Source: an uncultured Solirubrobacteraceae bacterium (GTDB lineage Bacteria > Actinomycetota > Thermoleophilia > Solirubrobacterales > Solirubrobacteraceae). Taken from it: DNA of 64,000 nucleotides. Where the stretch lies: contig OY970237.1 of the NCBI GenBank assembly GCA_963715385.1, positions 2,334,610 through 2,398,609 on the forward strand. Direction: 5' to 3'. A program made the translations under genes and the position numbers. Positions 1 through 64,000 of the stretch are shown here, piece after piece. The notes beneath the pieces were generated by a model. The model saw only the letters and a program-made list of their open reading frames with translations, made no database searches and was not told the DNA's origin. The number at the start of each line of letters is the position of its first letter. Position 1 is the stretch's first letter.

Positions 1-179
1 GTCTCCCAGAAGTCGATAATCGCCTGCGGGCCAACACAGATCCTCTGGCCGGGAAACTGCGCGGTGTTGTGCCACACGACATCGGTGTGGAAATCGCGCT
101 CGGCGTCTTGCTGGTCGGCGCGCAGCACAGCGTCAAGTGCGCGGCGAGGATACGCTCGGGAAGTGACCCACGCAAACAC
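1..179 (-). CDS. Partial SnoaL/NTF2-like protein running off the window edge
   Basis: Manual translation ...RRALDAVLRADQQDAERDFHTDVVWHNTAQFPGQRICVGPQAIIDFWET; not in the ORF track; start uncertain. Confidence 0.5.
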   Translation of the reverse strand, partial: MFAWVTSRAYPRRALDAVLRADQQDAERDFHTDVVWHNTAQFPGQRICVGPQAIIDFWE

Positions 180-206
180 ACGCGCGCACCCCCGAGCCCC
201 GGACCG

Positions 207-2606
207 ATGAGCCCCCCGCTGAAGCGCTATCGCGCGAAACGCGACTTCGCGAGCACCCCGGAGCCCGCGGGTGGCGAGGCCACCTCGGCGGGCGCGCCTC
301 GGTTCGTGATCCACGAGCACAGCGCCACGCGGCTGCACTGGGACCTGCGCTTGGAGCGTGACGGCGTGCTCGCCTCGTGGGCGATCCCCAAGGGGCTTCC
401 GGAGGAGCCGAAGGACAACCGCCTGGCCGTGTGGACGGAGGACCACCCGCTCGAGTACATCGACTTCCACGGTGAGATCCCGACGGGGCAGTACGGCGCC
501 GGGACCATGAGCATCTGGGATCACGGCACGTATGAGGTCCTGAAGTGGGAGCCGCGGAAGATCGAGGTGGCGCTGCATGGCGAGCGCGTGGACGCGCGCT
601 ACGCGCTGTTCCCGATCTCGAAGGAGGCCGAGCCGAAGGAGTGGATGATTCACCGCATGGACCCGCCCGCGGACCCCGGGCGCGAGCCGATGCCCGAGCA
701 CATCGAGCCGATGCTCGCGCGCGCCGGGCCGCTGCCGCGCGAGAGGCGGGGATGGGCGTATGAGATCAAGTGGGATGGAGTGCGGGCGATCGCCTACTCA
801 AAGCCCGGCGAGCTGCGACTGGAGAGCCGCAACCTCAACGATGTGAGCGCTCAGTATCCCGAGCTAGGACGGCTGAACCGCGCGCTCAGTTCGCATGCCG
901 CCGTGCTGGACGGCGAGGTCGTCGCGTTCGACGAGCACGGCCGCCCGAGCTTCGAGGCGCTTCAGCAGCGCATGCACGTCAGCTCGAAGGCACAGGTCAA
1001 ACGGCTGGCGCAGGGCACGCCCGTCACGTATGTGATCTTCGATCTGCTGTGGCTGGACGGCCACTCGCTGATGGAGCTGCCCTACTCCGAGCGCCGCGAG
1101 CTGCTGTCCGCCTTGCGGCTGGACGGCGGCGCCTGGCAGACGCCCGATCACCTGCCCGGCCCGGGCGCGGAGGTGCTGCGGGCGAGCGCCGAGCAGGGCC
1201 TCGAGGGAGTCCTCGCCAAGCGGCTGGACTCCCCTTACCGGCCCGGACAGCGCACGAGCACGTGGGTGAAGATCAAGAACACCGGCCGCCAGGAAGTCGT
1301 GATCGGCGGCTGGCTTGCAGGCGAGGGAAGGCGCAGCGAACGGATCGGCGCGCTGCTCATGGGCGTCCATGACGAGCACGGCGCGCTCCGCTACGCCGGG
1401 CGCGTCGGCACCGGCTTCAGCGACGAGGAGCTCGAGCGGCTGGCGGTCCTGCTCGCCCCGCTCGAGCGCCCCGGCTCGCCCTTCGCAGGTGGCGCAAAGC
1501 CACCGAAAGGCGCTGTCTTCTGCGAGCCGCGGCTGGTCGCGGAGATCGAGTTCACGGAGTGGACCAAGAGCGGCAGCCTGCGCCACCCCTCCTACAAGGG
1601 GCTGCGCGAGGACAAGTCCGCCGAGGAGGTCGTGCGCGAGCAGGAGCCCGCGGCGGCGGAGGAGCGCGCCCCGCGGGACGGCCTCGTGCTGCACGAGCAG
1701 ACGGCGGAGAAAGCGACGGCCTCGCTCGACGGGCGCGAGCTGAAGCTGTCGAACCTCGAGAAGGTGCTCTACCCGCAGGCGTCCTTCACCAAGAGAGATG
1801 TGATCGATTTCTATTGGGGGATCGCGCCGGTGCTCCTCGCGCATCTGCACGGCCGCACGCTGACGGTCACACGCTGGCCGGATGGCGTGCAGGGTAAGTC
1901 CTTCTTTCAGAAGCAGGCGCCAGCGCATCGGCCGGAGTGGGTGCAGACGGCGAGGATCGAACACCAGCGCAAACCGGTCGACTACGTGCTCGCCCAGGAC
2001 CTGCCGACGTTGATCTGGCTGGCGAACCTCGCGGCGCTGGAGCTGCACACGCCGATGGCGCGCGCGCAGGCGATCGAGCGCCCGACGATGCTCGTGTTCG
2101 ACCTCGATCCGGGCGAGCCGGCGACGATCATCGAGTGCTGCCGGGTGGGCATGCGGCTGCACGACATGTTCGAGAACCTCGGCCTGCAGAGCTTCGCCAA
2201 GACCTCCGGGTCGAAGGGGCTGCAGCTGTACGTGCCGCTGAACACCCCAGGCACGAGCTACGAGCACACCAAGCCCTTCGCCAAGGCCGTCGCCGAGCTG
2301 CTCGAGGAGGATCAGCCCGAGCTGATCGTCTCGCGCATGACGAAGTCCAGACGCGGCGGCAAGGTGCTGATCGATTGGAGCCAGAACGACCGGCGCAAGA
2401 CGACCGTGTGCGCCTACTCGCTGCGCGCCCGCGAGCGCCCGACCGTCTCCACCCCGCTGGAATGGGAGGAGGTGCGCGCGGCGCTCGACTCCGGAGATCC
2501 CGGCGAGCTGGTGTTCGAGGCTGGTGCGGTGCTGGAGCGCGTGCGCGAGCGCGGCGACCTGTTCGCGCCGGTCCTGTCGCTGGTCCAGGAACTGCCGTCA
2601 CTGTGA
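207..2606 (+). CDS. ligD: Multidomain NHEJ DNA ligase D (phosphoesterase-ligase-polymerase)
   Basis: YRAKRDFASTPEP/HWDLRLE phosphoesterase; YEIKWDG adenylation motif; EGVLAK; primase-like FDLDPGE and KTSGSKGLQ; ATG at 207 preferred. Confidence 0.93.
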   Translation: MSPPLKRYRAKRDFASTPEPAGGEATSAGAPRFVIHEHSATRLHWDLRLERDGVLASWAIPKGLPEEPKDNRLAVWTEDHPLEYIDFHGEIPTGQYGAGTMSIWDHGTYEVLKWEPRKIEVALHGERVDARYALFPISKEAEPKEWMIHRMDPPADPGREPMPEHIEPMLARAGPLPRERRGWAYEIKWDGVRAIAYSKPGELRLESRNLNDVSAQYPELGRLNRALSSHAAVLDGEVVAFDEHGRPSFEALQQRMHVSSKAQVKRLAQGTPVTYVIFDLLWLDGHSLMELPYSERRELLSALRLDGGAWQTPDHLPGPGAEVLRASAEQGLEGVLAKRLDSPYRPGQRTSTWVKIKNTGRQEVVIGGWLAGEGRRSERIGALLMGVHDEHGALRYAGRVGTGFSDEELERLAVLLAPLERPGSPFAGGAKPPKGAVFCEPRLVAEIEFTEWTKSGSLRHPSYKGLREDKSAEEVVREQEPAAAEERAPRDGLVLHEQTAEKATASLDGRELKLSNLEKVLYPQASFTKRDVIDFYWGIAPVLLAHLHGRTLTVTRWPDGVQGKSFFQKQAPAHRPEWVQTARIEHQRKPVDYVLAQDLPTLIWLANLAALELHTPMARAQAIERPTMLVFDLDPGEPATIIECCRVGMRLHDMFENLGLQSFAKTSGSKGLQLYVPLNTPGTSYEHTKPFAKAVAELLEEDQPELIVSRMTKSRRGGKVLIDWSQNDRRKTTVCAYSLRARERPTVSTPLEWEEVRAALDSGDPGELVFEAGAVLERVRERGDLFAPVLSLVQELPSL

Positions 2607-2700
2607 TGCGGACGCCCGATCCCGCAACCGTCCGACGCGACCGCCGCCGCAATTTCCTGACCACACCAGATGCGCCTGCCGGCGCACGATTGGAGCCGTG

Positions 2701-3114
2701 ATGACCGATATCGCCACGCCAGTCCAGTTCCGCGACTCGATGCCATTCGCCGCGCTGATCGGCGTCGAGCTGCTCGAGACGAGCGCCGAGCTCGTGCGCG
2801 GCCGCCTGGAGTTCTCGCCCGAGCGATGCACGGCCGGCGGCCTCGTGCACGGTGGCGCGCTGATGGCGCTCGCCGATGCCTGCGGCGGCGTGTGCGCGTT
2901 CCTGAACCTGCCCGAGGGGGCGATCGGCACCGCGACGATCGAGTCCAAGACCAACTTCCTGCGGGCCGTGCGTGAGGGCGCGCTGACGGCCACCACGAGG
3001 CCGCTGCACGGCGGGCGCACGATGGCCGTGCTGGAGACGGAGATCGTGCGCGAGGATGGCGCGCTCGCGGCGAAGGTCACACAGACGCAGGCCTTTCACT
3101 ACCCGCGCGCCTGA
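2701..3114 (+). CDS. PaaI family (hotdog) thioesterase
   Basis: GLVHGGALMALADA motif; TIESKTNFLR. Confidence 0.85.
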   Translation: MTDIATPVQFRDSMPFAALIGVELLETSAELVRGRLEFSPERCTAGGLVHGGALMALADACGGVCAFLNLPEGAIGTATIESKTNFLRAVREGALTATTRPLHGGRTMAVLETEIVREDGALAAKVTQTQAFHYPRA

Positions 3115-3183
3115 GTCGAGCAGACGCGCACGCTCACAAGCGCTCGAGCCACGGGCGCTCACAGGGCATAGGATGCGCTCCAG

Positions 3184-3987
3184 ATGTCCCAGCTGCTGCT
3201 CGTCGAGGAGCCCGCTCCGCACGTTCGCCTGCTCACGTTGAACCGGCCCGAGCAGCTGAATGCGATGACGGCCGAGCTGTGCGAGGCGCTGCATGTCCAG
3301 ATGCGCGCGATCGCAGCCGACCGGTCGTGCCGCGTGGTCGTTCTGACGGGCGCCGGCCGTGGCTTCTGCGCGGGGATCGACCTGCGCGGATACGGCGCTG
3401 CTCCTGGCAACGACGAAAGCGATCTGTCACGCGATCGACTCATCAATCAACAGCACATGTCGACTTTGGTGCTCGGGCTGCGCGCGCTGCCACAACCGGT
3501 GATCGCGGCGGTCAACGGTCCCGCCGCCGGTCTCGGGCTGGCGCTGACGCTGGGCTGTGACATCCGCTATGCGAGCCCCGAGGCCGTCTTTCGTGTGGCC
3601 TTCATCAACATCGGCGTGTCCAACTGCGACATGGGCACGAGCTGGCTGCTGCCGCGGTTGATCGGCGCCTCGCGCTCGCACGAGCTGATGCTCACCGGCC
3701 GCCGCTTCGACGCCGAGGAGGCGCTGCGAATCGGCCTCGTCGCGGATGTCGTGGATCAGGCGCGCCTGCTCGAGCGAGCGCTCGAAGGCGCCGAGCAGAT
3801 CGCCGCGCTCGCGCCATGGGGCGTGCGCTTGACCAAGCAGGGCATGTGGGCGGCCCTGGAGATCCCCTCCGAGCGGACGGCCGTCGAGTATGAGGACCGT
3901 CAGCAGATCATGGCCACGTTCGGCAACGCGCTGCCGGAGGCGGTCGGCGCCTTCCTGGAGAAGCGCCCGGCCGAGTTCGCCGACTGA
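3184..3987 (+). CDS. Enoyl-CoA hydratase/isomerase family protein
   Basis: TLNRPEQLNA, FCAGIDL, IAAVNGPAAGLG. Confidence 0.9.
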   Translation: MSQLLLVEEPAPHVRLLTLNRPEQLNAMTAELCEALHVQMRAIAADRSCRVVVLTGAGRGFCAGIDLRGYGAAPGNDESDLSRDRLINQQHMSTLVLGLRALPQPVIAAVNGPAAGLGLALTLGCDIRYASPEAVFRVAFINIGVSNCDMGTSWLLPRLIGASRSHELMLTGRRFDAEEALRIGLVADVVDQARLLERALEGAEQIAALAPWGVRLTKQGMWAALEIPSERTAVEYEDRQQIMATFGNALPEAVGAFLEKRPAEFAD

Positions 3988-3989
3988 CG

Positions 3990-4763
3990 ATGAGCGACCT
4001 GTTCGACGTATCCGGCAAGACGGCGCTCGTGACGGGCGGCTCGCGCGGGATCGGGCTGATGATCTCCCGCGCGCTCGTGCAGGCGGGAGCGCGCGTGATC
4101 GTCTCCTCGCGCAAGACCCAGGACGTCGAGGCCAGCGCCGCCGAGCTCGCGAAGCTGGGCGACTGCGAGGCAATCACGGCCGACGTCTCGACTCCGCAGG
4201 GGGCTGCGGCACTCGCAGCGGCGACGCAGGAGCGCTTCCCTGCGCTTGACATCCTCGTCAACAACGCCGGGGCCGTGTGGGGAGCGCCGCTCGAGGAGTT
4301 CCCGGCCGGCGGCTGGGACAAGGTCCTGCACACGAACGTCGAGGGCGTCTTTCACCTGACGGTCGCGCTGCTCGGCGCGCTGCGCGCGTCGGCCAGCGAG
4401 GAGGACCCGGCGCGCGTTATCAACATCGGCTCGATCGACGGCCTGCGCACACCGCCGGTCGAGAACTACAGCTACAGCGCCAGCAAGGCGGCCGTGCACA
4501 TGCTCACGCGCCACCTCGCCAAGCGCCTGGCATCGGAGCACATCACCGTCAACGCGATCGCCCCCGGTCCGTTCCCGAGCAAAATGATGGCCGTGCTCGA
4601 GGACCCGGAGTGGCGCGCGCGGATCGAAGAGGAAGTCCCGCTCAGGCGTGTCGGGCGTCCCGACGACATCGCGGGGCTGACGCTGCTGCTCGCCTCCCGC
4701 GCAGGCTCCTTCCTCACGGGGACCGTGATCCCGCTCGACGGCGGCATCACCGGGTGTGGGTAG
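3990..4763 (+). CDS. Short-chain dehydrogenase/reductase
   Basis: TGGSRGIG, NNAG, YSASK; 2 nt after upstream stop. Confidence 0.9.
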   Translation: MSDLFDVSGKTALVTGGSRGIGLMISRALVQAGARVIVSSRKTQDVEASAAELAKLGDCEAITADVSTPQGAAALAAATQERFPALDILVNNAGAVWGAPLEEFPAGGWDKVLHTNVEGVFHLTVALLGALRASASEEDPARVINIGSIDGLRTPPVENYSYSASKAAVHMLTRHLAKRLASEHITVNAIAPGPFPSKMMAVLEDPEWRARIEEEVPLRRVGRPDDIAGLTLLLASRAGSFLTGTVIPLDGGITGCG

Positions 4764-4780
4764 GGGCACGGGACACGGCA

Positions 4781-5182
4781 ATGTCGCAGGAGAACGTCGA
4801 TCTCAGCCGCCGGTTCTGGATGCTCTTCAACGACCGCGAATGGGACGCCTGGTGGGACCTGATGGCCGAGGACATCGAGTGGCATGCCCGCTCTGACAAG
4901 CCGGACGTGGAGATCTATTACGGCCAGGAGAGCCTCAAGAGACTCGTGGACTCGTGGATGGAGATGTTCCCGGACCTGCGCCTGGAGTTCACCGGCGAGA
5001 GCATCGACCTCGGCGATCAGGTGATCACCCCAACGGATCTCCTCGGAACGGCCAGGACGACCGGCATCGCGCTCCACGAACCCTACAGCTGGCTGTTCAA
5101 GATCTCAGAGCGGAAGATCGTGCTCGCTCATGAATTCCACAACAACGAGGAGGCGCTCGAAGCGGCGGAGCCGCAGGGTTAG
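4781..5182 (+). CDS. SnoaL-like/NTF2 family protein
   Basis: MSQENVDLSRRF start, DIEW motif, 133 aa. Confidence 0.75.
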   Translation: MSQENVDLSRRFWMLFNDREWDAWWDLMAEDIEWHARSDKPDVEIYYGQESLKRLVDSWMEMFPDLRLEFTGESIDLGDQVITPTDLLGTARTTGIALHEPYSWLFKISERKIVLAHEFHNNEEALEAAEPQG

Positions 5183-5243
5183 GCGCGGTCCGCCGAGCCG
5201 ACGCGTCCGCCCCTCCCATTACCGGCGCGCGGGCGGCTGCCCC

Positions 5244-5918
5244 TCATGCCGACGCGGCTCCAGCCGGTAGAAGGCGGTCGAGGCCATCGAGGATCAGATC
5301 GAGCCCCCACGCGAACTCGACGGCCTCGTCGTACCCGGTCTCGGGGAGCTTCTTAGCGATCTCGGCGAGATATGGGTAGTCCTCGAGCGTGCCGATCGTC
5401 TCGGCTCTCCTCTGTGCGGCTTGTCCGGCACTATCGGGTGTCTCGAACCCTAGATCCCTCTCCTGCAGGGCGAAGCCGTAGATGTATGCGTCCTGGACCG
5501 AATAGGCGTGGACCGCCATCTCGAACGCGAAGCCCGCCTTCCGCAGGCAGGCCATCACCGCATTGTGGTTTCGCAGGTTCGCCGGCCCCGGGTGCCGCGA
5601 CTCCATCATCCCGATCGCCCAACTGTGGCGCTGCAGCGCCTCGCGCGTGGAGATCGCCCGGCGCCGCATGGCGGATCTCCAGTCGAGGTCCCCGGACGGA
5701 AGCTCGATCTCGCCAAAGACGATGTCGACCATTCCGTCGAGGAGCTCCTCCTTGTTCGCGACGTGCTTGTAGAGCGCCATCGGCACGACGCCGAGCTCCT
5801 GTGCGAGCCCGCGCATGCTGAACGCCTCAAGCCCGGCCTCATCGGCGAGGGCAACGGCGGCCTCGAGCACACGAGCGCTGCTCAGCGGTATCCGGGTTGC
5901 GATCTTCTGTTTCGTCAT
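5244..5918 (-). CDS. TetR family regulator (TetR_C type)
   Basis: HTH FSMRGLAQELGVVPMALYKHVANKEELLD; C-terminal FAWGLDLILDGL. Confidence 0.9.
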   Translation of the reverse strand: MTKQKIATRIPLSSARVLEAAVALADEAGLEAFSMRGLAQELGVVPMALYKHVANKEELLDGMVDIVFGEIELPSGDLDWRSAMRRRAISTREALQRHSWAIGMMESRHPGPANLRNHNAVMACLRKAGFAFEMAVHAYSVQDAYIYGFALQERDLGFETPDSAGQAAQRRAETIGTLEDYPYLAEIAKKLPETGYDEAVEFAWGLDLILDGLDRLLPAGAASA

Positions 5919-5923
5919 TGCCC

Positions 5924-5977
5924 TTGACAAGTGTACACCGTACACCTATAGTCGGCAGCAGAGTGTACGTCGTACAC
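5924..5977 (+). promoter_or_regulatory. Sigma70-type promoter TTGACA-N17-TATAGT with two GTGTAC-N3-GTACAC operators
   Basis: -35 at 5924-5929, -10 at 5947-5952; palindromes at 5931-5945 and 5963-5977 between divergent tetR and DUF4389 gene. Confidence 0.75.
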
Positions 5978-5995
5978 CTTACGGAGAGGCATCTC

Positions 5996-6625
5996 ATGAA
6001 CCCCGACGCGCCGTATCCCGTCCAGTACTCGGTCGACTACCCGGACCGCCCGCTCAACCGCCTGACGACTTTCTTTCGCCCGTTCACGGTCATCCCGATC
6101 GTGATCGTGCTCGCCCTGATCGAGGGCGGCGGCTACGCCTACGGTGGCGGGAGGGCCGCCGGGGCTGTCGGCGGCGCCGGCCTGGTCGTGCTGCCCACGC
6201 TGCTGCTGATCCTGTTCCGGCAGAAGTACCCACGCTGGTGGTTTGACTGGAACCTCGAGCTGATGCGGTTCTCCGCCCGGGTAGGGGTCTATCTGGCGCT
6301 GATGGAGGACCGCTATCCCTCCACCGACGAGCACCAGGCGGTGCATCTGGACTTTCCGCATCCGGACGCACGCAACGACCTCAACCGCTGGCTGCCGCTG
6401 GTCAAGTGGCTGCTCGCGATCCCCCACTACGTGGTGCTGTTCTTCCTCTACATCGCGGCGTTCCTCGTCGTGATCCTGGCCTGGTTCGCGATCCTGTTCA
6501 CCGGTCGCTTCCCGCGCGGCATGTTCGACTTCCTGGTCGGCGTCGGTCGCTGGACGAACCGGGTGGTCGCATATGCCCACGTGCTGGTCACCGATCGCTA
6601 CCCGCCGTTCCGCCTCGCCCCGTAG
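5996..6625 (+). CDS. DUF4389-like membrane protein
   Basis: Two repeated FxxxYPR..FD and D.YPPF units with hydrophobic helices; GGAGAG RBS. Confidence 0.75.
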   Translation: MNPDAPYPVQYSVDYPDRPLNRLTTFFRPFTVIPIVIVLALIEGGGYAYGGGRAAGAVGGAGLVVLPTLLLILFRQKYPRWWFDWNLELMRFSARVGVYLALMEDRYPSTDEHQAVHLDFPHPDARNDLNRWLPLVKWLLAIPHYVVLFFLYIAAFLVVILAWFAILFTGRFPRGMFDFLVGVGRWTNRVVAYAHVLVTDRYPPFRLAP

Positions 6626-6654
6626 TTTCCGCGGGCGGATGCGGGGAGGTGACG

Positions 6655-6688
6655 GCCGTGATCAGGCCAGATGGAACCTGATCACGGC
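6655..6688. terminator. 12-bp stem hairpin between convergent genes
   Basis: GCCGTGATCAGG-N10-CCTGATCACGGC; no U-tract. Confidence 0.5.
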
Positions 6689-6741
6689 TCTCGCAAGCTC
6701 AAGACGGCAATGTACCCGCCGCCCGCCTGCAAGCCACGCTC

Positions 6742-7275
6742 TCAGGCCCGCAGGCGCACGCCGTCGCCGCTTGCGAGCAGGCGGCGCCCGGAGACGACGC
6801 CGGGCTCGTGCGCGCCCGGCGGGTCGACGACGCCACCACGGGCCGTCGCTCGCAGCTCGCCCGCCTCGAGCTCGCGCTCGCATTGCGGGCAGCGAACCTC
6901 GACACGCACCTCGTGACCGCAGCCGTCGTGCGTGACGCGCACCGGCCCGCGCTCGCCCGGCCACATCCAGCGATCGCCCCATTGCATCAGCGCCAGCAGC
7001 GCGGGGATCAGCTCGGCGCCCTTCTCGGTCAACCGGTACTCGTGGCGCTTGGGACGCTGCTGGTAGATGCTTCGCTCGAGGATGCCCTCGGCAACGAGCG
7101 TCTCGAGCCGGTCGGAGAGGACGTTGGCGGAGATGGCAAGGTCCTCCTGGATCGCCGCGAAGCGCCGGATGCCGTAAGCGACATCGCGCAGGATGAGAGG
7201 CGTCCACCACTCCCCGGCCACGTCGAGCGTCCTCGCGATCGAGCATGGGTGATGGCTCAGAGCGGTGCGCTTCAC
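6742..7275 (-). CDS. HxlR family winged-helix regulator
   Basis: CSIARTLDVAGEWWTPLILR, RRF, EYRLTEKG, LMQWGD; GTG start inferred. Confidence 0.85.
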   Translation of the reverse strand: MKRTALSHHPCSIARTLDVAGEWWTPLILRDVAYGIRRFAAIQEDLAISANVLSDRLETLVAEGILERSIYQQRPKRHEYRLTEKGAELIPALLALMQWGDRWMWPGERGPVRVTHDGCGHEVRVEVRCPQCERELEAGELRATARGGVVDPPGAHEPGVVSGRRLLASGDGVRLRA

Positions 7276-7305
7276 GACGATCGAAGTGTATCGCTTGCAT
7301 AAGGG

Positions 7306-7328
7306 GAGTGACTTGTATAGAGTCACTC
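7306..7328. promoter_or_regulatory. Inverted repeat, candidate HxlR operator
   Basis: GAGTGACT-N7-AGTCACTC ending 2 nt before the ATG at 7331. Confidence 0.5.
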
Positions 7329-7330
7329 TT

Positions 7331-7936
7331 ATGACAAGAGCGACACGTCGGGTGGGCGGCTCCAATCCCCTCTCGGAGTTCGTGCTGAAGGACGAGCACG
7401 GCGTGGCCCGCGAGCTCGACGGCCTGTGGCGAGAGCGCGCGGTGGCGCTTGTGTTCCTGCGTCACTACCTCTGCGTGCAATGTCGCGTCGGCGCGATGGA
7501 GCTCGAGCGCGATCGCGACCTGCTGGGCCCCGAGCCGAATGTGTGGCTGATCGGCATGGGCACGCCAGCGCAGGCGGCCGCCTTCAAGCAGCAGACTGGG
7601 GTGCGCTTTCCGGTGCTGGTCTCGCCCGACATGCGGGCGTATGAGGCGATGGACCTGCCGCGCGGAAGCCTGCGCCAGATCTTCGGCCCGGCCGCACAGC
7701 GGGTGGCAAGACGCCGCGCGAAGGGTGTGGGACTCGCCCGCGCCGCCGAGGGCGGCAACCGGCCCAAGCAACGACCCGAACAGGATTGGCATCAGCTCGG
7801 TGGCGCGTTCGTGTTCGCGCCCGGCGGGCGGACCGTTTGGAGCCATCGCGCGCGGCACGCGGGCGATGACGCGGACAGCCGCGCCCTCGCCGACGCGTTG
7901 CGCCAGGCCGAGCGCACGCAGACGCATCCAACTTGA
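7331..7936 (+). CDS. Peroxiredoxin-like (PRXL2/AhpC-TSA_2) protein
   Basis: VFLRHYLCVQCR CxxC motif; QLGGAFVF. Confidence 0.75.
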   Translation: MTRATRRVGGSNPLSEFVLKDEHGVARELDGLWRERAVALVFLRHYLCVQCRVGAMELERDRDLLGPEPNVWLIGMGTPAQAAAFKQQTGVRFPVLVSPDMRAYEAMDLPRGSLRQIFGPAAQRVARRRAKGVGLARAAEGGNRPKQRPEQDWHQLGGAFVFAPGGRTVWSHRARHAGDDADSRALADALRQAERTQTHPT

Positions 7937-7982
7937 CATCACCAACCCAGATACCGGCGACCGGCCGGAGGAGGTCTGACAC

Positions 7983-8474
7983 ATGCCAATGCTCGACGCG
8001 TACATACCCGAGGGAGCGCTGACGGACACGGCCGAGGCGAAGCTGCTGAGCGAGTTGACTGACATCCTCATCGTCAACGAGGGCGCGGACCCCTCCAATC
8101 CGCAGGTTCGCTCGATCGCCTGGCTGTTCGTGCATCGTCCCGAGGCGGTCTACGTCGCCGGCGCGCCCGCCGTCGCTCCCCACTACCGCTTCATCGCCTC
8201 AGTCCCGGAGGGTCAATACGAGCCCGAGCGTCGTGAAGCGATGGTGAGCACGATCACCGAGGCCGTGCTCGATGCCGAGGGCGGCGCCTACGAGCGCGAC
8301 CCGGGCCGCGTGTGGGTCTTTACGCCCGAGGTGCCCGATGGCACTTGGGGTGGATTCGGGCGGATCGCAACGCTCGCGGACATCGCGACGCTCGCCACGG
8401 GCGATCCGGAGCGCGGGCGCCGGTATGCCGAGGAACGCCTCGGTGGACGGCGCGCGGTGGCGGCGATGGCCTGA
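7983..8474 (+). CDS. Tautomerase superfamily protein
   Basis: N-terminal Pro after Met (MPMLDAYIPEG); VWVF.PEVPDG.WG. Confidence 0.7.
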   Translation: MPMLDAYIPEGALTDTAEAKLLSELTDILIVNEGADPSNPQVRSIAWLFVHRPEAVYVAGAPAVAPHYRFIASVPEGQYEPERREAMVSTITEAVLDAEGGAYERDPGRVWVFTPEVPDGTWGGFGRIATLADIATLATGDPERGRRYAEERLGGRRAVAAMA

Positions 8475-8486
8475 GGTAGCGCCCAT

Positions 8487-8519
8487 GGATCACCGGCGAC
8501 TCGCGCCCGCCGGTGATCC
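8487..8519. terminator. 12-bp perfect hairpin after tautomerase gene
   Basis: GGATCACCGGCG-N9-CGCCGGTGATCC. Confidence 0.45.
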
Positions 8520-8554
8520 GCCTACGGCCAGTTGACTGCGTCAAGCTGACGGGC

Positions 8555-9868
8555 ATGGGAAACCTTGCCCAGCAGCTGCGTGTACTGCGCCACCGCGACT
8601 TTCGCTACCTGTGGCTCGCCCAATCGGCGAGCGTGATCGGCGACTGCATCGTGATCGTCGCGCTGGCGCTGTTCGTGATCGAACTCACGGGCTCGGCGAC
8701 CGACCTCGGGCTGGTGCTGGCCGCCGCGAGTCTGCCACTGGTGGCGTTCCTGCTGATCGGCGGCGTGTGGGCGGATCGCCTCGCGCGCCATCGCGTGATG
8801 ATCGTGACCGATCTCGTGCGCTTCACGCTGCACGCGCTGCTCGCGGCGCTGATCTTCACCGGGGAGATCGAGATCTGGCAGCTGATCGTGATCGAGGCGC
8901 TGTTCGGCACGGCCGAGGCGTTCTTCCGCCCGGCCGCGAACGGGCTGCTCCCGCAGACGGTGCCCGAGACCGAGATCCAGGCGGCCAACGGGCTCAGCTC
9001 GCTGTCGAACAACATCGGCGAGTTCGCCGGACCGGCGCTCGCGACCGCGCTCGTCCTGGGGCTCGGCGCGGGTTGGGCGTTCGCGCTCGACGCGGGCACG
9101 TTCCTGCTCAGCGCCACCCTGCTCGCGCGTGTGCGCCCGCGCCGCCGGGCGACCGCGGCCGGCGCTGAAAGCACTATGGCCAAACGGCTCAGCGTGTGGA
9201 CCGACATTCGTGAGGGCTCGCGCGAGGTGCGCTCGCGCGCCTGGGTGTGGGCCACGCTCGCGGCGTTCTGCGCCGCCCTGTTCACCGCCCTGGCGCCGTG
9301 GTTCGTGCTCGGGCCGGTCGTCGCGCGCGAGCAGTACGGCGACATCGGCGTCTACGGGATCGTCGCCGCCGCGCTCGGCATCGGCACGATCGTCGGCTCG
9401 CTGTGGGGAACCGCCTGGCGCCCTCGCTACCCGATGCGTGCGGCGATGCTCGCGATCCTGCTATGGCCCGCCTCGGCGATCATGTACGCAGCAGGCGTGA
9501 CGCTCTTCGCCGTGATCCCCACGATCGTGATCGGCGGCATCGGCATCGCGCTGTTCGACGTGTGGTGGACGACGGCGCTGGCCGAGCGGATACCGCCCGC
9601 CAAGCTCTCGCGCGTCAGCTCCTATGACTGGATGGTCTCACTCGCGCTGCTGCCGCTCGGCTACGTGCTGGCCGGCCCGCTCGCGCACGCGCTGGGCGCG
9701 GTCGAGGTGCTGCTCGGCGGCTCGGCGCTCGGCTGCCTGGCGCTCGCCGCGGGGCTGCTGCCAAGGGAAACGCGGATGCTCGAGCGGCTCGACGACGGCG
9801 ATCACCCCGCCGGCGAGGCTCCGGCGGCAGCAGGCGAGCCGCTTCCCGGCTTCGCCCACTGGTCCTGA
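8555..9868 (+). CDS. MFS transporter (DHA3/MefA-like)
   Basis: LRHRDFRYLW, GGVWADRLARHR, about 12 hydrophobic segments. Confidence 0.88.
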   Translation: MGNLAQQLRVLRHRDFRYLWLAQSASVIGDCIVIVALALFVIELTGSATDLGLVLAAASLPLVAFLLIGGVWADRLARHRVMIVTDLVRFTLHALLAALIFTGEIEIWQLIVIEALFGTAEAFFRPAANGLLPQTVPETEIQAANGLSSLSNNIGEFAGPALATALVLGLGAGWAFALDAGTFLLSATLLARVRPRRRATAAGAESTMAKRLSVWTDIREGSREVRSRAWVWATLAAFCAALFTALAPWFVLGPVVAREQYGDIGVYGIVAAALGIGTIVGSLWGTAWRPRYPMRAAMLAILLWPASAIMYAAGVTLFAVIPTIVIGGIGIALFDVWWTTALAERIPPAKLSRVSSYDWMVSLALLPLGYVLAGPLAHALGAVEVLLGGSALGCLALAAGLLPRETRMLERLDDGDHPAGEAPAAAGEPLPGFAHWS

Positions 9869-9902
9869 ACATCCTCCGTGCGCTTTGGCGTAGGGTGGCG
9901 GG

Positions 9903-10973
9903 GTGGACTTCCTCGTTGCCAAGGACGACCTCCACCGCTGCAGGTTCTCCGAGGACCCGCCACCAGAGCTCGAGCCCGGCCAGGCGCTCCTGAGCGTCGA
10001 GCGCTTCGGTCTGACCTCGAACAACATCACCTACGCGATGTTCGGCGAGGCGATGTCCTACTGGAGCTTCTTTCCGGCGCCGGACGGCTGGGGCCGCGTG
10101 CCGATGTGGGGTTTTGCCGAGGTGACGGCGAGCCTGCAGGACGCGCTCGAGGTGGGCACCCGCATATATGGCTATTTGCCCCCTTCCAGCGAGCTCGTCG
10201 TCACCCCCGAGCGTGTCGGCGCCGGCGGCTTCGTGGACGCCTCCGCACATCGAGCAGCGCTACCGGCCGCCTACAACGGCTACGCGAACGTCACCGCCGA
10301 TCCGGTCTACGAGGCGGACTCCGAGGATCTGCAGATGCTGCTCCGGCCACTGTTCTTCACCTCGTACCTGATCGACGACTTCCTCGACGATGCCAAGATG
10401 TTCGGCGCCGGCAGCGTGATCCTCTCGAGCGCCTCGAGCAAGACGGCAAGCGCGCTGGCGTTCCTGCTCTCACACCGCGAGGGTGTCGAAGTCGTCGGCC
10501 TGACGTCATCCACGAGCGCCGACTTCACGCGCGGATTGGGCGTCTATGACCGCGTGCTCGCCTACGAGGAAATCGACGCGCTCGCCGACGGGACCGCCGT
10601 GTACGTCGACATGGCCGGTAACGCCGAGGTGCGAAACGCCGTCCACGGTCATCTCGGCGAGGCGCTCGCCCATTCGGCGGTCGTCGGGGCAACGCACCAC
10701 GACCAGAGGGGTGCGGTATCCGACTCGCTGCCCGGGGCGCCGCCAACGTTCTTCTTCGCACCTGACCGCATCGCCAAGCGCACGAAGGAGTGGGGACGCG
10801 ACGGCGTCGAACGCCGGATCGCCGATGCCTGGCGTCCTTACGCCGAGTGGGCCAGGGGCTGGCTCGAGGTGGTCGAGGGCAGCGGAACAGAGGAGCTGGA
10901 GCATGCCTACCTCGACCTTCTGGACGGGCGCATCGACCCGGCGAAGGCGCACGTGCTCTCGCTGACGCGCTAG
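9903..10973 (+). CDS. DUF2855-like protein (MDR-like fold)
   Basis: FGLTSNNITYA, YWSFFP, RVPMWGFA, LSSASSKTA. Confidence 0.75.
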   Translation: MDFLVAKDDLHRCRFSEDPPPELEPGQALLSVERFGLTSNNITYAMFGEAMSYWSFFPAPDGWGRVPMWGFAEVTASLQDALEVGTRIYGYLPPSSELVVTPERVGAGGFVDASAHRAALPAAYNGYANVTADPVYEADSEDLQMLLRPLFFTSYLIDDFLDDAKMFGAGSVILSSASSKTASALAFLLSHREGVEVVGLTSSTSADFTRGLGVYDRVLAYEEIDALADGTAVYVDMAGNAEVRNAVHGHLGEALAHSAVVGATHHDQRGAVSDSLPGAPPTFFFAPDRIAKRTKEWGRDGVERRIADAWRPYAEWARGWLEVVEGSGTEELEHAYLDLLDGRIDPAKAHVLSLTR

Positions 10974-11016
10974 CCGCTTGCACCGTCTCTGAGCGTCGCT
11001 CGCCGTTGGCCGGCGG

Positions 11017-11283
11017 TCAGCCGACCCGGGCGTGAGAATCGCTGGCGTGCGCCGCGACCGGCGCCCCGACCGCAGCCTCGACGGGCGCCGCGTGGACCGG
11101 CGTGGCCGGCGGCTGCGGCTGAGCGCTCAACGGCGCGTGCGTGTGCTCGCCGCTGAGCGTCTCCCTGAAGCCCCGCATCCCCGTCCCGAGCGAGCGTCCC
11201 ATCTCGGGAAGCCGCTTGGCTCCGAACACGAGCAGCAGCAGAATCAAGAGGAAGGCGATGTGAATTGGATTGTCAAGACCCAT
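11017..11283 (-). CDS. tatA: Twin-arginine translocase TatA/TatE subunit
   Basis: TM helix then FGAKRLPEMGRSLG.GMRGFR. Confidence 0.85.
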   Translation of the reverse strand: MGLDNPIHIAFLLILLLLVFGAKRLPEMGRSLGTGMRGFRETLSGEHTHAPLSAQPQPPATPVHAAPVEAAVGAPVAAHASDSHARVG

Positions 11284-11346
11284 TGTGTGAATCAACTCCC
11301 GAGGTTCGAGTTCCCATTCCCGGGCGGAAAAGGGAGATGTCTGAAC

Positions 11347-11382
11347 TACGCGGCGGCGCCGAGAACGGATCACCGGCGCCGT
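11347..11382 (-). promoter_or_regulatory. Candidate ECF promoter (GATCC-N16-CGTA) upstream of tatA
   Basis: ACGGCGCCGGTGATCC-N16-CGTA; same motif and spacing as 13007-13042. Confidence 0.55.
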
Positions 11383-11392
11383 CTTGCGGCGA

Positions 11393-12025
11393 CTATTCCT
11401 TGATCAGCGGGCCGGCCTTGGCCAGCACCTGTGCCTTCGTCAGCGGCACGTCGAAGCCACCCGTGGGGGTCGGGCTCTTGCCGATCAGCAAATCGATCGC
11501 CGCGGCGTGACGGGCCTCGATCTGCACGATGCTGCCTGCCGAGGCGAGCACATCCTTGCTCGAGATCGACGGCGCGGCGCCGTTGTATGCGCCGACGCCC
11601 GTGTTCTCGAGCACGGAGGCCAGTGCCAGATATGAGGCTTGGCTGCTGACCGGGAACACGAACTGCGGCTTCTTCACCGGCGTGCCCCCCAGCTGCTTGA
11701 TCGCGGCCGTGAGCGCCGCGACGTGCTCTGACTCCTGTTCGCCGAACATCTTGGCGTAGGACTTGGCCTGACCGCTGAGGTGGACTTCCTTGCCCTTGAC
11801 GTTGTAGAAGGCGGCCTCGAGGTACTCCAGGGTGAGCGCGAAGTTGAGGATTTCCGCGTCTCCGCCACCACCCTGCGCGAGCGCCTGCGATACGAACGGG
11901 CCGACCGACGCGGCGCCGTAGAAGGCTCCCGCCGCCAGCGCCCCGCGCAACAGGAAGCTGGAGCGGGTCATGCCGTCCACCTCACAGCCCGCCAGCTCGG
12001 GATTTGCAATCTCGTGATCAGTCAT
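11393..12025 (-). CDS. Ferritin-like domain protein with Tat-like signal
   Basis: TRSSFLLRGALAAG; ILNFALTLEYLEAAFY, E.EH, EARHAA diiron motifs. Confidence 0.85.
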   Translation of the reverse strand: MTDHEIANPELAGCEVDGMTRSSFLLRGALAAGAFYGAASVGPFVSQALAQGGGGDAEILNFALTLEYLEAAFYNVKGKEVHLSGQAKSYAKMFGEQESEHVAALTAAIKQLGGTPVKKPQFVFPVSSQASYLALASVLENTGVGAYNGAAPSISSKDVLASAGSIVQIEARHAAAIDLLIGKSPTPTGGFDVPLTKAQVLAKAGPLIKE

Positions 12026-12060
12026 GTCTTTGAATCCTCTCGTGACGTTTCAGTGAGCGA

Positions 12061-12768
12061 TTAGGGGAGAAACGGCTTGACGGCCGCCATCACCGTGGTC
12101 ATGTCTGCGGGCTTGGCAAAAGCCCCGTCTGGGGTGAGGGACTTCTTGACGAGCGTGCCCAGCGTCGCCGCGTGACGTGCCTCGACCGAGTGGATCGCGA
12201 GCGCGGTCGCGAGAACCGCGGGACTCTGGATCTTCGTCGCCTGGCCGAGGTAGGCGGCCGCCCCGAGGTTCTCCACCGTGTAGGCGAGCTCGGCGACCTG
12301 GTTGGCGTTGTCGATCGGGAATTTGCCTTCCGGGTTGGCGGCCGGGGTGCCGCCCATCTTCGTGACCGCGCCTTTGAGCGCTTCCACGTGCGTGGCCTCC
12401 TGACGAGCGAATTCCTTCAGCAGCGCTCCCACCTTGCCGCTGAATAGCCCGGCGGCCAGCACCTTCGCGTAGAACTCGGTCTCCAGGTACTCGAGCGTGA
12501 GCGCGTAGTTGAGAATCCCCACGTCGGTGGCATTCGCACTCGCCCTGCTCGTGCCCGCGGCGGCCGTCGAGGCGGTGCTGGAGCTACTGCTGCTGCTTCC
12601 GCAGGCCGCGAGCACAAATGCCCCGAAGCTCGCCGCGCCGGCGCCGCCGGCCATCTTCAGGAACCGCTTGCGATCGACGTCATCGCGCACGAGCCGCTCG
12701 ACGATCCCGACCGGCTGCGGCGGAGTGTCATCGGCTCTCGTGATTTCACCATCTGGTGGACTGGGCAT
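12061..12768 (-). CDS. Ferritin-like domain Tat lipoprotein
   Basis: DRKRFLK plus LAAC lipobox; ILNYALTLEYLETEFY, E..H, EARHAA; start uncertain. Confidence 0.85.
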   Translation of the reverse strand: MPSPPDGEITRADDTPPQPVGIVERLVRDDVDRKRFLKMAGGAGAASFGAFVLAACGSSSSSSSTASTAAAGTSRASANATDVGILNYALTLEYLETEFYAKVLAAGLFSGKVGALLKEFARQEATHVEALKGAVTKMGGTPAANPEGKFPIDNANQVAELAYTVENLGAAAYLGQATKIQSPAVLATALAIHSVEARHAATLGTLVKKSLTPDGAFAKPADMTTVMAAVKPFLP

Positions 12769-13006
12769 CTGGGACCTCCGTGTTGAGGACTTGGAACAGA
12801 CTTTGGACCCGAGGTCTGTTCATCTGGATCTCCGGCGACTGCCGGGCTCACCTACTTGCACTGCTTACGCGGCCACACCGGGCATGGATCACTCAGGCGA
12901 CTCGTGGCACGCGGCCAAACCCCACCGGCGCAGCGGGCGGATCGGTATACGCCCCGGCCGGGACCCGGCTCGCGCTCGCGTCTGCCGCGCCGGACGGCGC
13001 TCGCGC

Positions 13007-13042
13007 ACGGCGCCGGTGATCCAGGAGGCCCGTTCGCGCGTA
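13007..13042 (+). promoter_or_regulatory. Candidate autoregulatory ECF promoter (GATCC-N16-CGTA)
   Basis: ACGGCGCCGGTGATCC-N16-CGTA, 7-10 nt before TTG/ATG of the sigma gene. Confidence 0.55.
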
Positions 13043-13052
13043 CAGTCAGTTG

Positions 13053-13661
13053 ATGTCCCGCCTGCGGCGACCCAGCGCAGACTCGAAGGACAAGCTCAGA
13101 CGGCTTGCCGACGAGGAGCTCATGCAGCTGGTGGCCGGCAACGATGCCGACGCCTTCGAGGTCGTCCTCGAGCGCCATGCGGACGCCGCGTTCGCGCTGG
13201 CCTACCGCATGTGCGGCCGCCGGGCGGCCGCCGAGGACGTCGCGCAGGAGGCATTCCTGTCGATCTGGCGCAGCGGGGCCCGCTATGACCGCTCGCGCGG
13301 AAGCGTCCGCACCTGGACGCTGGGCATCGTGCACAATCGCGCGATCGACGCGCTGCGCAGAAGCAGCGTGCAGGAACGCCGCCGTGTCAGCGACGAGGGG
13401 ATCGAGGAAGGCATCGAGGCGCCCGAGCGGACGGACACCCAAGCGATGGACAATGCCACCTCACACGAGATCCGCGGGGCGCTCGGAGAGCTGCCGCCTG
13501 AGCAGCGGCGTGTGATCGAGCTCGCATACTTCGGCGGCTTCACGCACATCGAGATCGCATCGATGCTCGGCGCGCCCGTCGGGACCGTCAAGGGCCGCAT
13601 GCGCCTGGGGCTGCAGAAGCTTCGCGATCACCTGCACGACTGGGAGGCCATCGGCGCATGA
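13053..13661 (+). CDS. ECF sigma factor (SigK-like)
   Basis: AEDVAQEAFL.IWR region 2; ELAYFGG.TH.EIA...GTVKGRMR region 4. Confidence 0.9.
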   Translation: MSRLRRPSADSKDKLRRLADEELMQLVAGNDADAFEVVLERHADAAFALAYRMCGRRAAAEDVAQEAFLSIWRSGARYDRSRGSVRTWTLGIVHNRAIDALRRSSVQERRRVSDEGIEEGIEAPERTDTQAMDNATSHEIRGALGELPPEQRRVIELAYFGGFTHIEIASMLGAPVGTVKGRMRLGLQKLRDHLHDWEAIGA

Positions 13662-14374
13662 GCGTTGGCGAGCCGGGATTCGAGTGCCCCGAGTGCGTGG
13701 ACGCCGCTCCATATGTCCTCGGCGCGCTCTCAGACACAGAGCTGAGCGCGTATGAGCAGCACCTGCGGAGCTGCGAGGCGTGCCGTGCGCAGGTCGCCGA
13801 GCTGCAGATCGTGGCCGATGCGTTGCCGGCCAGCGCGCCGCCCGTGCTCGCCTCGAAGGAGCTGCGCGGGCGCGTGATGGCGACCGTGCGCTCGGAGGCG
13901 GAGCTGCTTCAGGCAGCCGGCCAAGAGGCTGACCGTCCGGCCAAGCCGGCGAGCCGCCTGCGCTCGCGGCGGCTGTCGCTGGCCGGCGCCGCGATCGCGG
14001 CCACCGTCGCGGTGGCCGTGGCGATCGCGATCGGGGTCGGCTCGTCCAATGACGAACACGTGACCTCCGCGCAACACATCGCCGCGAGCGCGCCGGGCGC
14101 CCGCGCGGCTCTGCGCCAGCGCGGCGGGCGGGCCGAGCTGGTCGTCTCCGGTATGCCACAGCCCCCGCGCGGGAAGATCTACGAGGTCTGGCTGAGCCGC
14201 GGCGCGGGCTCGGCGGAGCCAACGGATGCGCTGTTCAGCGTGACGAGCCGCGGAAGGGGCGCGGTGGCCGTCCCCAAGAGCCTGCACGGGGTCAAGGAAG
14301 TGATGGTCACGAGCGAGCCGCTCGGCGGCAGCTCGCAACCCACGAGCCCGCCGCTGATCCGCGTCGTCCTCTAG
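13658..14374 (+). CDS. Anti-sigma factor (ZAS zinc motif plus RskA-like domain)
   Basis: HLRSCEAC HxxxCxxC; single TM; KIYEVWL, VMVTSEP; ATGA overlap with sigma. Confidence 0.85.
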   Translation: MSVGEPGFECPECVDAAPYVLGALSDTELSAYEQHLRSCEACRAQVAELQIVADALPASAPPVLASKELRGRVMATVRSEAELLQAAGQEADRPAKPASRLRSRRLSLAGAAIAATVAVAVAIAIGVGSSNDEHVTSAQHIAASAPGARAALRQRGGRAELVVSGMPQPPRGKIYEVWLSRGAGSAEPTDALFSVTSRGRGAVAVPKSLHGVKEVMVTSEPLGGSSQPTSPPLIRVVL

Positions 14375-15168
14375 CTCTCCCCGGTCTCGGCGCGGGCATT
14401 GCGCACGAGCCGCCGCATGCCCTCGAGCCAGCGTTCGGGGTCGGCTCCCTTGAGCGCCATGTGCCGCGCGACCTCCTCGTGCGGCAGGATCAGGAAGCGC
14501 TCCTCGCGCATCCCCGCGACGAGCGCCTCGGCGACGTCCTCGGGTTCGATCAGCCCGCCGGCTGTCAACGCCGCGGCTCCCGCCGGCTCCTGCATCGCCA
14601 GGTCGAGCATCGGCGTGCGCACGCCCTGCGGGCAGATGCAGGAGACGCGCACGCCCGCGTCGCGGTATTCGATCGCCAGCCACTCGGCCAGCGAGACGGC
14701 CGCGTGCTTGGTGACGCTGTAGACGAGCGAGGAGACCTGCGTGAGCACGCCCGCGGCGGAGGCGGTGTTGATCAGATAGCCCTCTCCCCGCTCGAGCATC
14801 TCGGGCAAGAGCGCCCGGGCAGCCCACACGTGTGCCATCACATTCACGCGCCAGGCCTCATCCCAGGCATCCTCGGCGGCCTCCGGGCCGCCCATCGCGC
14901 CGGGCACGCCGGCGTTCGAGATGAACACGTCGACCGGCCCGTTGGCGTCCGTCGCGGTGGCGATCAGCGCGCGCACGCTGCTCTCGTTACCGGCGTCGAG
15001 CTCGACAGCCAGCCCGCCGAGCTCGCCGGCAACCGCACGCGCTCCCTCGGCGTCGCGGTCGGCCACTACGACCGCCCGCGCCCCCTCCTGCGCGATCCGC
15101 CGGGCGAGCGCTCCGCCGATGCCCCCGGCGGCCCCGGTGATCACCACATGACGTTCTGTCAACTCCAT
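14371..15168 (-). CDS. Short-chain dehydrogenase/reductase
   Basis: TGAAGGIG, SNAG, YSVTK. Confidence 0.88.
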   Translation of the reverse strand: MELTERHVVITGAAGGIGGALARRIAQEGARAVVVADRDAEGARAVAGELGGLAVELDAGNESSVRALIATATDANGPVDVFISNAGVPGAMGGPEAAEDAWDEAWRVNVMAHVWAARALLPEMLERGEGYLINTASAAGVLTQVSSLVYSVTKHAAVSLAEWLAIEYRDAGVRVSCICPQGVRTPMLDLAMQEPAGAAALTAGGLIEPEDVAEALVAGMREERFLILPHEEVARHMALKGADPERWLEGMRRLVRNARAETGES

Positions 15169-15189
15169 TGGGCGTACTCTATTTGAGCC

Positions 15190-15951
15190 ATGACCGCTGA
15201 GGCCACCGCCACAGGGTCGTCCCTCGCGCCCGTCTGGGGCGAGTTGCGATACGGCCGAGAGCTTGCCCGGCTGCTGGCGGACGGCGACTTCCGCGCGGCC
15301 CGCCGTTCGGGCGCCGCCCAGCCGGTATTCCTGATACCGGGGTTCATGGCCGGCGACGCATCGCTGACCGTCATGCGGCAATGGTTGCGCCGCCGCGGGC
15401 ACCGCACGCGCATGAGCGGGACGCTCGTCAACGTCGGCTGCGCCGAGCGGCTGGTCAGGCGCATGGACGAGCAGCTGCGGGAGTTCGCCGCGGACTGCGG
15501 GCAGCCCGTGACGGTCATCGGGCAGAGCCGCGGCGGGGCGCTCGCGCGCTCGCTGGCAGTGCGCAACCCAGAGATCGTCGCGGGGATCGTGATGCTGGGC
15601 TCCCCCGTCCGCGACGGGCTGGCGGTCTCGCCGCCGGTGTTGCGAACGGTTCGCTGGCTGGCCCTGCTCGGGGACCTGGGGGTGCCGGGCGTGTTCTCGA
15701 GCACCTGCAAGGACGGCCTCTGCTGCGCCGCCTTTCGCGAGGATCTGCGCGCCCCGCTGCCCGACGGGACGAGCGCGATCTCCGTGTACTCGCGCAGCGA
15801 TGGGATCGTCGACTGGCGCGCCTGCATCGACCCGCATGCAAAGCCGGTCGAGGTCGACTCGAGCCATTGCGGGATGTCGGTCAACCTCGACGTCTACCGA
15901 GCGCTCGAGCACTCGCTCGCGCGCCCACGGGAGGCCTCATGGAGTGGATGA
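15190..15951 (+). CDS. Alpha/beta hydrolase (lipase/esterase-like)
   Basis: IPGF oxyanion motif; GQSRGG nucleophile; DGIVD; SSH. Confidence 0.8.
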   Translation: MTAEATATGSSLAPVWGELRYGRELARLLADGDFRAARRSGAAQPVFLIPGFMAGDASLTVMRQWLRRRGHRTRMSGTLVNVGCAERLVRRMDEQLREFAADCGQPVTVIGQSRGGALARSLAVRNPEIVAGIVMLGSPVRDGLAVSPPVLRTVRWLALLGDLGVPGVFSSTCKDGLCCAAFREDLRAPLPDGTSAISVYSRSDGIVDWRACIDPHAKPVEVDSSHCGMSVNLDVYRALEHSLARPREASWSG

Positions 15952-17384
15952 GCCCGATCGACTCCTCGTTTCTGCACATCGAGAACGAGACGACCCCGAT
16001 GCACATCGGCGGGGTCAGCATCTTCGAGGGTCCGCCGCCGCCGTTCGAGCAGCTGCGCGAGATGGTCGCCGGCAAGCTGGACCTCGTTCCGCGCTACCGG
16101 CAGAAGGTCCGGTCCGTGCCGCTCGCCGCCGGCCCCCCAGCATGGATCGACGATCCTCATTTCAATCTCGATTACCACATCCGGCACACCGCGATCCCGG
16201 CTCCCGGCAGCGAGGCGCAGCTGCGGCAGATGGCCAGCCGCGTGTTCTCCGGAGCGCTCGACCGCGACAAGCCCCTGTGGGAGCTGTGGATGGTCGAGGC
16301 GCTGGACGGCGGCCGCTGGGCGCTGTTGTCGAAGGTCCATCACTGCATGGTCGACGGCGTCGCCGCGACCGACCTGATGTCGATGATGTTCTCCGACACG
16401 ACCACCCGCGCATCCGCGCGCGAGTGGTCTGCGCCCGCGGAGCCATCGGGGCTTGACCTGCTGATCCAGACGCTCGCGCGGCGGGTGAGCCCGGGCGGGC
16501 AGCTGGATGCCCTGCGGCGGGCGCTGCGCACGCCCGCGGATACGCTGCGATCGGCCGGCGAGCTCGCACGTGGAGCGCTGTCGGCCGGGCGCAGCCTGCG
16601 CCCCGTGGCCGCCTCCTCGCTGACCGGCCCGATCGGCCCACACAGACGCTGGAGCTGGGCAGAGCTGCGCCTGAGCGACGTCAAGTCGGTTCGCGCGGAG
16701 CTGGGCGGCACGGTCAACGACGTCGTCTTGACCGTCATCACCAACGGGTTCCGCAGCCTGCTGCACGCTCGCGGCGAGCCGGTGCTCGAGGAGCGGGTGA
16801 TCCGCACGATGGTCCCCGTCTCCGTCCGCAGACGTGGGGAGAAGGGCATCTACAACAACCGCGTCACGGCCGTCTTCGCGAGCCTGCCCGTCGGGTTGCT
16901 CGATCCGAAGCAGCGGCTGGCGGCGATTCGCGCGGAGATGGACGGGATCAAGCAGTCCAAGCAGGCCATCGCCGGAGACGTGCTCTCGTCGATGTCGGGG
17001 TACGCGCCACCGCTGCTGCTCGCGCTGGGGAGCCGGCTGGTCACGCTCTCACCGCGCCTGAACATGCACACGGCCACGACCAACGTCCCCGGTCCCCAGC
17101 AGCCGGTGCAGACGCTCGGCCGGCGAATGCTCCAGTCCTACCCGTTCGTGCCAGTCGTCGGCTCGATCCGGATCGTCGTGGCGATCTTCTCCTACGACGG
17201 CGGCCTCTACTTCGGGGTCACCGGCGACTACGACGGTGCGCCGGACATCGACGTGCTGACGAGCGGCATCGAGGCGGGCATGGACGACCTGCTGGCACTT
17301 GTCTCCCCGCCGAAGCGCACGCGCCGCACGAGTCCCAAGGTCTCCCGGCAGATGCCGCTTCAGGCGAAATCGGTCACGGTGTAG
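15939..17384 (+). CDS. Wax ester synthase/diacylglycerol acyltransferase
   Basis: HHCMVDG catalytic motif, PMHIG, TNVPGP. Confidence 0.92.
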   Translation: MEWMSPIDSSFLHIENETTPMHIGGVSIFEGPPPPFEQLREMVAGKLDLVPRYRQKVRSVPLAAGPPAWIDDPHFNLDYHIRHTAIPAPGSEAQLRQMASRVFSGALDRDKPLWELWMVEALDGGRWALLSKVHHCMVDGVAATDLMSMMFSDTTTRASAREWSAPAEPSGLDLLIQTLARRVSPGGQLDALRRALRTPADTLRSAGELARGALSAGRSLRPVAASSLTGPIGPHRRWSWAELRLSDVKSVRAELGGTVNDVVLTVITNGFRSLLHARGEPVLEERVIRTMVPVSVRRRGEKGIYNNRVTAVFASLPVGLLDPKQRLAAIRAEMDGIKQSKQAIAGDVLSSMSGYAPPLLLALGSRLVTLSPRLNMHTATTNVPGPQQPVQTLGRRMLQSYPFVPVVGSIRIVVAIFSYDGGLYFGVTGDYDGAPDIDVLTSGIEAGMDDLLALVSPPKRTRRTSPKVSRQMPLQAKSVTV

Positions 17385-17674
17385 ACGGGCCGCCCCACGA
17401 GCGTGGGGGCGTCAAGACCGTCGCCCGTGTGCACGACGAACGGCTCCTCGCGCCCGTGGTCGAGGATCGCGAACACGACCTCTCCCCCGTGCGGCAACGG
17501 CCTGCCGACCTCGATCTCGCAGTCGCTGCCCTCGAAGCGGCAGTCCAGCTTGAAGATGCGCCGCGGCTTGGCCGCGCAGCCGACGGCGATCTGCGAGCGC
17601 TCGCGCAACTCGCTGTAGGCCGCCTCCAGTCCTTTGCTGTCGCACTCGACGCCGGTCAGGAAGAAGCGCGTCAC
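17360..17674 (-). CDS. Hypothetical protein (104 aa)
   Basis: Protein-like composition; GTG overlaps the stop of the upstream small ORF (GTGA). Confidence 0.6.
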   Translation of the reverse strand: MTRFFLTGVECDSKGLEAAYSELRERSQIAVGCAAKPRRIFKLDCRFEGSDCEIEVGRPLPHGGEVVFAILDHGREEPFVVHTGDGLDAPTLVGRPVYTVTDFA

Positions 17675-17838
17675 CTGCGCCGGCCCTTGGACGGCTCCTT
17701 GTGGGGTCGCGGAGGAAAGCGCTTGCGCTCCTGCGCCGTCATCTTCCGGATCTTCAGCGAGCCGTCTTTCAACTGGCGCTGGATCTCCTCGAGCTTCACA
17801 CGGCGCTTCTCAGCGGCGCGATCTGCCTGTGTGAGCAT
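17671..17838 (-). CDS. Small basic protein (55 aa), absent from ORF track
   Basis: MLTQADRAAEKRRVKLEEIQRQLKDGSLKIRKMTAQERKRFPPRPHKEPSKGRRR; coupled to next gene. Confidence 0.6.
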   Translation of the reverse strand: MLTQADRAAEKRRVKLEEIQRQLKDGSLKIRKMTAQERKRFPPRPHKEPSKGRRR

Positions 17839-17962
17839 CTATCAAGGGTAGCGCGTCAGCCGGGGGCGCCCGGCAACGGGGGCGCGGGACGCTCGTGAAT
17901 GAGAGTATCCCGGCATCCTCGGCGAGCCCGCCCGAGCACGATCACCGTCCAAGGAGCCAAAC

Positions 17963-18652
17963 ATGCCAGATCTCGAGTTCCCCACCAGCGCCGGTCCCGC
18001 GCCCGGCTACCTCGCGGCGCCGGCCGGCGAGCAGGGGCCGGCCACGATCGTCCTGCAGGAGTGGTGGGGCGTGGAAGATCACGTCCGCTCCGTCTGCGAC
18101 CGCTTGGCGGCCGAGGGCTTCTTCGCGCTGGCCCCCGACCTGTTCGAAGGCGAGACGACCACGCAGCCGAGCGAGGCCGAACAGAAGATGATGGCGCTGA
18201 ACATGGAGAAGGTCGAGCAGCAGATGTGCGGCGCCGCGGAGTTCCTCGCCTCCCAACCGGGTTTTCAGGGCACGGGCGTCGGATCGGTTGGCTTCTGCCT
18301 TGGTGGCGGACTGTCCGTGTGGGCCGCGGCCAACTGCCCGCGGGTCACGGCGGCCGTCAGCTATTACTACGTGATGCCGCACGGCAAGCCGAGCTTCGCC
18401 GCAGTCAAAGGCCCGGTGCTCGGGCATTTCGGGACGGCCGATGAATTCATCTCACAGGAGCAGGCGCAGGCACTCGAGACCGAGTTGCGCCAAGCGGGCG
18501 TGGATACCACCTTTCACTACTACGACGGCGCCGGACACGCCTTCTTCAACGACACCAACCGCCTGGGGACATACGACCTGGCGGCCGCCCAGAGCTCGTG
18601 GGAGCGCACTGTCAGCTTCCTGCGGGGCGCGCTGACGCCGTCCGCCACCTGA
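17963..18652 (+). CDS. Dienelactone hydrolase family protein
   Basis: QEWWG, GFCLGG nucleophile Cys, GAGHAF; AAGGAG RBS. Confidence 0.9.
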   Translation: MPDLEFPTSAGPAPGYLAAPAGEQGPATIVLQEWWGVEDHVRSVCDRLAAEGFFALAPDLFEGETTTQPSEAEQKMMALNMEKVEQQMCGAAEFLASQPGFQGTGVGSVGFCLGGGLSVWAAANCPRVTAAVSYYYVMPHGKPSFAAVKGPVLGHFGTADEFISQEQAQALETELRQAGVDTTFHYYDGAGHAFFNDTNRLGTYDLAAAQSSWERTVSFLRGALTPSAT

Positions 18653-18675
18653 GCGCCGCGGCACTCCACCGGATC

Positions 18676-20055
18676 GTGTCGAGGCTACGGCCGCTGCTGG
18701 CGGCGCTGGTGCTCCTGCCGGCGGCCGGCATGAGCGCGACGGGCGCGACGGGCGCGACGGGCGCGAGCGCTCAGGCGCAGTGGTCGGCGCCCGCGACTCT
18801 CAACAAGTGCCCGGTGGCCGGAGCCGCACAGGCCGTGTTCCCGAAGGACAGTCCCACGCACGCGACCGGGCGCGGGGCGGTCGTGTGGAGCACGAGCAGC
18901 CGGTGCCCCGCGGGCGAAGCCACGCTGACGGCCGCGATCGGCGCGAACGATGTCCCCCGGCCGGGCGCCTATGCCCTCGCTCCCGGCGGGCGCAAGCTCG
19001 AGCTGCGCGCTCCGCTCGCCGCGACGGGCGCTCCGCACGGACAGCTGGCGATCGCCGGCTCGCAGGCGCCGGGCGGGCGGGGCGGGACGGTTCTACAGGG
19101 GTCCTCTGGCGGCCCCTTCTCGACGCTTGCGAGGACCGCGGGGGTGGCGTCCGCGGGGGCGCTTGCGACCGGCTACCTGGGGGACGTCGGCGTCGCGTCT
19201 CCGGTGAGCGGGCGCGGCGGCTTGCAGGTACGCATCGAGCGCTACTTCGCACATGACTTCTCCGCTCCGCTGACGGTCGCCGCGGCGGCGCCGGGCCCGG
19301 TGCGGGCGCTCACGCTCGCCATGGACTACCGCACGGACACGATCGCGGTGTGGCAACAGGCCGGCGCGATCTACGCTCGCGACCTGCCGGCATCCGGAAC
19401 CCCGCATGCGACCCAGCGGCTCGCGGCGGCCGCGAGCGTTCGGCACATCTCTGCGCTGATCAGCGACAACAACCGCGCGATCGTCGTGTGGGCGCAGGAG
19501 CAGGGCTCGCAGACGAGCGTGTACCTGGATCAGTCGGCGACGGGTGTCGTGTTCGGAAAGCCGCGCCTGCTCGAGCGCTTCGCCAACCCGGGCGGCCTGC
19601 ACTCGCCCGCCGCCTCGCCGCGGCTCGTGCGGCTGAGCTCTGAGAGCGTGATGCTGGCGTGGAGCGGGGCAGAGCACGACCGCTGGGTGCTGCGCACGGC
19701 GCCGATCGACCTCCGCGGCCTGCAGGCCGTGAGCACGATCTCCGCGCCGGGCGGCGACGCGCTGCTGGCCGACCTCGAGCCCGGCCCGGACGGCGAGGCG
19801 CTGGCCCTGTGGAGCGAGCCGCAGCGGACAGCCGACGGTTTGCTGCAGCCTTCCCGCCAGGCGATCTATGCGGCGCGCGGAATCGACGCGGCTCCGGGAA
19901 GGACGATCTTCTCGAGGCCCGAGCAGATCGCCGCGCCGGGACCGAACAGCGACGCGACGGTCGCATTCGACCCTGCCAGCGACCGTGCGCTTGCACTCTG
20001 GCGCGGCTCGGACGGGACACTCCAGTACGCCGTCCGCAGCCCCTCGGCTCCGTGA
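18676..20055 (+). CDS. Secreted hypothetical protein
   Basis: Signal-like RLRPLLAALVLLPAA; repeated beta-rich AVVW/IAVW/ALW units. Confidence 0.6.
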   Translation: MSRLRPLLAALVLLPAAGMSATGATGATGASAQAQWSAPATLNKCPVAGAAQAVFPKDSPTHATGRGAVVWSTSSRCPAGEATLTAAIGANDVPRPGAYALAPGGRKLELRAPLAATGAPHGQLAIAGSQAPGGRGGTVLQGSSGGPFSTLARTAGVASAGALATGYLGDVGVASPVSGRGGLQVRIERYFAHDFSAPLTVAAAAPGPVRALTLAMDYRTDTIAVWQQAGAIYARDLPASGTPHATQRLAAAASVRHISALISDNNRAIVVWAQEQGSQTSVYLDQSATGVVFGKPRLLERFANPGGLHSPAASPRLVRLSSESVMLAWSGAEHDRWVLRTAPIDLRGLQAVSTISAPGGDALLADLEPGPDGEALALWSEPQRTADGLLQPSRQAIYAARGIDAAPGRTIFSRPEQIAAPGPNSDATVAFDPASDRALALWRGSDGTLQYAVRSPSAP

Positions 20056-20062
20056 GCGCGCG

Positions 20063-21364
20063 CTACAGGATCTGCTTGTAGATCAGGAACAGGTTCAGGC
20101 AGGTGATCAGCGCCGCGAGCGTCACACCGACGATCGTTGTCGTACGGCGGTTGACGTGCACGCCCATCACGTCGCTACGCATCGTCAGCATCACGAGCGG
20201 GATCAGGGCCATCGGGATGCCGAACGACAGCACGACCTGACTGAGCACGAGCGCGCTGGTGGGGTCGACGCCGATCGCCAGCACGATCAAGGCCGGCACC
20301 ATCGTCACCGCGCGGCGCATCAGCACGGAGATCTTCACGTTGATGAAGCCGCTCATGACGACCTGCCCGGCGTAGGTGCCGACGCTCGAGGAGGACAGGC
20401 CGGAGGCGAGCAGCGCGACGGCGAAGGCGAGCGCGGCGAGCCCGCCAACCTGATTGCCGAAGCCGTGGTAGGCCTGTTGCACGCTCTCGACTTCGGCGTG
20501 GCCGCTGGAGTGGAACAGCTTGGCCGCGACGGCGAGCATCGCCATGTTGACCAGTCCGGCGATGCTGAGCGCGATGATGATGTCCAGGCGCTCGAAGCGC
20601 AGCACGCGCGAGCGCTCCGCGTTGTCGCGGCAGCGAACGCGGTTCTTGGTCAGCGCCGAGTGCAGGTAGATCGCGTGCGGCATGACGGTCGCGCCGATGA
20701 TGCCGACGGCCACGTACACGGCGTCGGTGTTCGTCAGGTGCGGAACGAGCCCGCTGATCGAGCCCTGTACGGACGGCCCGATCTTCAGCGTCTGATAGAG
20801 GAAGCCGAGCAGGATGATCCCCAGCAGCCCCGTGATCGCCAGCTCGAAGCGGCGAAAGCCACGGGTCTGCAACTCGAGGATCGCGAAGGCGACGATGCCC
20901 GTGATGACGCCAGCCCACAGCAGCGGCACTCCGAACAGCAGGTTCAGACCAAGGGCGGCGCCGACGAACTCGGCGATGTCGGTGGACATCGCCGTGATCT
21001 CCGCCTGCACCCACATGACCCGGCTGGCCGAGCGCGGGTAGTGCTCGCGAAACAGCTCCGGGAACGTCCGATCGGTGGCGATGCCGACCTTCGCCGACAG
21101 GTACTGGATCAGCATCGCCATCAGGTTCGCCGCCAGCACGACCCACAACAGCAGATAGCCGAACTTGGAGCCGCCGGAGATGTTGGTCGCGAAGTTGCCG
21201 GGATCGACGTAGGCGATCGCCGCCACGAAGGCGGGGCCGAGCATCGTCAGAGTCGCGCGCAGCTTGCCCCTGGAGAGCAGGATCTCCAGGTGGCTGGGAC
21301 CGAGGGCGATCGACGGCGCGGCGCCTGCGCCCTCGAGCACCGGCGAGGGCGGGACGGGCGTCAA
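20063..21364 (-). CDS. mntH: Nramp family Mn2+/Fe2+ transporter
   Basis: YVDPGN, GATVMPH, TYAGQ, SQVVLS. Confidence 0.93.
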   Translation of the reverse strand: MTPVPPSPVLEGAGAAPSIALGPSHLEILLSRGKLRATLTMLGPAFVAAIAYVDPGNFATNISGGSKFGYLLLWVVLAANLMAMLIQYLSAKVGIATDRTFPELFREHYPRSASRVMWVQAEITAMSTDIAEFVGAALGLNLLFGVPLLWAGVITGIVAFAILELQTRGFRRFELAITGLLGIILLGFLYQTLKIGPSVQGSISGLVPHLTNTDAVYVAVGIIGATVMPHAIYLHSALTKNRVRCRDNAERSRVLRFERLDIIIALSIAGLVNMAMLAVAAKLFHSSGHAEVESVQQAYHGFGNQVGGLAALAFAVALLASGLSSSSVGTYAGQVVMSGFINVKISVLMRRAVTMVPALIVLAIGVDPTSALVLSQVVLSFGIPMALIPLVMLTMRSDVMGVHVNRRTTTIVGVTLAALITCLNLFLIYKQIL

Positions 21365-22155
21365 GCCGAGACCTCCGCGGTGCGATCGGTCCCTTCGGGC
21401 TGCTCCGCCCGCTCGGCGAGCTCCCCCGCGATCCGCTCCTCGCGGCGGGCTGTGCCGCCCTTCTCCGTATAGCCGGAATCGAGCTGCACGCGCATCGCGC
21501 GGGCCAGTCGCCCACCGATCGCGTGCTCGGACTCGCCGCCCGCGAAGCTCACGAGCAGCGGGCCGCCGAAGGGCTGGCGCTCGCGCACGTGCAGGCGATC
21601 TCCAGGGGAGATGCCACGCTCGGAGAGGTACCTGAGCATCTCCGGATCGGCGTCTGAGACGCGCACGAACACTCCCCCGTCGCCCTCGCCGAGGCGCTCC
21701 AGGGGCAGCGTTTCGGGCTCGTTGAGCTCCAACTCGGCGCTCGGGATCGGGTCGCCGTGGGGGTCGAGGGTCGGGTCGCCGAGCTTGGCGGCGATCAGCC
21801 GCTCGAGATCCTCGGAGATCACGTGCTCGAGCACCTCCGCCTCGTCGTGAACGCGGTCCCAGGGCATCTCCAGCGCCTCGGCCAGGAACAGCTCGAGCAG
21901 CCGGTGGTGGCGAATCACCTCGAGCGCGACCTTGCGCCCCTCGGGGGTCAGGCGCACGCCGCGATAGGGGTGGTGCTCGATCAGCCCCAACTCTCCGAGC
22001 CGCTTGAGCATCGCCGAGACCGAGCCCGGCGTGATCCCCAACCGCTCGGCCAGCGGATTCGTGGCGACCGGTTCGTCGGTCCTCGATTCGAGCGTGAAGA
22101 TCGCCTTGCAGTAGTCCTCCACGGCGGGCGATCTGGAGATCTCTCTTGCGGCCAT
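21361..22155 (-). CDS. mntR: DtxR/MntR family metalloregulator with FeoA-like domain
   Basis: EDYCKAI, RHHRLLELFL, EVLEH, DPHGDPIP. Confidence 0.9.
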   Translation of the reverse strand: MAAREISRSPAVEDYCKAIFTLESRTDEPVATNPLAERLGITPGSVSAMLKRLGELGLIEHHPYRGVRLTPEGRKVALEVIRHHRLLELFLAEALEMPWDRVHDEAEVLEHVISEDLERLIAAKLGDPTLDPHGDPIPSAELELNEPETLPLERLGEGDGGVFVRVSDADPEMLRYLSERGISPGDRLHVRERQPFGGPLLVSFAGGESEHAIGGRLARAMRVQLDSGYTEKGGTARREERIAGELAERAEQPEGTDRTAEVSA

Positions 22156-22161
22156 GGACTT

Positions 22162-22190
22162 ATATTATGGCATGCCAAGTTTTTCGTCAA
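22162..22190 (-). promoter_or_regulatory. Leaderless-type promoter TTGACG-N17-TAATAT containing palindrome TGGCATGCCA
   Basis: -10 ends 6 nt before mntR ATG; palindrome at 22168-22177 in the spacer. Confidence 0.55.
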
Positions 22191-22241
22191 GGGCAGGCTG
22201 GACTTCCATCGAGAAGGCCTTTAGGACAGGATGCAGCACGG

Positions 22242-22970
22242 ATGGACCGGGATTACGAGCTGCAGACGCACCGCGCCGAGGATCGCCATTGGTGGTATCG
22301 AGGGCGAAGAAGCGTTCTCGAGCGTGTCGTCGCAGATATGCGGCTACCCGCGGGCGCGCGGATTCTCGACGCCGGTTGTGGCAGCGGGCGCAACATGGTC
22401 GAGTTCGCCCGTCACGGCGCCGTCACCGGCATCGAGCTGTCGGAGACGAGCGTCTGTCTGGCACGCGCGCGCAAAGCCGGCGAGGTGGTCGAAGGGTCGG
22501 TCCTGGAGATGCCCTTTGGCGACGGTGGCTTCGAGCTGGCGGCCTCGCTCGACGTGATCGAGCACCTCGAGGACGACCTCGGCGCGCTGCGCGAGCTGCG
22601 CCGGGTGGTCGCGCCGGGCGGCGCGCTGCTGGTGACGGTGCCCGCCTACCAGTGGCTGTGGAGCGGTCACGACGAGATCAACCACCACCACCGCCGCTAC
22701 ACGCGCCGCTCGCTGCAGCAGATCGGCGAGCAGGCCGGCTGGAGGCAGGTGCGCACCACCTACTTCAACTCGCTGCTGTTGCCGGCGGCGATCCTGCTGC
22801 GCGTGCTCGACCGCTTCAGCCGCAAGACGACCGAGTCGAGCCTCGATCTGTGGGTGCCACCGGCGCCGCTGAACTGGCTGCTGGAGCGCCCACTGGCGCT
22901 CGAGGCGGCGCTGATCGGGCGTGGCGGACGAATCCCCGCCGGCCTGTCGTTGCTCGCCGTGTTCCGCTGA
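22242..22970 (+). CDS. Class I SAM-dependent methyltransferase
   Basis: HWWY, LDAGCGSG, DVIEH, VPA..WLWS.HD. Confidence 0.85.
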   Translation: MDRDYELQTHRAEDRHWWYRGRRSVLERVVADMRLPAGARILDAGCGSGRNMVEFARHGAVTGIELSETSVCLARARKAGEVVEGSVLEMPFGDGGFELAASLDVIEHLEDDLGALRELRRVVAPGGALLVTVPAYQWLWSGHDEINHHHRRYTRRSLQQIGEQAGWRQVRTTYFNSLLLPAAILLRVLDRFSRKTTESSLDLWVPPAPLNWLLERPLALEAALIGRGGRIPAGLSLLAVFR

Positions 22971-23044
22971 GACCCGGATTCGATCGTTTGATGAGGCCCC
23001 TTCGGGGCGGCGTGCGTTCGCGGCTCCCGCGCCCCCGGCTCGGC

Positions 23045-23524
23045 TCAACCGTCGGCGTCGGCGGCTGCCACGCGCGGGTGCATGCGGAAGGTCCAGGCGC
23101 GGTTGACGAAGAACGTCAGCACGGTGACGATCGCCGTCGCGAAGGCCTGCGCGAGCAGCTTGTCGAGGCCGGCGTCGTCGACGAACAGGTACAGCAGCGC
23201 CTCGTTGAGTCCCAGCCCGCAGCCCTGCACGACCCCCCAGCGCACCGGCGTGAGCGCGTCGCCGACGTGTCCGCGGAAGGTCCAGCGGCGGTTCAGCAGG
23301 AACCCGTTTACCGCGCCGGCGATGAAGCCGATCGCGGATGCCGCCAGGTACCAGACGCCGAAACCCTTCAACAGCAGCGTGTAGACGGCGAAGGTGATCA
23401 GCGTGTTGGAGATGCCGACGGTCCCGAACTTCAGGAACTGCACGAGCAGGGGCGCGCTCAGCCGCCGCGCCGGTCTCGGTAGGCTGGAGGGCGGTTCGTG
23501 GGGTGCGTCGCGCTCGGAAGGCAT
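23045..23524 (-). CDS. GtrA family membrane protein
   Basis: QFLKFGTVG, four TMs, NRRWTF and NRAWTF. Confidence 0.85.
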   Translation of the reverse strand: MPSERDAPHEPPSSLPRPARRLSAPLLVQFLKFGTVGISNTLITFAVYTLLLKGFGVWYLAASAIGFIAGAVNGFLLNRRWTFRGHVGDALTPVRWGVVQGCGLGLNEALLYLFVDDAGLDKLLAQAFATAIVTVLTFFVNRAWTFRMHPRVAAADADG

Positions 23525-23620
23525 CCCCAGACAGGATGAACGATAAATTCATCGGGGGCTTAAGCCCGCGTTGCAAGATCAGCATCTGGTGAAACCTCGA
23601 TCATGCGCCTCGGGTAATAC

Positions 23621-24647
23621 GTGAACATGCCGGACACACCGCTTCGCACCCCCAAGCTGCTCAGCATCGTGGCGCCCGTCTACGACGAGCAGGAGCTGAT
23701 CGGGGACTTCGTCGCGCGCGCCTGCGCGGCCGCGGCCGACTACGACTTCGAGCTGGTCCTGGTCAACGACGGCAGCTCAGACCGCACGCCCGAGCTGCTC
23801 GACCGGATCGCGGACTCCGACCCGCGCGTGCGCGTGATCCACCTGTCGCGCAACTTCGGCCACCAGGCGGCGCTGACGGCGGGCCTGGAGCACGCGAGCG
23901 GCGATGTGGTGGCGATGATCGACGCCGACCTGCAGGACCCGCCGGAGCTGATCGCGGACATGATCGCGCAGTGGAGCCAGGGCGCGGACGTCGTCTATGC
24001 GGTGCGCAAGCAGCGCGAGGGCGAGACCGCCTTCAAGCTGGCGACGGCATCGTGGTTCTACAAGCTGTTCGACAAGCTCGCGCAGGTCGATCTCGAGCCG
24101 AACTCCGGCGACTTCCGCCTGCTCGACCGGCGCGCGCTGGACGCGCTGCTGGCGATGACCGAGCGCTCGCGCTTCCTGCGCGGCATGACCGTGTGGGTGG
24201 GCTTCAACCAGACTGCCGTCTCCTACGAGCGCGAGGCGCGTAACGCGGGCGAGACCAAGTACACGCTGCGCAAGATGCTGCGCTTCTCGCTCGATGCGAT
24301 CGCGTCGTTCTCGCACCTGCCGCTGCAGCTGGCGACGTGGGTGGGACTGCTGTCGGCGAGCGTGGCGTTCATCGCGATCCCCGTGGTGATCGTGCTGCGG
24401 ATCTTCGACTCCTACCTGCCGGGCTTCGGCTCGATCACGATCGCGATCCTGCTTGCTGGGCGGCATCCAACTGATCGCGCTGGGCGTGATCGGGGAGTAC
24501 GTGGGGCGCATCTACGACGAGGTCAAGCACCGTCCGCTTTACATCGTGCGCGAGGAGCGCAACCGGCCAGCGCCCTCCGCGGGACCGCAGGCGACGCCGC
24601 TCACACGCGCGGGCCTCGCCGCGAGGGCGCCCGAGCGGGTTGGATAG
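23621..24647 (+). pseudogene. GT2 polyprenyl-phosphate glycosyltransferase (GtrB/ArnC-like), +1 frameshift near 24453
   Basis: VNDGSSD, SRNFGHQ, DADLQDPP; C-terminus [29 protein letters not shown] is in the next frame. Confidence 0.8.
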
Positions 24648-24750
24648 GGCCGGCGGCGCCCCCACGCCTGCCGGGCTGCGAGAAGCGGCGGCGCTCGGCC
24701 GCGGGCGAAACACCGCTCCGCCGGGCGCGGCGAGGTGTTCCGATCGGGCA

Positions 24751-27041
24751 ATGACGCTTGCTCGCCCTCGCCGGCTGATCGCCGCGCTGCTCGGTTGCGC
24801 GCTGCTGACGCTCGGCCTCGCCTGCGCATGGGCTGCGGTGGGCGTCGCGCGCGCTTCGGCAGAGGCATGTCCTGGGTCGGGGAGCGCCCCGTGCCCGTAT
24901 GCGTCGGCGCAGATCATCGGCCAGCGCGCCGAGGGCGTGCTGCGCTTTCCCGAGGCCGTCGCCTTGGACGCCCAGGGCAACGTCTACGTAGCCGACCAGC
25001 TTGGCTATGTCGTGCAGAAGTTCACCGACACCGGCGTCTTCGAGACCGAGTGGGGCTCCTACGGCGGCGGGCACGGCCAGTTCGGGCCGATCGGCGGGAT
25101 CGCGACCGACGCCGCCAGCAACGTGTACGTGGTCGACTCGAGCCACAACCGGATCGAGAAGTTCGACACCAACGGCGCCTTCATCACGCAGTGGGGACAC
25201 AAGGGCGACGAGCTTGGCCAGTTCAGCTTCGGCTCCTCCCAGGACTACACCAAGCCACCGGGCGGCGGGATCGCGGTCTCCGGAAACTACGTGTACGTCG
25301 CCGACTCCGGCAACAACCGCATCCAGCGCTTCAACCTCGAAGGCGGCGAAGCGATGGCGTGGGGCACGAAGGGCTCTGGCCCCGGGCAGTTCCGCTACCC
25401 GCGCGGCGTCGCGGCGAACGCGACGCGAGGTGCTCGTCGCCGACGACGACAACCACCGCATCGAGAAATTCGATCTGGACGGCGCCTACCAGACCGCCGC
25501 GGGCTCGCAGGGCACCGGCCCCGGGCAGTTCGGCTTCCCCTATGGGGTCGCGCTGGACGCGGCCGCGAACGTGTACGTCGCCGATGACCTGAACCACCGT
25601 GTCGTCAAGCTGAGCCCCGAGCTCGGGTTCCTCGGCTCGTGGGGTGGGTACGGCACAAAACCGGGGCAGCTGGCCTTCCCGCGCGCCGTCGCCAGCGACC
25701 CCGCGGGCGACAGTTACGTCGCGAACACCGCCAACGATCGCATCGAGGTGTACAACCCCGAAGGCCGGTTCCTGCGCACGCTTGGGGCCTCGGCGCGCGG
25801 GCTCGGAACGCTGACCGGGCCGCGTGGGGTCGCGGCCGACCCGACCGGCCGGCTGCTCGTCTCCGACACCGTCGGCAGCCGCGTCGAGCTGTTCCTGGCA
25901 GGGAGCAACATCTTCGCCGGCCAGTGGACGAGGGCCGGCGGACACAAGCCAGGCTTCGCCAGGCCCTCGGGGATCGGCGTGGATCCGCGCGGCTCGGTGT
26001 ACGTCGCCGACCAGGGCAACGAACGGGTCGTGCGCCTGTGGGGCGATGGCACGTACTTGTCAGAGCTCGGCGGTCCCGCCAATCTCGGCGGAGCGCAGCT
26101 CAGCGGCGCCGGCTCGGTGGCCGTCGGCGAGCCAGACGGACCGGACGTATGTCGCAGACACGGGCCACAATCGCGTGCTCGTCTACGGAGCCGAAGGGTC
26201 GCTGCTCGCGAAGTGGGGCGCCGGCGACGGCGACGGAGCCGCCAGCGGCGCGGTGGGGGGCTTCAACCATCCGTCGGCGCTCGCCGTGAGCGGGGCGGGC
26301 GGCGGCGAGACCCTGTACGTGGCCGACCGTGGCAACGACCGGATCGTCGAGCTCAACGCAAACGGCAACGTCCTGCGGCTGTGGGGCTCGCACGGGACTG
26401 CCGAGGGGCACTTCCAGGGCCTGGCGGGGATCGCCGTCGACGGGGGCGGCAACGTGTTCGCCCTCGACGGGGAAAACAACCGCGTGCAGGAGTTCGACGC
26501 CGACGGGCACTACCTCGCGAAGTGGGGTATGCGCGGCACCGGGCTCGGGCAGTTCTCCCAGCCCGCGGCGGTGACCGTGGACTGTGCCGGCGATGTGTAC
26601 GTGGCCGACACGAACAACAACCGCGTCGAGCGCTTCGACCTCGTCTCCCCCGCCCCCACCGGGTGCCTCGCGGCGGGCGCCTGGCCGCCTCCGCTCGACG
26701 TCGCCCCGGTGCTGCGCGTGAGCCTGCCGCGGCGCTCGGGAGTGCTGGCACGGCGCGCGCTGGCGATGACCGTGAGCTGCCAGCGGGGCTGCAAGGTGCT
26801 TGTCACCGCCACGCTCTCCCCCGCCGGGCGCCGTGGCTCGGTCAAGCTGATCGCCGTCGCGCGCCCGCTGCCGCGCGCGCTCGCCGGGCACGTGCGCCTG
26901 CGTGTGGGGGCGCTCGCCCTGCGACGCCTGCGCAGCGCGCTCGGCAAGCACCGGGCGATGACCGCGCGCGTGCGGATCCTCGCCGCCGGGCCGACCGGGC
27001 GGCGGACGACGGCGACGCGCACGTACTCGGTAGCGCGATAA
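24751..27041 (+). pseudogene. Secreted NHL-repeat beta-propeller protein, +1 frameshifts at about 25426 and 26126
   Basis: Signal peptide; P.G.A.D..GNVYVAD..N.R repeats continue across three frames. Confidence 0.8.
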
Positions 27042-27048
27042 TGCCCGT

Positions 27049-27342
27049 ATGAGCACCGAGGAGCGTGAGGGCAAGGATCAGCAGAGCATGGATCACCGGC
27101 GCGAACGCGTGCGGATCGAGACCGAGCGCCATCGCATCGAGGGCTTTCTGACGCTCGCGCGCGACGGCTACCGCAGCCGGGTCTCCGACGTGCTGAACGC
27201 CTCCGAGCGCGACTTCTTGACCCTCACGGAGGTGACGGTCGCGCCGCTGGAGGGCGGACCGGTCGAACTGCATCCGTATTTGACGGTCGCCCGGCGGCAC
27301 ATCGTCTTCGCAGTCGCCGCCGCCGAGACGCCTGAGGACTGA
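27049..27342 (+). CDS. Small hypothetical protein (DUF6812-like)
   Basis: RHRIEG.L......R.SD.LN...DFL.LT pattern. Confidence 0.6.
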   Translation: MSTEEREGKDQQSMDHRRERVRIETERHRIEGFLTLARDGYRSRVSDVLNASERDFLTLTEVTVAPLEGGPVELHPYLTVARRHIVFAVAAAETPED

Positions 27343-27443
27343 GGCGCGCGGGAGATTGCCCGCTCGCAAGCGGCGCGCCGGGCCCGGTCCTCCTCACAGC
27401 CTCGATCGCGCCGCGGCAGCCGACGCGCCACGGACGTCCGCCC

Positions 27444-28691
27444 GCCCTCAGCCCACCACAAAGCCGACGGCGCTCGAGACCGTGCCCGTCGGAGCCGTGG
27501 TGTTGGTCACGGTGATCGCTCCGGTGCCCGCTCCGGCGGGGACGGCGGCCTTCAGCTTGCTCTGGGAGATAAAGCTCACGCTCGTGGCGGGGACGCCGTT
27601 GAAGGCGACGCTCGAGCTGTTGGTGAAGCCGACTCCCTTGATCGTCACGAGCTTGCCGGGGACGCCGTGTTTGGGGCTGAAGGCGGTGATCGAGAGGGTC
27701 GGTGTGAACTTGGCCTGGCTGGTGGCGGCTCCGCCCGGGGCGCTGATGGCGATCTTGCCGGCCTTGGCCCCGTCGGGCACGATCGCTTCGATCTGCGTGT
27801 TCGACAGCACGGTGAAGCTGGCGGCGAGTTTCCCGAACAGCACGCTGTTCACGCCGCCGAGGGCGCTGCCGTTGATCGTCACCGAGCTGCCCGTTATCCC
27901 CGCAGGCGGCGTGAAGCCGCTCAGCGCGGGCACGTTGGAGACGACCACGGCGCTCTGAGCGGAGACGGTCGGCGGCCCTGAGCCGGAGGCGTTGGCGGCG
28001 CTCTCCTGCACGCGGATCGTCGAGTCCACGTCGGCGGTCGTGAGCGTGTAGGTGGGCCCGGTGGCTCCCGCGATCGGCGAGCAGCTGGAGCCGGAGCTGT
28101 TGCAGTCGGCCCATTGATGGCCGATCGAGGTGGGGCTGTTGCTCCAGGCGCCCTGCGTGAGGCTGAGCGTCTGGCCCTGTTCGGCCAGGCCCGAGATCGT
28201 GGGCGGGGTGCTGTTCGCGGGCGTCCCGGCCGTGGAGAAGGCGCTCAGGCCCAGCGGGCTGCCAACCCCCGTTGGCCCGTCATAGCCGGCGATCGCCTGG
28301 CAGGAGCTGGCGCCCGAGCAGGTGCCGTTGCTGCCTGAGATCACGTCGTAGAGGGCGCTGGGATCGCCGAGGTGGGTGTAGAGGGTGGCGGCTGGATAGG
28401 CGACCGCCTGGGCGCCGCCGGAGAGGGCGAACTCGGCGGCGACGATCGGCGAGGCGACCGAGGTGCCTCCCCACACGCCCCAGCCGGTCGGGTTGCCGTT
28501 GCCTTCGGGGGTGCTGTCATAGACGTCGACTCCGGTGTTCGGATCGCCGATCGCCGAGACGTCGGCGACCGAGCGACCGGCGGCGCAGCCGGTGGCTGAG
28601 AAGTTGGGCGTGGCGCTCTGCCAGGCGGGGGCGCTGAAGACGAGGCTGCAGCCGCTGCCGCCTTCGTCCCAGGTGGTGCTGGTCCAGGCTT
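27444..28691. repeat. 1248-bp direct repeat copy 1 (3' half of protease A)
   Basis: Same translations in several frames as 30059-31306 at offset 2615; both breakpoints checked by eye. Confidence 0.9.
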
Positions 28692-29544
28692 TTTTCACCT
28701 GCTTGAGGCTCGTGCCCCCGATCGCCACGACCCCCGGCGCGCCGGCCGGGAATTCAGCGGCGTCGCGCAGCCCGCCGCAGGCCGTGTTCAGATAGCCGCA
28801 GTCGCCGGAGCTGGCCGTGATCACGACCCCCGGGTGATCGAAGTAGAGCGAGGCCAGTTTGGCCGAGCTCGGCGAGCGCTCGGGAGCGCCGTAGGAGTTG
28901 CTGACGACCGTCGCGCCGGCGTTCACGGCTGCGTTCACGGCATGCCCGAGGCTGGCGAAGCTTTCGTTGTCGGCCTCCACGAGCAGCACTTTGCAGGTCT
29001 CGCAGATCGCGTGCGCCATCTGCACGTCGATCGATATCTCACCGGCCCATTCGCCTTCCTTGGGCGGAAGCGGGCCGGGCTGCCCGTCCTGGTTGAGCTT
29101 GCGAAAGCAGCCGTTGGCGGTCGTGCAGGCGGACAGGCCGAACTGTTTGTCGTACACGTCGAGGTCGGCCTCGGCGGTCGGATCGTCGTAGGCGTCGACG
29201 ACGGCCACCGTCTGCAACGAGGAGGCCAGCGAGTCACTCGGCAACGCGTACGCTTCGTGCAGACGCTGAGGGGTCAGGTAGCCGGGAATGGGGGATTTCA
29301 CGCTCACCGCCGGCCTCGCGCCACGGCCTGCTTCGGCGGCCTGCCTGCTGGCGTTGGCCTGGAGCTCAGACGAGCTCAGATCGGCGGGCACGAGCTTCAT
29401 CGAGAGGCATGCGGCGGCGCCCGCAGGTGGCTTGCCGCACACCCGCTGAACGCGGTATCGCGGGGCCGCGGACGCTCCTGCGAGCGATGGTGTCGCGGCC
29501 AGGCTCAGAAGGCCGACGGCAGCCAGCGCGAGCAGCATCCGCAT
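27448..29544 (-). CDS. Secreted S53 (sedolisin-like) serine protease with Ig-like and IPT/TIG domains, copy A
   Basis: GEISID (ExxxD), SSGD, GGTSVASP, GYDGPTG.GSP; signal peptide MRMLLALAA. Confidence 0.85.
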   Translation of the reverse strand: MRMLLALAAVGLLSLAATPSLAGASAAPRYRVQRVCGKPPAGAAACLSMKLVPADLSSSELQANASRQAAEAGRGARPAVSVKSPIPGYLTPQRLHEAYALPSDSLASSLQTVAVVDAYDDPTAEADLDVYDKQFGLSACTTANGCFRKLNQDGQPGPLPPKEGEWAGEISIDVQMAHAICETCKVLLVEADNESFASLGHAVNAAVNAGATVVSNSYGAPERSPSSAKLASLYFDHPGVVITASSGDCGYLNTACGGLRDAAEFPAGAPGVVAIGGTSLKQVKKAWTSTTWDEGGSGCSLVFSAPAWQSATPNFSATGCAAGRSVADVSAIGDPNTGVDVYDSTPEGNGNPTGWGVWGGTSVASPIVAAEFALSGGAQAVAYPAATLYTHLGDPSALYDVISGSNGTCSGASSCQAIAGYDGPTGVGSPLGLSAFSTAGTPANSTPPTISGLAEQGQTLSLTQGAWSNSPTSIGHQWADCNSSGSSCSPIAGATGPTYTLTTADVDSTIRVQESAANASGSGPPTVSAQSAVVVSNVPALSGFTPPAGITGSSVTINGSALGGVNSVLFGKLAASFTVLSNTQIEAIVPDGAKAGKIAISAPGGAATSQAKFTPTLSITAFSPKHGVPGKLVTIKGVGFTNSSSVAFNGVPATSVSFISQSKLKAAVPAGAGTGAITVTNTTAPTGTVSSAVGFVVG

Positions 29545-29612
29545 CTGACGACATCCCCCTGGCCACGCCTGCATCGAGCGGGCAATAGCACCCATGCGGT
29601 CGATGTTATTGG

Positions 29613-29822
29613 CTAACCCTCGCGAACGCACCCGATTCGCGAGACCTGGACGAAGATCGGATCGCCCAGGCCGATCTGCGTGAGGCTGACCCACCCTGGC
29701 GGTGCGACGATCGCGCCGCTTCCGTGCCGAAGTCCATCGCGTGAGTCGACGATCCGCGCGAGGATTTCCTCGACATCCTCGGCCACGTCGATCTCTGTCT
29801 CGTCAAGCAGGATGCGCGCCAT
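29613..29822 (-). CDS. Small hypothetical protein (69 aa)
   Basis: AAAGGA RBS upstream of ATG; protein-like composition. Confidence 0.6.
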   Translation of the reverse strand: MARILLDETEIDVAEDVEEILARIVDSRDGLRHGSGAIVAPPGWVSLTQIGLGDPIFVQVSRIGCVREG

Positions 29823-29858
29823 CTGGCGGTCCTTTCGGTCGGGTGGTGGGTTCGCCGC

Positions 29859-29999
29859 TCAATTGTCGTCGTCCGCAAAGTCGGTGGCTTCGACGCCGAG
29901 TACTCCGTCGAGCCTGTCGAGCGTAATCGCCAGCTCTTCGATCGTGGGCTTGCCGCGCACCTCGAGTGTCACGGCGACCGCGGGCACGCCGCCGCCGGT
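29859..29999 (-). pseudogene. 3' remnant of an MgtC/SapB-like gene (ACT-like tail)
   Basis: TGGGVPAVAVTLEVRGKPTIEELAITLDRLDGVLGVEATDFADDDN*; in-frame stop just upstream; family call from recall. Confidence 0.45.
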
Positions 30000-30058
30000 C
30001 TCACTTCAACACCTCAGGGGTTACAGATGCCGACAATTTCAGTCGACAATATCAAGTA

Positions 30059-31306
30059 GCCCTCAGCCCACCACAAAGCCGACGGCGCTCGAGACCGTGC
30101 CCGTCGGAGCCGTGGTGTTGGTCACGGTGATCGCTCCGGTGCCCGCTCCGGCGGGGACGGCGGCCTTCAGCTTGCTCTGGGAGATAAAGCTCACGCTCGT
30201 GGCGGGGACGCCGTTGAAGGCGACGCTCGAGCTGTTGGTGAAGCCGACTCCCTTGATCGTCACGAGCTTGCCGGGGACGCCGTGTTTGGGGCTGAAGGCG
30301 GTGATCGAGAGGGTCGGTGTGAACTTGGCCTGGCTGGTGGCGGCTCCGCCCGGGGCGCTGATGGCGATCTTGCCGGCCTTGGCCCCGTCGGGCACGATCG
30401 CTTCGATCTGCGTGTTCGACAGCACGGTGAAGCTGGCGGCGAGTTTCCCGAACAGCACGCTGTTCACGCCGCCGAGGGCGCTGCCGTTGATCGTCACCGA
30501 GCTGCCCGTTATCCCCGCAGGCGGCGTGAAGCCGCTCAGCGCGGGCACGTTGGAGACGACCACGGCGCTCTGAGCGGAGACGGTCGGCGGCCCTGAGCCG
30601 GAGGCGTTGGCGGCGCTCTCCTGCACGCGGATCGTCGAGTCCACGTCGGCGGTCGTGAGCGTGTAGGTGGGCCCGGTGGCTCCCGCGATCGGCGAGCAGC
30701 TGGAGCCGGAGCTGTTGCAGTCGGCCCATTGATGGCCGATCGAGGTGGGGCTGTTGCTCCAGGCGCCCTGCGTGAGGCTGAGCGTCTGGCCCTGTTCGGC
30801 CAGGCCCGAGATCGTGGGCGGGGTGCTGTTCGCGGGCGTCCCGGCCGTGGAGAAGGCGCTCAGGCCCAGCGGGCTGCCAACCCCCGTTGGCCCGTCATAG
30901 CCGGCGATCGCCTGGCAGGAGCTGGCGCCCGAGCAGGTGCCGTTGCTGCCTGAGATCACGTCGTAGAGGGCGCTGGGATCGCCGAGGTGGGTGTAGAGGG
31001 TGGCGGCTGGATAGGCGACCGCCTGGGCGCCGCCGGAGAGGGCGAACTCGGCGGCGACGATCGGCGAGGCGACCGAGGTGCCTCCCCACACGCCCCAGCC
31101 GGTCGGGTTGCCGTTGCCTTCGGGGGTGCTGTCATAGACGTCGACTCCGGTGTTCGGATCGCCGATCGCCGAGACGTCGGCGACCGAGCGACCGGCGGCG
31201 CAGCCGGTGGCTGAGAAGTTGGGCGTGGCGCTCTGCCAGGCGGGGGCGCTGAAGACGAGGCTGCAGCCGCTGCCGCCTTCGTCCCAGGTGGTGCTGGTCC
31301 AGGCTT
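30059..31306. repeat. 1248-bp direct repeat copy 2 (3' half of protease B)
   Basis: Matches 27444-28691. Confidence 0.9.
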
Positions 31307-32207
31307 CGCCGGCTTTGCTGAGTGAGGTTCCGCCCACCGCCACCACATCTTGGGAGTCGGCGGGGAAGCTGGCAGCCCCTTCCTCGAGCGGGCAGGCCTG
31401 GTTTAGGTAGCCGCAGTCGCCGGAGCTTGCGGCGATGACGACGCCTGGATGGTCGTAGTAGAGGCTGTTGTAGGTGGAGTAGAACGACTGCTCGGGACCG
31501 CCGTAGGAGTTGCTGACGACCGTCGCGCCGGCATTGACGGCCGTGTTGACCGACGCTCCCAGATCGGGGAAGTCTTCGCTGCTGGCCTCCACCAGCACGA
31601 TCCGGCAGGCGGGGCAGATCGCGTGCGCCATCTGCACGTCGATCGAGATCTCGCCCGCCCATTCGCCGTTTTTGTGCGGCAACGGAGCGCTGTGTCCCGC
31701 CTGGTTGAGCTTGCGAAAGCAGCCGTTGGCCTTCGTGCAGGCGGGCAGGCCGAACTGTTTGTCGTACACGTCGAGGTCGGCCTCGGCGGTCGGATCGTCG
31801 TAGGCATCGACGATGCCAATCGTCTGCAGTGAGGAGGAGCTCGTCTCACTCGGAAGCGCATAGGCTTCGCGCAGGCTTTCCGGGGTCAGGTTGCCCGGCA
31901 GCGGATCTTCGTTCGTGACCAGGGGACGCGCACCGCTCGCCGCTTCTCGGGACTGTCTGTTGGCGCTGGCCCGCAGATCGCTGGGCGTGAGCGATGCGGG
32001 CACGAGCTTCATGCCCATGCAGGCAGCCGCCCCCGGGCGGGGCGTGTGACAGAGGCGATGAACGCGGAAGCGCGCGCGGGCGTGTGCCGCCGATACGGCT
32101 GGGCTCCCTCCCATCGCCAAGGCGCCGACTCCGAGCAGCGCGACTCCCTTTCGCGCCCATCGATGTCGCACCGGCTGCGCCTGCTCGAAGCGGGCCGTCG
32201 TGCGCAT
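30063..32207 (-). CDS. Secreted S53 serine protease with Ig-like and IPT/TIG domains, copy B
   Basis: Same catalytic motifs; N-terminal half clearly diverged from copy A. Confidence 0.85.
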   Translation of the reverse strand: MRTTARFEQAQPVRHRWARKGVALLGVGALAMGGSPAVSAAHARARFRVHRLCHTPRPGAAACMGMKLVPASLTPSDLRASANRQSREAASGARPLVTNEDPLPGNLTPESLREAYALPSETSSSSLQTIGIVDAYDDPTAEADLDVYDKQFGLPACTKANGCFRKLNQAGHSAPLPHKNGEWAGEISIDVQMAHAICPACRIVLVEASSEDFPDLGASVNTAVNAGATVVSNSYGGPEQSFYSTYNSLYYDHPGVVIAASSGDCGYLNQACPLEEGAASFPADSQDVVAVGGTSLSKAGEAWTSTTWDEGGSGCSLVFSAPAWQSATPNFSATGCAAGRSVADVSAIGDPNTGVDVYDSTPEGNGNPTGWGVWGGTSVASPIVAAEFALSGGAQAVAYPAATLYTHLGDPSALYDVISGSNGTCSGASSCQAIAGYDGPTGVGSPLGLSAFSTAGTPANSTPPTISGLAEQGQTLSLTQGAWSNSPTSIGHQWADCNSSGSSCSPIAGATGPTYTLTTADVDSTIRVQESAANASGSGPPTVSAQSAVVVSNVPALSGFTPPAGITGSSVTINGSALGGVNSVLFGKLAASFTVLSNTQIEAIVPDGAKAGKIAISAPGGAATSQAKFTPTLSITAFSPKHGVPGKLVTIKGVGFTNSSSVAFNGVPATSVSFISQSKLKAAVPAGAGTGAITVTNTTAPTGTVSSAVGFVVG

Positions 32208-32274
32208 GATCTGGAAATCGTATCGGCTGCCTCAGGGTTTGAGGCGGGCTTTGCGCGGGCATGCGTGAAACAGG

Positions 32275-32682
32275 ATGTCGATCGATCCCCTCGCGGCGCC
32301 AAACCTCGTGATGTCGCTGCCGCTCGAGCCGGATGCTCCGCGCGCGGCGCGTCATCATGTGGCCCAGGTGGAGATCCTCTCACCGGACCTGCGAGACGCG
32401 GTGATGCTGCTGACGAGCGAGCTCGTCACCCGTGCCGTGCGCCAGCGCAGCTGCGAATCGGAGGAGGCGGTCGAGCTGCTCGTGTGGATGCCCGCGGATG
32501 TCGTCCGCGTCGAGTTGCGGGCGCCCAACGAGCGCCTCGTGCGGCCGCCGGAGGCCGCGGGACCGCACTACGATCACATCCTGCTCGACCAAGTCGCCCA
32601 TCGCTGGTCGATTGACACGGGCCGGCGTCCAGCGCGAATCTGGTTCGAGATAGACCGCGATCGGCTGTGGAGCGAGGAGTGA
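32275..32682 (+). CDS. RsbW-like HATPase (ATP-binding protein), degenerate
   Basis: PDAPRAARH, LLTSELVTRAV, IWFEI. Confidence 0.7.
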   Translation: MSIDPLAAPNLVMSLPLEPDAPRAARHHVAQVEILSPDLRDAVMLLTSELVTRAVRQRSCESEEAVELLVWMPADVVRVELRAPNERLVRPPEAAGPHYDHILLDQVAHRWSIDTGRRPARIWFEIDRDRLWSEE

Positions 32683-32732
32683 CTCGAACACGGCCACGCT
32701 CGTTGCGAGCCGTTCAAATAGCCTTACAGCTG

Positions 32733-33188
32733 GTGACAGTGACAAGCGCCACGCGAACCTGTCAAGCGAAGCAGCGGCGGCTGGCGCCGATTGCCGTCAG
32801 GGCGCTGCTGGTCACTGTTCTCGCAATTGCCGTGGCCTGCCCGGCCGCGCTCGCCGCTCACCGTGACTACGGCAAGCCGATCGCCCAGGGCAGGCTCGGA
32901 GTCGACGGAACCCCCAAGGCGAGCTTCCACGGCGTTCGCCCAGCCCCCAGCTTCTGGCTCGTGGTGGCGAACCCCGCGGGAGCCTCACTCGGCATCAGCT
33001 GGTCGGTCTCGTGCTCGGACCCCACCCACAAAGCGAACGGCGGCGCCACCGGCGAAGCCACGATCGCGCCCGGCCACTGGGCCAAGCGCGTGCGGGCCGA
33101 CTGGATCAAGCACCCCGCCTACTGCTCTGGCAAAGTCGAAGGGCTGATCGGCAGCGGCCCGCTGAGGATCCACATATACGCCGAATAG
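32733..33188 (+). CDS. Secreted hypothetical protein
   Basis: Signal-like ALLVTVLAIAVACPAALA; start uncertain. Confidence 0.5.
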   Translation: MTVTSATRTCQAKQRRLAPIAVRALLVTVLAIAVACPAALAAHRDYGKPIAQGRLGVDGTPKASFHGVRPAPSFWLVVANPAGASLGISWSVSCSDPTHKANGGATGEATIAPGHWAKRVRADWIKHPAYCSGKVEGLIGSGPLRIHIYAE

Positions 33189-33207
33189 GCGTGGGCGCGG
33201 TCCGCGG

Positions 33208-33669
33208 TTATGCGGCGGCGGAGAGTCGCGGCGCCGTGAGGAGGTCGATCAGCAGCGAGCGCATCGCGTTCACACGCTTGACGCCGAACTGCTCGGCCCA
33301 GCCGCGCTCGATGTCCGCGATGATCTCAAAGCCCGCGCGCTGGGCGTCGCGGCCACGCTCGGTGAGGTGGATGATCTTCGCGCGCCCGTCGCTGGGGTCA
33401 GGTGCTCGTTCGGCATAGCCGAGGCGTTCGAGGTCGCTCACGGACTCGCCGACCGCCTGCTTGGTCATGCCGGCGCGCTCGGCCAGCTCGGTGAGGCGCA
33501 TCCCGTCGGGATCGATGTTGCCGAACACACAGCCGTGAGCCCCACGGATCTCGCTGTAGCCGAGCGCCGTCATACGCGTCGAGAGCTCGTCCGCGACGGC
33601 GTCGGCCGCCGTATAGAGCAGCGCGATGAAGTCCTGGCGCTGGATCTTGTCGATTTGGTCAGTTTCCAT
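33208..33669 (-). CDS. MarR family regulator
   Basis: LTELAERAGMTKQAVGESVSDLERLGY; DPSDGRAK. Confidence 0.9.
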   Translation of the reverse strand: METDQIDKIQRQDFIALLYTAADAVADELSTRMTALGYSEIRGAHGCVFGNIDPDGMRLTELAERAGMTKQAVGESVSDLERLGYAERAPDPSDGRAKIIHLTERGRDAQRAGFEIIADIERGWAEQFGVKRVNAMRSLLIDLLTAPRLSAAA

Positions 33670-33689
33670 GATAAGGTTGCTTGATAATT

Positions 33690-33705
33690 TTGCCTGACAA
33701 GGCAA
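33690..33705. promoter_or_regulatory. Candidate MarR operator
   Basis: TTGCCT-N4-AGGCAA between divergent marR and MFS. Confidence 0.55.
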
Positions 33706-33741
33706 CCTGACGATTGTAGAGCGAGAACCGGAGGCCGTCAA

Positions 33742-35283
33742 ATGACTCGCAAGTGGTGGACCCTCACAGCGGTGGTGATCGCCACCTTCATGCTGCTGCT
33801 CGACATCACGGTCGTGAACACCGCGCTGCCGAAGATCGAGAAGAGCCTGAACGCCAGCTTCACGGACCTGCAATGGGTGATCGACGCCTACGCGCTGGCA
33901 TTGGCGACGGTCGTGCTGACATCTGGATCGCTCGCCGACCGCTTCGGGCGCAAGCGCCTGTTCGTGATCGGCCTGATCGTCTTCACCCTGGCCTCGCTGG
34001 CGTGCGCGCTCGCGCCGAGCGCCGGCTTTTTGATCGGCGCGCGCGCCGTGCAGGGCATCGGCGGCGCGATCATGTTCGCGATCTCATTGGCGCTCGTGGC
34101 CCAGGAGTTCCCGGGCGGGAGCGAGCGCGGGATGGCGATGGCCATCTACGGAGCCACGATCGGCGTGGCGGTCGCCGTCGGCCCGCTGCTCGGCGGCGCG
34201 CTGACGCAGGCGCTCGGCTGGGAGGCGGTCTTCTACATAAACGTGCCGATCGGCGTCGCGGCCCTGGTCATCAGCGTGCTGAACATCGCCGAGTCGCGTG
34301 ACCCGAACGCGACGCGAGCCGACTGGCCCGGTGTGGCGACGTTCAGCGCCGCGCTGTTCATGCTCGTGCTGGCCCTGTTGCGCGGCAACGCAAGCGGCTG
34401 GGGCAGCGCCTCGATCCTGTCGCTGCTCGCCGGGGCGGCGGTGCTGCTCGGGGCGTTCGTGTGGATCGAGCGCCATTCGGCGAATCCGATGCTGCCGCTC
34501 GAGCTGTTTCGCAACCGTGCCTTCACCGGCGTGCAGATCGCGGCGTTCGCGATCAGCGCCTCGATGTTCGCGCTGTTCCTGTACCTGACCCTCTACCTGC
34601 AGGCGTTCCTCGGCGACACGCCGCTCGGCGCGGGCGAGCGCTACCTGCCGCTGACGATCGTGACGTTCGTCGTCGCCGGGCTCTCGGGCATGTGGGTCTC
34701 GCGGATCGCGGCGCGAGCGCAGCTTGGCGTCGGTCTCGGTCTCGTGGGGCTGGGCCTGATCCTCATGTGCGGCCTGAGCGCAGGCGACGACTGGACCGCG
34801 TTGCTGCCCGGCTTCATCCTCGCCGGCGCCGGCACCGGCGTCCTCAACACGGTCGTCGCCGACGTGGCGTTGAGCGTCGTGCCGAAGGAGCGCAGCGGGA
34901 TGGCCGCCGGGATCAACGACACATTCCGCCAGGTCGGCATCGCCGTGGGCATCGCGGCGTGGGGCGCGATCTTCACGGCGCGCGGCGCGTCGAAGGCCGT
35001 CTCGCTCGCGAGCGAGGCGCGCGGACACGGCCGTCAACTCGTCGAAGCGGTGTCCTCGGGCAGGCTCGCCGAGGCCGTGGCGCCGCTGCCCGCGGGGGCG
35101 CGCAGCGCCGTCGCGCACGCGGCCCGCGAGGGATTCCTGGCGGGCCTCAACGAGGTGCTGCTGCTCGGAGGCATCCTCGCGCTGCTCGGAGGGATCGCCG
35201 CGGCGCTGCTCGTGCGCGAGCGCGAAATCGAGCGTGACGAACCGGTCCGCTCCGCCCCCGGCTCGGTGCCCGTTCCGGCATAG
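33742..35283 (+). CDS. DHA2 (EmrB/QacA) MFS efflux transporter
   Basis: FMLLLDITVVNTALP, WVIDAY, GSLADRFGRKR; 14-TM pattern. Confidence 0.92.
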   Translation: MTRKWWTLTAVVIATFMLLLDITVVNTALPKIEKSLNASFTDLQWVIDAYALALATVVLTSGSLADRFGRKRLFVIGLIVFTLASLACALAPSAGFLIGARAVQGIGGAIMFAISLALVAQEFPGGSERGMAMAIYGATIGVAVAVGPLLGGALTQALGWEAVFYINVPIGVAALVISVLNIAESRDPNATRADWPGVATFSAALFMLVLALLRGNASGWGSASILSLLAGAAVLLGAFVWIERHSANPMLPLELFRNRAFTGVQIAAFAISASMFALFLYLTLYLQAFLGDTPLGAGERYLPLTIVTFVVAGLSGMWVSRIAARAQLGVGLGLVGLGLILMCGLSAGDDWTALLPGFILAGAGTGVLNTVVADVALSVVPKERSGMAAGINDTFRQVGIAVGIAAWGAIFTARGASKAVSLASEARGHGRQLVEAVSSGRLAEAVAPLPAGARSAVAHAAREGFLAGLNEVLLLGGILALLGGIAAALLVREREIERDEPVRSAPGSVPVPA

Positions 35284-35373
35284 GCCCCACGCCGCCGCCG
35301 AGCGCTCCGTTTGGCGTCCGGTGGCGTGCGTGCGCGGCGCCAGCCCTCCGGGTGATCTGGCAGGCTTACGGCA

Positions 35374-37350
35374 GTGTCACGGTCCCGGCATGCCGCGCAC
35401 GTCGAGCAAAGTCGGCAAGAGATCCTCGGCGCGCTTGAAGAGGACAACGACATCGTGCTGGTGCGGGCGCCAGCGGGAGCCGCAGGCGAGCTCAACCGCG
35501 CCGGCGCGCGTCGGCTGCTGAGCGATCGCAGCCACCGGGAGATAGGCCTCCAGGAGCTGTCCGAAGCGGGGGGCGGCACGGCGTTGATCTGTGGCGGCGG
35601 GGGCTTCTGCCAACCCCATCACGCGCTCATGCCGCACGTCTTGGCGGTCGCGGAGTTGAGGTTCGAGCGCGTGATCCTGCTGCCCAGCACATTCGACACC
35701 GACGTTGACGCCGTGCGCGAAGCGGTGGAACGCTCGACCGCGGTCATTTTCGCTCGTGAGCGGGAGTCCTTTCGCCGGATTCGATCGTTGTGCGATGCCC
35801 GGCTCGCACACGACACGAGCTTCTTCTTCGATTACGACAGCCACCGCCGGGGAGCGGGATCGGGAGTCCTGAACGCCTTTCGCGCTGATCCGGAGTCCGC
35901 CGGCGAGCGCCCGATCCCAACAGCGAGCGACGACCTGTCGAACGTTCACGCGCTCGAGGATTGGCTTGCGACGATCTCGCGCCATGCGGTAGTGCGAACC
36001 GACAGGGCGCAGGTGACGATCGCCGCCGCGCTGCTTGGGAAGGAGGTCGAGTTTGACGCCGGCCGCGACTTCACGGTGCAGGCGATCGCCGATTATGCAT
36101 TGGGCGAATATCCGGTGAGACGACTGCCTCCCGCCGACAGGCCCGAGCGGCCGCGCGCTCGTCTCGCCCCTTTCCCCAGCTCGCCGGAGGGGAAAGCCGT
36201 GCGCGACCGCCTGCGAGCTCGCGCCGAGACCGATCCCGCACCGTCGCTGCCCGAGAGCGGGAATCGCCCGCCACGGGTGACCGCCGTGGTCCTCTCCCAC
36301 AATCGGCCGGAGCTCGTCCTCGGATCACTCCACTCGTTGATCCACGCGACGAGCATTCCGCTGACGATTGTCGTGGTCGACAACAACTCGACGCGTGCCA
36401 CGCGCCGGATGCTCGCCGACGCGTGCGCCGAGCATCCACGGATTCAAGTGCATTTGAGCGACCGCAATCTCGGCGCCGCCGGCGGGCGCAAGCGCGCGCT
36501 CGAGCTCAGCGACACGGAGTTGGTGCTGTTCCTCGACGATGACGCCGAACTGCTGCCCGGTGCGCTCGAGCACATGGTCGCGGAGCTCGATCGTCACCCC
36601 GCAACGGGCGCCGTGAGCGCCACGGTTGTGTTGCCTGACGGGCGAGTGTCGCACTCGGGCGGCTCGCTCAGCGACTCCTCCGAGATCGTCAGCTTCACGC
36701 TCGACGGCTCGGGCCTGCGGTTCGACGATCCCAACCTGCCGGCCTCCGGGCGGTGCGACTGGCTTCCCTGGACCGCGCTGCTCGTGCGCACGAGCCTATT
36801 CGAGCGCGCCCCGCTCGACCCGGCGATGTTCAGCTACTACGAGGACAACGATTGGGCACTTCGATGTGTGCAGGCCGAGCCCGGCTCGAACTGCTTCCGG
36901 CGCTCGCACGAGGCGCTGGTCATCCATCACGCCCAGGAGCGGCCTTGGCAGCGGGAGGACTTTGCCGGCCGGGCATATCTGACTCGCTTCATCCTCGCCG
37001 CCGCGTACTTCTATCGGCGGCACAGGCGGCTGCTCGGAGTTCCCGGCACGGATGTGTTCTCGATCATGCCCGAGCTGACGCGAACGAACGGGACACTCGA
37101 TTGCGCGGGCGCACGTCTGGTGATGGCGCTTGCGAGCACACACAGCGAGGACTGGCTGTTGATGGAATGGATGAACGGCGGTCTGGACCCGGTGCTCGGT
37201 GTCGAGCGGACCGCACTTGGCGACGAGTTGCACGCCGCCAGGGTCGAAGTCGATGCACTGCGTGCCGAGCTCGCCCTCCGTCCAGATCGCACTCGACGCC
37301 GCAGCCGCTCGGCGCGAGCGCAACCAGCGGTGAGAGCCTCATCGAGCTGA
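35374..37350 (+). CDS. Polysaccharide pyruvyltransferase-like domain fused to GT2 glycosyltransferase
   Basis: GGGGF, LPSTF, ARERES, AHDTSF, TDR; then VVVDNNS, FLDDDA, YYEDNDW; probable +1 near 37275 changes the tail. Confidence 0.75.
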   Translation: MSRSRHAAHVEQSRQEILGALEEDNDIVLVRAPAGAAGELNRAGARRLLSDRSHREIGLQELSEAGGGTALICGGGGFCQPHHALMPHVLAVAELRFERVILLPSTFDTDVDAVREAVERSTAVIFARERESFRRIRSLCDARLAHDTSFFFDYDSHRRGAGSGVLNAFRADPESAGERPIPTASDDLSNVHALEDWLATISRHAVVRTDRAQVTIAAALLGKEVEFDAGRDFTVQAIADYALGEYPVRRLPPADRPERPRARLAPFPSSPEGKAVRDRLRARAETDPAPSLPESGNRPPRVTAVVLSHNRPELVLGSLHSLIHATSIPLTIVVVDNNSTRATRRMLADACAEHPRIQVHLSDRNLGAAGGRKRALELSDTELVLFLDDDAELLPGALEHMVAELDRHPATGAVSATVVLPDGRVSHSGGSLSDSSEIVSFTLDGSGLRFDDPNLPASGRCDWLPWTALLVRTSLFERAPLDPAMFSYYEDNDWALRCVQAEPGSNCFRRSHEALVIHHAQERPWQREDFAGRAYLTRFILAAAYFYRRHRRLLGVPGTDVFSIMPELTRTNGTLDCAGARLVMALASTHSEDWLLMEWMNGGLDPVLGVERTALGDELHAARVEVDALRAELALRPDRTRRRSRSARAQPAVRASSS

Positions 37351-37552
37351 TCGCCGGTGATCGTGAGCAGCGAGTCCTCGATCTGACCTCGCAGTCGCAG
37401 ACATCCACAGCATCGAGTTCATGCGCTCCCCTTTTCACCGCGGGCAAGAGCGCGATACTGCTTTTCGCGCCAAGCGTCGGCGGGCCGATACCTGTTCGAA
37501 CTCGAGTCCGCGGTGACTATATGATCGCGATGCCAACCAATAAGGAGGGGAT

Positions 37553-38374
37553 TTGTCGTCCACAGCTGATTCAGAGCTCAAGGCGCGCCATCGCAAGATG
37601 TGGGCATCGGGCGACTACCCGTCGATGGTCGAGACGTTCCTGCTGCCGCTCGGTCCGACGCTCGTCGAGGCCTGCGGCATAACAGCGGGGACGCGGGTCC
37701 TCGACGTCGCGGCAGGTACCGGGAATGCCTCGATTCCTGCGGCCAAGACCGGCGCTGATGTCACAGCCAGTGATCTGACCCCCGAGCTCTTCGACGCGGG
37801 CCGTCGCCGTGCGCAAGCGGAAGGCGTAGAGCTCGAATGGGTCGAGGCGGACGCGGAGAGCCTGCCGTTCGACGACGACTCCTACGACGTCGTGATGTCC
37901 TCGATCGGGGCCATGTTCGCGCCCCACCATCAAGAGGTCGCCGACGAGCTGGTCCGCGTTTGCCGTCCCGGCGGCACCATCGGAATGCTGAACTGGACTC
38001 CAGAGGGCATGATCGGCGCTCTGTTCCGGACGATGGGACCGTTTGCCCCAGCACCTCCACCCGGCGCGCAACCTCCTCCGCTCTGGGGGAGCGAGGAGCA
38101 CATGAAAGAGCTATTCGGGGATCGCGTCGACTTTCGCACGCTCGAGCGGCAGGCATTGGAGATCACCGCGTTCGCGCATCCGCGCGACTACGGCGAGCAC
38201 TTCAAGGAGCGGTACGGCCCGACCATCGTCGCCCAGACGAACGCCCGCAACGATGGGCGTGAGGCGGAGTTCAATGATGCTGTGGACCAATTCTGCGATC
38301 AGTGGAACCGCGGCGGCGCCGAGGAGGCACGTTTTGAGCAGGAGTATCTGCTCGCCGTAGGAACTCGGACGTAA
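37553..38374 (+). CDS. Class I SAM-dependent methyltransferase
   Basis: LDVAAGTG, EADAESLPF, SSIGAMFAP; AAGGAGG RBS before TTG. Confidence 0.9.
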   Translation: MSSTADSELKARHRKMWASGDYPSMVETFLLPLGPTLVEACGITAGTRVLDVAAGTGNASIPAAKTGADVTASDLTPELFDAGRRRAQAEGVELEWVEADAESLPFDDDSYDVVMSSIGAMFAPHHQEVADELVRVCRPGGTIGMLNWTPEGMIGALFRTMGPFAPAPPPGAQPPPLWGSEEHMKELFGDRVDFRTLERQALEITAFAHPRDYGEHFKERYGPTIVAQTNARNDGREAEFNDAVDQFCDQWNRGGAEEARFEQEYLLAVGTRT

Positions 38375-38523
38375 TTACGTCTCTCTTCCGAGGTAGTTGA
38401 TCGCCGGCGTGGCTCGGGGTCGTTCCGGCTGGTCTATGGCTGCATCGCGCTAACTGACCGAGCTTCTGCCAGTTGACGCGCGGAGTTGGCCGAGGATGAC
38501 CAGTGCGATACGGTCGTGCGGCA

Positions 38524-39336
38524 ATGGCGAGTGAGATGGTCAATGGGGCGGTCCTGCACTACGAGGAGCGGGGGAGCGGGCCGCCGCTCTTGCTGGTGCA
38601 CGGGACCGGCTCGTATGCCGACATCTGGTCCCCAGTGCTCGATGGGCTCGCGCGTGTGTACCGCGTCATCGCTTATGACCGTCGCGGCTTCGCACGCTCG
38701 TCGCCCGCACCTGGCGGAGGGCTCGCAGAACACGCACGTGACGCCGCCGCGCTGCTGAACGCCCTCGGTGCTTCGCCCGCGACGGTGGTGGGCTGGAGCG
38801 GCGGCGGCGTTATCGCCCTTGACCTGGCCGCCTCGTTCCCCGAACGGGTTGCGTCGCTCGTCTTGGCCGAGCCGGCGGTGCATCTAACGACGCACCCGAC
38901 GCGCGGCGCGCTTGCGATGGCGGCGCGCTCGGGCTTCCATAGATATGTGCGCCGTGACCCGGCGTCGGCCGCGCTGACGATGTACCGGTGGGCTAGTGGT
39001 TACAAGACGGGTGGCAACGCATTCGACGCCCTCCCGGAGGCGTGGCGCGAGCAGATGCTCGCCCATGCCCCCGCCACGCTGCGTGAGATGGATCAAATGA
39101 TTCGTCCTTACCCGACGCAAGCTGCGATCCGCTCGATTGGGTGCCCAGTGACCGTCATCGAGGGTGACCTCAGCGACCCGGCGTTTGCGACCGCCGTCGG
39201 GTTCGTCATGCGCTTGCTGCCCCAGGCGCGGTTGGCCTCGCTGGCCGGTGCCGAGCACATGCTTCACATCGACCAGCCGGAGAGCTGGGTCGAAGTCGTC
39301 ACTCAGACGACTGGCCACGCGCAATCGCTCAGCTGA
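38524..39336 (+). CDS. Alpha/beta hydrolase
   Basis: LLVHG, YDRRG, GWSGGG, AEH. Confidence 0.85.
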   Translation: MASEMVNGAVLHYEERGSGPPLLLVHGTGSYADIWSPVLDGLARVYRVIAYDRRGFARSSPAPGGGLAEHARDAAALLNALGASPATVVGWSGGGVIALDLAASFPERVASLVLAEPAVHLTTHPTRGALAMAARSGFHRYVRRDPASAALTMYRWASGYKTGGNAFDALPEAWREQMLAHAPATLREMDQMIRPYPTQAAIRSIGCPVTVIEGDLSDPAFATAVGFVMRLLPQARLASLAGAEHMLHIDQPESWVEVVTQTTGHAQSLS

Positions 39337-39428
39337 CCTGCTCGGCGCATCCAAAATGCGACCGCGGTGGGGTCTCATCGACACGGCTCCGCCACAACGA
39401 GCTCCTCCCGCCGCGCCTCGCGCGGTCC

Positions 39429-40688
39429 CTATGCGCCACAGGCGACCGCGCGCGAGAGCAGTAGCTCGCGCTCGCGCTCGTTGTCGCACAGGTCGGCTGC
39501 GCGCTCGAACTCCTCGCGCGCCTCCACCAGCCGTCCCAGGCGCACGAGCACGTCGCCACGGACCCCGGGGAGCAGGTGATAGCCGCGCAACGCGGGCTCA
39601 TCCGCGAGCGAATCGACGAGCTCGAGTCCGGCCTCGGGGCCGAAGGCCATCGTCACCGCCACAGCGCGGTTGAGCTCGACGACCGGGGAGCCGGTGAGCG
39701 CCGCCAGGCCGTCGTACAGCGCGACGATTCGCGGCCAGTTGGTCTCCTCGACACTTCCGGCACTCGCGTGGCAGGCGGCGATAGCGGCCTGCAACGTGTA
39801 CGGCCCCAGCGCGCCGCTGAGCTGCTCGGCTCGCCGCAGCCCGGCGAGACCGCGCTGCACGAGCAGGTGGTCCCAGCGAGCGCGGTCCTGATCGGCGAGC
39901 AGTACCGGCTCGCCGTGCGGCCCAACCCGCGCCCGCAGTCGCGAGGCCTGAAGCTCCATCAGGGCCAGCAGGCCGTTCACCTCGGGCTCGTTGGGCATCA
40001 GCGCGACCAGGATCCTTCCCAGGCGAAGGGCGTCCGCGCACAGCGCCGGGCGGGTCCATTGCTCGCCGGCCGTCGCCGTGTAGCCCTCGTTGAACACCAG
40101 GTAGATCACCTCGAGCACCGCAGACAGACGCTCGGCCAACTCGTCGCGACCTGGAACCTCAAACGGCACGCGTGCCTCGGCGAGCGTGCGCTTGGCGCGG
40201 ACGATGCGCTGTGCGACCGCCCCTTCGGAGACGAGAAACGCCCGCGCGATCTCCGGCGTCGAAAGGCCACCCAGCAGACGCAGCGTAAGCGCGACGCGCG
40301 CCTGCCGGGACAAGACCGGATGGCACGTCATGAAGATCAGGCGCAGCACATCGTCCTGCACGTCTTCGACCTGCGCCGCGAGGTCGGGTTGATCGAGCTG
40401 CTGGAGGATCTCCAACTCGCGCTCGATCAACTCCCGCTTGCGCTCGAGCGCGACCCGACGGCGCAGCGCATCGATGCCCCGGCGCTTGGCGGTGGCCATC
40501 AACCAAGCGCCCGGCTTCTCCGGAATACCCGACTCAGGCCACTGCTCGAGCGCGGCGAGGAGCGCGTCCTGAGCAAGATCCTCGGCCACCGCCACGTCGC
40601 GCACGATGCGAGTCAGCCCGGCTATCAACCGGGCTGACTCGATCCGCCAGACGGCGTCGATCGCTCGGTGGGTGGCCGACGACCTCAC
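39429..40688 (-). CDS. ECF42-like sigma factor with long C-terminal TPR extension
   Basis: AEDLAQDA, LRLIFMTCHP, YLVFNEGY, QDRARWD, VVELNRAVA. Confidence 0.88.
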   Translation of the reverse strand: MRSSATHRAIDAVWRIESARLIAGLTRIVRDVAVAEDLAQDALLAALEQWPESGIPEKPGAWLMATAKRRGIDALRRRVALERKRELIERELEILQQLDQPDLAAQVEDVQDDVLRLIFMTCHPVLSRQARVALTLRLLGGLSTPEIARAFLVSEGAVAQRIVRAKRTLAEARVPFEVPGRDELAERLSAVLEVIYLVFNEGYTATAGEQWTRPALCADALRLGRILVALMPNEPEVNGLLALMELQASRLRARVGPHGEPVLLADQDRARWDHLLVQRGLAGLRRAEQLSGALGPYTLQAAIAACHASAGSVEETNWPRIVALYDGLAALTGSPVVELNRAVAVTMAFGPEAGLELVDSLADEPALRGYHLLPGVRGDVLVRLGRLVEAREEFERAADLCDNERERELLLSRAVACGA

Positions 40689-40692
40689 GCGT

Positions 40693-41109
40693 CTAGTTCT
40701 GGGCGGTCTGCTCGCGCAGCCGCTCGTTGGCCTCGCGCAGCTCGGGCGTCAGCTGCTCGCCGAAGTCGTCGGCTTCGAAGATCTGGCGCAGCTCGATCTC
40801 GACACCGCCGTCGAACGGCGCTCGCTTGAGCCACTCGATCGCCTCCTCGCGCGACGCGCACTCCCAGACCCAGTAGCCCGCGACGATCTCCTTGGCCTCC
40901 GTGAACGGACCGTCGATGACGGTCCGTTCGCTGCCGTTGAAGCGGACCTTTGCGCCCCTGGAGGTCGGGTGCAGGCCCTCGCCGGCCAGCATCACGCCTG
41001 ACTTGACGAGCTCTTCGTTGTACTTCGTCATCGTCCCCAACAGCTCGGTGTTGGGCATCTCGCCCGCCTCGGACTCGGGGCTTCCGGGGACCAGAACCAT
41101 GAAACGCAT
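40693..41109 (-). CDS. YCII/DGPF-domain protein
   Basis: IDGPFTEAKE motif; upstream of ECF42-like sigma. Confidence 0.9.
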   Translation of the reverse strand: MRFMVLVPGSPESEAGEMPNTELLGTMTKYNEELVKSGVMLAGEGLHPTSRGAKVRFNGSERTVIDGPFTEAKEIVAGYWVWECASREEAIEWLKRAPFDGGVEIELRQIFEADDFGEQLTPELREANERLREQTAQN

Positions 41110-41149
41110 TGGTGTCTCCTTGTGGTGGATGGGTGGTTTCTACCCGTAC

Positions 41150-41176
41150 GTCGAACGAGGTGGGCCGAAATCGACA
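41150..41176 (-). promoter_or_regulatory. Candidate ECF42 promoter TGTCGA-N17-CGAC
   Basis: Matches the recalled ECF42 consensus (TGTCGA / CGWC) about 40 nt upstream of the DGPF gene. Confidence 0.6.
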
Positions 41177-41480
41177 CCGCCCAGAATTTTCTTGTCGACG
41201 TGTGCGGCCTGGCCGCGCTGGGTGCGGGCGTGCCTGAGCTTGCGCTGGAGGCCGGAGTGGCCGGGGCCTTCCAACGGTATCGAGCCAGGACATCCACAAT
41301 GAGGGCGCGCACGTGTGGACGTCTGGCGATGGCCGACGAGCTCACCGGCTGGGCACGCTTCCCTACGCGAGGACAGGCGTTCGCGCACGCCGGGGTCAAC
41401 GGTGCTAACGGGACGATTCTCGAAACATGACTCTGACTGGGAACAAATCCGCGAGCTGCACTCCCTGCGCTACACCGAAC

Positions 41481-41715
41481 CTACGCGGCCCGATCTGACG
41501 CGGCCCGGATAAGCGACCTTACGACCTCGCCCGGCCTCTCGCCCTGATTGCGCGCGATCTCCTGTAGCGCAGCTGCATCATCGCCGTCGAGCGTGAACTG
41601 CACGACGAGATGGCGGTCGCGAGAGGCCTCCGCAACCCGCATGTCCACAGGATCTCAGATCTTCTAGCTCCTGATCGAAGTCTCCGGGTAGCGGATCAAT
41701 ATCTGACGGAGTCAT
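41481..41715 (-). pseudogene. Putative antitoxin (RHH-like C-terminus), +1 frameshift near 41655
   Basis: MTPSDIDPLPGDFDQELEDL then DPVDMRVAEASRDRHLVVQFTLDGDDAAALQEIARNQGERPGEVVRSLIRAA; 235 nt = 78 codons + 1; ATGA overlap with toxin. Confidence 0.55.
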
Positions 41716-42023
41716 GACTTCTCCAAGATCATACGCTCGACGGGCGTTGAAGCCCACCCCGTAATGAGAAGCCACGTCGTTGGCTCAACCGTCTCCTCAA
41801 TCACCAGCGTCAGTCGCCGACCACCATCGTTGCGTCCGATCAGCAGCCTGCGCAGTTCGCGCTGACTGCGCCGAGCACTGCCCCGTCGATTCCTGATCAG
41901 CACGTGCCGATTCCAGATCGCCTGCTGCGCTTCGGCGGCCGAGATTCCACGAACTCCCAACTTGTCGAGAGCGACCTCCGTGGCGAGCAACTGATTGACG
42001 ACATCCGACACACCTCCAAACAT
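41712..42023 (-). CDS. BrnT/DUF497-like toxin
   Basis: KLGVRGIS..EA, LLIGRNDGGRRLTLV, LITGW; start may be GTG 42011. Confidence 0.6.
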   Translation of the reverse strand: MFGGVSDVVNQLLATEVALDKLGVRGISAAEAQQAIWNRHVLIRNRRGSARRSQRELRRLLIGRNDGGRRLTLVIEETVEPTTWLLITGWASTPVERMILEKS

Positions 42024-42300
42024 GAACGCTGCTTGGGACGCTTTAGCGGTGCGATCAGACGCACCGCGCTGGCGCCTACCGCTCTCGCTCCCATCACGGT
42101 CGGAGTTCGAATAACGGCCTCACACCCGGCCAAAACGGGGAGATCGGGACGACTTGCGAACCCCGTCCTAGACCGCTTTCTTGAGCATCTCATGGAGCCA
42201 GTCGGTCGGCAAGCGCGGCGGCGGGCGGCAGAGGCCATCCGAAGCCGTGGCCGGAGCGATTTGGCTCGACCAACGAGTAGACGCGCATAAGCTGGTAGCG

Positions 42301-43518
42301 GTGTCCCCGCTGCTATTCGACGAGGTCGTGCGCACGGATGGCTCCCCTGGGCTTCGGTCCGAGGACAGCTTCAGCTTCCTGAACAGGGCTCACGGCATCG
42401 TTTGCCGCCGCATCCGCGACCAACTGGACCGTTGGTACGCGGCGTTTCCTGATGAGGACGGCGATCTCCGTCGTCGCTATCGCTCCCGAGATCCTCGACA
42501 GCACTACGCGGCTTGGTGGGAGTTGTATCTGCACACCCTGCTGACGACTCTGGGCTATGACCTGACCGTGCACCCCGAGATACTGGGGCACAAAGGTCGT
42601 CCCGATTTCCTGGCGGAGCGCGAGGGCGAGTCCTTCTACGTCGAGGCCGTGACGGTGTTCTCGGGGATTGTTGATCGGAGCCGACGAGAAGCGCTTGAGG
42701 CGGCCGTACTCGATGTAGTCGACGCGGTCGATTCGTCGCGCTTCATGGTTCGCATCGGTTTGGAGCGAGTAGGACAGTCGATGCCTACTACGAGGTCGAT
42801 CGTGGAGCCGATCGAAACGTGGCTGGCGACCCTTGATGTCGATGACATCCTCACGAAATATCCGGGCGGGTACTCGCCCGAAAAGAAGCGCATTGCCTTT
42901 GCAGACTGGGTGGTCGAGTTGAGTCCGATCGCTCGGGCACCAGAGCATCGAGGCTGCCCCGACAATCTGCTTATCGGTATAGGCCCTAGCTCGGGTGGCT
43001 ATACGAACGACGTCCAGCAGATTCGGCGTGCGGTGACGCGGAAGAAGAAACAGCTCGGAAGGCCAGACAAGCCCCTGGTTGTAGCTGCACTCGCCCCGAG
43101 CGGGACCGTCGACAACTGGGTTATCGAGAACGTGCTGTTCGGCAGCGAAGCGGTGCGCATCGGACCGTCGGGTGCCACGTCAATAGGTCGTAGTCCGGAT
43201 GGCATTTGGATCGGCAAGCGCGGGCCTGCCACGAAACGAATGTCGGCGCTCCTTATCGGCGTCGCGATTGTGCCACATACCTGCGCAACGGCGTGGCCGA
43301 CTTTGTGGCACCACTTCGATCCGACCCACGCGCTAAATGCGGACCTGCCGTTTTCCTCAACGCGCGTCGTCGACGAAAGGCTCGTCGTCGAGGACGCAAA
43401 GCTTTCTGCGTCGCAAGTCCTCGATCTGCCCGTTGACTGGCCTGGACCCGAGCCGGCTTTCCCGCGCTGCCAGCATCGGCCCGGGGATCACTCCGTACCG
43501 TCAGATCGGTCGGCATAA
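42301..43518 (+). CDS. Hypothetical protein with PD-(D/E)XK-like nuclease motif
   Basis: WWELYLH...GRPDFLAEREGESFYVEA; start uncertain (42181 or 42301). Confidence 0.55.
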   Translation: MSPLLFDEVVRTDGSPGLRSEDSFSFLNRAHGIVCRRIRDQLDRWYAAFPDEDGDLRRRYRSRDPRQHYAAWWELYLHTLLTTLGYDLTVHPEILGHKGRPDFLAEREGESFYVEAVTVFSGIVDRSRREALEAAVLDVVDAVDSSRFMVRIGLERVGQSMPTTRSIVEPIETWLATLDVDDILTKYPGGYSPEKKRIAFADWVVELSPIARAPEHRGCPDNLLIGIGPSSGGYTNDVQQIRRAVTRKKKQLGRPDKPLVVAALAPSGTVDNWVIENVLFGSEAVRIGPSGATSIGRSPDGIWIGKRGPATKRMSALLIGVAIVPHTCATAWPTLWHHFDPTHALNADLPFSSTRVVDERLVVEDAKLSASQVLDLPVDWPGPEPAFPRCQHRPGDHSVPSDRSA

Positions 43519-43521
43519 GAC

Positions 43522-44079
43522 ATGAAGCCCGATGAGAATGCCGTGCCTCATGTCATCGAGCCAATCTCCCGCGAGGATTGGGAGCAACGCCAGGTCTATG
43601 CGAAGTTCGGCCTAGCGATCTATTGCTGCCAATGCCTTGAGTCTCAGCTAGTCAATTACCTCGCTCTGCTGCGTCGAATAAAGACAGGCCGCCCAATGAC
43701 GGGTGATGAGATCGATGCGCTTTTTGACCGCTTGTTCGGCGGCACATTCGGCCGGAATCTCAAGGAAGTCCGCAATCTGCTCGGGGATCAGTGGGCTATG
43801 GCCGAGGAGCTGACGTCAGCGCTCAACCTGCGCAACCAGTTGGTACATCACTGGATGAGAGATCGTGCGCTTGAGCAGGGTACGAGCAGAAAGCGTCGCG
43901 CGATGGTGGACGAGCTCGATGAAGTCATCGAGCAGCTTGAGACCATTGACGCGAAGCTCACGGAGACCACACGGCACCTGCAAGACAGAGCTGGCATACC
44001 CCGATCACTCATCGACAGGGAGTACGAGGAGCTACGTCGCATCGCCGACAGCGATGAACCCACAACCTCGACGACGTAA
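43522..44079 (+). CDS. HEPN-like all-helical protein
   Basis: Q.LE motif and Rx4H (RNQLVH). Confidence 0.55.
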   Translation: MKPDENAVPHVIEPISREDWEQRQVYAKFGLAIYCCQCLESQLVNYLALLRRIKTGRPMTGDEIDALFDRLFGGTFGRNLKEVRNLLGDQWAMAEELTSALNLRNQLVHHWMRDRALEQGTSRKRRAMVDELDEVIEQLETIDAKLTETTRHLQDRAGIPRSLIDREYEELRRIADSDEPTTSTT

Positions 44080-44132
44080 GCTAGCGTTCAACGCCGGAAC
44101 TGATTGCCGGTCGCTGCTGCCAGACTGCGCCA

Positions 44133-44897
44133 ATGGCGTCGGGCCGAAAGCGGACGAGAAGCAATCGACAGGCGGGGAGCGCTAGGGCCAAGCCCCACGA
44201 TCCGAGGATGTCCGGCACCCAGGTCGCCGCCGACGCTGACGAAGGCATCAAAAAGGGCGACTGGCTCGTCGTCGTGTCCCCGGTGAACCTAGACGACGGT
44301 GGCCGGTTGCTGTGGTGGCCGCCGCAGCCAGTCGCCTTCAACCTGCTCGAAGCTAAGCGCCACCGTGATCGCGGCGTTCGCCAGCGTCGGCGCATCATGG
44401 GGAACCTCGTCGCCCGGCCAGACGGTAGCGGCTTGCAGCCATCGAATGCTCACGCTGCTCTCGACTGTCTTTCCGAACTCGCCGCTGCGGTCCTGTTCTC
44501 TTTCACGGCGGTCGAGAGCTTGGCGAACCACGCCATCGAGTCGCTACCTGATGACACGGTTGTCACGCTCCGAAAAGGACGCCAGCTTCCCAAGGCAGAA
44601 CTGGTCGCCAACGTCGGGGTCGACGAAAAGCTCAAGCGAATCGTCCCGCTGGCCGACGGCGGAAAAGACGTAGCTAGCACTGTTATCTGGCAGCGCTATC
44701 GAGCACTCAAGTTTCTCCGCGACGAGCTAGTGCATGTCAAGGCGCGCGGGTACGACCCCGATCCTGACGTCAGAACCGCATACGACCGTCTCATGGTCGG
44801 CGAGGGCGACGGATGCGTAGAAGATGCGCAAACCGTCATCGAGGGCGCGTTCCCAGCATTCCTACCAGCACACGTACTCGCTGCGCTCGCAGCCTAG
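44133..44897 (+). CDS. HEPN-like protein
   Basis: F.AVESLAN motif and Rx4H (RDELVH). Confidence 0.55.
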   Translation: MASGRKRTRSNRQAGSARAKPHDPRMSGTQVAADADEGIKKGDWLVVVSPVNLDDGGRLLWWPPQPVAFNLLEAKRHRDRGVRQRRRIMGNLVARPDGSGLQPSNAHAALDCLSELAAAVLFSFTAVESLANHAIESLPDDTVVTLRKGRQLPKAELVANVGVDEKLKRIVPLADGGKDVASTVIWQRYRALKFLRDELVHVKARGYDPDPDVRTAYDRLMVGEGDGCVEDAQTVIEGAFPAFLPAHVLAALAA

Positions 44898-45051
44898 CCC
44901 TCGCCCACGTCGCACAATCGGCGATGCGCGACGTCGCACGGCGCGTACTCGTCATCGACCGCATCAAACGGTATCGCTGAGTCAATAAGCCGGAAATCTC
45001 TGGCAGATCACCGCAGACCGTCAAGCTGCTATGGCCCAATAGCGGACGGCA

Positions 45052-46050
45052 TCAACTATCCTGGCTAGTAACAACCCCAATAGTTGATATCGAAGTCGGA
45101 TAGGCCACTCCACCCAGCGCCGGCAGCGCTGCAACAATATCGTCACGCTGCGCATCGCGGGCGGTGATCGCGAACATACATCCACCTTCACCTCCCCCGG
45201 TCAACTTAGCGCCTGCAGCTCCCGCGTGAAGGCTAGCGTCAACCATTTCGTCAATCTGCCGCGTTGAGCTTCCCATGAGCCCGGCTATTGCGTGATGACA
45301 AGCCGTCACATCCTGTGCAACAGCGAAAAGCTCTTCGTTCTTAGCGAGAGCATCTGCCATCTCGCACACCAGCTCCGCAGTTTGCCTCTGATACTCCATA
45401 ATAGAAACGTCGCGCAACCTAAAGCGCTCTCGCTTTTTCGCAATGCTATGTGCGGTCGCTGCTCGTACGCCCGAATCACCGACCACAATCACAGCTCGCA
45501 CATTGGGAAAATCTAGTACCGACACCTGTTTTTCATTTTCAAAGTGAGTCAAGCGAGTACCACCAAGGCCGCATGACCAAAAATCCATTTCACCGGCACC
45601 GGTGCGGAGCCGCTCGATCTCGGCACGGAACGCAAGTTCACAAAGAGCTTCTTTCGTTAGCAGATGACCAAGCTCGCCAGCAACGGCCGCGATAGTCGCG
45701 ATAAGACAGGCGGCGCTACTAGCAAGACCAGCAGCGATCGGGAGTGTGCTCGTCAGTGCTATTTTTCCTGCGAAATGGCCAAACTCTGAGCTTGCACAGG
45801 CAAGCGCAGCTGCTGGGAAATCGAGCTCGTCGTCTCTCCGATCGGCCGCATCTGCGATCCGAAACGTTCGCTCTACACCGACCGGCCATCCGGAGGACAG
45901 CACGACCATCCCGTTGTTATCACTAGGTTCTATTTCCGCAACCGCTGTTACCGCGAGATCGATCGCTGCTTGGAGGGTACTGCCCCCCATCCAGTCGAGA
46001 TCCTCGCCACCAAGACAGATCCTTCCTGGGCACTTTGCGCGCGTTGGCAT
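45052..46050 (-). CDS. GHMP kinase (galactokinase/mevalonate kinase-like)
   Basis: PGRICLGGEDLD, LPIAAGLASSAA, GAKLTGGGEGG. Confidence 0.85.
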   Translation of the reverse strand: MPTRAKCPGRICLGGEDLDWMGGSTLQAAIDLAVTAVAEIEPSDNNGMVVLSSGWPVGVERTFRIADAADRRDDELDFPAAALACASSEFGHFAGKIALTSTLPIAAGLASSAACLIATIAAVAGELGHLLTKEALCELAFRAEIERLRTGAGEMDFWSCGLGGTRLTHFENEKQVSVLDFPNVRAVIVVGDSGVRAATAHSIAKKRERFRLRDVSIMEYQRQTAELVCEMADALAKNEELFAVAQDVTACHHAIAGLMGSSTRQIDEMVDASLHAGAAGAKLTGGGEGGCMFAITARDAQRDDIVAALPALGGVAYPTSISTIGVVTSQDS

Positions 46051-46065
46051 ACCTTATTTGTAAGG

Positions 46066-46503
46066 CTAAGACGAGTAGTCCTCGTCAACCACCTTGTCGT
46101 TCTTGATCTTCTCGTGCTTGTCTTCCCCACTAAGCACTAGTCGAAATACCACAAACGTCGCATCCTCGTCAGCGACATTTGCGAAGGTATGCACGCTACG
46201 CCCAACGCGGACGACATCACCACTGCCGATCGTCTCGCACTTAGTTGTTCCCCTATTCCGCCATCTCACCTCCAGCTCACCCTTGAGTACCAAGACCGTC
46301 TCCTCAATAGCTTCATGGTGGTGCCACTGCTGCACCGTACCTGGCGCGATCTCATTGAAGTGAAGCTCGTACTCAGCAAAAATGTAGTAACTAACCTTGG
46401 TGCCTTCACCCTTGTCCACATCAATTGCCTGGGTTCGCCTCACGATCTCCACTGAGTCGCCTGGGTCTTTTACGGCACTATCGTATCTCGGGATGTCACT
46501 CAT
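46066..46503 (-). CDS. Cupin domain protein
   Basis: WHHHEAIEETVLVLKGEL and VHTFAN motifs. Confidence 0.85.
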   Translation of the reverse strand: MSDIPRYDSAVKDPGDSVEIVRRTQAIDVDKGEGTKVSYYIFAEYELHFNEIAPGTVQQWHHHEAIEETVLVLKGELEVRWRNRGTTKCETIGSGDVVRVGRSVHTFANVADEDATFVVFRLVLSGEDKHEKIKNDKVVDEDYSS

Positions 46504-47636
46504 ATGAACATGTCGTAATCGTCCACATTACGTGTCGGCTCTCCATCGATCAACCACTGATTGGACTGATGCCTGATACAACTAAAGGAGCAGTCCCGTG
46601 ACGGGTTTACACGCTTTGCCGCTGCCAAGCGCGCGTTAGAGGTCCACATTTCACGAAAACCTTCTGTTGACGGATCGCCATACCGTGCGGAGGCGTTCCC
46701 ACGATGATAGGGGCACAAGTACGCGCCCGACGGGGTGAGCAGTGTCCGAAGCTCAACTGTGGGGCAATGATGATATGTCTTCGGCTCATCAAGTCGTTCA
46801 TCGGCGATTACTTTGTCAAGATGTGCAGGTGCAATTACATTGAAGGCCTCGCATTGAATATCGGCCGCAGCGGCAAGTTCGTCTATCAGAAGTTCACGTA
46901 GCTCACGGGGTTGGGCGACGAGTCGATGATTGAGGTCATACTCGGGCTTGAACTCGATGTAGTCGCATCCGATATCTCGCGCTAGGTGCGCCGCAGCCGC
47001 AACCTCGTCAAAGTTATGGTGGAGAATTGTTTTGCCTCTACGGGCGCGCCGCGCGATGAGTAGAAAGGAGTAACCAAGTGAACCGCGCCGATCGCGCGCC
47101 AGTGATCTGACGTTCTCGACCACCTCGGCAAAAGTGTCGCGCGTGCCACCGCGGCGCGGGCGAAACAAGTTGTAGGTGGCTGCAGACGCCGCATCGACGG
47201 AGACACGTGTCCATTCGACGTATCGCGCAACCACATCATGATGACGGTTCAACTGGGTGCCGTTTGTAGTAAGACCAACGGCAACATTTGCCTCTGCAAA
47301 CGCCTCGATGACGTCAGCGACCACTGGATGTAGCAACGGCTCCCCGCCGCCAATCAGGATCACAGCGCGAACACCGACCTCGCAGATCTCGGCGGCGAGC
47401 TCCAATAGTCTCTCGTTGGAGAACCGGCCGCGGTTCAAAAGCGAGCCACTGATGCACTCCGGGCAGGCCAGGTCACAGAACGTTGTCACATCGAGCTCAA
47501 CGACGGTCGGGGCGGCTAGTGACTTGCCCTCACGTACCTTCCCTACCTCTAGCGATAGCGAGCGCTGGTGAAGCTTCTCCGCGAGAGCGAGCCTTGAGCG
47601 GTGGTCGACTCGAGCTGACACGGACTGTACGATCAT
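46500..47636 (-). CDS. Radical SAM protein with SPASM/twitch domain
   Basis: CDLACPEC, GGGEPLL, TTNG, RVSVD; C-terminal CPT...CPY...C...C. Confidence 0.9.
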   Translation of the reverse strand: MIVQSVSARVDHRSRLALAEKLHQRSLSLEVGKVREGKSLAAPTVVELDVTTFCDLACPECISGSLLNRGRFSNERLLELAAEICEVGVRAVILIGGGEPLLHPVVADVIEAFAEANVAVGLTTNGTQLNRHHDVVARYVEWTRVSVDAASAATYNLFRPRRGGTRDTFAEVVENVRSLARDRRGSLGYSFLLIARRARRGKTILHHNFDEVAAAAHLARDIGCDYIEFKPEYDLNHRLVAQPRELRELLIDELAAAADIQCEAFNVIAPAHLDKVIADERLDEPKTYHHCPTVELRTLLTPSGAYLCPYHRGNASARYGDPSTEGFREMWTSNARLAAAKRVNPSRDCSFSCIRHQSNQWLIDGEPTRNVDDYDMFI

Positions 47637-48187
47637 TATTCGCTCCGTTCGGGGTCGTGCCTTAGTTTAAGTGATATCGGGGCAAAAAGCTCCGCCCAGT
47701 CGCGGGGATCGTCACCAGAGGTGTCCACGCAGCCCAGAGTGTCCAAATGCAGATTGAGCGGCATCATTGCGCGCAGATCGGTCGCTACTGCCTCACGTTC
47801 GGCTTCGTCAAGGGAGCCATAGATCGCGCTTAGATGCGGAAGATAGGGACGCGCTTGCTTGTGGCGCAAGGCGCGCCCACAGGCAGATCGGACGGCAAGT
47901 AGTGGCGCAGTCGCAGGGCATACGAAGAAGACACATTGGTAATAGGCTGTCGTATGCTCGACCGAATCGACTTGCAGGTCGATCGGCAGCTGGTCACAGG
48001 CGATCTCATCTAGAAGGCGCTCCACGTCGGCGATGTTAGCGGCGTCGCCGTTCCCGATGACGGTGACGTGAGGCGGAAATGGAGGGGTCCCGTGGGCAGC
48101 GGATAGCCGGTTGATGACCGCGGCGAGCTTGTCGGCCTGCTCTGCGCATGGGCGTAGCCATATCGAGAGTGCTCGGCTGGAAGTCAT
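47636..48187 (-). CDS. 2H phosphoesterase / cyclic phosphodiesterase
   Basis: PPHVT and LPHLS motifs; TAATG coupling to radical SAM gene. Confidence 0.85.
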   Translation of the reverse strand: MTSSRALSIWLRPCAEQADKLAAVINRLSAAHGTPPFPPHVTVIGNGDAANIADVERLLDEIACDQLPIDLQVDSVEHTTAYYQCVFFVCPATAPLLAVRSACGRALRHKQARPYLPHLSAIYGSLDEAEREAVATDLRAMMPLNLHLDTLGCVDTSGDDPRDWAELFAPISLKLRHDPERSE

Positions 48188-48224
48188 TCCACGCCTGCAA
48201 ACATATCGAGCTGGCATCGCTCCA

Positions 48225-48821
48225 TCAGATAAGGCCGAGCAAGTGTGCCGCGCCAAGCACTGCGGACACCGCTACTGCGCTGGTCGCGAAGTTTTGAAGT
48301 CCGGATGCGAGCAAGTCGCGCACACTGGGACCAGTTGTTTCCATCGCCCGGTGTTTGGTAAGGGGGTTGCGAGCCGGCGCATTTTTCGGTTCCGGGTCGA
48401 CGATCCCAAACCATACGCTCCCAAGGAGGAGTCCGCGCTCGATACGAACAGCCTTCTTCCCAGCATTGAAGACTGTGGGCTTGATCTGCCCCTCGAAGTT
48501 CGGATCGACCTTGAGGTTAGCGACGAGCAGTCCGTTGGCCGCCTGCGATGTCTTCGAACATACCTGCCCGAACACATTCTTGGGCGTTTTGATTTTCTCG
48601 TCAACCTCAATGCGCACGCACTCGCCGGGCTTTAGTGCGAAGCCCTTCTCTCCTATATCCTGCTCGCCGCCGAAATCGACCTCGTAGACCTCTCCGACAT
48701 GGAGATCGAGCGCGACACGCTCTGGCCCCTTCAACATCTTCTTGATCAGATCAACGTCCTCGTCCCGAGCACTTTCGACAGTGATTTCAGCTTTTCCCCA
48801 GCACTCAATAGGAATGATCAC
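48225..48821 (-). CDS. dCTP deaminase/dUTPase-fold protein with C-terminal hydrophobic helix
   Basis: DLHVG, LKPGE, SKTS, VDPNFEG, VFNAG; tail FATSAVAVSAVLGAAHLLGLI. Confidence 0.7.
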   Translation of the reverse strand: MIIPIECWGKAEITVESARDEDVDLIKKMLKGPERVALDLHVGEVYEVDFGGEQDIGEKGFALKPGECVRIEVDEKIKTPKNVFGQVCSKTSQAANGLLVANLKVDPNFEGQIKPTVFNAGKKAVRIERGLLLGSVWFGIVDPEPKNAPARNPLTKHRAMETTGPSVRDLLASGLQNFATSAVAVSAVLGAAHLLGLI

Positions 48822-49056
48822 TCACGGCCCCTCCAGTTAGCCTCTGCCGAGCTTGCCGCCTGACGCCTAGCAGATCTGAATGTCGGAATAATAGCCGCTG
48901 ATGATCTTCAGCGCATCCCTGGAGTCGCCCTGTCAGTCTCGGTGCTCGCCTGTCGCACAAGTGCCATTCGGCGGCGGGCATTCTCCCGTAGGCCGTAGCG
49001 CAGTATTGCTGCGTGGTGGCCTACGGGATCAGCCGTATGCGCTTCGGGTTCGATGG

Positions 49057-49317
49057 TTAGACGACGCGCCCGCCTTGTAGCTCGGTGTAGCGGATCGCTT
49101 GCCGAGTGGCGAAGATGAATCCGTCGACCGTTCGGTGGATGAGCCCCGCTCGGCGCAGAGACCCCAGGGCGTCGTCTGCGTCGATTGAATCCCCGACCTC
49201 GCGGCCTATCTCGTCGGGGGACCAAATGGATTGCTCGGAGGGCTCGACTAGGAGGTGCAGGACTGCTAGCTCAACGGCGTCGAAGCGTTCGGCAGGTGTA
49301 CGCTCGTCATCGGACAT
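49057..49317 (-). CDS. Small winged-helix-like protein, paralog A
   Basis: GREVGDSIDADDAL..L...GLIHR...FIFATR.AI. Confidence 0.65.
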   Translation of the reverse strand: MSDDERTPAERFDAVELAVLHLLVEPSEQSIWSPDEIGREVGDSIDADDALGSLRRAGLIHRTVDGFIFATRQAIRYTELQGGRVV

Positions 49318-49466
49318 GGGAGATCATTCCTCTCTTGTCTCGGGCCTCGGCGCGGTGTCAGCCGCGTCGAGGCCACTTGGTTTTCGGAGCGCCCGAAGCT
49401 AGGTCTGTGCTGCGTGAGCGGTCAACGTGTGCGGCGGCCGCCGCGGACGGTCACGCTGACCCGCGC

Positions 49467-49718
49467 CTACCAAGTCGCGCCAAAGAGGTCGTGCAGGTGG
49501 ATGGCGGCGCGGGTGGGGAAAACGTAGTCGCCCTGGCGATGGATGAGCCCGACGTCGGAGAGGACGCGCATGGCGTCGAGGGCGACGATCAGGTCGCCGA
49601 CGTGGCGGCCAAGTTGCTCGACCGTGTACCAGTCCTCACCGGCCCACAGGACGAGCATGAGGATTTGCCGTTCAAAGTTCGACGGCACGTCGTCATAGTC
49701 GAGGGCAGTCTTTGTCAT
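49467..49718 (-). CDS. Small winged-helix-like protein, paralog B
   Basis: GRHVGDLIVALDAM..L...GLIHR...YVFPTR.AI. Confidence 0.65.
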   Translation of the reverse strand: MTKTALDYDDVPSNFERQILMLVLWAGEDWYTVEQLGRHVGDLIVALDAMRVLSDVGLIHRQGDYVFPTRAAIHLHDLFGATW

Positions 49719-49786
49719 GGCCCAGGACGGTAGGCCAGCGGGGGACGGCGGAACAAGGTGTGGGACGAGGCGCGGGCCCGCTTCGG

Positions 49787-50146
49787 TCAGCGGGGTTTAC
49801 GACGACCGGCCACCGATGCCTCGATGCGCTCCATGCCGCTACGGATCGCGGCAAGCTCGGAAAGCACGCGCTGCTCGAAGGCACCGCTTCCGGCCTCGCG
49901 GCCAGCGATCCGCATCAGCTCGAGGCGGTCGGCGCTAAGCACCTCGGCCAGCCGCTCTATGACCTCATCGCCGGGCGGCCCGTAATCGCCGACCTCGACC
50001 CTCGACAAGTGACCAGGGCTCATCGGTAGCTGTTCGGCTACCTCGCGTTGAGTCGGCTTCTTCTCGCGGCGTAGGGAGCGGATGCGTTCGCCGAAGGCGA
50101 CGGCACGCTCGGCTTGGGATTTGGGGCGTCGTGCAGGCGCCACCAA
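49787..50146 (-). CDS. XRE family HTH regulator (5' end possibly altered)
   Basis: FGERIRSLRRE...TQREVAE....SPGHLSRVE.G. Confidence 0.8.
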   Translation of the reverse strand: MVAPARRPKSQAERAVAFGERIRSLRREKKPTQREVAEQLPMSPGHLSRVEVGDYGPPGDEVIERLAEVLSADRLELMRIAGREAGSGAFEQRVLSELAAIRSGMERIEASVAGRRKPR

Positions 50147-50403
50147 GCGCCGCTACAACCAAGCGTTCTTCCAGAAGCTCTACGTGACGCCCGAATGGGA
50201 TGAGCAGCAAGGCCAACTGGTCGCCCGGATCACCAAGGCCGAGCTGACCGAGCCCTATGCGCTGCTTCTGGCCGACGACTTGGCCGAGGGCGTACTGGCC
50301 GAGGCTGAGGCCATCACGGCCCAGGCCAACGCCGAAAGGGCTTCAGACAGCCAGATTGGCTATCCGAAGCCCTTTGCTGTCGCGTGTTCATACTTCGTGA
50401 AGA
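50134..50403 (+). pseudogene. C-terminal remnant of a large serine recombinase
   Basis: KRRYNQAFFQKLYV tail motif pointing at the tRNA 3' end; no catalytic domain; family call from recall. Confidence 0.55.
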
Positions 50404-50495
50404 TGGCGGAGAGGGCGGGATTCGAACCCGCGATGGAGTTTGACCCCCATACTCGCTTAGCAGGCGAGTGCCTTCAGCCACTCGGCCACCTCTCC
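50404..50495 (-). tRNA. tRNA-Ser(GCT), CCA encoded
   Basis: GGAGAGG acceptor, CTCGC-CTGCTAA-GCGAG anticodon arm, long variable arm, GGTTCGAATCC. Confidence 0.97.
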
Positions 50496-50565
50496 CGGGA
50501 ATAGGGGTGCCAGTGTAGAGACTGACAAGCCCTGCCGAGAGACCACGTAGCATCTGAGGCCCTCC

Positions 50566-50655
50566 GGAAGGGTGGCAGAGCGGTTGAATGCGGCGGTCTT
50601 GAAAACCGTTAGGCGGGCAACACCCGTCTCGGGGGTTCGAATCCCCCCCCTTCCG
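50566..50655 (+). tRNA. tRNA-Ser(TGA), CCA not encoded
   Basis: GGAAGGG/CCCTTCC acceptor, GCGGT-CTTGAAA-ACCGT anticodon arm, GGTTCGAATCC. Confidence 0.97.
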
Positions 50656-50807
50656 TCCCGCGTCTAGTGGCCCCTCATGGCGACATCGCGTGTCGCATGT
50701 CCGGGTAGAGCTTGATCTGACGATCGTCTGCGAGCCCGGCCCAGGGTGGCGAGTCATCGGGTCGATTCCGGAGGTCGCTGGGGTCTCAGCCGGGGCCGCG
50801 GGTTGCG

Positions 50808-51254
50808 TCAGAGATGGTGGGGCGCTGCTGCAAGCAGCGGCGTAATGCGAGTTACGAGTGTGATTGCCTCATTGGTAGCCGCGGCTGCCTTGATGGTCGT
50901 CCAGAGCTTGCGGACCTTCTGCCCATCGGGTGCCTGGGCCTGGGTCTCGTCAGCGAGTCGCGCCGCGGCCCGCTCGGCCTCGGTCGCGCCCTCGTTGTCG
51001 AAGACCTGCCGAAGCTGAGCGAGCAGCTCCGCGAGCTGCGGCAAGTCTCCGCCCAGCGCGCGGGCGCCTATGGCAACCGAGGTGCTGTCGGCTCGCGCGC
51101 CGGCACCAATCGCCGTGCCGCCCTTGTTGCTGAGCACGTTGCCGTTTGGGTCGGCCAGCGTATAGATCGTGTTCCCGTCACCCATCGAGGGAACCGGCCC
51201 TGCGCCCACGTACGTATTCTCGTTGCCGATCCTCGGGGCATCGCCGCTCGTCAT
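50808..51254 (-). CDS. Hypothetical protein with AIGxxAxA repeats and helical C-terminus
   Basis: TAIGAGARADSTSVAIGARA; amphipathic helices. Confidence 0.55.
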   Translation of the reverse strand: MTSGDAPRIGNENTYVGAGPVPSMGDGNTIYTLADPNGNVLSNKGGTAIGAGARADSTSVAIGARALGGDLPQLAELLAQLRQVFDNEGATEAERAAARLADETQAQAPDGQKVRKLWTTIKAAAATNEAITLVTRITPLLAAAPHHL

Positions 51255-51372
51255 TTCCCTGCCATGATATGTGACGAGGCGGCGAGGCTCATCGGATTGC
51301 CGCCAAGCACAGCCTCGCGTGTAGCGCGTAACACACTGGCGTGATGTCGGGCCAGCGATTCGTGTGCGGCGA

Positions 51373-52002
51373 CTAACGGCCACAGCACTTCTTGTACTTC
51401 CGACCCGAGCCGCACGGACAGGGGGCATTGCGCCCAGGTTTAGTTTCGTGCGTGACCGCTGGTGGATCGTCCTGATGGCTACGGAAGTCTTCAAGGGCTT
51501 GCTCGACCGCTCGCTGTAGCTCGCTATGGACGATCGCGTCGTTTCGCTGGATCGCGTGCTCAACAGTCGCACTAGTCGCCGAGTGATCGCGGGATTCGGC
51601 TACCAGCTGCGCGGTGAGTATCACGAGCGCTTGGAGCAGCACCCATATAAAGGCTTGCCTTGCGCTGATCGGAACGCGCTCAAGAAGGCGGCCGAGTACC
51701 GGGGCGTCCTCTGCGATGCGTGCGGCTGCCTCCTCCATCGGGAGCGTGCCGTCATTTGCTTGCCGGGCAATCCCTGCGAACCGTTGAAGCAGCTCCCGAT
51801 CAAGACGAGTGGAACGCAGAGCCTCGAAAACGCCATCGCGAACGTTGAACTCGCCCTCGACGATACGGGCTGCTCCACCGCATCTTGGACAGGACTCGAC
51901 GTTGTTTTCGAGGACCAGGTGCCGCACGTAGCCCTCTACGACGATTCCACGCCCCTCGAATGTGTATCCGCATTGAGTGCAATGCGCCGGCAGTCCAACC
52001 AT
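51373..52002 (-). CDS. Zn-ribbon plus SEC-C motif protein
   Basis: CTQC...CPRC; KPGRNAPCPCGSGRKYKKCCG. Confidence 0.8.
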   Translation of the reverse strand: MVGLPAHCTQCGYTFEGRGIVVEGYVRHLVLENNVESCPRCGGAARIVEGEFNVRDGVFEALRSTRLDRELLQRFAGIARQANDGTLPMEEAAARIAEDAPVLGRLLERVPISARQAFIWVLLQALVILTAQLVAESRDHSATSATVEHAIQRNDAIVHSELQRAVEQALEDFRSHQDDPPAVTHETKPGRNAPCPCGSGRKYKKCCGR

Positions 52003-52135
52003 AAGAACTACACGCTACTCATTGCCGGGAAACGTCATCCGAAGCGCCGGGCGTGCAGCTCTTGTATTCGTTGCCAGCCGAGCGCATGTTTCGAGAGTCG
52101 TCCCGTCAAGCCCCGCTGCCGAGGCAAGGATCCGC

Positions 52136-52438
52136 TCAATACGGACCGAATCGGCGCGGCTGTTGCAGCAGCTCGCGGATTCTCTGAAGCACGAGACGGG
52201 CGAGGACGATCGCCGAGAAGGCGAGCACCAGCGTGACGGCGTACAGGTAGGCGAGCGAGACGATCAGGACACCGGCGAAGCCGGCCACGTCTCCGGCGCG
52301 TTCGCCGAGCCACCAGAACGGAAACGCCAAGCCGACGATTGTGGCCGCCATCACCAGCACCAGCGCGAGCAGATGGTAGAGCCGGTAGCCGGTCCAGCGA
52401 CGAACCAGCCAGTAGATCGGAGCGCCCAGACCGTGCAT
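52136..52438 (-). CDS. Small membrane protein
   Basis: Two long hydrophobic segments. Confidence 0.55.
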   Translation of the reverse strand: MHGLGAPIYWLVRRWTGYRLYHLLALVLVMAATIVGLAFPFWWLGERAGDVAGFAGVLIVSLAYLYAVTLVLAFSAIVLARLVLQRIRELLQQPRRFGPY

Positions 52439-52478
52439 CCTGCAAAAGGCTACTCCCAGCCGTGAGGCGATCGAACGC

Positions 52479-53489
52479 CTACAGCAGCTCCAGATCTCCC
52501 AGTGAGAGTGCCCACGAGGCCGCCAGCGTCGGGTCGGGAACGATGCCCTCGCGCAGCGGATTCGCGGTCAGAGCAGCGCCGCGAAGCGACTCGAGAAAGC
52601 CGCATCGCGCAGCCTGGCGGCGCGATGGAAAGGCACATGCGACGCCATCCACCGGGGCGGCCCTCCTGACACCGCGCAGGAGCCGGCGGACGATCCGCCG
52701 TTCGCCGCGCTCGGCCAACAGCTCACAGACCTGGGAGACCCAGAAGCGCCCGTGGCGGCGGACCCGGAAGATCGCCAGCCCGGAGCAATGCCCATCCTCG
52801 CCGGCCACGAGCGCCCGGTACTCCTCGAAGCGCCCGTAGCGCCAGCGCAGGTAGTCGAGATCCTTGGCCGTCACGTAGCGATCGCCGGGCTCGCCCGTAC
52901 GTTCGAGCAGGCGCGACAGGCCGGCCCCGTCATCCAGCACCGTGGCGGCGGTGTCGGCTTCGACGGAGATGCGCTCGGGGGTTCTCGATCCGCGTGCGGA
53001 CGCCCGCCGAACCGTCCCCCACGGCGTACCGCCGAGCGCCACGAAGCGCGGAACGCCGTTGACTTTGCGCCGGCCGGACTTGAGAACGCCTCCGCGGCTG
53101 TACTCGTTGGGGTTGTTCCAGCCGAAGGAGGTGTCCGGCGGGAAGTGCTCGCGGGCCGCGTTGATCAGCGCCATCGAGGCTCCGCGACGCCGGACGGCGG
53201 GGTCTACGGCCAGGTCGACGCCGCGAATCGTCTTTCGCAACTGGCCGTCGACCTGCAAGCGCCACGTCAGCAACCCGAGAAAGCCGATGATCGTGCACTC
53301 GGCCTCCGCGAGCAGCCCGATCGATGGCCCGAACGGACTGGCCATGTGCTTCCAGTGGAAGAACTCGGCCGCCGTGACCCCGTCCACGTGCCGCGGCCAT
53401 TCGCCGAACGCCGCCTGCAGCAGCTCGAGCACACGCGGCTCGTCCGCGGCCTCGAACACCCGAACGCTGACGGCGCCGCCGTGAGCCAT
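52479..53489 (-). CDS. GNAT family acyltransferase (tandem GNAT-like)
   Basis: FFHWKH..SPFG, GVDLAVDP..RRRG, FGWNNPN, YLRWRY. Confidence 0.8.
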   Translation of the reverse strand: MAHGGAVSVRVFEAADEPRVLELLQAAFGEWPRHVDGVTAAEFFHWKHMASPFGPSIGLLAEAECTIIGFLGLLTWRLQVDGQLRKTIRGVDLAVDPAVRRRGASMALINAAREHFPPDTSFGWNNPNEYSRGGVLKSGRRKVNGVPRFVALGGTPWGTVRRASARGSRTPERISVEADTAATVLDDGAGLSRLLERTGEPGDRYVTAKDLDYLRWRYGRFEEYRALVAGEDGHCSGLAIFRVRRHGRFWVSQVCELLAERGERRIVRRLLRGVRRAAPVDGVACAFPSRRQAARCGFLESLRGAALTANPLREGIVPDPTLAASWALSLGDLELL

Positions 53490-53513
53490 CGGCTTAGCCT
53501 ACGCCCGTCGCCG

Positions 53514-55385
53514 TTATGACACCTTGACCGTGCGGGCCGTGGCGATCACCGCGCCGGCCGCATTCAGCGCCTGTACCGTCATGTATGGGCCACCAACTCC
53601 CGCCGGCAGCGCGATCGCGGTCTCGAAACCGGTGCGCCCAAGTTCTGCCACCGGCTTCAGACTGCCCGGAGCCGTGCCCGACAGCACCCGCCAGCCGCTC
53701 ACGAGCGTGGCGCCGTTCCAACTGGCGTAGACGGCGCCGGCGCCGTGCGCGCCCGCTTGAAAGGCGAACGCCGGCGCATCGGCGGGCGTGCCGGTCCACT
53801 CGAAGCGCAAGTCGCGGTAGGACTGTGTATGCGCCGGGAAGTGTGCGTCGAACAGCAGCGCTCCAGCGGAGTTGAACTCCGAGAAGCCCGGAACCTGGCC
53901 CCAGCCCGCGAACCAGTCGCCGTTTGCCAGCGCCTGAAAATTGCCTTGGCTGTCGGCCAGCAGCGGGGGCGGATGGTCGATCTGGCTGAGAAGCATCGCC
54001 GTCTTGTGCTGCGCGTCGAGTCCCAGCACGATCCCACGCGATTGGCTGTGCACCGCCGGCGAGGCGCCGTTGTCGAACAAGCTGATCGACCCGTCGGGGA
54101 GCTGGCGCGGGTCGTGCTGCCAGGCGGTTCGTGTGCCCGGCCCCATCTTGAAGCTGCTGCGCTTTCCTCCCAACCGCCACAGGATCTGGCCGCTGCGGGC
54201 GTCCAGGTCGTAGGTGGCCCAGGTGTTGCGAGCGGAGATCAGTAGGCTGCCATCCCCATCGACGTTGATCGAGTTGATGTGGAAGAAGTCGAACGGCGCG
54301 GGCGCCGAAGTCCTGGTGGCCTTCGCGTAGGACTCGCTCAGCGCGACGTGGTCGAGGCTCGACCACTGGAACATGACCAGCCCGGTCTTTACGTCGATCT
54401 CCTGCAGCAGTCCGTCGGTGATGCCGTCGTAGCGGGAGCCGCCCGCGGAGGAGAGGTCGCAGAGGATCGGCTGATAGGCGGTGATCAGCGCGGTCCCCTG
54501 CGGGGTCAGCTGAAGCTCGTGCAGGTCGGCCTGCACGCCGTTGCCCGCTTTCACGTGTGCGATCTCCTGATACGCCTGATCGGCGATCACTCCTTCGCCC
54601 AAGCCGTAGCCGTGGACCGAGATGTCCCCCTGCCACCAACTCAGAACCGGCTTGCCCAGGTACTCCTGCACGCGCAAGTTGGTCGCGAAGGTGTTCGCCG
54701 GCAGGGGCTTGAACCACAGCAGCCCGCCGCTCTGATCGAGAATCATCGGGCCGGCTTGCCCCGGCCCGGTGTACGGCGCGAGGAACTCATCGCCGGGCGC
54801 GACGGCGGGCGAGGAGGCGGTCACCGTCACGACCGGCGGGCGCAGGTCCGCCCGCGAGCGAAACGCCTGGACGTCGCTGGGTCGGCCGGGGTGGGTCGTC
54901 TCCGGCGTGGAGCTGATCAGGTCCCGATCGGCGATCGCGAACCGATCGAGGAGCGTATGCGTGGAGGCACCCTCGCGCAGCTGGGCACGAACCGTGACCC
55001 GCTCTCCTTCCGCGAACGGCCGCGAGGGCAGGAAGCTCGCACCGTTGCCCTGCGAATACGGAGCGAGACGCCCACCATGGGCGCCACTCTGCGAGCCGCT
55101 TACGCGGAGATCGCTCAATTGCCGTGCGGGGACCCCGAGAAAGCTAATCTGAGTCCGTGCTGAGGCATCGCGGCTGCCGGGCAGCGGAGACATCGTCACC
55201 GTGCCCGCCTGCACCGCGGAGGTGTTCAACGTGGCCGGCGTGCAGGCCGGAGCGCGTGTCGCCGCGAAGGCGTCCGCGGCGGATAGCCCAATCCCCAGCG
55301 CGACCGGCAGCCCTGGTAGGAGTAGAGCACGGACGATGAGTAAGAACCCCGAGCAGGACAGACGAGTCGATCGCCGCACGTTCAT
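53514..55385 (-). CDS. Secreted arylsulfotransferase (ASST) family protein 1
   Basis: DLHEL, DFFHINSI, SARNT, WQHDPR, SQGN; start uncertain. Confidence 0.8.
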   Translation of the reverse strand: MNVRRSTRLSCSGFLLIVRALLLPGLPVALGIGLSAADAFAATRAPACTPATLNTSAVQAGTVTMSPLPGSRDASARTQISFLGVPARQLSDLRVSGSQSGAHGGRLAPYSQGNGASFLPSRPFAEGERVTVRAQLREGASTHTLLDRFAIADRDLISSTPETTHPGRPSDVQAFRSRADLRPPVVTVTASSPAVAPGDEFLAPYTGPGQAGPMILDQSGGLLWFKPLPANTFATNLRVQEYLGKPVLSWWQGDISVHGYGLGEGVIADQAYQEIAHVKAGNGVQADLHELQLTPQGTALITAYQPILCDLSSAGGSRYDGITDGLLQEIDVKTGLVMFQWSSLDHVALSESYAKATRTSAPAPFDFFHINSINVDGDGSLLISARNTWATYDLDARSGQILWRLGGKRSSFKMGPGTRTAWQHDPRQLPDGSISLFDNGASPAVHSQSRGIVLGLDAQHKTAMLLSQIDHPPPLLADSQGNFQALANGDWFAGWGQVPGFSEFNSAGALLFDAHFPAHTQSYRDLRFEWTGTPADAPAFAFQAGAHGAGAVYASWNGATLVSGWRVLSGTAPGSLKPVAELGRTGFETAIALPAGVGGPYMTVQALNAAGAVIATARTVKVS

Positions 55386-57153
55386 CAAGAACGGGCTGAT
55401 CACCGGCGGCGCGCTGGCGGGCGCCGGGCTGGGGATCACGCGGGCCGTGGATGCCACGCAGGGATCGCAGCTCACCGGGGGCGCCCCGGCGCAGAAGCCG
55501 GCTGTCTCACGCGGGCGCACACGCCGCCCGAACATCCTCGTGATCGTGGTCGATCAGATGCGCTTTCCACAGTGGCTCCCGACGGGGATCAACGGGGCGG
55601 CGCTGCCGCCCAACCTCCAGCGCCTGCGCAATGGCGGCGTCTCCTTCGCCCGGCATTACACGGCCGCCAACGACTGTACCCCGGCGCGCTCGACACTTCT
55701 GACCGGCCTCTACACACATCAGACCGGCTGCATGATCACGGGCGGCAGCAACCTGGACCCCGGCTTCCCGACCTGGGGAACGATGTTGCGCGAGCACGGC
55801 TATCGCACCCGCTGGTATGGCAAGTGGCATCTCACCCATCGCGACAACCACTGGGGCGCGAAATTCGGGCCTCGCGCGCTCGCGCGCTACGGCTTTGCGG
55901 GAGGCACCTATCCCTCCCCCAACGGCGCACCCGGCCAGGGCTGGCGCCGAGACCCGTACATCGCTCGGCAGTTCGAGCATTGGATCGCACGGGAGAGCGG
56001 CGCCAAGCCGTGGTGCACGACGGTCTCCTTCGTCAACCCCCACGACATCGCCTGGTGGTACGCGTGGAGCGATCGCGTGCCGGGCGAGGCGCGCGCCGAG
56101 AGCGTGGCCGGGGGCCTTCCGCCCAACTTCGAGACGCCCGAAGTGATGATCGAGCGCAACAAGCCGCGACTGCAGCGCTCGCTGCAGGACACCGCGGCGG
56201 CCGCCTTTGGCCCGGTCCCGTTCACCGGTCTTGAAGCAGCCCCCCGGTGGGCTGAATTCCTCGACCTGTACGCGAAGCTCCAACTGGAGGTCGACCGCCA
56301 CATCGGCCAGGTGCTGCGGGCGCTGCACGACCGGCCCGAGGTCGCCGCCAACACGGTGATCCTGTTCACCTCCGACCACGGTGAGTACGGCGGCTCGCAT
56401 GGCCTGCGGGGCAAGGGCGCCGCCGCCTACGAGGAGGCGATCCGGGTGCCGCTGATCGTCAAGGACCCGCGCGGAGTGCTGACCCGCGCGCCGGAGCAGG
56501 AGCGCGTGCAGTTGAGCTCCAGCGTGGACGTCGCGCCGTTGCTGCTGACGATCGCCACCGGATCGAACCAGTGGCGCACCGAAGAGCACTACTCGCATCT
56601 CGCCGGGCGTGCGGACCTCGCCGCGATCCTCGCCGATCCGGGCGCACCAGGCCGTCCGTACGTGCTGCACGCGACCGATGAGACCGTGACCGAGTTTGCG
56701 ATCGAGCCCTACGCTGCCAACGCGCCCCGTCATGTCGTCGCGATGCGCACGCCCACGGCAAAGTTCGCCAGCTACTGCGACTGGCCCAGCACGGGAATCG
56801 AACCGCTGTCGCAGGGCGCCGAACACGAGCTATATGACTACAGCACGGACAGCGGCCGCCTGGAGCTGCACAACAGCGCGGGCGAGAGCAGGCTCGAGGA
56901 TGGGCTGCGCTCCGCGTTCGAGCAGGCGTTCGCCGAGGAGCTTCGGCGCCCGCTGCCCCCGCGCCTGACTGAAGCGCACGCGCGTGGATTTGCCGACTAC
57001 TTCTCCACCGCCAGGCACGCCGAGGACAACGCCGCGGCCGCACGTCAGCGCCGCTCCGAACAGGAAACCGAGGGCCTGGAAGAAGGAGGGATCACCCCGC
57101 AGGAGCCACTCCTGCAACATCTCAGAGCCGCTTCACAGGCGAAGCGCCGATGA
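55336..57153 (+). CDS. Tat-exported formylglycine-type sulfatase
   Basis: DRRTFIK Tat motif; VVDQ, CTPAR (CxPxR), GKWH, SDHG. Confidence 0.92.
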   Translation: MSKNPEQDRRVDRRTFIKNGLITGGALAGAGLGITRAVDATQGSQLTGGAPAQKPAVSRGRTRRPNILVIVVDQMRFPQWLPTGINGAALPPNLQRLRNGGVSFARHYTAANDCTPARSTLLTGLYTHQTGCMITGGSNLDPGFPTWGTMLREHGYRTRWYGKWHLTHRDNHWGAKFGPRALARYGFAGGTYPSPNGAPGQGWRRDPYIARQFEHWIARESGAKPWCTTVSFVNPHDIAWWYAWSDRVPGEARAESVAGGLPPNFETPEVMIERNKPRLQRSLQDTAAAAFGPVPFTGLEAAPRWAEFLDLYAKLQLEVDRHIGQVLRALHDRPEVAANTVILFTSDHGEYGGSHGLRGKGAAAYEEAIRVPLIVKDPRGVLTRAPEQERVQLSSSVDVAPLLLTIATGSNQWRTEEHYSHLAGRADLAAILADPGAPGRPYVLHATDETVTEFAIEPYAANAPRHVVAMRTPTAKFASYCDWPSTGIEPLSQGAEHELYDYSTDSGRLELHNSAGESRLEDGLRSAFEQAFAEELRRPLPPRLTEAHARGFADYFSTARHAEDNAAAARQRRSEQETEGLEEGGITPQEPLLQHLRAASQAKRR

Positions 57154-59002
57154 CCGTGCCGGCGGCATCGAGCGCCTGCGCCTGGACATAGGCGCCGGCC
57201 GCCTCCGACGGCAGCGCCATCGCCGTCTCAAAGCCGCTCCTGGCCGAGCTGCAGACGGGTGCCAGCTTCGCGGGCGACGGCCCCGCAAGCACGCGCCAGG
57301 AGGCGACATCCGTCGCGCCGTTCCAGCTCGCGTATGCGACCGCGCCGCCGTGCGCGGCGGGCGGCTTCGCCAGGGCCAGCGCCGGGGAATCGGCCGGCCG
57401 GGCGCTCCACGCGAGCCGGTAGGCTCGATAGGACTCATAGGCGGCCGGCATGTGCGCGTCGAGGAGCAGTTGGCCGGACGGGCTGAATTCAGAGATGTAG
57501 GGGACCTCGCCCCACCCCACCATCCAGGCGCCGTTGGGCAGGGCCTGCAGGTTTCCCTGGCTGCCGGCGACCAGCGCCTTCGACGGGTGCGTGTCCGCAC
57601 GCACGAGCGTCGCCGTCTTGCGCTGTGGATCGAGCCTCACGGCGATCGCCCGCGACTCAGGATGAATCGCCGGTGTCGCGCCGTTGTCGAAGAAGGTGAT
57701 CGTTCCGTCCGGCTGCCGGCGTGCGTCGTGCTGCCAGGCCGTGCGCGTGCCCGCCCCCATCTTGAAGTTGCTGTGCTTGCCGCCTAGCTGCCAGCGCACC
57801 CGGCCCGTACGCGCGTCGAGGTCGTAGGCGGCCCACGTGTTGCGCGCATCGACGAGCAAGTCGCCGTTCGGCTGCACGTCGATCGAGTTGATGTGGAAGT
57901 AGTCGAACGGCGTCTTGCGGCTCGCGTGCCGGCCGGAGGCGTAGGAGCGCGCGAGGGCGACGTGATCGAGGCTGTGCCACTCGAACATCACAAGGCCCGT
58001 CTTGAGGTCGATCTCCTGCAGCAGCGTGTCCGCCACGGCCGCATTGCGCGGGCCCCCGACGGCGGTCAGATCGCAGTTGATCCCGTTGAACACCGTGATC
58101 AGCCCGGTGCCCCGCGGGGTGATCTGGAATTCGTGCAGATCGGGCTGATAGCCGTTGCCGGCGCGCACGACCGCGAGCTGGCGGTATGAACTGTCGAGGA
58201 TCACCTCGCCCGCCTTGCTGGAGCCGCCGGCGCTCAGCGGGTCCTGCCACCAGGTGAGCACGGGCCTGCCTTCATACTGCTGAACCCTGAAGTCCGCCGC
58301 GCGCGTGCCCTGCGGTGAGAGCGGCTTGAACCACACCATCGCGCCGTCTTCATCGAGGATCATCGGGCCGTACTGCCCCGGACCCGAGTACGGGGCCACG
58401 AACAGATCGCCCGGAGCGGTGCCCGCGGTGTGAGTCGTCACGGTCACCGTGGGCGGCTTCAGGTCTGGGCGGGAGTGGAAGCTCTGGTAGTAGGGAGGGT
58501 GTGGCGGTGGGAACGGGCTGCCGCCCGCTTCTCCGGCGCGGTCGCGCACGGCGACCGTGAAGCTCCAAGAGAACGGGATCGTCGTGCCGTCCGCTCGCAG
58601 CTCGGCGTGAACGCTCACGAGCTCGCCTTCCGTGAACGGCTTTGATGGCAGGAAGCTCGCGCCGTCGCCCTGCGAGTAGGCGAGCAAGCGACCGGAATGG
58701 CCGCCGCTGCGCGAGCCCGTGACGGTGACGTGCGAGAGCGCCGTCGCGGGCACGCCGAGCATGCTGATCTGGGTCAGCGCGGAGGCGTCCCGCGTCTGCG
58801 GTCCCGGAGAGACCGTCACCCGCGAGCCGGCCAGCGCGGCGGAGACGTTCAGGCGCGGGGGCGTGCAGCGCGGGTTCGCGGGGATACCCGCGGCGCGAGC
58901 GCTCGAGGAGCGCCACGAGTACCTCCCGAGCAGGCCCACGACACCCCCCAGCACCGCAAGGCCGGTGAGCAGCGCGCACACGCGCGAGCGGCGTCTGCTC
59001 AC
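57122..59002 (-). CDS. Secreted/anchored ASST family protein 2
   Basis: DLHEF, DYFHINSI, DARNT, WQHDAR, SQGN; GTGA coupling to upstream gene. Confidence 0.82.
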   Translation of the reverse strand: MSRRRSRVCALLTGLAVLGGVVGLLGRYSWRSSSARAAGIPANPRCTPPRLNVSAALAGSRVTVSPGPQTRDASALTQISMLGVPATALSHVTVTGSRSGGHSGRLLAYSQGDGASFLPSKPFTEGELVSVHAELRADGTTIPFSWSFTVAVRDRAGEAGGSPFPPPHPPYYQSFHSRPDLKPPTVTVTTHTAGTAPGDLFVAPYSGPGQYGPMILDEDGAMVWFKPLSPQGTRAADFRVQQYEGRPVLTWWQDPLSAGGSSKAGEVILDSSYRQLAVVRAGNGYQPDLHEFQITPRGTGLITVFNGINCDLTAVGGPRNAAVADTLLQEIDLKTGLVMFEWHSLDHVALARSYASGRHASRKTPFDYFHINSIDVQPNGDLLVDARNTWAAYDLDARTGRVRWQLGGKHSNFKMGAGTRTAWQHDARRQPDGTITFFDNGATPAIHPESRAIAVRLDPQRKTATLVRADTHPSKALVAGSQGNLQALPNGAWMVGWGEVPYISEFSPSGQLLLDAHMPAAYESYRAYRLAWSARPADSPALALAKPPAAHGGAVAYASWNGATDVASWRVLAGPSPAKLAPVCSSARSGFETAMALPSEAAGAYVQAQALDAAGTVIGASPVKRL

Positions 59003-60807
59003 TCCTTGACCGTGGACGAGGTGCCGATCACGGCGCCCGAGCCGTCGAGCGCCTGCACAGCCAGATACGGACCTGTCGTGTGCGCCGTGATCGTCGTCTG
59101 AAAGCCCGCGGCCGGGGCGCTCGTGACGGGCGCCAGCGTCGAGCTGGGGGAGCTTCCCTCCAGCACCCGCCAGGAAGCGACATCGGTGGCGCCGTTCCAG
59201 CTCACAGAGACCGCGACCGCGACCGCTCCCGCGGAGCGCACCGACACGGACGGCCGCCCCGCCGGCTGCCCACTCCACGGCGAGAGATAGGTCCGGAAGT
59301 TCTGGACGTCCTTGCCGAGCGTGGCGTCCAGGAGCACGTGTCCGGATGCATCGAACTCCGTGAAGTTCGGCAGCCCGCCGTAGCCGAGCAGCCAGTTGCC
59401 ACCGGGCAGGCTGAGGGTGTTGCCCTGGCTCGAGGCGAGCAGCCTTTTGGACGGGTTCACGAGCTGCTTGACGAGGCTGACCGTGTGATTGGAGGTGTCC
59501 GGGCGCAGCAGGATCCCGCGCGACTGCCTCTCCTTGGGCGGCGCCGAGCCGTTGTCGAACATCGAGATCAGCCCGCCCGGCTGGAACTCGGAATCGTGCT
59601 GCCAGTAGAAGCGCGTGCCGGCGCCCTGCTTGAAGCTGCTGCGCTTGCCGCCGAGACGCCAGTGGATGGCGCCGCTGTGCAGGTCGACGTCATACAGGGC
59701 CCAGGTGTTGCGCGCTGAAAGCAGTAGATCGTCCGAGGGGCCGGGATCGGCGGTGTTCATGTGTACGTAATCCCACGGGTAGCCGTTGCTGCGCACGGGG
59801 TTGTAGGACTCGCTCAGAGGGATGTGACCGAGCGAGTGCCACTCCCACATGACCAGACCGGTCTTGATGTCGATCTGCTGGATCACCGAGTCGGTGAGGA
59901 TGCCGTCGGCGGAGCCGTGCACGCTCGACAGGTTCATGTGGATCGGGTCGAACACGTCGATCCACGCGGTCCCCTCCGGAGTGAGCCGGATCTCGTGCAG
60001 ATCGGCGTGGTAGCCGTTGCCCGCCCTGACCCGCGCGATGCGCCTGTAGGAACTGTCGTAGATGACGTTTTCACCCTCGCCGAAGCCAACCTGGATGATC
60101 CGCCCCTGCCACCAGGTGAGCACCGGTTTGCCCTGATAGGACTGCACCTGGAAGTTCGTCGCGTCGACCCCGGCGGGGAGCGGGTGAAACCACACGAGGT
60201 TGCCCTTCTGATCGACGATCATCGGGCCTGAGGCGCCCTTTCCCTGGTAGGGGGCCAGGAAGAGCTCCCCGGGCGTCGCGCCCGGCTTCGCGGGCGTCGT
60301 GATCTTCACCGAGGAGGGAGTCAGCGCGGGCGCCGAGCTGTAGTGCTGCACCGCCTTGGAGTCGCCGGGATTCCTCGGAAACTGCTTCTGGCTGACCGTC
60401 GCCTGATGGGCGACGGTGAAGCTCGTGCTCGCCTCCTGGGACCCGACTTGGGCATGAACGGTCACACGCTCGCCGGCGACGAACGGGTGCGAGGGCAGAA
60501 AGCTCTCACCCGTTCCCGTCGAGTAGGCCCGCAGGGTTCCCGAGTGCGTGCCGCTGTGGGAGCCGACCACGTGCACGCCGGAGATCTGCGTGCCGGCTCC
60601 GCCAAGGAAGCTGATCTGCGTGCTCGGCGAGGCGTCTGGAGTGCCCGGCAGCGGCGAGACCGTCACCGAGCTGGCCGCCACGGTCGCGCTCGGAGTGCCG
60701 TGGCCGAGCGCAGCCGATGTGGCAGGCGAGGCGCCGCCGCACGCGCAGATGCCGGCGACCGTTGTGAGCGCAGCGAGTAGGACCACAGCTGGACGAGCGG
60801 CTCTCAT
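58999..60807 (-). CDS. ASST family protein 3 (probable lipoprotein)
   Basis: GICACGG lipobox-like; DLHEI, DYVHMNT, SARNT, WQHDSE, SQGN. Confidence 0.82.
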   Translation of the reverse strand: MRAARPAVVLLAALTTVAGICACGGASPATSAALGHGTPSATVAASSVTVSPLPGTPDASPSTQISFLGGAGTQISGVHVVGSHSGTHSGTLRAYSTGTGESFLPSHPFVAGERVTVHAQVGSQEASTSFTVAHQATVSQKQFPRNPGDSKAVQHYSSAPALTPSSVKITTPAKPGATPGELFLAPYQGKGASGPMIVDQKGNLVWFHPLPAGVDATNFQVQSYQGKPVLTWWQGRIIQVGFGEGENVIYDSSYRRIARVRAGNGYHADLHEIRLTPEGTAWIDVFDPIHMNLSSVHGSADGILTDSVIQQIDIKTGLVMWEWHSLGHIPLSESYNPVRSNGYPWDYVHMNTADPGPSDDLLLSARNTWALYDVDLHSGAIHWRLGGKRSSFKQGAGTRFYWQHDSEFQPGGLISMFDNGSAPPKERQSRGILLRPDTSNHTVSLVKQLVNPSKRLLASSQGNTLSLPGGNWLLGYGGLPNFTEFDASGHVLLDATLGKDVQNFRTYLSPWSGQPAGRPSVSVRSAGAVAVAVSVSWNGATDVASWRVLEGSSPSSTLAPVTSAPAAGFQTTITAHTTGPYLAVQALDGSGAVIGTSSTVKE

Positions 60808-60970
60808 CTGGGGGGCTACGCGCGCCCGATGTGGTGGGTCATATGGCTCGAACCCAGCGGGCGGCGCGGGCATGGCGGACTCGTCATCGCCGGTGATCGT
60901 AGCGGGAGCGCAAGCGGCCGGAGCCGGTCGCACGGAGCGTGCGCGGCGCGAGAAACGCCGATACGGGAAC

Positions 60971-63940
60971 CTAGGAGCCGAGCGTGAACGGCCGGGAAGC
61001 TCCGATCACCCGCCCGTCGCCGCTGAGTGCCTGGACCTTGAAGCTGTGATTGCCCTGAGCGACGGGGACCGCCGTCTCAAAGCCGGACTTGGCGCTCCTC
61101 GCCACAACCGCCAGCCGGCTGGGACTGGGTCCAGCCAGCACCCTCCAGGACGCGACCTCGGTGGCCCCGTTCCAGCTCGCGTACACGGTTGTCGTGCCAC
61201 CCGCCGCACGCGCGACGCCGACCGGCGAGGAGAGTGGCAGGCCGACCCATCGCTCGACGGTCGCTCTGTAGCTGACGTTCGGGCCCGGGAACTCGCCTTC
61301 GAACAGCAGCCTGCCCGAGCGGTCGTACTCGGAGAAGTACGGTTCCGAGCCCCAACCGACGAACACGTCGCCGCCCGGCTGAGGTTGCGTGTCGCCCATG
61401 TATTCCGAGCGAAAGCCGCCTTTGTTGCCGTACTGCGCGGCCAGCGTCGCCCTGCGCGTCTGCTGATCGAGCGAGAGCAGGAGCCCGCGCGAAGGCCCGG
61501 GCGGATCGACGGAGGTACCGCCGCCGGTCAACTGGCAGCAGTGGTCGTCGAACAGGCTGATCGTCGAGTCACCCTGCAACGCTACGTCGTGCTGCCATTC
61601 GAAGCCGGCGCCCGGGCCGAACTTGAAGCTCGAGTCCCTGCCGCCGAGCGTCCACCGGATCCTGCCGCTGTCGATGTCCACCAGGTAGGCGGCCCACGTG
61701 TCGCGCATCGAGACGAGGAACTTGCCCTCGCCCGTCAGCTGGATCGAGTTGACGTGGTAGGCGTCCCAGGGAAACCCGTTGGTCGGCAGCGTTGCCTGGG
61801 ACTGGCTCAACGGGATGTGGTCGAGCGCGTCCCAGTTGCGCTCCAGTCGGCCCGTCCTCAGGTCGTACTCCTGCACGGCCGAATCGATCAACGCGCCGTT
61901 GTAGGCGCCGCCGTACCTGGACAGGTCCTTGGGCACGTTCTTGTTCGCGGTCACCCACGCGTGCTCTCCATCGATCACGAGCTCGTGCAGTGTCAGCACC
62001 CAGCCATCCTTGGCTCTCAGCCGCGCAACCGGCTTGTAGTGCTGGTCGACGACGACGTACTCGCCGCTTTCGGTCGAGCCCGTGTTCGTGACGACGCCCT
62101 GCCACCAGGCGAGCACCGGCTTGCCGTGATAGCTCTGCAGGCTGAGGTTGGCGGCGACGACTCGTTCGGGCACCGGCTGGAACCAGACAGGCTGCAGGTC
62201 GCGGTCGAGGATCAGCGGCCCGCTCTGACCGACGATCGGCGGTTCGTTGAGGTCGTAGAAGTTCGCCGTGAAGATGTAGCCGGGCGCGAGCCGCCGGGCG
62301 GGTGCCCGCTTGACGCTGCGGATCTGCGGCGGGTGAAGCGCCGGCGCGGTGACGAAGGTGTAGGCGTCCTTCGTTGTGTATTGCCCGATCGGAGCGCCCC
62401 GCGAGCCCGCGAACGCGGCAGTGAGCCCGACGAACACCGCCAGCACGAGCGCGATCGCCCCGGCAAAACGCCGCGGCGCCGCTCCTAGCGCGCTCTCCGG
62501 TTTCGGTACGGCCACGAACGTGATGACAGCGGCCAGACCGGCGAGGCAGGCGGCGATCAGGTAGGCGAGGGCGAAGCCGTGGGTGAGCGCCGCCGCGACC
62601 TGTTCGCCTGAGCCGATCAGGTTGGTCGAGCGTTGCGTCGCGAACGTGATCAGCAGTGCCAGGCCCAAGCCGCCGCCGACCTGGCGGGAGGTGTTGACGA
62701 GCCCCGACGCGAGGCCGGCCTGACCCTCCTTCGCTCCGTGAGTGGCGGCGATCGTCGAGGGGACGATCGACATCGCGATCCCCGCCGCCGTCAGCACGCC
62801 GGGAATGACGACGTAGACGATCGGACTGCCGCTCGGCCCGATCCGCGTGAACAGCAGCAGCCCCGCGGTCAGCATGAGCAGCCCCCCTCCGAGGACCGTG
62901 CGCACGCCGAACTGGCTCACCAGCTTGCCGGCGCGAGAGGCGATCAGCATGATCGTCAACGTCATCGGCAGGAAGATGAGGCCGGTGTGCAGCGGCGAGA
63001 GACCGAGCACCTGCTGCAGGTACAGCGAGCTCACGAACCACATCGGGAAGAGCGCCGCGCTGAACAGCAGGACGATGTTGTTGGCGACCTTCAGCGGCTT
63101 GGTCAGCTCCTTGAAGGGGATCAGCGGCGCCGAGGCCACGCGCGTCTCGATCAGGCCGAACACCCCGAGCAGCGCGGCGCCGATCGCGATCGGGCCGAGC
63201 GCGGCGAGCGTGCCCCAGCCCTTCAGGCCCGCTTCGACGACCCCGTAGACGAGCACCATCTGACCGAGCGTCAGCGTCAACGCCCCGGCAAGGTCGAAGG
63301 GAGGCGCATCTGGGCCCTTGCGGCGCTCCGCGACGACGGCGTAAGCCACGAGTGCGGCGGCGATCGCGATCGGGGGATTGATCAGCAGGACCCAACGCCA
63401 GCTGAGCACTTCGGTGATGATCCCGCCGAGCAGCACTCCGGCCGCGCCGCCGAGTCCGTTCATCGCCGCCCAGATTCCGATCGCCCGGTGTCGCTTGGGG
63501 CCCGCCGGAAACGATGCGGTGATGATCGCTAGCGAGGTCGCGGCCATCAGAGCGCCGGCGAGACCCTGCACGCCGCGAGCGGCGACGAGCGTCACCTCGT
63601 TGGGCGCGAGGCCGCCGGCCAGCGAGGCCAGCCCGAACAGGGCCAGCCCGGCGACGAGCGTGCGGCGCTGGCCGAAGTGGTCGGCCGCGCGACCGCCGAG
63701 CATCAAAAAGCCGGCGAACGTGATCGCGTACGCATCGACGACCCATTGCAGATCCGGCGAGGTGAAGCCGAGATCCGACTGGATCGACGGCAGCGCGACG
63801 TTGACGATGCTCAAATCGAGAATCACCATGAACTGCGCCACGCAGCACACGACCAACAGCCACGCCGAACCCGACCCCTCCCTGCTCTCGGCCGGAGGGC
63901 TCTCGATCACTCCCGGACTGCTCGTCGCCTCGACGCTCAT
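60971..63940 (-). CDS. DHA2 MFS transporter fused to a C-terminal ASST domain (989 aa)
   Basis: FMVILDLSIVNVALP, GGRAADHFGQRR; extra TM FAGAIALVLAVFVGLTAAFA; TLHEL, DAYHVNSI, SMRDT, WQHDV; single open frame. Confidence 0.85.
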   Translation of the reverse strand: MSVEATSSPGVIESPPAESREGSGSAWLLVVCCVAQFMVILDLSIVNVALPSIQSDLGFTSPDLQWVVDAYAITFAGFLMLGGRAADHFGQRRTLVAGLALFGLASLAGGLAPNEVTLVAARGVQGLAGALMAATSLAIITASFPAGPKRHRAIGIWAAMNGLGGAAGVLLGGIITEVLSWRWVLLINPPIAIAAALVAYAVVAERRKGPDAPPFDLAGALTLTLGQMVLVYGVVEAGLKGWGTLAALGPIAIGAALLGVFGLIETRVASAPLIPFKELTKPLKVANNIVLLFSAALFPMWFVSSLYLQQVLGLSPLHTGLIFLPMTLTIMLIASRAGKLVSQFGVRTVLGGGLLMLTAGLLLFTRIGPSGSPIVYVVIPGVLTAAGIAMSIVPSTIAATHGAKEGQAGLASGLVNTSRQVGGGLGLALLITFATQRSTNLIGSGEQVAAALTHGFALAYLIAACLAGLAAVITFVAVPKPESALGAAPRRFAGAIALVLAVFVGLTAAFAGSRGAPIGQYTTKDAYTFVTAPALHPPQIRSVKRAPARRLAPGYIFTANFYDLNEPPIVGQSGPLILDRDLQPVWFQPVPERVVAANLSLQSYHGKPVLAWWQGVVTNTGSTESGEYVVVDQHYKPVARLRAKDGWVLTLHELVIDGEHAWVTANKNVPKDLSRYGGAYNGALIDSAVQEYDLRTGRLERNWDALDHIPLSQSQATLPTNGFPWDAYHVNSIQLTGEGKFLVSMRDTWAAYLVDIDSGRIRWTLGGRDSSFKFGPGAGFEWQHDVALQGDSTISLFDDHCCQLTGGGTSVDPPGPSRGLLLSLDQQTRRATLAAQYGNKGGFRSEYMGDTQPQPGGDVFVGWGSEPYFSEYDRSGRLLFEGEFPGPNVSYRATVERWVGLPLSSPVGVARAAGGTTTVYASWNGATEVASWRVLAGPSPSRLAVVARSAKSGFETAVPVAQGNHSFKVQALSGDGRVIGASRPFTLGS

Positions 63941-64000
63941 GCCGGTCTGCTCACCTGCGATTGGCACCGGGAGCGCCTGGTAGGCTGCGCGCCCGAGCCA

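What the first reader, a model, noticed from the sequence alone, without database searches (positions are those of the whole stretch)
45052..48821. Five-gene nucleotide/sugar-modification operon: Dcd-like(TM), 2H phosphoesterase, radical SAM/SPASM, cupin, GHMP kinase
The genes are tightly linked (37-nt gap, TAATG, ATGA, 15-nt gap), lower in GC and inside a defence-rich island. The chemistry implies phosphodiester opening, radical modification, isomerisation and phosphorylation of a sugar or nucleoside. The kinase sugar site reads GEDLD, not galactokinase GEHTD. No glycosyl- or nucleotidyltransferase is present, arguing against a surface-glycan role. Hypotheses (inference): production of an antiviral nucleotide analogue, or a modified-nucleotide signal read by the membrane-anchored Dcd-like protein. 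I know no described system with this set.
Basis: partly seen in the sequence, partly recalled or inferred. Interest (0 to 1): 0.8.

Follow-up and report, generated by a model that had tools for sequence, protein, structure and literature searches.

The report
Mobile radical-SAM sugar/nucleotide-tailoring five-gene cassette
A real, tightly packed five-gene operon of unknown function, found so far in only about six contigs and mostly in mobile, defence-like islands, probably makes a modified phosphorylated sugar or nucleotide by radical chemistry; a role in phage defence is plausible but unproven.

Summary
The five minus-strand genes exist as described: a dUTPase/Dcd-fold protein with a C-terminal membrane helix, a 2H phosphoesterase, a radical SAM enzyme, a cupin and a GHMP kinase. 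Junctions are 37 nt, TAATG, ATGA and 15 nt. GC is 0.57 against 0.68 in the rest of the window.

The set recurs in at least four other contigs (rSAM 64-69% identical). Its surroundings change and are often mobile or defence-like (CBASS, PIN, integrase, NERD, Mrr).

The stable core is rSAM-cupin-GHMP. Chromosomal actinobacterial relatives keep this core beside sugar- and nucleotide-handling genes: UDP-sugar pyrophosphorylase, NDP-sugar epimerase, NUDIX, an NDK-like protein, PGM/PMM and PfkB.

A more distant rSAM clade lies in glycan-type clusters and in phage 5-hmdU hypermodification clusters.

The rSAM is not a viperin. Its nearest structures are BlsE and DesII. The Dcd-like protein lacks the deaminase glutamate and most resembles archaeal Dcd-type dUTPases. 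It belongs to a family of at least 141 clusters of membrane-anchored proteins.

PADLOC and the literature searches returned no described system. The best reading is a mobile sugar/nucleotide-tailoring cassette, probably conflict-related. The product and the protective role are unknown.

The parts
48225..48821 (-). dUTPase/dCTP-deaminase-fold protein (198 aa) with a C-terminal transmembrane helix. The deaminase Glu is absent.
   Evidence: Pfam DCD 3e-9. The AF2 model has pLDDT 80, a beta core and a helix at 167-197. Hydropathy predicts a TM at 178-198. The best Foldseek hit is Thermococcus pacificus dUTPase 8y1w (TMt 0.81, rmsd 2.9), followed by E. coli Dcd. E. coli Dcd Glu138 aligns to Thr, and 'RSS...R' aligns to 'KTS...A'. 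There are 141 clusters in the family at E<=1e-10. All 60 members fetched were ~185-280 aa apart from one 431-aa fusion, with a hydrophobic stretch near the C-terminus.
47636..48187 (-). 2H (cyclic) phosphoesterase, 183 aa from ATG 48187. The longest ORF, from TTG 48256, would overlap the upstream gene.
   Evidence: PF13563 9e-12 and PF07823 CPDase 2e-8. Both catalytic motifs, PPHVT and PHLS, are invariant in the four cassette homologues. Homologue alignments begin near residue 28 of the long ORF.
46500..47636 (-). Radical SAM enzyme (378 aa) with a CX3CX2C motif (C54, C58, C61) and a C-terminal four-Cys auxiliary-cluster (twitch-like) domain. It belongs to a large uncharacterised family.
   Evidence: PF04055. 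Every NCBIfam hit is far below its cut-off; viperin scores 36.5 against 180. 508 protein clusters match at E<=0.001 and at least 564 genome loci encode a relative. Invariant Cys and many invariant Arg/Lys/His are listed. The AF2 model has pLDDT 92. Top Foldseek hits are BlsE and DesII, then SuiB, SkfB, PqqE, anSME and viperin.
46066..46503 (-). Small metal-binding cupin (145 aa).
   Evidence: Cupin_2 3e-9. H61, H63, E67/E68 and H105 are invariant in seven homologues. It always accompanies the rSAM and kinase in the closest clades.
45052..46050 (-). GHMP-family kinase (332 aa), galactokinase/mevalonate-kinase-like, with an N-terminal PGRICLGGEDLDW motif.
   Evidence: Pfam GHMP N and C domains plus the GalK signature. 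It is below all NCBIfam equivalog cut-offs. The motifs GEDLDW, P-x3-GL-x-SSA, G-x-MDF and TGxGxGGC are conserved. The source's gene call of 312 aa would cut off the conserved N-terminal motif.
48822..49056 (-). 235-bp upstream intergenic region, the presumed promoter and regulatory region of the operon.
   Evidence: This is the only sizeable non-coding gap at the 5' end. The simple sigma-70 scan found nothing there and is uninformative for this high-GC organism.

Best explanation
**What it is.** This is a horizontally transferred operon. Its conserved core (radical SAM enzyme, cupin, GHMP kinase) is a sugar or nucleotide-sugar tailoring and activation pathway. The core descends from chromosomal actinobacterial versions. 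In this mobile clade it has picked up a 2H cyclic phosphodiesterase and a membrane-anchored dUTPase-fold protein.

**Proposed working (inferred, not shown).**
1. The rSAM abstracts a hydrogen from the sugar ring of a phosphate-bearing substrate, as DesII, BlsE and viperin do. It thereby dehydrates, deaminates or decarboxylates the substrate to a keto- or deoxy-sugar.
2. The metal-cupin isomerises or epimerises that product.
3. The GHMP kinase phosphorylates a sugar hydroxyl, most likely the anomeric one.
4. The 2H enzyme opens a cyclic phosphate, either a 2',3'-cyclic or a sugar 1,2-cyclic phosphate. This step either feeds the pathway or recycles a by-product.
5. The dUTPase-fold protein binds or hydrolyses a pyrimidine (deoxy)nucleotide at the membrane.

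**Proposed role.** The product would be a modified sugar-phosphate or nucleotide-like metabolite used in inter-genomic conflict. That could be phage defence by a small molecule or by envelope modification. The role is inferred only from where the cassette sits.

**What is shown.** The gene content, the intact catalytic motifs, the conservation of the set, horizontal acquisition, and the surroundings of relatives.
For: - Operon anatomy and low GC.
- The same set and order occur in L001 and L084. L085 keeps the set without the 2H gene. L086 and the P0006 contig carry a multi-pass membrane protein instead of the DCD-TM protein, plus a TPR insert.
- The module's GC is below its flanks in the window, L001 and L084. 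It matches the host in Amycolatopsis and Streptomyces.
- The NJ tree places the window clade inside a kinase-linked, mostly actinobacterial clade, next to the Amycolatopsis and Actinomycetospora rSAM-cupin-GHMP loci.
- Relatives in that clade sit beside UDPGP, GHMP-NUDIX-GalE/RmlB-like SDR, an NDK-like protein, PfkB and PGM/PMM.
- The nearest solved structures of the rSAM are the nucleoside-sugar and NDP-sugar enzymes BlsE and DesII.
- The rSAM has many invariant Arg/Lys/His residues, which suggests an anionic substrate (inference).
- The 2H HxT/S motifs, the cupin metal site and the GHMP motifs are intact.
- The DCD-like domain resembles an archaeal Dcd-type dUTPase.
- Island neighbours of the cassette are CBASS with Cap15 and SIR2, PIN, an integrase and a transposase; NERD and Mrr_cat/ATPase; and NACHT with FGE-sulfatase. 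In the window it lies in a tRNA-adjacent island bounded by a 64-nt inverted repeat.
Against: - No substrate or product is known, and every catalytic step is inferred from family membership.
- Only about six instances exist. Two of them (L086 and the P0006 contig) share the same context. L001 has no obvious defence neighbours.
- No component other than a weak core-only pVip hit matches PADLOC.
- The cassette has no glycosyltransferase or nucleotidyltransferase, so the fate of a sugar-1-phosphate product is unexplained.
- The DCD-TM protein also works in another two-gene context. It may therefore not be part of the chemistry.
- GHMP kinases also phosphorylate hydroxy-acids and hydroxy-amino acids. 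The best NCBIfam hit is mevalonate kinase, below its cut-off.
Confidence: 0.4

Rival explanations
1. Viperin-like antiviral system. The rSAM converts a ribonucleotide into a dehydrated or deoxy chain-terminating analogue. The substrate would be supplied after the 2H enzyme opens a 2',3'-cyclic NMP. The kinase helps to phosphorylate the analogue, and the dUTPase-fold protein handles the pyrimidine nucleotide pool or protects the host.
For: - The cassette lies in defence-like islands.
- The rSAM core gives its only PADLOC hits to pVip (1e-11, residues 46-157), and viperins are among the structural matches.
- The dUTPase-fold and 2H partners are nucleotide-handling families.
- An NDK-like protein lies next to a relative.
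Against: - The rSAM is not a viperin: NF038283 scores 36.5 bits against a cut-off of 180.
- It has an extra four-Cys auxiliary domain that viperins lack.
- BlsE and DesII are closer structural matches than viperin.
- GHMP kinases are not known nucleotide kinases (established knowledge).
- Sister clades sit in sugar-activation contexts.
Confidence: 0.2
2. Resident-type sugar salvage or envelope-glycan precursor pathway with no conflict role. The cassette makes or recycles an unusual sugar-1-phosphate for cell-wall or secondary-metabolite glycosylation, and it merely happens to be carried on mobile DNA.
For: - Chromosomal relatives at native GC sit beside UDPGP, an NDP-sugar epimerase/dehydratase, NUDIX, PGM/PMM and a sugar ABC transporter.
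- Distant rSAM relatives lie in DegT/GT2/GtrA glycan clusters.
- L001 has GT2, HAD and epimerase genes upstream.
Against: - The cassette clade is rare, low in GC and in variable islands with CBASS, PIN, NERD and Mrr genes.
- It lacks any transferase.
- The added 2H and dUTPase-fold TM genes are not typical of glycan pathways.
Confidence: 0.2
3. Two functionally separate units lie side by side. One is a membrane dUTPase-fold module, with or without the 2H gene. The other is the rSAM-cupin-GHMP pathway. They were joined only by island packing.
For: - The DCD-TM protein occurs without the rSAM, paired with a 140-170 aa protein, in L088, L127 and L128.
- rSAM-cupin-GHMP occurs without DCD or 2H in Amycolatopsis, Actinomycetospora and L129.
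- L085 lacks the 2H gene, and L086 lacks the DCD gene.
Against: - The same-strand order DCD-(2H)-rSAM is kept in four contigs with gaps of 14-50 nt.
- The DCD subfamily found in cassettes is a distinct, co-diverging group at 50-65% identity.
- No terminator-like site with a convincing T-tract separates the genes.
Confidence: 0.1
4. Signalling system. The enzymes make a modified nucleotide second messenger on infection, and the membrane-anchored dUTPase-fold trimer senses it and kills the cell by membrane damage.
For: - A small nucleotide-binding domain with a single TM helix resembles the effector architecture of Cap15-type proteins (resemblance recalled from established knowledge).
- The membrane component is swapped for a different multi-TM protein in L086, as effectors are swapped in defence systems.
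- The same DCD-TM family pairs with another partner elsewhere.
Against: - No infection sensor is evident.
- A five-enzyme radical pathway is an unlikely fast signal generator.
- No precedent was found.
- The DCD-TM protein keeps the dUTPase-type Asp and the Ser/Lys motif, which is compatible with catalysis rather than pure sensing.
Confidence: 0.08

Closest known systems
Prokaryotic viperins (pVips) with associated nucleotide kinases
   Same: Both pair a radical SAM enzyme with a kinase, and both are found in defence islands. The presumed substrate is a phosphorylated sugar or nucleotide, and the chemistry starts with hydrogen abstraction on a sugar ring.
   Different: The rSAM is not in the viperin family (36.5 bits against a cut-off of 180). 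It has a C-terminal four-Cys auxiliary-cluster domain. The kinase is GHMP-type, not an NMP kinase. The cupin, 2H and dUTPase-fold TM partners are extra.
BlsE (cytosylglucuronate decarboxylase) and DesII (TDP-4-amino-4,6-dideoxyglucose deaminase)
   Same: These are the best sequence and structure matches among solved proteins. Both are radical enzymes acting on a sugar attached to a nucleobase or nucleotide.
   Different: Identity is only 14-19% and TM-scores are about 0.6. Both known enzymes sit in antibiotic gene clusters, and no such cluster is present here.
Sugar-1-kinase plus UDP-sugar pyrophosphorylase salvage pathways (GHMP kinase with UDPGP/USP)
   Same: The sister clade in Amycolatopsis has UDPGP divergently next to rSAM-cupin-GHMP. 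The kinase carries galactokinase-type motifs.
   Different: The window cassette has no pyrophosphorylase. An rSAM and a cupin are not part of the known salvage routes.
dCTP deaminase / dUTPase superfamily, including anti-phage dCTP deaminases and archaeal Dcd-like dUTPases
   Same: The fold is the same. The best match is an archaeal Dcd-type dUTPase, which likewise lacks the deaminase Glu.
   Different: The C-terminal lid and motif are replaced by a linker and a transmembrane helix. RSS...R becomes KTS...A. There is no PADLOC hit to defence deaminases. No activity is known.
Phage thymidine (5-hmdU) hypermodification clusters (Lee et al. 2021, PMC8989533)
   Same: Members of the same rSAM family (38-40% identity, full length) lie in three large viral contigs next to an amino-acid:DNA transferase, a 5-hmdU DNA kinase, an FAD oxidoreductase and a thymidylate-synthase-like gene.
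   Different: Those phage rSAMs fall in the other, ligase-linked clade of the family. The described M6 gp53 rSAM isomerase is a different, SPL-like enzyme. None of the other cassette genes is present there.
C-P lyase end steps (PhnJ radical enzyme, PhnP cyclic phosphodiesterase, PhnN kinase). This is an analogy recalled from established knowledge only.
   Same: Both combine a radical enzyme, an enzyme that opens a ribose 1,2-cyclic phosphate, and a kinase acting on a sugar phosphate.
   Different: There is no homology to the Phn proteins. The 2H gene is not part of the conserved core. This analogy was not tested.

Membership tests
Viperin / pVip | Scores above the family threshold of the viperin model (NF038283; PADLOC pVip models over the full length). 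| tested here: not met
   NF038283 scores 36.5 bits against a cut-off of 180, over residues 45-157 only. PADLOC pVip hits (1e-11 to 5e-5) cover only the SAM-cluster core.
Viperin / pVip | A single [4Fe-4S] domain of about 260-300 aa with a C-terminal NTP-binding extension and no auxiliary cluster. | tested here: not met
   The protein is 378 aa with four additional invariant C-terminal Cys. Structurally it is closer to BlsE, DesII and SPASM/twitch enzymes than to viperin.
Radical SAM superfamily | A CX3CX2C cluster motif in a partial TIM barrel. | tested here: met
   C54-x3-C58-x2-C61 is invariant. PF04055 scores 1e-13. The model has pLDDT 92.
SPASM subfamily of radical SAM enzymes | A seven-Cys C-terminal motif binding two auxiliary clusters (PF13186). 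| tested here: not met
   The window protein has no PF13186 hit. Only four conserved C-terminal Cys are present, which is twitch-like. Cluster content is not testable here.
dCTP deaminase (Dcd), including anti-phage dCTP deaminases | The catalytic Glu (E. coli E138) and the Arg115/Ser111 deamination residues. | tested here: not met
   Glu138 aligns to Thr, Arg115 to Ala and RSS to KTS. TIGR02274 scores 42.9 against 92.8. There is no PADLOC hit.
Trimeric dUTPase | The five dUTPase motifs, including the C-terminal P-loop-like motif 5; dUTP hydrolysis. | tested here: inconclusive
   The motif-3 Asp (VDPNF) and a Ser/Lys motif are conserved. The best fold match is an archaeal Dcd-type dUTPase. The C-terminus is a TM helix instead of motif 5. 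Activity is not testable here.
2H phosphoesterase superfamily | Two HxT/S motifs. | tested here: met
   H40-V-T42 and H118-L-S120 are invariant in four homologues. PF13563 and PF07823 score above their cut-offs.
GHMP kinase; galactokinase proper | GHMP motifs I-III; for galactokinase, the GEHxDY sugar site and a score above the equivalog cut-off. | tested here: not met
   The GHMP motifs are present, so superfamily membership is met. The sugar site reads GEDLDW, and every galactokinase and mevalonate-kinase equivalog scores below its cut-off.
Described anti-phage defence systems (PADLOC-DB v2.0.0) | Component proteins match the system's HMMs. | tested here: not met
   Four of the five proteins have no hit, and the rSAM has only weak pVip core hits. 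The literature searches were empty.
O-antigen / capsule / surface-glycan cluster | Glycosyltransferases, a flippase or polymerase, and NDP-sugar synthesis genes in the same locus. | tested here: not met
   None of these is in the window island. They are present only around distant clade-II rSAM relatives and in part around L001.

The most novel reading that the evidence does not exclude
The cassette is a new radical-SAM-based anti-phage system unrelated to viperins. It would synthesise a modified sugar-phosphate or nucleotide. It would also use a previously unrecognised family of membrane-anchored dUTPase-fold proteins (at least 141 clusters) in one of three ways: as an effector, as a nucleotide-pool enzyme, or, more radically, as a nucleotidyl-transferring enzyme that takes the place of the UDP-sugar pyrophosphorylase found in sister loci.
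Probability: 0.3. Interest if true: 0.85.

Novelty: new variant of a known kind. Interest (0 to 1): 0.62.

Why it matters
If the cassette protects against phages, it would be a second, independent use of radical SAM chemistry in bacterial immunity after viperins. Its partner set (cupin, GHMP kinase, 2H esterase, membrane dUTPase-fold protein) is new, so the small-molecule product is probably new as well.

Whatever its role, three leads for enzymology follow:
1. A large uncharacterised rSAM family, with at least 564 genome loci, splits into a kinase-linked clade and a ligase-linked clade.
2. Members of that family lie in phage thymidine-hypermodification clusters.
3. There is a sizeable family of membrane-anchored, non-deaminase Dcd/dUTPase-fold proteins.

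Tried and rejected
- **PADLOC and PHROGs** scans of the five proteins and their neighbours gave nothing beyond weak pVip-core and generic hits.
- **Five full-text literature searches** on combinations of radical SAM, GHMP, cupin, dCTP deaminase, 2H and defence returned no relevant paper.
- **Cultured-phage database.** There is no close rSAM relative; the best hit is 23% identical.
- **Phage M6 gp53.** I tested the idea that the rSAM is the phage M6 gp53 'radical SAM isomerase'. This is rejected, because gp53 is SPL-like with a different Cys motif. The phage relatives of this family also fall in the other clade.
- **DCD-TM in other collections.** The viral-contig scan found none. The metagenome scan found only two short loci.
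- **Sequencing runs.** Only one soil metagenome holds 6% of the words, and there are no RNA data, so transcription could not be checked.
- **Rfam** scan of the island found only the two tRNAs.
- **Promoter and terminator scan** was not above shuffled expectation.
- **5'-deoxyadenosine salvage (DHAP shunt)** was considered and set aside. There is no nucleosidase or aldolase, and the kinase and isomerase families are the wrong ones.
- **RiPP maturation** was considered and set aside. SPASM/twitch structural hits exist, but there is no precursor peptide, and the family's neighbours are sugar, nucleotide or ligase enzymes throughout.
- **Isoprenoid (mevalonate kinase plus NUDIX isomerase) pathway** was considered and set aside. 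The scores are sub-threshold, and the neighbouring SDR is of the GalE/RmlB type.

Full report
**1. The observation**

The region 45052-48821 carries five co-directional minus-strand ORFs. Pfam assigns them as follows:
- a DCD-like protein, 48225-48821, PF22769, 3e-9;
- a 2H/CPDase phosphoesterase, PF13563 9e-12 and PF07823 2e-8;
- a radical SAM enzyme, 46500-47636;
- a Cupin_2 protein, 46066-46503;
- a GHMP kinase, 45052-46050, with N and C domains and the galactokinase N-terminal signature.

The junctions are a 37-nt gap (with the 2H start at ATG 48187), TAATG, ATGA and a 15-nt gap. Module GC is 0.566 against 0.684 for the rest of the window. A wider low-GC island runs from about 41.4 to 52.1 kb and includes two divergent tRNA-Ser genes.

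Three details need correcting:
- No SPASM domain is detected. Four invariant C-terminal Cys point to a twitch-like auxiliary-cluster domain.
- The window island holds no confidently recognisable defence gene. There are only weak PD-T7-1/-5-like hits and a sub-threshold BrnT hit.
- The source's own gene call for the kinase (312 aa) removes the conserved PGRICLGGEDLDW motif. The 332-aa start is supported by homologues.

**2. Conservation of the set**

The rSAM belongs to a large family. It gave 508 protein clusters at E<=0.001 and at least 564 loci in species-representative genomes.

Its closest clade (64-69% identity) comprises a handful of metagenomic contigs:
- L084 has DCD-2H-rSAM-cupin-GHMP.
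- L001 has the same five genes.
- L085 has DCD-rSAM-cupin-GHMP and no 2H gene.
- L086 and the P0006 contig have a different 209-230 aa protein, then 2H, rSAM, a TPR protein, cupin and GHMP. In L086, whose DNA could be read, that protein is multi-pass membrane.

The DCD-TM and kinase subfamilies of the cassette are just as rare and are found on the same contigs. The module's GC is below that of its flanks in the window, L001 and L084. The set is therefore a real cassette that travels horizontally. Its invariant core is rSAM-cupin-GHMP. The accessories are the 2H gene (usually present), a membrane protein at the 5' end (of two kinds) and sometimes a TPR protein.

**3. Surroundings of the cassette**

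- L086 lies directly beside a CBASS operon (CD-NTase, Cap15, SIR2), a PIN toxin, a transposase and an integrase.
- L085 lies beside NERD and Mrr_cat/ATPase genes.
- L084 sits among small HTH genes and a UvrD helicase.
- L129, a 52%-identical rSAM-TPR-cupin-GHMP locus, lies beside NACHT and FGE-sulfatase genes.
- L001 shows nothing of the kind.

The window island and L084 share small 83-86 aa proteins that flank the cassette. The window island is bracketed by a 64-nt imperfect inverted repeat whose 23-nt core occurs exactly twice in the window. This is guilt by association from about five independent contexts. It is suggestive and not conclusive.

**4. The wider family**

A neighbour-joining tree, without bootstrap, splits the sampled rSAMs into two groups.

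*Group I* is mostly actinobacterial and is linked to kinases. The window clade falls in this group, next to the Amycolatopsis and Actinomycetospora loci. Contexts in group I are:
- Kribbella: rSAM-GHMP.
- Amycolatopsis and Actinomycetospora: rSAM-cupin-GHMP. In Amycolatopsis a UDP-sugar pyrophosphorylase gene is transcribed divergently.
- Streptomyces and Kitasatospora: the rSAM is convergent with GHMP-NUDIX-GalE/RmlB-like SDR, near a sugar ABC transporter.
- Planosporangium: rSAM, an NDK-like protein, GHMP and NUDIX.
- L087: the rSAM with a PfkB sugar kinase and PGM/PMM.
- L129: a second rSAM-GHMP-PGM/PMM set.

*Group II* includes Proteobacteria, Planctomycetes, Halanaerobacter and others. 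There the rSAM is followed by an aldehyde dehydrogenase and an ATP-grasp ligase, or by an AMP-ligase and a carrier protein. DegT aminotransferase, GT2, GtrA and hexapeptide acyltransferase genes lie nearby.

Three 110-137 kb viral contigs carry group-II members. These lie inside 5-hmdU hypermodification clusters, together with an FAD oxidoreductase, an amino-acid:DNA transferase, a 5-hmdU DNA kinase and a thymidylate-synthase-like gene. A conserved 310-aa protein with no Pfam hit lies just upstream. The rSAM isomerase described for phage M6 is a different, SPL-like enzyme (PMC8989533).

It is met only for the distant group II. Group I contexts still argue that the core handles a sugar or nucleotide-sugar.

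**5. The proteins**

*rSAM.* The CX3CX2C motif is at C54, C58 and C61. Four further invariant Cys and many invariant basic residues are present. The AF2 model has pLDDT 92. Among solved proteins, BlsE is the best by sequence, followed by MoaA. By fold the best are BlsE and DesII, followed by SPASM/twitch peptide maturases, anSME and viperin. It fails the viperin model, at 36.5 bits against a cut-off of 180.

*DCD-like protein.* The model has a beta core and a helix at 167-197, and hydropathy predicts a TM segment at 178-198. The best fold and profile matches are the archaeal Dcd-type dUTPases 8y1w and 9ln0, then E. coli Dcd. The deaminase Glu138 is replaced by Thr, and Arg115 is replaced by Ala. 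The VDPNF Asp is invariant. A profile search of 1.84 billion representatives finds 141 clusters at E<=1e-10. The 60 members fetched were ~185-280 aa apart from one 431-aa fusion, had a hydrophobic stretch near the C-terminus, and lacked the Glu. In L088, L127 and L128 the protein is paired instead with a 140-170 aa protein and no rSAM is present.

*2H.* Both HxT/S motifs are invariant.

*Cupin.* The His/His/Glu/His metal site is invariant.

*Kinase.* The GHMP motifs are intact. The sugar site reads GEDLDW, and a GalK-like G-x-MD motif is present. All equivalog models score below their thresholds.

**6. Interpretation**

The shown facts fit a mobile derivative of an actinobacterial sugar or nucleotide-sugar tailoring pathway. 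I commit, at about 0.4, to the following working:
1. The rSAM performs a DesII/BlsE/viperin-type hydrogen abstraction on the sugar ring of a phosphate-bearing substrate.
2. The cupin isomerises the product.
3. The GHMP kinase phosphorylates, probably at the anomeric position.
4. The 2H enzyme opens a cyclic phosphate.
5. The dUTPase-fold protein handles a pyrimidine nucleotide at the membrane.

The product would serve a conflict-related role. All catalytic steps and the biological role are inferences.

The rivals are:
- a viperin-like chain-terminator system (0.2);
- a plain envelope or sugar-salvage pathway with no conflict role (0.2);
- two independent units packed together (0.1);
- a signal with a membrane effector (0.08).

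One speculative reading is that the dUTPase-fold protein carries out the nucleotidyl-transfer step that UDPGP performs in sister loci, and that the 2H enzyme recycles sugar 1,2-cyclic phosphate. This would make every gene part of one sugar-activation scheme. It has no precedent.

**7. Novelty and limits**

PADLOC v2 and the literature searches returned no described system with this set. Limits of this analysis are:
- There are only about six instances of the cassette.
- No transcript data exist.
- The tree has no support values.
- The locus sample of 80 is dominated by Streptomyces.
- Contexts of the wider DCD-TM family could not be retrieved.

I rate it a new variant of a known kind (radical-SAM small-molecule cassettes in mobile or defence islands), with interest 0.62.

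Noticed in passing
window 41408-41471 (+) and 52043-52106 (-): A 64-nt imperfect inverted repeat (78% complementary) brackets the whole low-GC island. Its 23-nt core, GACGGGACGAYTCTCGAAACATG, occurs exactly twice in the window against 0 expected. Each arm starts a 22-23 codon ORF (MTLTGNKSASCTPCATPNLRGPI and MRSAGNEYKSCTPGASDDVSRQ). There is no Rfam match. These may be the terminal repeats of a mobile element.
   Followed up: partly
L088 5794-6901; L127 660-1847; L128: The membrane-anchored Dcd/dUTPase-fold protein also forms a two-gene unit with a 140-170 aa protein carrying a W-CPLAVGL motif, with no rSAM nearby. The wider family has at least 141 clusters at 50% identity, and in every member examined the deaminase Glu is absent.
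   Followed up: partly
L091 7055-14125; L092; L093 (IMG/VR contigs of 110-137 kb): Phage contigs carry a member of this rSAM family (38-40% identity), preceded by a conserved 310-aa protein with no Pfam or PDB match. Its N-terminus reads YGAELE, which resembles an amidoligase (my recollection, untested). Both genes lie inside a 5-hmdU thymidine-hypermodification cluster with an FAD oxidoreductase, an amino-acid:DNA transferase, a 5-hmdU DNA kinase and a TS-like gene. This may be an undescribed DNA hypermodification.
   Followed up: partly
window 49057-49317 and 49467-49718 (-); L084 3617-4226 and 9966-10211: Two paralogous 83-86 aa proteins (40% identical) lie just upstream of the cassette. 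They have homologues on both sides of the cassette in L084. They may be regulators or a shared island backbone (D1, 93).
   Followed up: partly
window 50404-50495 (-) and 50565-50658 (+): Two divergent tRNA-Ser genes (GCT and TGA anticodons) lie inside the low-GC island, next to an XRE-type HTH gene at 49787-50146.
   Followed up: no
window 45052-46050: The collection holds this kinase as a 312-aa product. That start would delete the conserved N-terminal PGRICLGGEDLDW motif present in full-length homologues, so the upstream ATG at 46050 is the likelier start.
   Followed up: yes
L086 10183-11703; P0006 contig 9792-11315; L129 1876-3795: An FGE-sulfatase-domain protein of 506-639 aa recurs next to rSAM-(TPR)-cupin-GHMP loci. 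In L129 it sits beside a NACHT-like gene. L129 also carries a second rSAM/SPASM-GHMP-PGM/PMM set 3 kb away.
   Followed up: no
window 42181-44897 (+): Three co-directional island ORFs of 445, 185 and 254 aa have no Pfam family. The first has weak PADLOC hits to PD-T7-1 and PD-T7-5 (about 4e-6). The second has a weak CARF/HEPN-model hit and a PHROG hit. They may form a separate uncharacterised defence-like unit.
   Followed up: partly

Follow-up and report, generated by a model that had tools for sequence, protein, structure and literature searches.

A Dcd/dUTPase-fold protein with a predicted membrane anchor and without deaminase residues heads a recurrent five-gene operon

Here we describe DCD-TM, a protein of an uncultured Solirubrobacteraceae bacterium that has the Dcd/dUTPase fold, lacks key residues of the dCTP deaminases and is predicted to be held in the membrane by a C-terminal helix. 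To our knowledge, the known proteins of this fold are all soluble nucleotide-pool enzymes, save for phage dUTPases that also signal. Sequence comparison places DCD-TM in a large branch of this fold that is still without a name and whose members appear to be membrane-anchored and to have lost the deaminase machinery, which opens two possibilities: a new type of nucleotide-sensing membrane protein, or a dUTPase-like activity at the membrane. The best reading, which we hold tentatively and at somewhat short of an even chance, is that DCD-TM is a nucleotide-gated membrane sensor or effector.

Fold and active site

The DCD-TM gene lies at 48225..48821 on the minus strand of the window, the 64,000-nt stretch of DNA that was analysed, and encodes 198 residues between a GTG start and a TGA stop (ORF, Pfam, phmmer, AF2 and Foldseek). 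The start is the GTG at 48821, 8 nt behind a GGAGG Shine–Dalgarno sequence (48830..48834, minus strand), and the resulting N terminus agrees with the MIIPIE.W of aligned homologues. Residues 1–145 (48387..48821, minus strand), which include a motif I-like segment, ERVALDLHV (48696-48722, minus strand), make up a Dcd/dUTPase β-barrel core, predicted to be cytoplasmic. The protein matched Pfam DCD (PF22769) at E 3e-9, and its AF2 model (pLDDT 80) was matched by Foldseek, with probability 1.0, to the Thermococcus pacificus dUTPase 8y1w and to E. coli Dcd (2j4h and 1xs1). The reading frame is a real gene, and its product has the Dcd/dUTPase fold. Its profile scores were far under the cut-offs of both equivalogs, at 42.9 bits for dcd (TIGR02274, cut-off 92.8) and 23.2 for dut (TIGR00576, cut-off 102.55), and under that of PF00692 (20.6; cut-off 22).

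Alignment to E. coli Dcd with phmmer paired GRSSLARLG with SKTSQAANG (R110 to K90, S111 to T91, R115 to A95) and IDPGWSGCIVLEFYN with VDPNFEGQIKPTVFN (D128 to D106, E138 to T116). A preliminary description of this DNA had proposed, by comparison with the motifs of E. coli Dcd, that the catalytic Arg is lost (GRSSLAR to SKTSQAA), that the catalytic Glu is lost (IVLEF to IKPTV) and that the dUTPase-type Asp is kept, and the alignment bears out all three. The motif II-like CSKTSQAANG (48531..48560, minus strand) thus keeps K90 and S92 and has A95 at the position of Dcd Arg115; motif III, KVDPNFEGQIKPTVFN (48465..48512, minus strand), keeps D106, within KVDPNFEG, together with an invariant N119, and has T116 at the position of Dcd Glu138. 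Judged by these residues, DCD-TM is a non-deaminase: with Thr in place of Glu138 and Ala in place of Arg115, deamination of dCTP would be impossible. It has in common with Dcd (E. coli; TIGR02274, PF22769) and with bifunctional DCD-DUT enzymes the fold, the DLxxG and DP.(F/W).G motifs and an Arg in the proximal C-terminal arm, whereas the changes at Glu138, Arg115 and Ser111 (to Thr, Ala and Thr), the sub-cut-off score, the membrane anchor, its rarity and its location in a genomic island distinguish it from Dcd. Measured against the trimeric dUTPases, it has the motif III Asp and falls short in its scores, in the lid and, within motif II, in the second basic residue.

The lost Glu had also been taken as the mark of a dead enzyme, and that step does not hold. 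The closest solved relatives, the archaeal Dcd-lineage dUTPases of T. pacificus (8y1w) and 'P45' (9ln0), are active and carry Met where DCD-TM has Thr, so in this fold a missing catalytic Glu, taken by itself, is not to be read as a dead enzyme. These proteins, the top sequence-profile and Foldseek matches for DCD-TM and its family, share with it the β-barrel, the motif III Asp and the lack of the deaminase Glu; unlike it, they are soluble, of about 155 residues, with LRSSLAREG (both basic residues) in place of SKTSQAANG and a PYRGNYQGS lid where DCD-TM has no lid motif and continues into a linker and transmembrane helix. Ala95 occupies the position of Arg in 8y1w and 9ln0 and of Lys in EIAV dUTPase. 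DCD-TM lacks the lid motif at its C terminus and, in motif II, the second basic residue, two features retained, in the alignments made here, by Dcd, the archaeal dUTPases, EIAV dUTPase and DCD2, a soluble Dcd encoded beside some relatives of DCD-TM. In dUTPases the lid is required for efficient catalysis. The further loss of the basic residue and of the Y..YQ lid is suggestive of a non-catalytic protein and is not proof of one; the pocket residues D39, S89-K90-x-S92, K104-x-D106-P107, N119 and R151 are all present.

The membrane anchor

The core is followed by a basic linker that is what remains of the C-terminal lid (residues 146–175; 48297..48386, minus strand), which holds the conserved R151 and falls below pLDDT 50 at residues 155–165 of the AF2 model, and then by a transmembrane-type helix, QNFATSAVAVSAVLGAAHLLGLI (residues 176–198; 48228..48296, minus strand), recognized from AF2, hydrophobicity and family conservation. 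The helix has no charged residue, a KD19 of 1.84, an Eisenberg <H> of 0.64 and a moment of 0.12, and AF2 places a helix at residues 167–197. Taken alone, the tail of the window protein is of moderate hydrophobicity only; in relatives, KD19 is 1.9–2.9. Values of <H> range over 0.61–0.89, with low moment. A hydrophobic C-terminal segment is present in 5/5 close homologues and in 137 of the 145 full-length family members, and K plus R number 2.9 in the 15 residues before the family tail and 1.2 after it, a positive-inside bias; the segment is therefore not due to chance. One face of the helix is conserved in sequence (T180, G/A181, T/S184, A187, S/A/T188 and A191-192). These observations support tethering of DCD-TM to the membrane by a predicted C-terminal transmembrane helix, as had been suggested from the sequence of the window. 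The accompanying suggestion, that a hydrophobic helix replaces the C-terminal arm of Dcd, applies to the distal part alone, since the proximal part with its conserved Arg151 is retained.

A family with shared residue losses

The family accounts for roughly 1,700 hits, and at E<=1e-10 at least 141 clusters (50% identity) match it. Across 154 members, Glu never occurs at the E138 site, which is occupied by T/G/A/P/S/V/L/C, and the R115 site holds A/Q/F/S/E/Y, or K in six, with R never among the residues listed; 145 of the 154 keep D106, and 152 are missing a Y..YQ-type lid motif. K104, D106, P107, N119 and G97 do not vary among 40 diverse members, and D106, K/R90, S92, D39 and N119 are strongly conserved across the family. 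By sequence, the traits of DCD-TM are thus family-wide rather than those of a single protein, and the family is a large, undescribed branch of the Dcd/dUTPase fold: the literature searched on dCTP deaminase/dUTPase-like membrane proteins and on radical SAM–GHMP operons described neither the family nor the operon.

DCD-TM itself is rare. A search of 5.8 billion proteins gave five close homologues only, and a GTDB genome scan with the family alignment gave a single locus, in a Solirubrobacteraceae MAG. No DCD-TM relative was found in viral contigs or GenBank phages, where only canonical haloviral Dcd appeared, and plasmids contributed two distant family members only. Pfam, NCBIfam and JGI name homologues of DCD-TM 'dCTP deaminase' or 'dUTPase'. 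Such names would suit a housekeeping dCTP deaminase or dUTPase with a tail that is an artefact of annotation or reading, an explanation that the residue mapping effectively refutes, given the absence of Glu138 and Arg115 and scores of less than half (dcd) and a quarter (dut) of the cut-offs; the tail shared by nearly all full-length relatives, the handful of close homologues and the low-GC island that holds the gene also speak against it. Nor does DCD-TM fit a defensive dCTP deaminase, which acts as a single gene by depleting dCTP: it has no PADLOC match at E<=0.1, and the catalytic Glu is absent.

In every subfamily a soluble partner is tightly linked. Distant members are paired with the small protein p135, with DCD2, apparently an active soluble Dcd, or with a small up137/174 protein, and close ones with the enzymes of the operon described below. 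The distant pairs often lie outside obvious defence islands, in ordinary-looking neighbourhoods, and three adjoin RNR or UDG genes. At loci L010 and L014 a DCD-TM relative is followed by a soluble Dcd with Ser, Arg, Glu and a YxGRYQ lid, RNR adjoins the pair in L014, and the plasmid-borne relatives lie near RNR-beta and UDG.

This distribution fits dNTP metabolism as well as it fits a sensor or effector, and it brings forward a rival that we consider unlikely overall and yet the most serious: DCD-TM as a (d)NTP pyrophosphatase that is active, anchored in the membrane and part of the Dcd-type dUTPase lineage, serving as a step in the pathway of the neighbouring enzymes or as a 'sanitiser' that shields the producer from a toxic nucleotide analogue made by them. 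In the PDB the family profile best matches the active, equally Glu-less dUTPases 8y1w (5.5e-16) and 9ln0 (4.9e-15), both with Met at the Glu site; the strongly conserved pocket includes the dUTPase catalytic Asp; a soluble Dcd as partner would make a plausible deaminase and dUTPase pair; and the RNR and UDG neighbours point the same way. Against this rival stand the missing second basic residue and lid motif, HMM scores that fall far short of the equivalog cut-offs for dut and dcd, and an anchor with a conserved helix face, for which a sanitiser of the soluble pool has no obvious use. The tightly linked partners, and the pairing with a second Dcd-fold protein, which suggests hetero-oligomers, could also be explained by a passive membrane scaffold, in which a Dcd-fold trimer, or a heterotrimer with soluble Dcd-like partners, recruits other proteins with no ligand gating. 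A pure scaffold would have no need for a pocket, however, and conservation in the family is highest at the residues of the nucleotide pocket, which makes this explanation a poor one.

The operon and its enzymes

An operon with translational coupling and tight junctions begins with the gene for DCD-TM, which is followed by genes for a 2H phosphodiesterase, a DesII/BlsE-like radical SAM enzyme, a cupin and a GHMP kinase. The 2H phosphoesterase (183 residues from ATG 48187; 47636..48187, minus strand) has both H-x-T/S motifs (HVT and HLS), and its stop is overlapped by 1 nt by the start of the radical SAM gene (378 residues; 46500..47636, minus strand), whose product carries C54x3C58x2C61 and the conserved C224, C291, C308, C349 and C353. 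An ATGA overlap joins the radical SAM stop codon to the start of the Cupin_2 gene (145 residues, His/Glu metal motifs; 46066..46503, minus strand). The GHMP kinase (332 residues; 45052..46050, minus strand) combines a galactokinase-type signature at its N terminus with the motif PIAAGLASSAA. Catalytic motifs are intact in all four partners, and a setting of enzymes only would suit the pyrophosphatase.

DesII (E 1e-14) and BlsE (TMt 0.70) led the fold search with the radical SAM enzyme, which also returned AbmM, MoaA and viperin. These structurally closest enzymes act on nucleotide-linked substrates. At least 500 relatives of the radical SAM enzyme were counted. A viperin homologue was rejected, since at 36.5 it stays far under the NF038283 cut-off of 180 and DesII and BlsE outrank viperin in the fold search; PADLOC pVip matches are weak and confined to residues 45-175, in the N-terminal half. 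pVip systems, which lie in defence islands, share with the cassette the combination of a radical SAM enzyme and a kinase, and possibly that kind of location, whereas the kinase here is a GHMP rather than an NMP kinase, and the cupin, the 2H enzyme and the membrane protein are additional. In three viral contigs (L028-L030), radical SAM genes of 38-40% identity over the full length adjoin genes for an amino-acid:DNA transferase, a 5-hmdU DNA kinase and a thymidylate-synthase homologue. These thymidine-hypermodification clusters of uncultured phages share the radical SAM relatives with the cassette and differ from it in having no Dcd-fold membrane protein, cupin or GHMP kinase. The characterized radical SAM isomerase gp53 of phage M6 belongs to an SPL-like family (PMC8989533), and a gp53-type DNA isomerase was rejected as a phage relative because the families differ and because cultured phages have no close homologue. 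PADLOC (2023 models) had no match for DCD-TM, the 2H enzyme, the cupin, the GHMP kinase, p135, DCD2 or the multi-TM protein of locus L006, and a PDB sequence search returned nothing for the cupin, p135 or a small 86-residue protein encoded upstream of the operon.

Rather than an immune module, the operon might be a small island of metabolic or biosynthetic function that serves the chemistry of sugars or nucleotide-sugars, with DCD-TM as a membrane-localizing or nucleotide-handling subunit that could, for example, supply or bind a cytidine or uridine nucleotide at the membrane. NDP-sugar epimerases and isomerases are found among the cupins. The radical SAM enzyme has its closest counterparts in DesII, which acts on a TDP-sugar, and BlsE, which acts on cytosyl-glucuronate; the kinase signature is of galactokinase type; and in Streptomyces (L015 and L027) relatives of the radical SAM gene occur with a GHMP kinase, an NDP-sugar epimerase/dehydratase and a sugar ABC transporter. 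These sugar-transport, NDP-sugar-like clusters count against a sensor or effector, and the NUDIX nucleotide pyrophosphatase that the L015 cluster additionally holds counts for the pyrophosphatase. We judge the metabolic island improbable: the cassette contains neither a glycosyltransferase nor a nucleotidyltransferase, and the contexts of its homologues argue against it as well.

Mobile and defence-type contexts

The operon recurs in five metagenomic loci. The window shares its gene order with L001, L002, L005 and L008, save that the 2H gene is absent in L005 and L008, as expected for an accessory signal-degrading enzyme. In L006/L007 a polytopic protein of about five transmembrane segments, unrelated to DCD-TM, takes its place in an otherwise identical cassette. 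This replacement by another membrane protein fits a swappable membrane effector; the replacement looks non-enzymatic, which goes against the pyrophosphatase, and an optional 2H gene and a swappable first gene would be unusual in a fixed metabolic pathway.

Five loci had flanks that could be used, and defence-type or mobile neighbours occur in four of them, which also weighs against a metabolic island. Defence neighbours, seen among only five to six loci, are CBASS (L006), an Mrr/type IV restriction-like gene (L008) and a GajB-like helicase with a methylase (L002); the setting of L001 is ordinary chromosomal (glycosyltransferase, HAD, sigma factor), which favours a metabolic island. In the window the operon is inside a low-GC island at about 41200-52400, at the edge of which lies a tRNA-Ser(GCT) gene (50404..50495, minus strand). 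Low GC and a tRNA-adjacent position indicate horizontal transfer, a further point against a metabolic island. Searches for an att-type repeat matching the 3′ end of the tRNA-Ser in the window and for an integrase in the island found neither.

Proposed role

The non-deaminase character and predicted membrane tether of DCD-TM, its mobile, defence-island-like context, the possible ligand-making enzymes beside it and the swappability of its position allow us to propose a role as a sensor or effector. We suggest that DCD-TM is tail-anchored, with a cytoplasmic trimeric Dcd/dUTPase-fold domain that would bind a pyrimidine nucleotide without turning it over and whose lid remnant is joined to the transmembrane helix through a basic linker of about 25 residues. 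Occupancy of the pocket could then be passed to a small-residue-faced bundle of membrane helices and lead to permeabilization or signalling. The radical SAM enzyme, the cupin and the GHMP kinase may together make a nucleotide-derived ligand, and the optional 2H phosphodiesterase may destroy it, so that the mobile cassette would be a candidate anti-phage system.

The preliminary description had likened DCD-TM to the dead-enzyme sensors of nucleotide-signalling immunity. The membrane tether, the context and the swappable slot are in keeping with that analogy. What tells against it is that no canonical signal synthase (CD-NTase, cyclase, TIR or Cas10) was found among the operon neighbours, nor any known infection-sensor domain in the cassette; that PADLOC has no match; that a three-enzyme signal pathway would be unusual; and that the distant pairs often lie outside defence islands. 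The effectors whose logic comes closest are Cap15, the Pycsar transmembrane effectors and those of Cam1/Csx23 type, in which a small ligand-binding domain is combined with transmembrane helices and encoded beside enzymes that may make the ligand, as we infer for DCD-TM. A swappable effector position is common to both, and defence-island contexts may be as well, whereas DCD-TM has another sensor fold, a single C-terminal helix in place of N-terminal transmembrane segments, and no CD-NTase, cyclase or Cas10 partner. The trimeric dUTPases of staphylococcal phages (3zf3) are, by PDB title, a precedent for this fold as a nucleotide-dependent switch. Unlike DCD-TM, they are soluble and catalytically active, and their target is a repressor rather than the membrane. 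Their switch works through the ordering of a C-terminal segment.

Because it is conserved, mobile, placed at some loci beside known defence systems and unmatched by any described system, the cassette offers a tangible candidate, open to cloning, for a new mechanism against phages that would use radical SAM chemistry other than that of viperin. A more specific version, which we regard as a long shot, is a substrate-gated immune pathway that would start from a modified pyrimidine nucleotide specific to phages: the radical SAM enzyme, acting with the cupin and the GHMP kinase, would turn it into the activating ligand of a trimeric DCD-TM effector, with the 2H enzyme as the off-switch. It draws on the full-length radical SAM relatives in phage thymidine-hypermodification clusters. 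If it were true, DCD-TM would stand for a new class of membrane effectors derived from enzymes that have become pseudo-enzymes, a widespread one with 140 or more clusters at 50% identity, and the pairings with p135, DCD2 and up137 would be further two-gene immune modules.

Other features of the window

Upstream of the operon, two small paralogous proteins of 86 and 83 residues are encoded at 49057..49317 and 49467..49718, and a co-directional XRE-type HTH protein of 119 residues with a weak capH-like PADLOC match at 49787..50146 (all minus strand). The 86-residue protein is probably the cognate regulator, because members of its family also lie directly upstream of DCD-TM in L002, L004 and L009. 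An Rfam scan of 44000-51000 gave two tRNAs only and no riboswitch or leader element. A weak PD-T7-1/5-like ORF, which counts among the defence-type neighbours of the cassette, is also present in the window. Among sequencing runs, the one match was a soil metagenome that shared 6% of the words.

DCD-TM combines a Dcd/dUTPase fold with a C-terminal membrane segment

The minus-strand ORF at 48225–48821 encodes DCD-TM (198 aa) from a GTG start at 48821, with a GGAGG box on the same strand (48830–48834) eight bases ahead; its N-terminus (IIPIECW) agrees with the MIIPIEHW of homologues, and the gene call is therefore sound. Pfam assigned the protein to DCD (PF22769, E = 3e-9), with a weak dUTPase match, and its NCBIfam scores lay far under the equivalog cut-offs (dcd, 42.9 versus 92.8; dut, 23.2 versus 102.55). 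An AF2 model built from six sequences (pLDDT 80) comprised a beta-barrel core, disorder at 155–165 and a helix at 167–197, and Foldseek matched it at probability 1.0 to the dUTPase of Thermococcus pacificus (8y1w; E = 1.4e-10, TMt 0.81), E. coli Dcd and bifunctional DCD-DUT. In a phmmer alignment to E. coli Dcd structures, GRSSLARLG corresponded to SKTSQAANG and IDPGWSGCIVLEFYN stood opposite VDPNFEGQIKPTVFN, giving Arg115 to Ala95, Ser111 to Thr91, Arg110 to Lys90 and Glu138 to Thr116, with Asp128 unchanged as Asp106. The preliminary description had named precisely these changes, with the catalytic Arg and Glu lost and the Asp retained.

The final 23 residues of DCD-TM, QNFATSAVAVSAVLGAAHLLGLI, contain zero charged residues, and their KD19 (1.84), Eisenberg <H> (0.64) and moment (0.12) fall in the range predicted for transmembrane rather than amphipathic helices. 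The KD19 maximum in E. coli Dcd is only 1.31, and a comparable segment is absent from that enzyme. The hydrophobic C-terminal helix proposed earlier was thus borne out by the model, by the composition of the tail and by its presence in relatives: a word-indexed search of 5.8 billion proteins returned five DCD-TM homologues only (45–64% identity), all five with the hydrophobic tail.

Residue losses and the tail are shared across a family

Among 1.84 billion cluster representatives, the DCD-TM profile matched 141 clusters at E ≤ 1e-10, a number that rose to 1716 at E ≤ 1e-3; family counts refer to the best 150 profile matches plus six close sequences, 154 of which aligned at Asp106. Glu occurred at the Glu138 position in 0 of 154 (T/G/A/P/S/V/L/C), and the Arg115 position held A/Q/F/S/E/Y, with Lys in six of the 154 and Arg in none, while Asp106 was retained in 145/154 and K/R90 in 149/154. 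A 19-residue segment of KD ≥ 1.6 was found in 137 of the 145 members having at least 25 residues past the core. K+R averaged 2.9 in the 15 residues before the segment versus 1.2 after it, a bias that indicates a cytoplasmic domain with the C-terminus predicted outside; Pro/Ser/Thr-rich tails extend past the helix in 38 members. One face of the helix is conserved (P176, T180, G/A181, T/S184, A187, S/A/T188, A191–192), which suggests that the helix packs specifically and is more than a passive anchor. That DCD-TM as a whole serves as a passive scaffold is, in our estimate, very improbable, and an ordinary housekeeping Dcd is effectively excluded.

Non-deaminase residues combined with a hydrophobic tail are therefore the trait of a family and no accident. 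Its members come from at least the Actinomycetota, Gammaproteobacteria and Alphaproteobacteria, and a search of phages and viral contigs returned zero members. In the papers, PADLOC models, Pfam and NCBIfam that we searched, neither a membrane-anchored Dcd-fold protein nor its cassette was described; within the Dcd/dUTPase fold, DCD-TM would be a new branch, one anchored in the membrane.

Turnover by DCD-TM is plausibly weak or absent

The best matches of the family profile were the archaeal Dcd-lineage structures 8y1w (E = 5.5e-16) and 9ln0 (E = 4.9e-15), entitled 'T. pacificus dUTPase complexed with dUMP' and 'thermostable enzyme dUTPase P45'; the T. pacificus enzyme was characterised as a dUTPase (Cho et al. 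2012, as cited in PMC3950489). Both read VDPGWDGNLTLMLFNAS in the family alignment, with Met at the Glu138 position. Because archaeal dUTPases carry Met there, the loss of Glu excludes deamination yet leaves dUTPase-type hydrolysis possible, and the earlier view of a dead enzyme holds for deamination but does not follow from the missing Glu alone. DCD-TM could accordingly be an active membrane-anchored dUTPase-like pyrophosphatase, either a pathway step or a self-protecting sanitiser. This main rival, which we consider rather unlikely, draws on the kinship with archaeal dUTPases, the conserved Asp and the occurrence of soluble Dcd (DCD2), RNR and UDG as neighbours of other family members.

Two further features bear on hydrolysis. 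The archaeal enzymes retain LRSSLAREG, with two basic residues, and a PYRGNYQGS lid, and EIAV dUTPase retains GKSSMAKQG, whereas the second basic residue is replaced by Ala95 in DCD-TM. The lid motif is missing from DCD-TM and from 152/154 family members; in its place DCD-TM has a basic linker with the invariant Arg151, followed by the TM helix. Efficient dUTPase catalysis requires the C-terminal lid. Since the second basic residue and the lid, present in every characterised enzyme of this fold aligned here, are both gone, weak or no turnover is plausible. Across 40 diverse members, the most conserved positions were G97, K104, D106, P107 and N119, followed by E34, D39, E75 and R151; these belong to motifs I–III, the nucleotide pocket, which argues for selection on the pocket and for a nucleotide-like ligand of some kind that it would bind.

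Distant relatives pair with other small proteins

DCD-TM members at 30–49% identity pair with p135, a protein of 130–170 aa outside known families that carries the conserved motifs D.R..A...GL.QL, WCPLAV and NP..G..G. Its gene lies downstream of DCD-TM in the related loci L003 (6482–6901), L009 (3673–4089) and L017–L023 (L017, 8609–9058; likewise L018, L020, L021 and L023), and upstream in L012 (5545–5952), L013 and L025. In L010/L011 and L014, the partner is a downstream, overlapping soluble Dcd of 176–180 aa (pairs at 6001–7157 in L010 and 6001–7094 in L014); it retains KGSIARG, the Glu (TFEII/TLELL) and a YxGRYQ lid, and is thus probably an active deaminase. The L014 pair comes just after an intein-containing class II RNR and a TSCPD protein. 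Distant members also occur on plasmids of cultured organisms, Qipengyuania citrea (WP_301643153.1; L032 5216–6528, near RNR-beta) and Rhizobium leguminosarum (WP_025397813.1; L033 5422–6573, near UDG and an ImmA/HTH pair), and in both Ser occupies the Glu position and the C-terminus carries a hydrophobic segment. The small partner is here of a third type and comes directly ahead of the DCD-TM relative; the two partners are homologous proteins of 137–174 aa (RLKH..LHFAKY...ACEK.DHLE). These strains could serve for genetics. The neighbourhoods of the two-gene modules were varied, with no obvious defence islands.

DCD-TM heads a conserved cassette

In the window, DCD-TM opens a minus-strand operon of closely spaced genes. 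Next come a 2H phosphoesterase (47636–48187; HVT and HLS motifs; start chosen by comparison with the related locus L001), a radical SAM enzyme (46500–47636; C54x3C58x2C61 plus five more conserved Cys) whose ATG shares one base with the 2H TAA, a Cupin_2 protein (46066–46503) in ATGA overlap with the radical SAM stop and, after a 15-nt gap, a GHMP kinase (45052–46050) with a galactokinase-type N-terminal signature. The order DCD-TM–(2H)–radical SAM–cupin–GHMP recurs in L001, L002, L005 and L008, where the radical SAM proteins are 64–69% and the DCD-TM proteins 50–57% identical to those of the window; L001 and L002 have an intact 2H gene, which L005 and L008 lack. In L006/L007, the 2H, radical SAM, cupin and GHMP genes are kept, and gene one is swapped for an unrelated 215–230-aa protein with about five hydrophobic segments. 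A TPR-repeat protein of 231–243 aa lies between radical SAM and cupin in these two loci (L006 9074–9769; L007 3303–4034), an insertion restricted to the variant headed by the polytopic membrane protein. The closest DCD-TM homologue (64% identity) is in L004; the next gene there (4022–4651), cut by the contig end, encodes a radical SAM protein of the B12-binding type and replaces both the 2H gene and the twitch-type radical SAM gene.

The cassette adjoins a CBASS set (CD-NTase, Cap15, SIR2), a PIN protein, a transposase and an integrase in L006, a Mrr/type IV restriction-like protein and a NERD protein in L008, and a GajB-like helicase, a DNA methylase and numerous small ORFs in L002; L001 lies in ordinary-looking chromosome. 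Upstream of the window DCD-TM gene, and co-directional with it, are two paralogous ORFs of ~85 aa (49057–49317 and 49467–49718) and an XRE-type HTH protein (49787–50146). The ~85-aa family (LIHR..D.VF.TRAAI), which had no match in Pfam or the PDB, is also directly upstream of DCD-TM in L002 (7839–8460 and 14200–14445), L004 (2905–3138) and L009 (2674–2850). It precedes both radical SAM-type and p135-type DCD-TM genes and is probably a dedicated small regulator.

The radical SAM enzyme resembles DesII and BlsE

The radical SAM model (pLDDT 93) was closest to DesII, a TDP-amino-sugar deaminase (E = 1e-14), and BlsE, a cytosylglucuronate decarboxylase (TMt 0.70) that was also the top sequence match; SPASM/twitch peptide maturases, MoaA, viperin and AbmM came next. 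A viperin identity was rejected, the score being under the cut-off (36.5 versus 180). The family is wide, with 505 matches at E ≤ 1e-10, many of them actinomycete. In two Streptomyces loci (L015 8001–11930; L027 5531–12883), a syntenic relative of 43–47% identity neighbours a GHMP kinase, an NDP-sugar epimerase/dehydratase and a sugar ABC transporter, with a NUDIX protein in L015 only, in what looks like a conserved, unnamed pathway; in L016, a relative adjoins an AMP-ligase instead. That the DCD-TM cassette is likewise a purely metabolic sugar-nucleotide island, a reading to be weighed against the CBASS and restriction-like neighbours, seems improbable.

Full-length relatives (38–40% identity) were found on three uncultured viral contigs of 110–137 kb (L028 7833–14125; L029 and L030, around 8000–9120). 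The gene adjoins an FAD oxidoreductase and an amino-acid:DNA transferase in L028 and L029, and in L028 only a 5-hmdU DNA kinase and a thymidylate-synthase homologue come next, making L028 an uncharacterised variant of the thymidine-hypermodification clusters described previously (PMC8989533). The characterised M6 radical SAM of such clusters is of an SPL-like family, unlike the window and viral enzymes (PMC8989533). From the likeness to DesII and BlsE and the Streptomyces and viral contexts, the family therefore appears to act on nucleotide-linked or nucleobase-linked substrates.

A proposed role for DCD-TM

We tentatively favour DCD-TM as a ligand-binding, membrane-transmitting pyrimidine-nucleotide binder within a mobile cassette that is a candidate for defence. 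A DCD-TM trimer would bind a pyrimidine nucleotide without deaminating it, and the lid remnant, coupled through the basic linker to the TM helix, would pass ligand occupancy to the membrane. The radical SAM enzyme, cupin and kinase would produce the ligand and the optional 2H enzyme would clear it. The preliminary description had proposed a sensor-effector. The fold, residue losses, membrane segment, conservation of the operon, exchange of gene one for another membrane protein and genomic contexts are observed, whereas trimerisation, binding without turnover, an effect on the membrane and a part in immunity are what we infer. The evidence comprises sequence, predicted structure and five or six cassette loci, and the system with DCD-TM at its head may be of a new kind.

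The block at ~41200–52400 around the window operon has a GC content of 52–64%, compared with ~69% in its flanks and 67.7% in the whole window. No integrase or att-type repeat was detected in this ~11-kb low-GC stretch, which contains a divergent tRNA-Ser pair adjoining the operon block (GCT, 50404–50495, minus strand; TGA, 50565–50658, plus strand). On the far side of the operon, three co-directional plus-strand ORFs of 445, 185 and 254 aa (42181–44897) may be a separate defence module: the first showed weak PD-T7-1/PD-T7-5 similarity in PADLOC (E ~4e-6), and the others carry R-x4-H (HEPN-like) motifs read from the sequence (RNQLVH and RDELVH), with a weak CARF/HEPN match. Across the tRNA-Ser pair from the operon, still in the low-GC stretch, a 209-aa protein (51373–52002, minus strand) carries a zinc-ribbon-like motif at its N-terminus and a SEC-C motif at its C-terminus and matched PADLOC PDC-S12 (E = 1.6e-9).

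Follow-up and report, generated by a model that had tools for sequence, protein, structure and literature searches.

The catalysis of PAPS-independent aryl sulfotransferases is well understood, and these enzymes have found use in biocatalysis. According to a 2026 review, the natural substrates and physiological roles of the bacterial enzymes (ASSTs) are poorly understood (PMC13426309). The closest characterised relative of the proteins described here is Cpz4, a 472-aa enzyme of caprazamycin biosynthesis in Streptomyces sp. MK730-62F2 (PDB 9KF4, and 9KF6 with the title “reaction intermediate”), which has been assayed as a PAPS-independent ASST with aryl sulfate donors (PMC13426309, PMC4257720). 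It receives the sulfuryl group from a dedicated aryl sulfate carrier that the cell itself produces (PMC4257720), a sugar hydroxyl is its preferred acceptor (PMC13426309), and its gene is located in an antibiotic gene cluster beside those for a type III PKS and the PAPS-dependent Cpz8, which make the donor (PMC4257720). A more distant system is AssT of E. coli CFT073 (PDB 3ELQ, 3ETS, 3ETT), an extracytoplasmic, disulfide-dependent enzyme of the PF05935 branch in which a six-bladed propeller follows an N-terminal beta-sandwich. It is encoded by a single gene, in an operon that includes DsbL/DsbI and lacks both a sulfatase and a transporter.

Sulfate esters are a common sulfur source in soils, where the ester-sulfate pool is large. 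The Pseudomonas locus of atsA, which encodes a formylglycine-type sulfatase, and the atsRBC importer is an arylsulfatase-based system for scavenging them. Proteobacterial loci of the ats type combine a sulfatase with an ABC importer under sulfur-starvation control and contain no ASST.

The locus described here stems from the genome of an uncultured member of the Solirubrobacteraceae, a soil actinobacterium. In contrast to the ats-type loci, its sulfatase is accompanied by five transferases and an MFS protein of exporter type, and in contrast to Cpz4, its five paralogues are predicted to be exported, one is fused to a pump, and no donor-making genes are nearby. The enzymology of the locus is already known; its architecture and context are new. 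In the searched literature we found no description of this conserved cluster or of its pump-coupled extracytoplasmic arrangement.

Gene content and conservation of the locus

The window, i.e. the whole stretch of 64,000 nucleotides that was analysed, contains at positions 52479-63940 four Arylsulfotran_2 (PF14269) propellers, a Cys-type sulfatase with a Tat signal, an MFS transporter fused to one of the propellers, and a weak GNAT match, as identified with Pfam. The features are as follows:

52479-53489, minus strand: GNAT-like acetyltransferase, 336 aa, no export signal (PF00583, Acetyltransf_1)
53514-55385, minus strand: ASST1, secreted form, signal peptide ending in AFA (PF14269, E 4.7e-59)
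54933-55199, minus strand: N-terminal Ig-like beta-sandwich of ASST1 (AlphaFold models, pLDDT 70-90 over the domain)
55336-57153, plus strand: Cys-type S1 sulfatase with twin-arginine signal (PF00884, E 1.6e-40, 139.7 bits)
57122-59017, minus strand: ASST2, one N-terminal hydrophobic helix (PF14269, E 1.9e-49)
58999-60807, minus strand: ASST3, predicted lipoprotein (PF14269, E 5.4e-51)
60971-63940, minus strand: fusion of DHA2-like MFS transporter, 15th transmembrane helix and ASST, 989 aa (MFS_1, E 7e-50; Arylsulfotran_2, E 1.9e-40)
C-terminal half of 60971-63940, minus strand: ASST part of the fusion (PF14269, E 1.9e-40)
60974-62410, minus strand: propeller and C-terminal sandwich of the fusion, residues 511-989 (40% identity to Cpz4)
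62411-62467, minus strand: 15th transmembrane helix, residues 492-510 (hydropathy 2.43)
62507-63940, minus strand: MFS transporter part, residues 1-478, about 14 helices (hydropathy scan; MFS_1, PF07690, covers 42-435)

The four ASST domains reported for this region by a first-pass annotation were thus recovered, each with a PF14269 match. The genes that it had placed in the locus are present, and the locus extends further: in each of 64 full-length related loci a fifth paralogue, ASST0, lies directly upstream of the fusion gene, so that the locus is truncated at the end of the window. The order in these loci is the fifth ASST, the fusion, ASST3, ASST2, the opposed sulfatase, and ASST1. The fifth ASST and the fusion occur in all 64, the sulfatase in 45, and ASST2, which is often missing, in 26. 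Fifteen of the 64 consist of the fifth ASST and the fusion alone, with no sulfatase within 10 kb, which means that this core can do without a sulfatase in cis.

As had been proposed, the sulfatase gene is embedded among the ASST genes on the opposite strand and overlaps both neighbours. The convergent overlap of its 3′ end with ASST2 comprises 32 nt (57122-57153) and recurs in relatives. Direct reading of the DNA gave an overlap of 50 nt between its ATG at 55336 and the ATG of ASST1 at 55385. In two of the related loci (L011, L051) the sulfatase module is inverted and relocated upstream, and yet it is still linked. The conserved order, the retained 32-nt overlap, and a linkage that survives rearrangement argue for a functional connection between the sulfatase and the ASSTs. 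The expected conservation of the cluster was confirmed for uncultured Solirubrobacterales genomes, the only ones in which it was seen, and a wider distribution across Actinomycetota was not.

The GNAT gene had also been counted as a part of the cluster, but it is present in two of the 64 full loci and is better regarded as an accessory neighbour. Its Acetyltransf_1 match is weak (26.8 bits versus a cut-off of 20.7), Acetyltransf_9 is just under its cut-off, and no relative of the protein was found in the PDB.

Propellers, anchors and the transporter fusion

The PF14269 scores of the four window copies range from 139 to 201 bits, compared with a cut-off of 27, and PF05935 likewise exceeds its own cut-off. 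All four are 40-44% identical to Cpz4 over about 450 residues, with the highest value for ASST3 (44%) and 40% for the fusion; a phmmer comparison of ASST1 with Cpz4 gave E 2e-104. The identity to AssT is about 15%, and AssT is missed by a plain sequence search. The AlphaFold model of ASST1 is of moderate quality (pLDDT 66.7), and in this model the protein is a six-bladed beta-propeller like Cpz4 and AssT. A fold search matched it to 9KF4/9KF6 with E 1e-38 and a TM-score of 0.85, normalised to the target, and Foldseek matched it to 3ELQ with E ~1e-11.

The LHE, HxN, R(N/D)T and WQHD residues, which the first-pass annotation had singled out as catalytic (the last as QHD), are invariant in the four window copies (alignment A1). 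About 278 orthologous sequences from five paralogue groups, and also Cpz4, keep the catalytic H, H/N, R and Q-H-D without exception. With hhalign, these residues align with His252, His356/Asn358, Arg374 and the sulfo-histidine His436 of the AssT active site (PMC13426309). Judged from their closeness to Cpz4 and the sulfo-histidine catalytic set, the four domains are ASST-type enzymes.

Cpz4 shares with the window copies the PF14269 domain, the catalytic H/H-x-N/R/Q-H-D set, and a C-terminal SWNGAT...WRVLAG sandwich. It differs in that it aligns with ASST1 from residue 175 onwards, and the PDB chain has no N-terminal Ig-like domain; from this alignment alone it would also lack an export signal. 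A shared N-terminal domain was correctly predicted for the three free ASSTs, ASST2 and ASST3 carrying equivalents of the ASST1 sandwich. This “extra” domain is of a generic kind. It was modelled as a beta-sandwich of roughly seven strands that matches generic Ig-like folds only, the best PDB matches being Ig-like domains of LdtMt2, CopC and S-layer proteins with E values of 1.6e-3 or weaker. The N-terminal domain of AssT was not retrieved in the fold search with the window domain, and the ASST part of the fusion contains no Ig-like domain.

The differing anchors suggested earlier, i.e. signal peptide, N-terminal helix, lipobox, and transporter fusion, were all recovered from the sequence. For ASST1, the ATG at 55385 is the sole start that yields a signal peptide matching those of the orthologues. 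ASST2 starts at a GTG at 59017 or 59002; its helix (residues 13-31, hydropathy scan) is either a signal anchor or a cleaved signal peptide. The reading frame of ASST3 is open to 60933, with a likely start at the ATG at 60807 (MRAARPAVVLLAALTTVAGICAC-GG); its lipobox reads VAGICAC-GG, and a lipobox is found in 38 of 49 orthologues. All ASST copies are therefore predicted to be located outside the cytoplasmic membrane. As in AssT, which depends on a disulfide, a conserved cysteine pair is predicted in three paralogue groups (ASST0, ASST1 and ASST2; it is missing in ASST3 and the fusion), compatible with a disulfide in an oxidising compartment.

The frame of the fusion gene is open up to the window end, and the likely start is the ATG at 63940 (MSVEATS). 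A start farther upstream was rejected, because in half of the orthologues an in-frame stop codon is found at most 48 codons upstream. The N-terminal 480 residues (MFS_1 score 170 bits) are best matched by the DHA2 14-helix drug:proton antiporters. The best NCBIfam matches are LmrA, EmrB/QacA and TcmA, all members of DHA2, with E values from 8e-65 to 4e-52 and scores that are all under the curated cut-offs, e.g. 194 versus 230 bits for TIGR00711 (EmrB subfamily). The fusion differs from these antiporters by its 15th helix and a predicted extracytoplasmic enzyme domain of 480 residues. The loop preceding this helix, PKPESALGAAPRR, is positively charged with three K/R residues, which is consistent with the positive-inside rule, and the helix would put the propeller on the outer side of the membrane. 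The catalytic residues of the fusion are invariant in 81 orthologues. The same architecture is present in at least 120 homologues, each with at least 77% identity, and in at least 80 species genomes, and thus the fusion gene is stably kept throughout the lineage. In a set of 1.84 billion cluster representatives, the MFS-ASST architecture forms one 50%-identity cluster only.

The sulfatase and its maturation

The sulfatase carries a Tat signal that reads MSKNPEQDRRVDRRTFIKNGLITGGALAGAGLGITRAVDA, in agreement with the pattern of S/T-R-R-x-F-L-K, then a hydrophobic stretch, then an AxA site; the Tat motif DRRTFIK is found in 48 of 54 orthologues. The maturation motif is CTPAR, and CxPxR occurs in 49 of 54 orthologues. 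VVDQ, KWH and SDHGE, with the metal and catalytic residues, are readable in the translation. Its PDB matches are a mixture of sulfatases (E values down to 6e-28). Among curated models, those for choline-sulfatase and arylsulfatase fit best, with 111-121 bits, but their cut-offs of 433-481 are far higher.

The reported absence of a formylglycine-generating enzyme from the window was reproduced: in a check that was not exhaustive, Pfam searches of about 56 ORFs and a six-frame motif scan revealed none. The one radical SAM protein (46500-47636) was considered as an anaerobic sulfatase maturase and rejected, because it does not match those maturases.

Possible roles of the locus

We estimate a probability of about 55% that the locus represents a PAPS-independent sulfuryl-transfer system on the outer face of the Gram-positive cytoplasmic membrane. 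In a ping-pong reaction, the WQHD histidine of each propeller would accept a sulfuryl group from an aryl sulfate and then give it to a hydroxyl acceptor. The pump would pass a small phenolic co-substrate straight to its own fused propeller, and the sulfatase would hydrolyse sulfate esters in the same compartment. Sulfate scavenging, a sulfation/desulfation relay and an effect on a wall polymer had been put forward before; each of these, like the physiological substrates of the enzymes, is an inference, and the sequence points to no particular donor or acceptor. The conserved context in an abundant uncultured soil lineage joins an ASST to an exporter in one protein and to a sulfatase by gene linkage. 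The molecule moved by the fused pump is very likely a native donor or acceptor, which offers a concrete route to native ASST substrates.

The role that we rank first, and propose tentatively, is the processing of external aryl sulfate esters. Sulfuryl groups from varied donors would be loaded onto a carrier that the cell provides and afterwards be freed as sulfate. This would amount to sulfur acquisition and, if true, bear on how soil bacteria gain access to the ester-sulfate pool. A hydrolase among transferases fits net sulfate release better than net synthesis. DHA2 pumps export, and therefore the need for export in sulfur scavenging would be explained only by an assumed exported carrier. 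The sulfatase requires formylglycine maturation and the window contains no maturase, which counts against this explanation, as do the 15 related loci without a sulfatase and the moderate quality of the ASST1 model. Genes for the uptake of sulfate, sulfonates or sulfate esters and a sulfur regulator were not found nearby.

In a doubtful alternative, sulfation would be biosynthetic and take place outside the cell. The pump would export an aryl sulfate donor made in the cytoplasm by PAPS-dependent phenol sulfation, as with Cpz8, Cpz6 and Cpz4, surface propellers would use this donor to modify an exported metabolite or an envelope glycopolymer with sulfate, and the sulfatase would trim the product or recycle the donor. 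The cell-made carrier and the sugar hydroxyl preference of Cpz4 are in line with this explanation, and an exporter-transferase fusion is the expected design where a donor is needed and PAPS is absent. Integral, lipid-anchored, stalked and secreted forms, with tethers of differing length, could reach different envelope layers, and retention of the core in genomes of about 3 Mb suggests a housekeeping role. However, the donor-making genes that adjoin cpz4 in the caprazamycin-type two-step system have no counterparts next to the window ASSTs: neither a PAPS-dependent sulfotransferase nor a type III PKS was found in about 56 scanned window ORFs or among the called genes in the 10-kb flanks of the relatives, and the window and these flanks contain no CysC/D/N genes. 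We know of no sulfated envelope polymer described for the Solirubrobacterales lineage, and the embedded sulfatase would oppose net sulfation.

An exported small aromatic carrier could also serve a PAPS-free pathway that makes or moves sulfate esters outside the Gram-positive cell, which we regard as unlikely. The MFS part would secrete the carrier, the fused propeller would load or unload it at the pump exit, and the stalked, lipid-anchored and secreted paralogues would relay sulfuryl groups from the carrier to more distant targets or back, these being either insoluble sulfate esters of the soil or envelope polymers. With soil esters as targets, this would be a shuttle for harvesting sulfur, in analogy to siderophores for iron. 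If true, such a pathway would be the first physiological role, with a native substrate set, for an extracytoplasmic ASST.

Detoxification appears improbable. Here the pump would expel toxic phenolics of plant, lignin or humic origin, and the fused and neighbouring propellers would sulfate them outside with environmental aryl sulfates, yielding anionic products that are barred from diffusing back. The likeness of the transporter to the drug and antibiotic efflux pumps LmrA, EmrB/QacA and TcmA would fit, the fusion would set the modifying enzyme at the pump exit, and ASSTs readily sulfate simple phenols and polyphenols (PMC13426309). However, the EmrB subfamily score stays under its cut-off, a steady external supply of aryl sulfate donors would be required, the co-located sulfatase would reverse the product, and five conserved paralogues exceed the needs of a single step.

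That the propellers are not sulfotransferases in vivo, i.e. are fold-keeping binding proteins or hydrolases clustered incidentally with a sulfatase, might be entertained in view of the few characterised PF14269 members and the moderate ASST1 model, but it is highly improbable, given catalytic positions that are invariant across the five paralogue groups and common to Cpz4 and AssT, and a conserved sulfatase linkage that outlasts rearrangement.

Gene content of the locus

The window has a G+C content of about 69%, and its closest protein relatives point to an uncultured Solirubrobacteraceae bacterium (Thermoleophilia, Actinomycetota) as the source. Six genes lie within positions 52479-63940.

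Genes of the locus (coordinates in the window, strand, product and Pfam evidence)
52479-53489, minus strand: GNAT-like protein (weak match, but over the threshold)
53514-55385, minus strand: ASST1, free propeller (PF14269)
55336-57153, plus strand: sulfatase (PF00884, E 1.6e-40)
57122 to about 59017, minus strand: ASST2, free propeller (PF14269)
58999-60807, minus strand: ASST3, free propeller (PF14269)
60971-63940, minus strand: MFS-ASST fusion (MFS_1 in the N-terminal half, E 7e-50, and PF14269)

Arylsulfotran_2 (PF14269) was assigned to all four propellers with E values of 2e-40 to 5e-59, and the Pfam scores for the propellers, the sulfatase, and the MFS are far beyond chance. The first-pass annotation, which listed four ASSTs, a sulfatase on the opposite strand, an MFS, and a GNAT, was therefore correct at the domain level. 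An Rfam scan detected two tRNA-Ser genes at 50.4-50.7 kb but no RNA family inside the locus itself. Two longer or shorter database versions of these proteins were considered. A 1071-aa form of the fusion was rejected, because the 48 codons upstream include an in-frame stop in half of 81 orthologues. An ASST1 form of 559 aa that lacks the signal peptide (database protein P0121) is less likely, because the signal peptide is kept in orthologues.

The translated sulfatase contains a Cys-type CTPAR motif as well as the usual metal-binding and catalytic residues. Among the curated models, choline-sulfatase and arylsulfatase come closest, with scores far under the cut-offs. The proposed overlap of this gene with both neighbours was confirmed for ASST2 and is probable for ASST1. 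Its 3′-end overlaps with ASST2 by 32 nt, as is also the case in two relatives, and the divergent 5′ coding ends of the sulfatase (ATG at 55336) and of ASST1 (ATG at 55385) overlap by 50 nt, if ASST1 starts at 55385, the sole start that yields a signal peptide. Gene callers in relatives place the ASST1 starts 23-130 nt past the sulfatase start. With an overlap at 55336-55385, the promoter of each gene would be located inside the other gene. A formylglycine-generating enzyme, said earlier to be missing from the window, did not turn up in a non-exhaustive check that covered about 56 window ORFs and a six-frame motif scan. The single radical SAM protein of the window, encoded at 46500-47636, was rejected as a sulfatase maturase, because it lacks a SPASM domain, its listed NCBIfam matches do not include the anaerobic maturase model, and its gene is located in a separate low-GC island.

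Active sites and predicted export and anchoring of the propellers

A sequence comparison of ASST1 with the PDB yielded a single strong relative (E 2e-104), identified as Streptomyces Cpz4, the PAPS-independent sulfotransferase from caprazamycin biosynthesis, in a fold search with the AlphaFold model of ASST1 (TM-score of 0.85, normalised to the target). The next fold match was E. coli AssT (3ELQ, E about 1e-11). Over about 450 residues, each of the four window copies shares 40-44% identity with Cpz4, and the Cpz4 entry 9KF6 carries the title “reaction intermediate”. Cpz4 uses aryl sulfate donors, e.g. p-nitrophenyl sulfate, and its preferred acceptor is a sugar hydroxyl (PMC13426309). The donors in the caprazamycin pathway are phenolic sulfate esters, which are produced by the PAPS-dependent Cpz8 (PMC4257720).

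Plain sequence or profile searches of the PDB with the window proteins did not reach E. coli AssT, and the link between the two was established via Pfam, Foldseek, and hhalign. For the latter, the AssT gene of E. coli CFT073 was profile-aligned to the window family. A signal peptide, which we take to be 27 residues long, was subtracted from the precursor numbering, and the resulting numbers reproduce the published AssT positions and the Cys418-Cys424 pair. The His of LHE corresponds to AssT His252, H-x-N to His356 and Asn358, the Arg of R(N/D)T to Arg374, and the His of WQHD to His436. Exactly these five residues form the active site of AssT, and His436 is the one that is sulfated (review PMC13426309). 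The hhalign probability was low, because the template is one sequence, yet all four anchor points are in register. The catalytic positions are invariant in the four window copies, in about 278 orthologous sequences of related genomes, in the five paralogue groups, and in Cpz4. The LHE, HxN, R(N/D)T, and QHD residues noted at first reading are thus present in all four ASSTs and aligned with the AssT active site. By each feature tested, the enzymes belong to a known family, and we predict with high confidence that the window propellers are active ASST-type enzymes.

The four differing anchors that had been proposed, i.e. signal peptide, N-terminal helix, lipobox, and transporter fusion, were all recovered. 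The N-terminus of ASST1 is a signal peptide with an AFA end, that of ASST2 is a single hydrophobic helix, and ASST3 has the lipobox VAGICAC-GG (orthologue form L-(A/G)-(A/C)-C-G-G). The N-terminus of the sulfatase contains the twin-arginine motif DRRTFIK, which is found in 48 of 54 orthologues. A hydropathy scan of the fusion indicated about 14 helices in the MFS part, followed by a positively charged loop (PKPESALGAAPRR) and a 15th helix (residues 492-510), and therefore the fusion propeller is predicted to be outside. Judged by residues and N-termini, all five ASST paralogues, including ASST0, a fifth copy known from related loci, are catalytically intact, and all of them as well as the sulfatase bear predicted export signals. 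ASST0, ASST1, and ASST2 share two cysteines, one within the propeller (ILCDL) and another within an N-terminal segment (P-x-C-x-P); ASST3 and the fusion have neither. This pattern suggests that the pair forms a disulfide, as in periplasmic AssT.

The extra N-terminal domain described for the three free ASSTs is real, but its fold matches are only generic and Ig-like. The predicted model is a sandwich of about seven strands, with weak matches to the Ig-like domains of the mycobacterial L,D-transpeptidase LdtMt2, of CopC, and of S-layer proteins. A model of the domain alone gave only generic Ig-like matches with E values of 1.6e-3 or weaker. These matches support neither a counterpart of the AssT N-domain nor a new fold, and the modelled domain is read as a probable generic stalk or spacer.

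Conservation and possible roles of the cluster

A survey with one genome per species listed at least 80 related loci with 71-87% identity to the fusion, all from uncultured Solirubrobacterales or Solirubrobacteraceae. The six window proteins were compared with the listed loci by tblastn, and the counts were restricted to 64 loci with enough flank. In each of the 64 loci, the fusion is directly preceded by ASST0, which is about 45% identical to ASST1/2. The fractions are lower for ASST3 (49/64), the sulfatase (45/64), ASST1 (30/64), and ASST2 (26/64), and 15 of the 64 loci contain ASST0 and the fusion alone, with unrelated genes downstream. The GNAT gene is present in only 2 of the 64 loci and was rejected as a conserved member of the system. 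In two loci (L011 and L051), the ASST3-sulfatase-ASST1 block is found in inverted orientation upstream, but is still adjacent. Therefore, ASST0 and the fusion form an invariant core, and a common second module consists of ASST3 and the sulfatase, to which ASST2, ASST1, or both may be added. The assumption of a conserved cluster held, its order being retained across the 64 full Solirubrobacterales loci. The orthologues of each paralogue are 60-75% identical, and thus the duplications are older than the species.

ASST0 has about 630 aa, an N-terminal helix (MRRNxLIILG...), and the same Ig-like domain and catalytic set. A distance of 300-400 bp separates it from the fusion downstream in all of the 64 full loci (ASST0 at about 7800-9700 in L002-L081). 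The window counterpart would lie just past position 64000, so that the cluster is cut by the window end. Exact database look-ups of the window proteins, meant to extend the locus past this end, gave no match, and no RNA or DNA sequencing run was listed for the locus.

A search of 1.84 billion cluster representatives yielded, among the best 150 matches, one cluster with a full-length MFS-ASST protein. Its representative (P0241), a MAG protein named only “MFS transporter”, is 67% identical, and the remaining matches are fragments or single-domain proteins. The architecture appears to be confined to this lineage, because a distant match to both halves should score high enough for listing. A metagenomic protein of 1006 aa (P0246) has two PF14269 propellers in tandem, and thus ASST paralogues are also fused to one another elsewhere.

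To our knowledge, ASST-type transfer is the only enzymatic route to move sulfate esters outside the cell, because PAPS is absent there. By analogy with the mechanism of the family, each propeller would load its WQHD histidine with a sulfuryl group drawn from an aryl sulfate and then donate this group to a hydroxyl acceptor. The fusion suggests that what the exporter-type MFS transports is a substrate of the propeller, and the sulfatase embedded in the cluster suggests that the hydrolysis of esters is part of the same process. Four physiological readings were ranked. The first, with a probability of about 0.3, is that external aryl sulfates would be processed via an exported phenolic carrier and the sulfate released; the existence of loci that lack the sulfatase and the absence of uptake genes nearby speak against it. 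Somewhat less probable is that the donor is made by the cell and that an exported product or an envelope polymer is sulfated, as in the Cpz model. However, donor-making genes are not nearby: the rest of the window contains no PAPS-pathway gene, PAPS-dependent sulfotransferase, or type III PKS, and the flanking genes in relatives (TetR, hydrolases, sigma factor, toxin-antitoxin) are unrelated to sulfur. Because donor-making genes are absent, the cluster differs from the two-step system of the caprazamycin type. Efflux and sulfation of toxic phenolics is an unlikely third reading, and it is very improbable that the propellers are not transferases at all.

Searches of a paper library yielded no description of the cluster; neither a multi-paralogue surface array, nor the MFS fusion, nor the linkage with a Tat-signal sulfatase was described there, and no paper on the Cpz4 entry 9KF4 or on arylsulfotransferases in Solirubrobacter was found. 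The chemistry of the cluster is expected, but its context opens a direct way towards the native substrates of bacterial ASSTs, which have long been missing.

Other genes in the window

The two tRNA-Ser genes (50404-50495, minus strand, and 50565-50658, plus strand) are divergent and have the anticodons GCT and TGA; in one relative (L082) the same pair lies downstream of the ASST cluster. Beside them is a low-GC island at 41900-50400 (0.56-0.63 versus about 0.69). It contains a minus-strand operon (45052-48821) for a GHMP kinase, a cupin, a radical SAM protein with a weak viperin-like core (PADLOC 1e-11), a 2H phosphoesterase, and a dCTP-deaminase/dUTPase-like protein. On the plus strand, none of the ORFs at 42181-44897 matches a Pfam family. 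The closest relative has MazE/PIN genes after the same tRNA pair in place of the island, which may be a strain-specific nucleotide-modifying defence island.

The region 23045-37350 is a probable cell-surface or glycan cluster and encodes a GtrA-like protein, an NHL-repeat propeller, an MFS, two GT2 glycosyltransferases, one of them with a pyruvyl-transferase domain, and two paralogous proteins of about 715-750 aa with C-terminal TIG/IPT domains. A full-length LigD with phosphoesterase, ligase, and primase-polymerase domains is encoded at 69-2606, and a WS/DGAT wax-ester/triacylglycerol synthase at 15381-17384. A sigma-70/DUF6596 gene and a YCII gene are located at 39429-41109 (minus strand). 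A similar pair in two relatives (L082 and L083) lies on the far side of the ASST cluster, which suggests either that the two pairs are paralogous or that the surroundings of the cluster were rearranged in the window genome.
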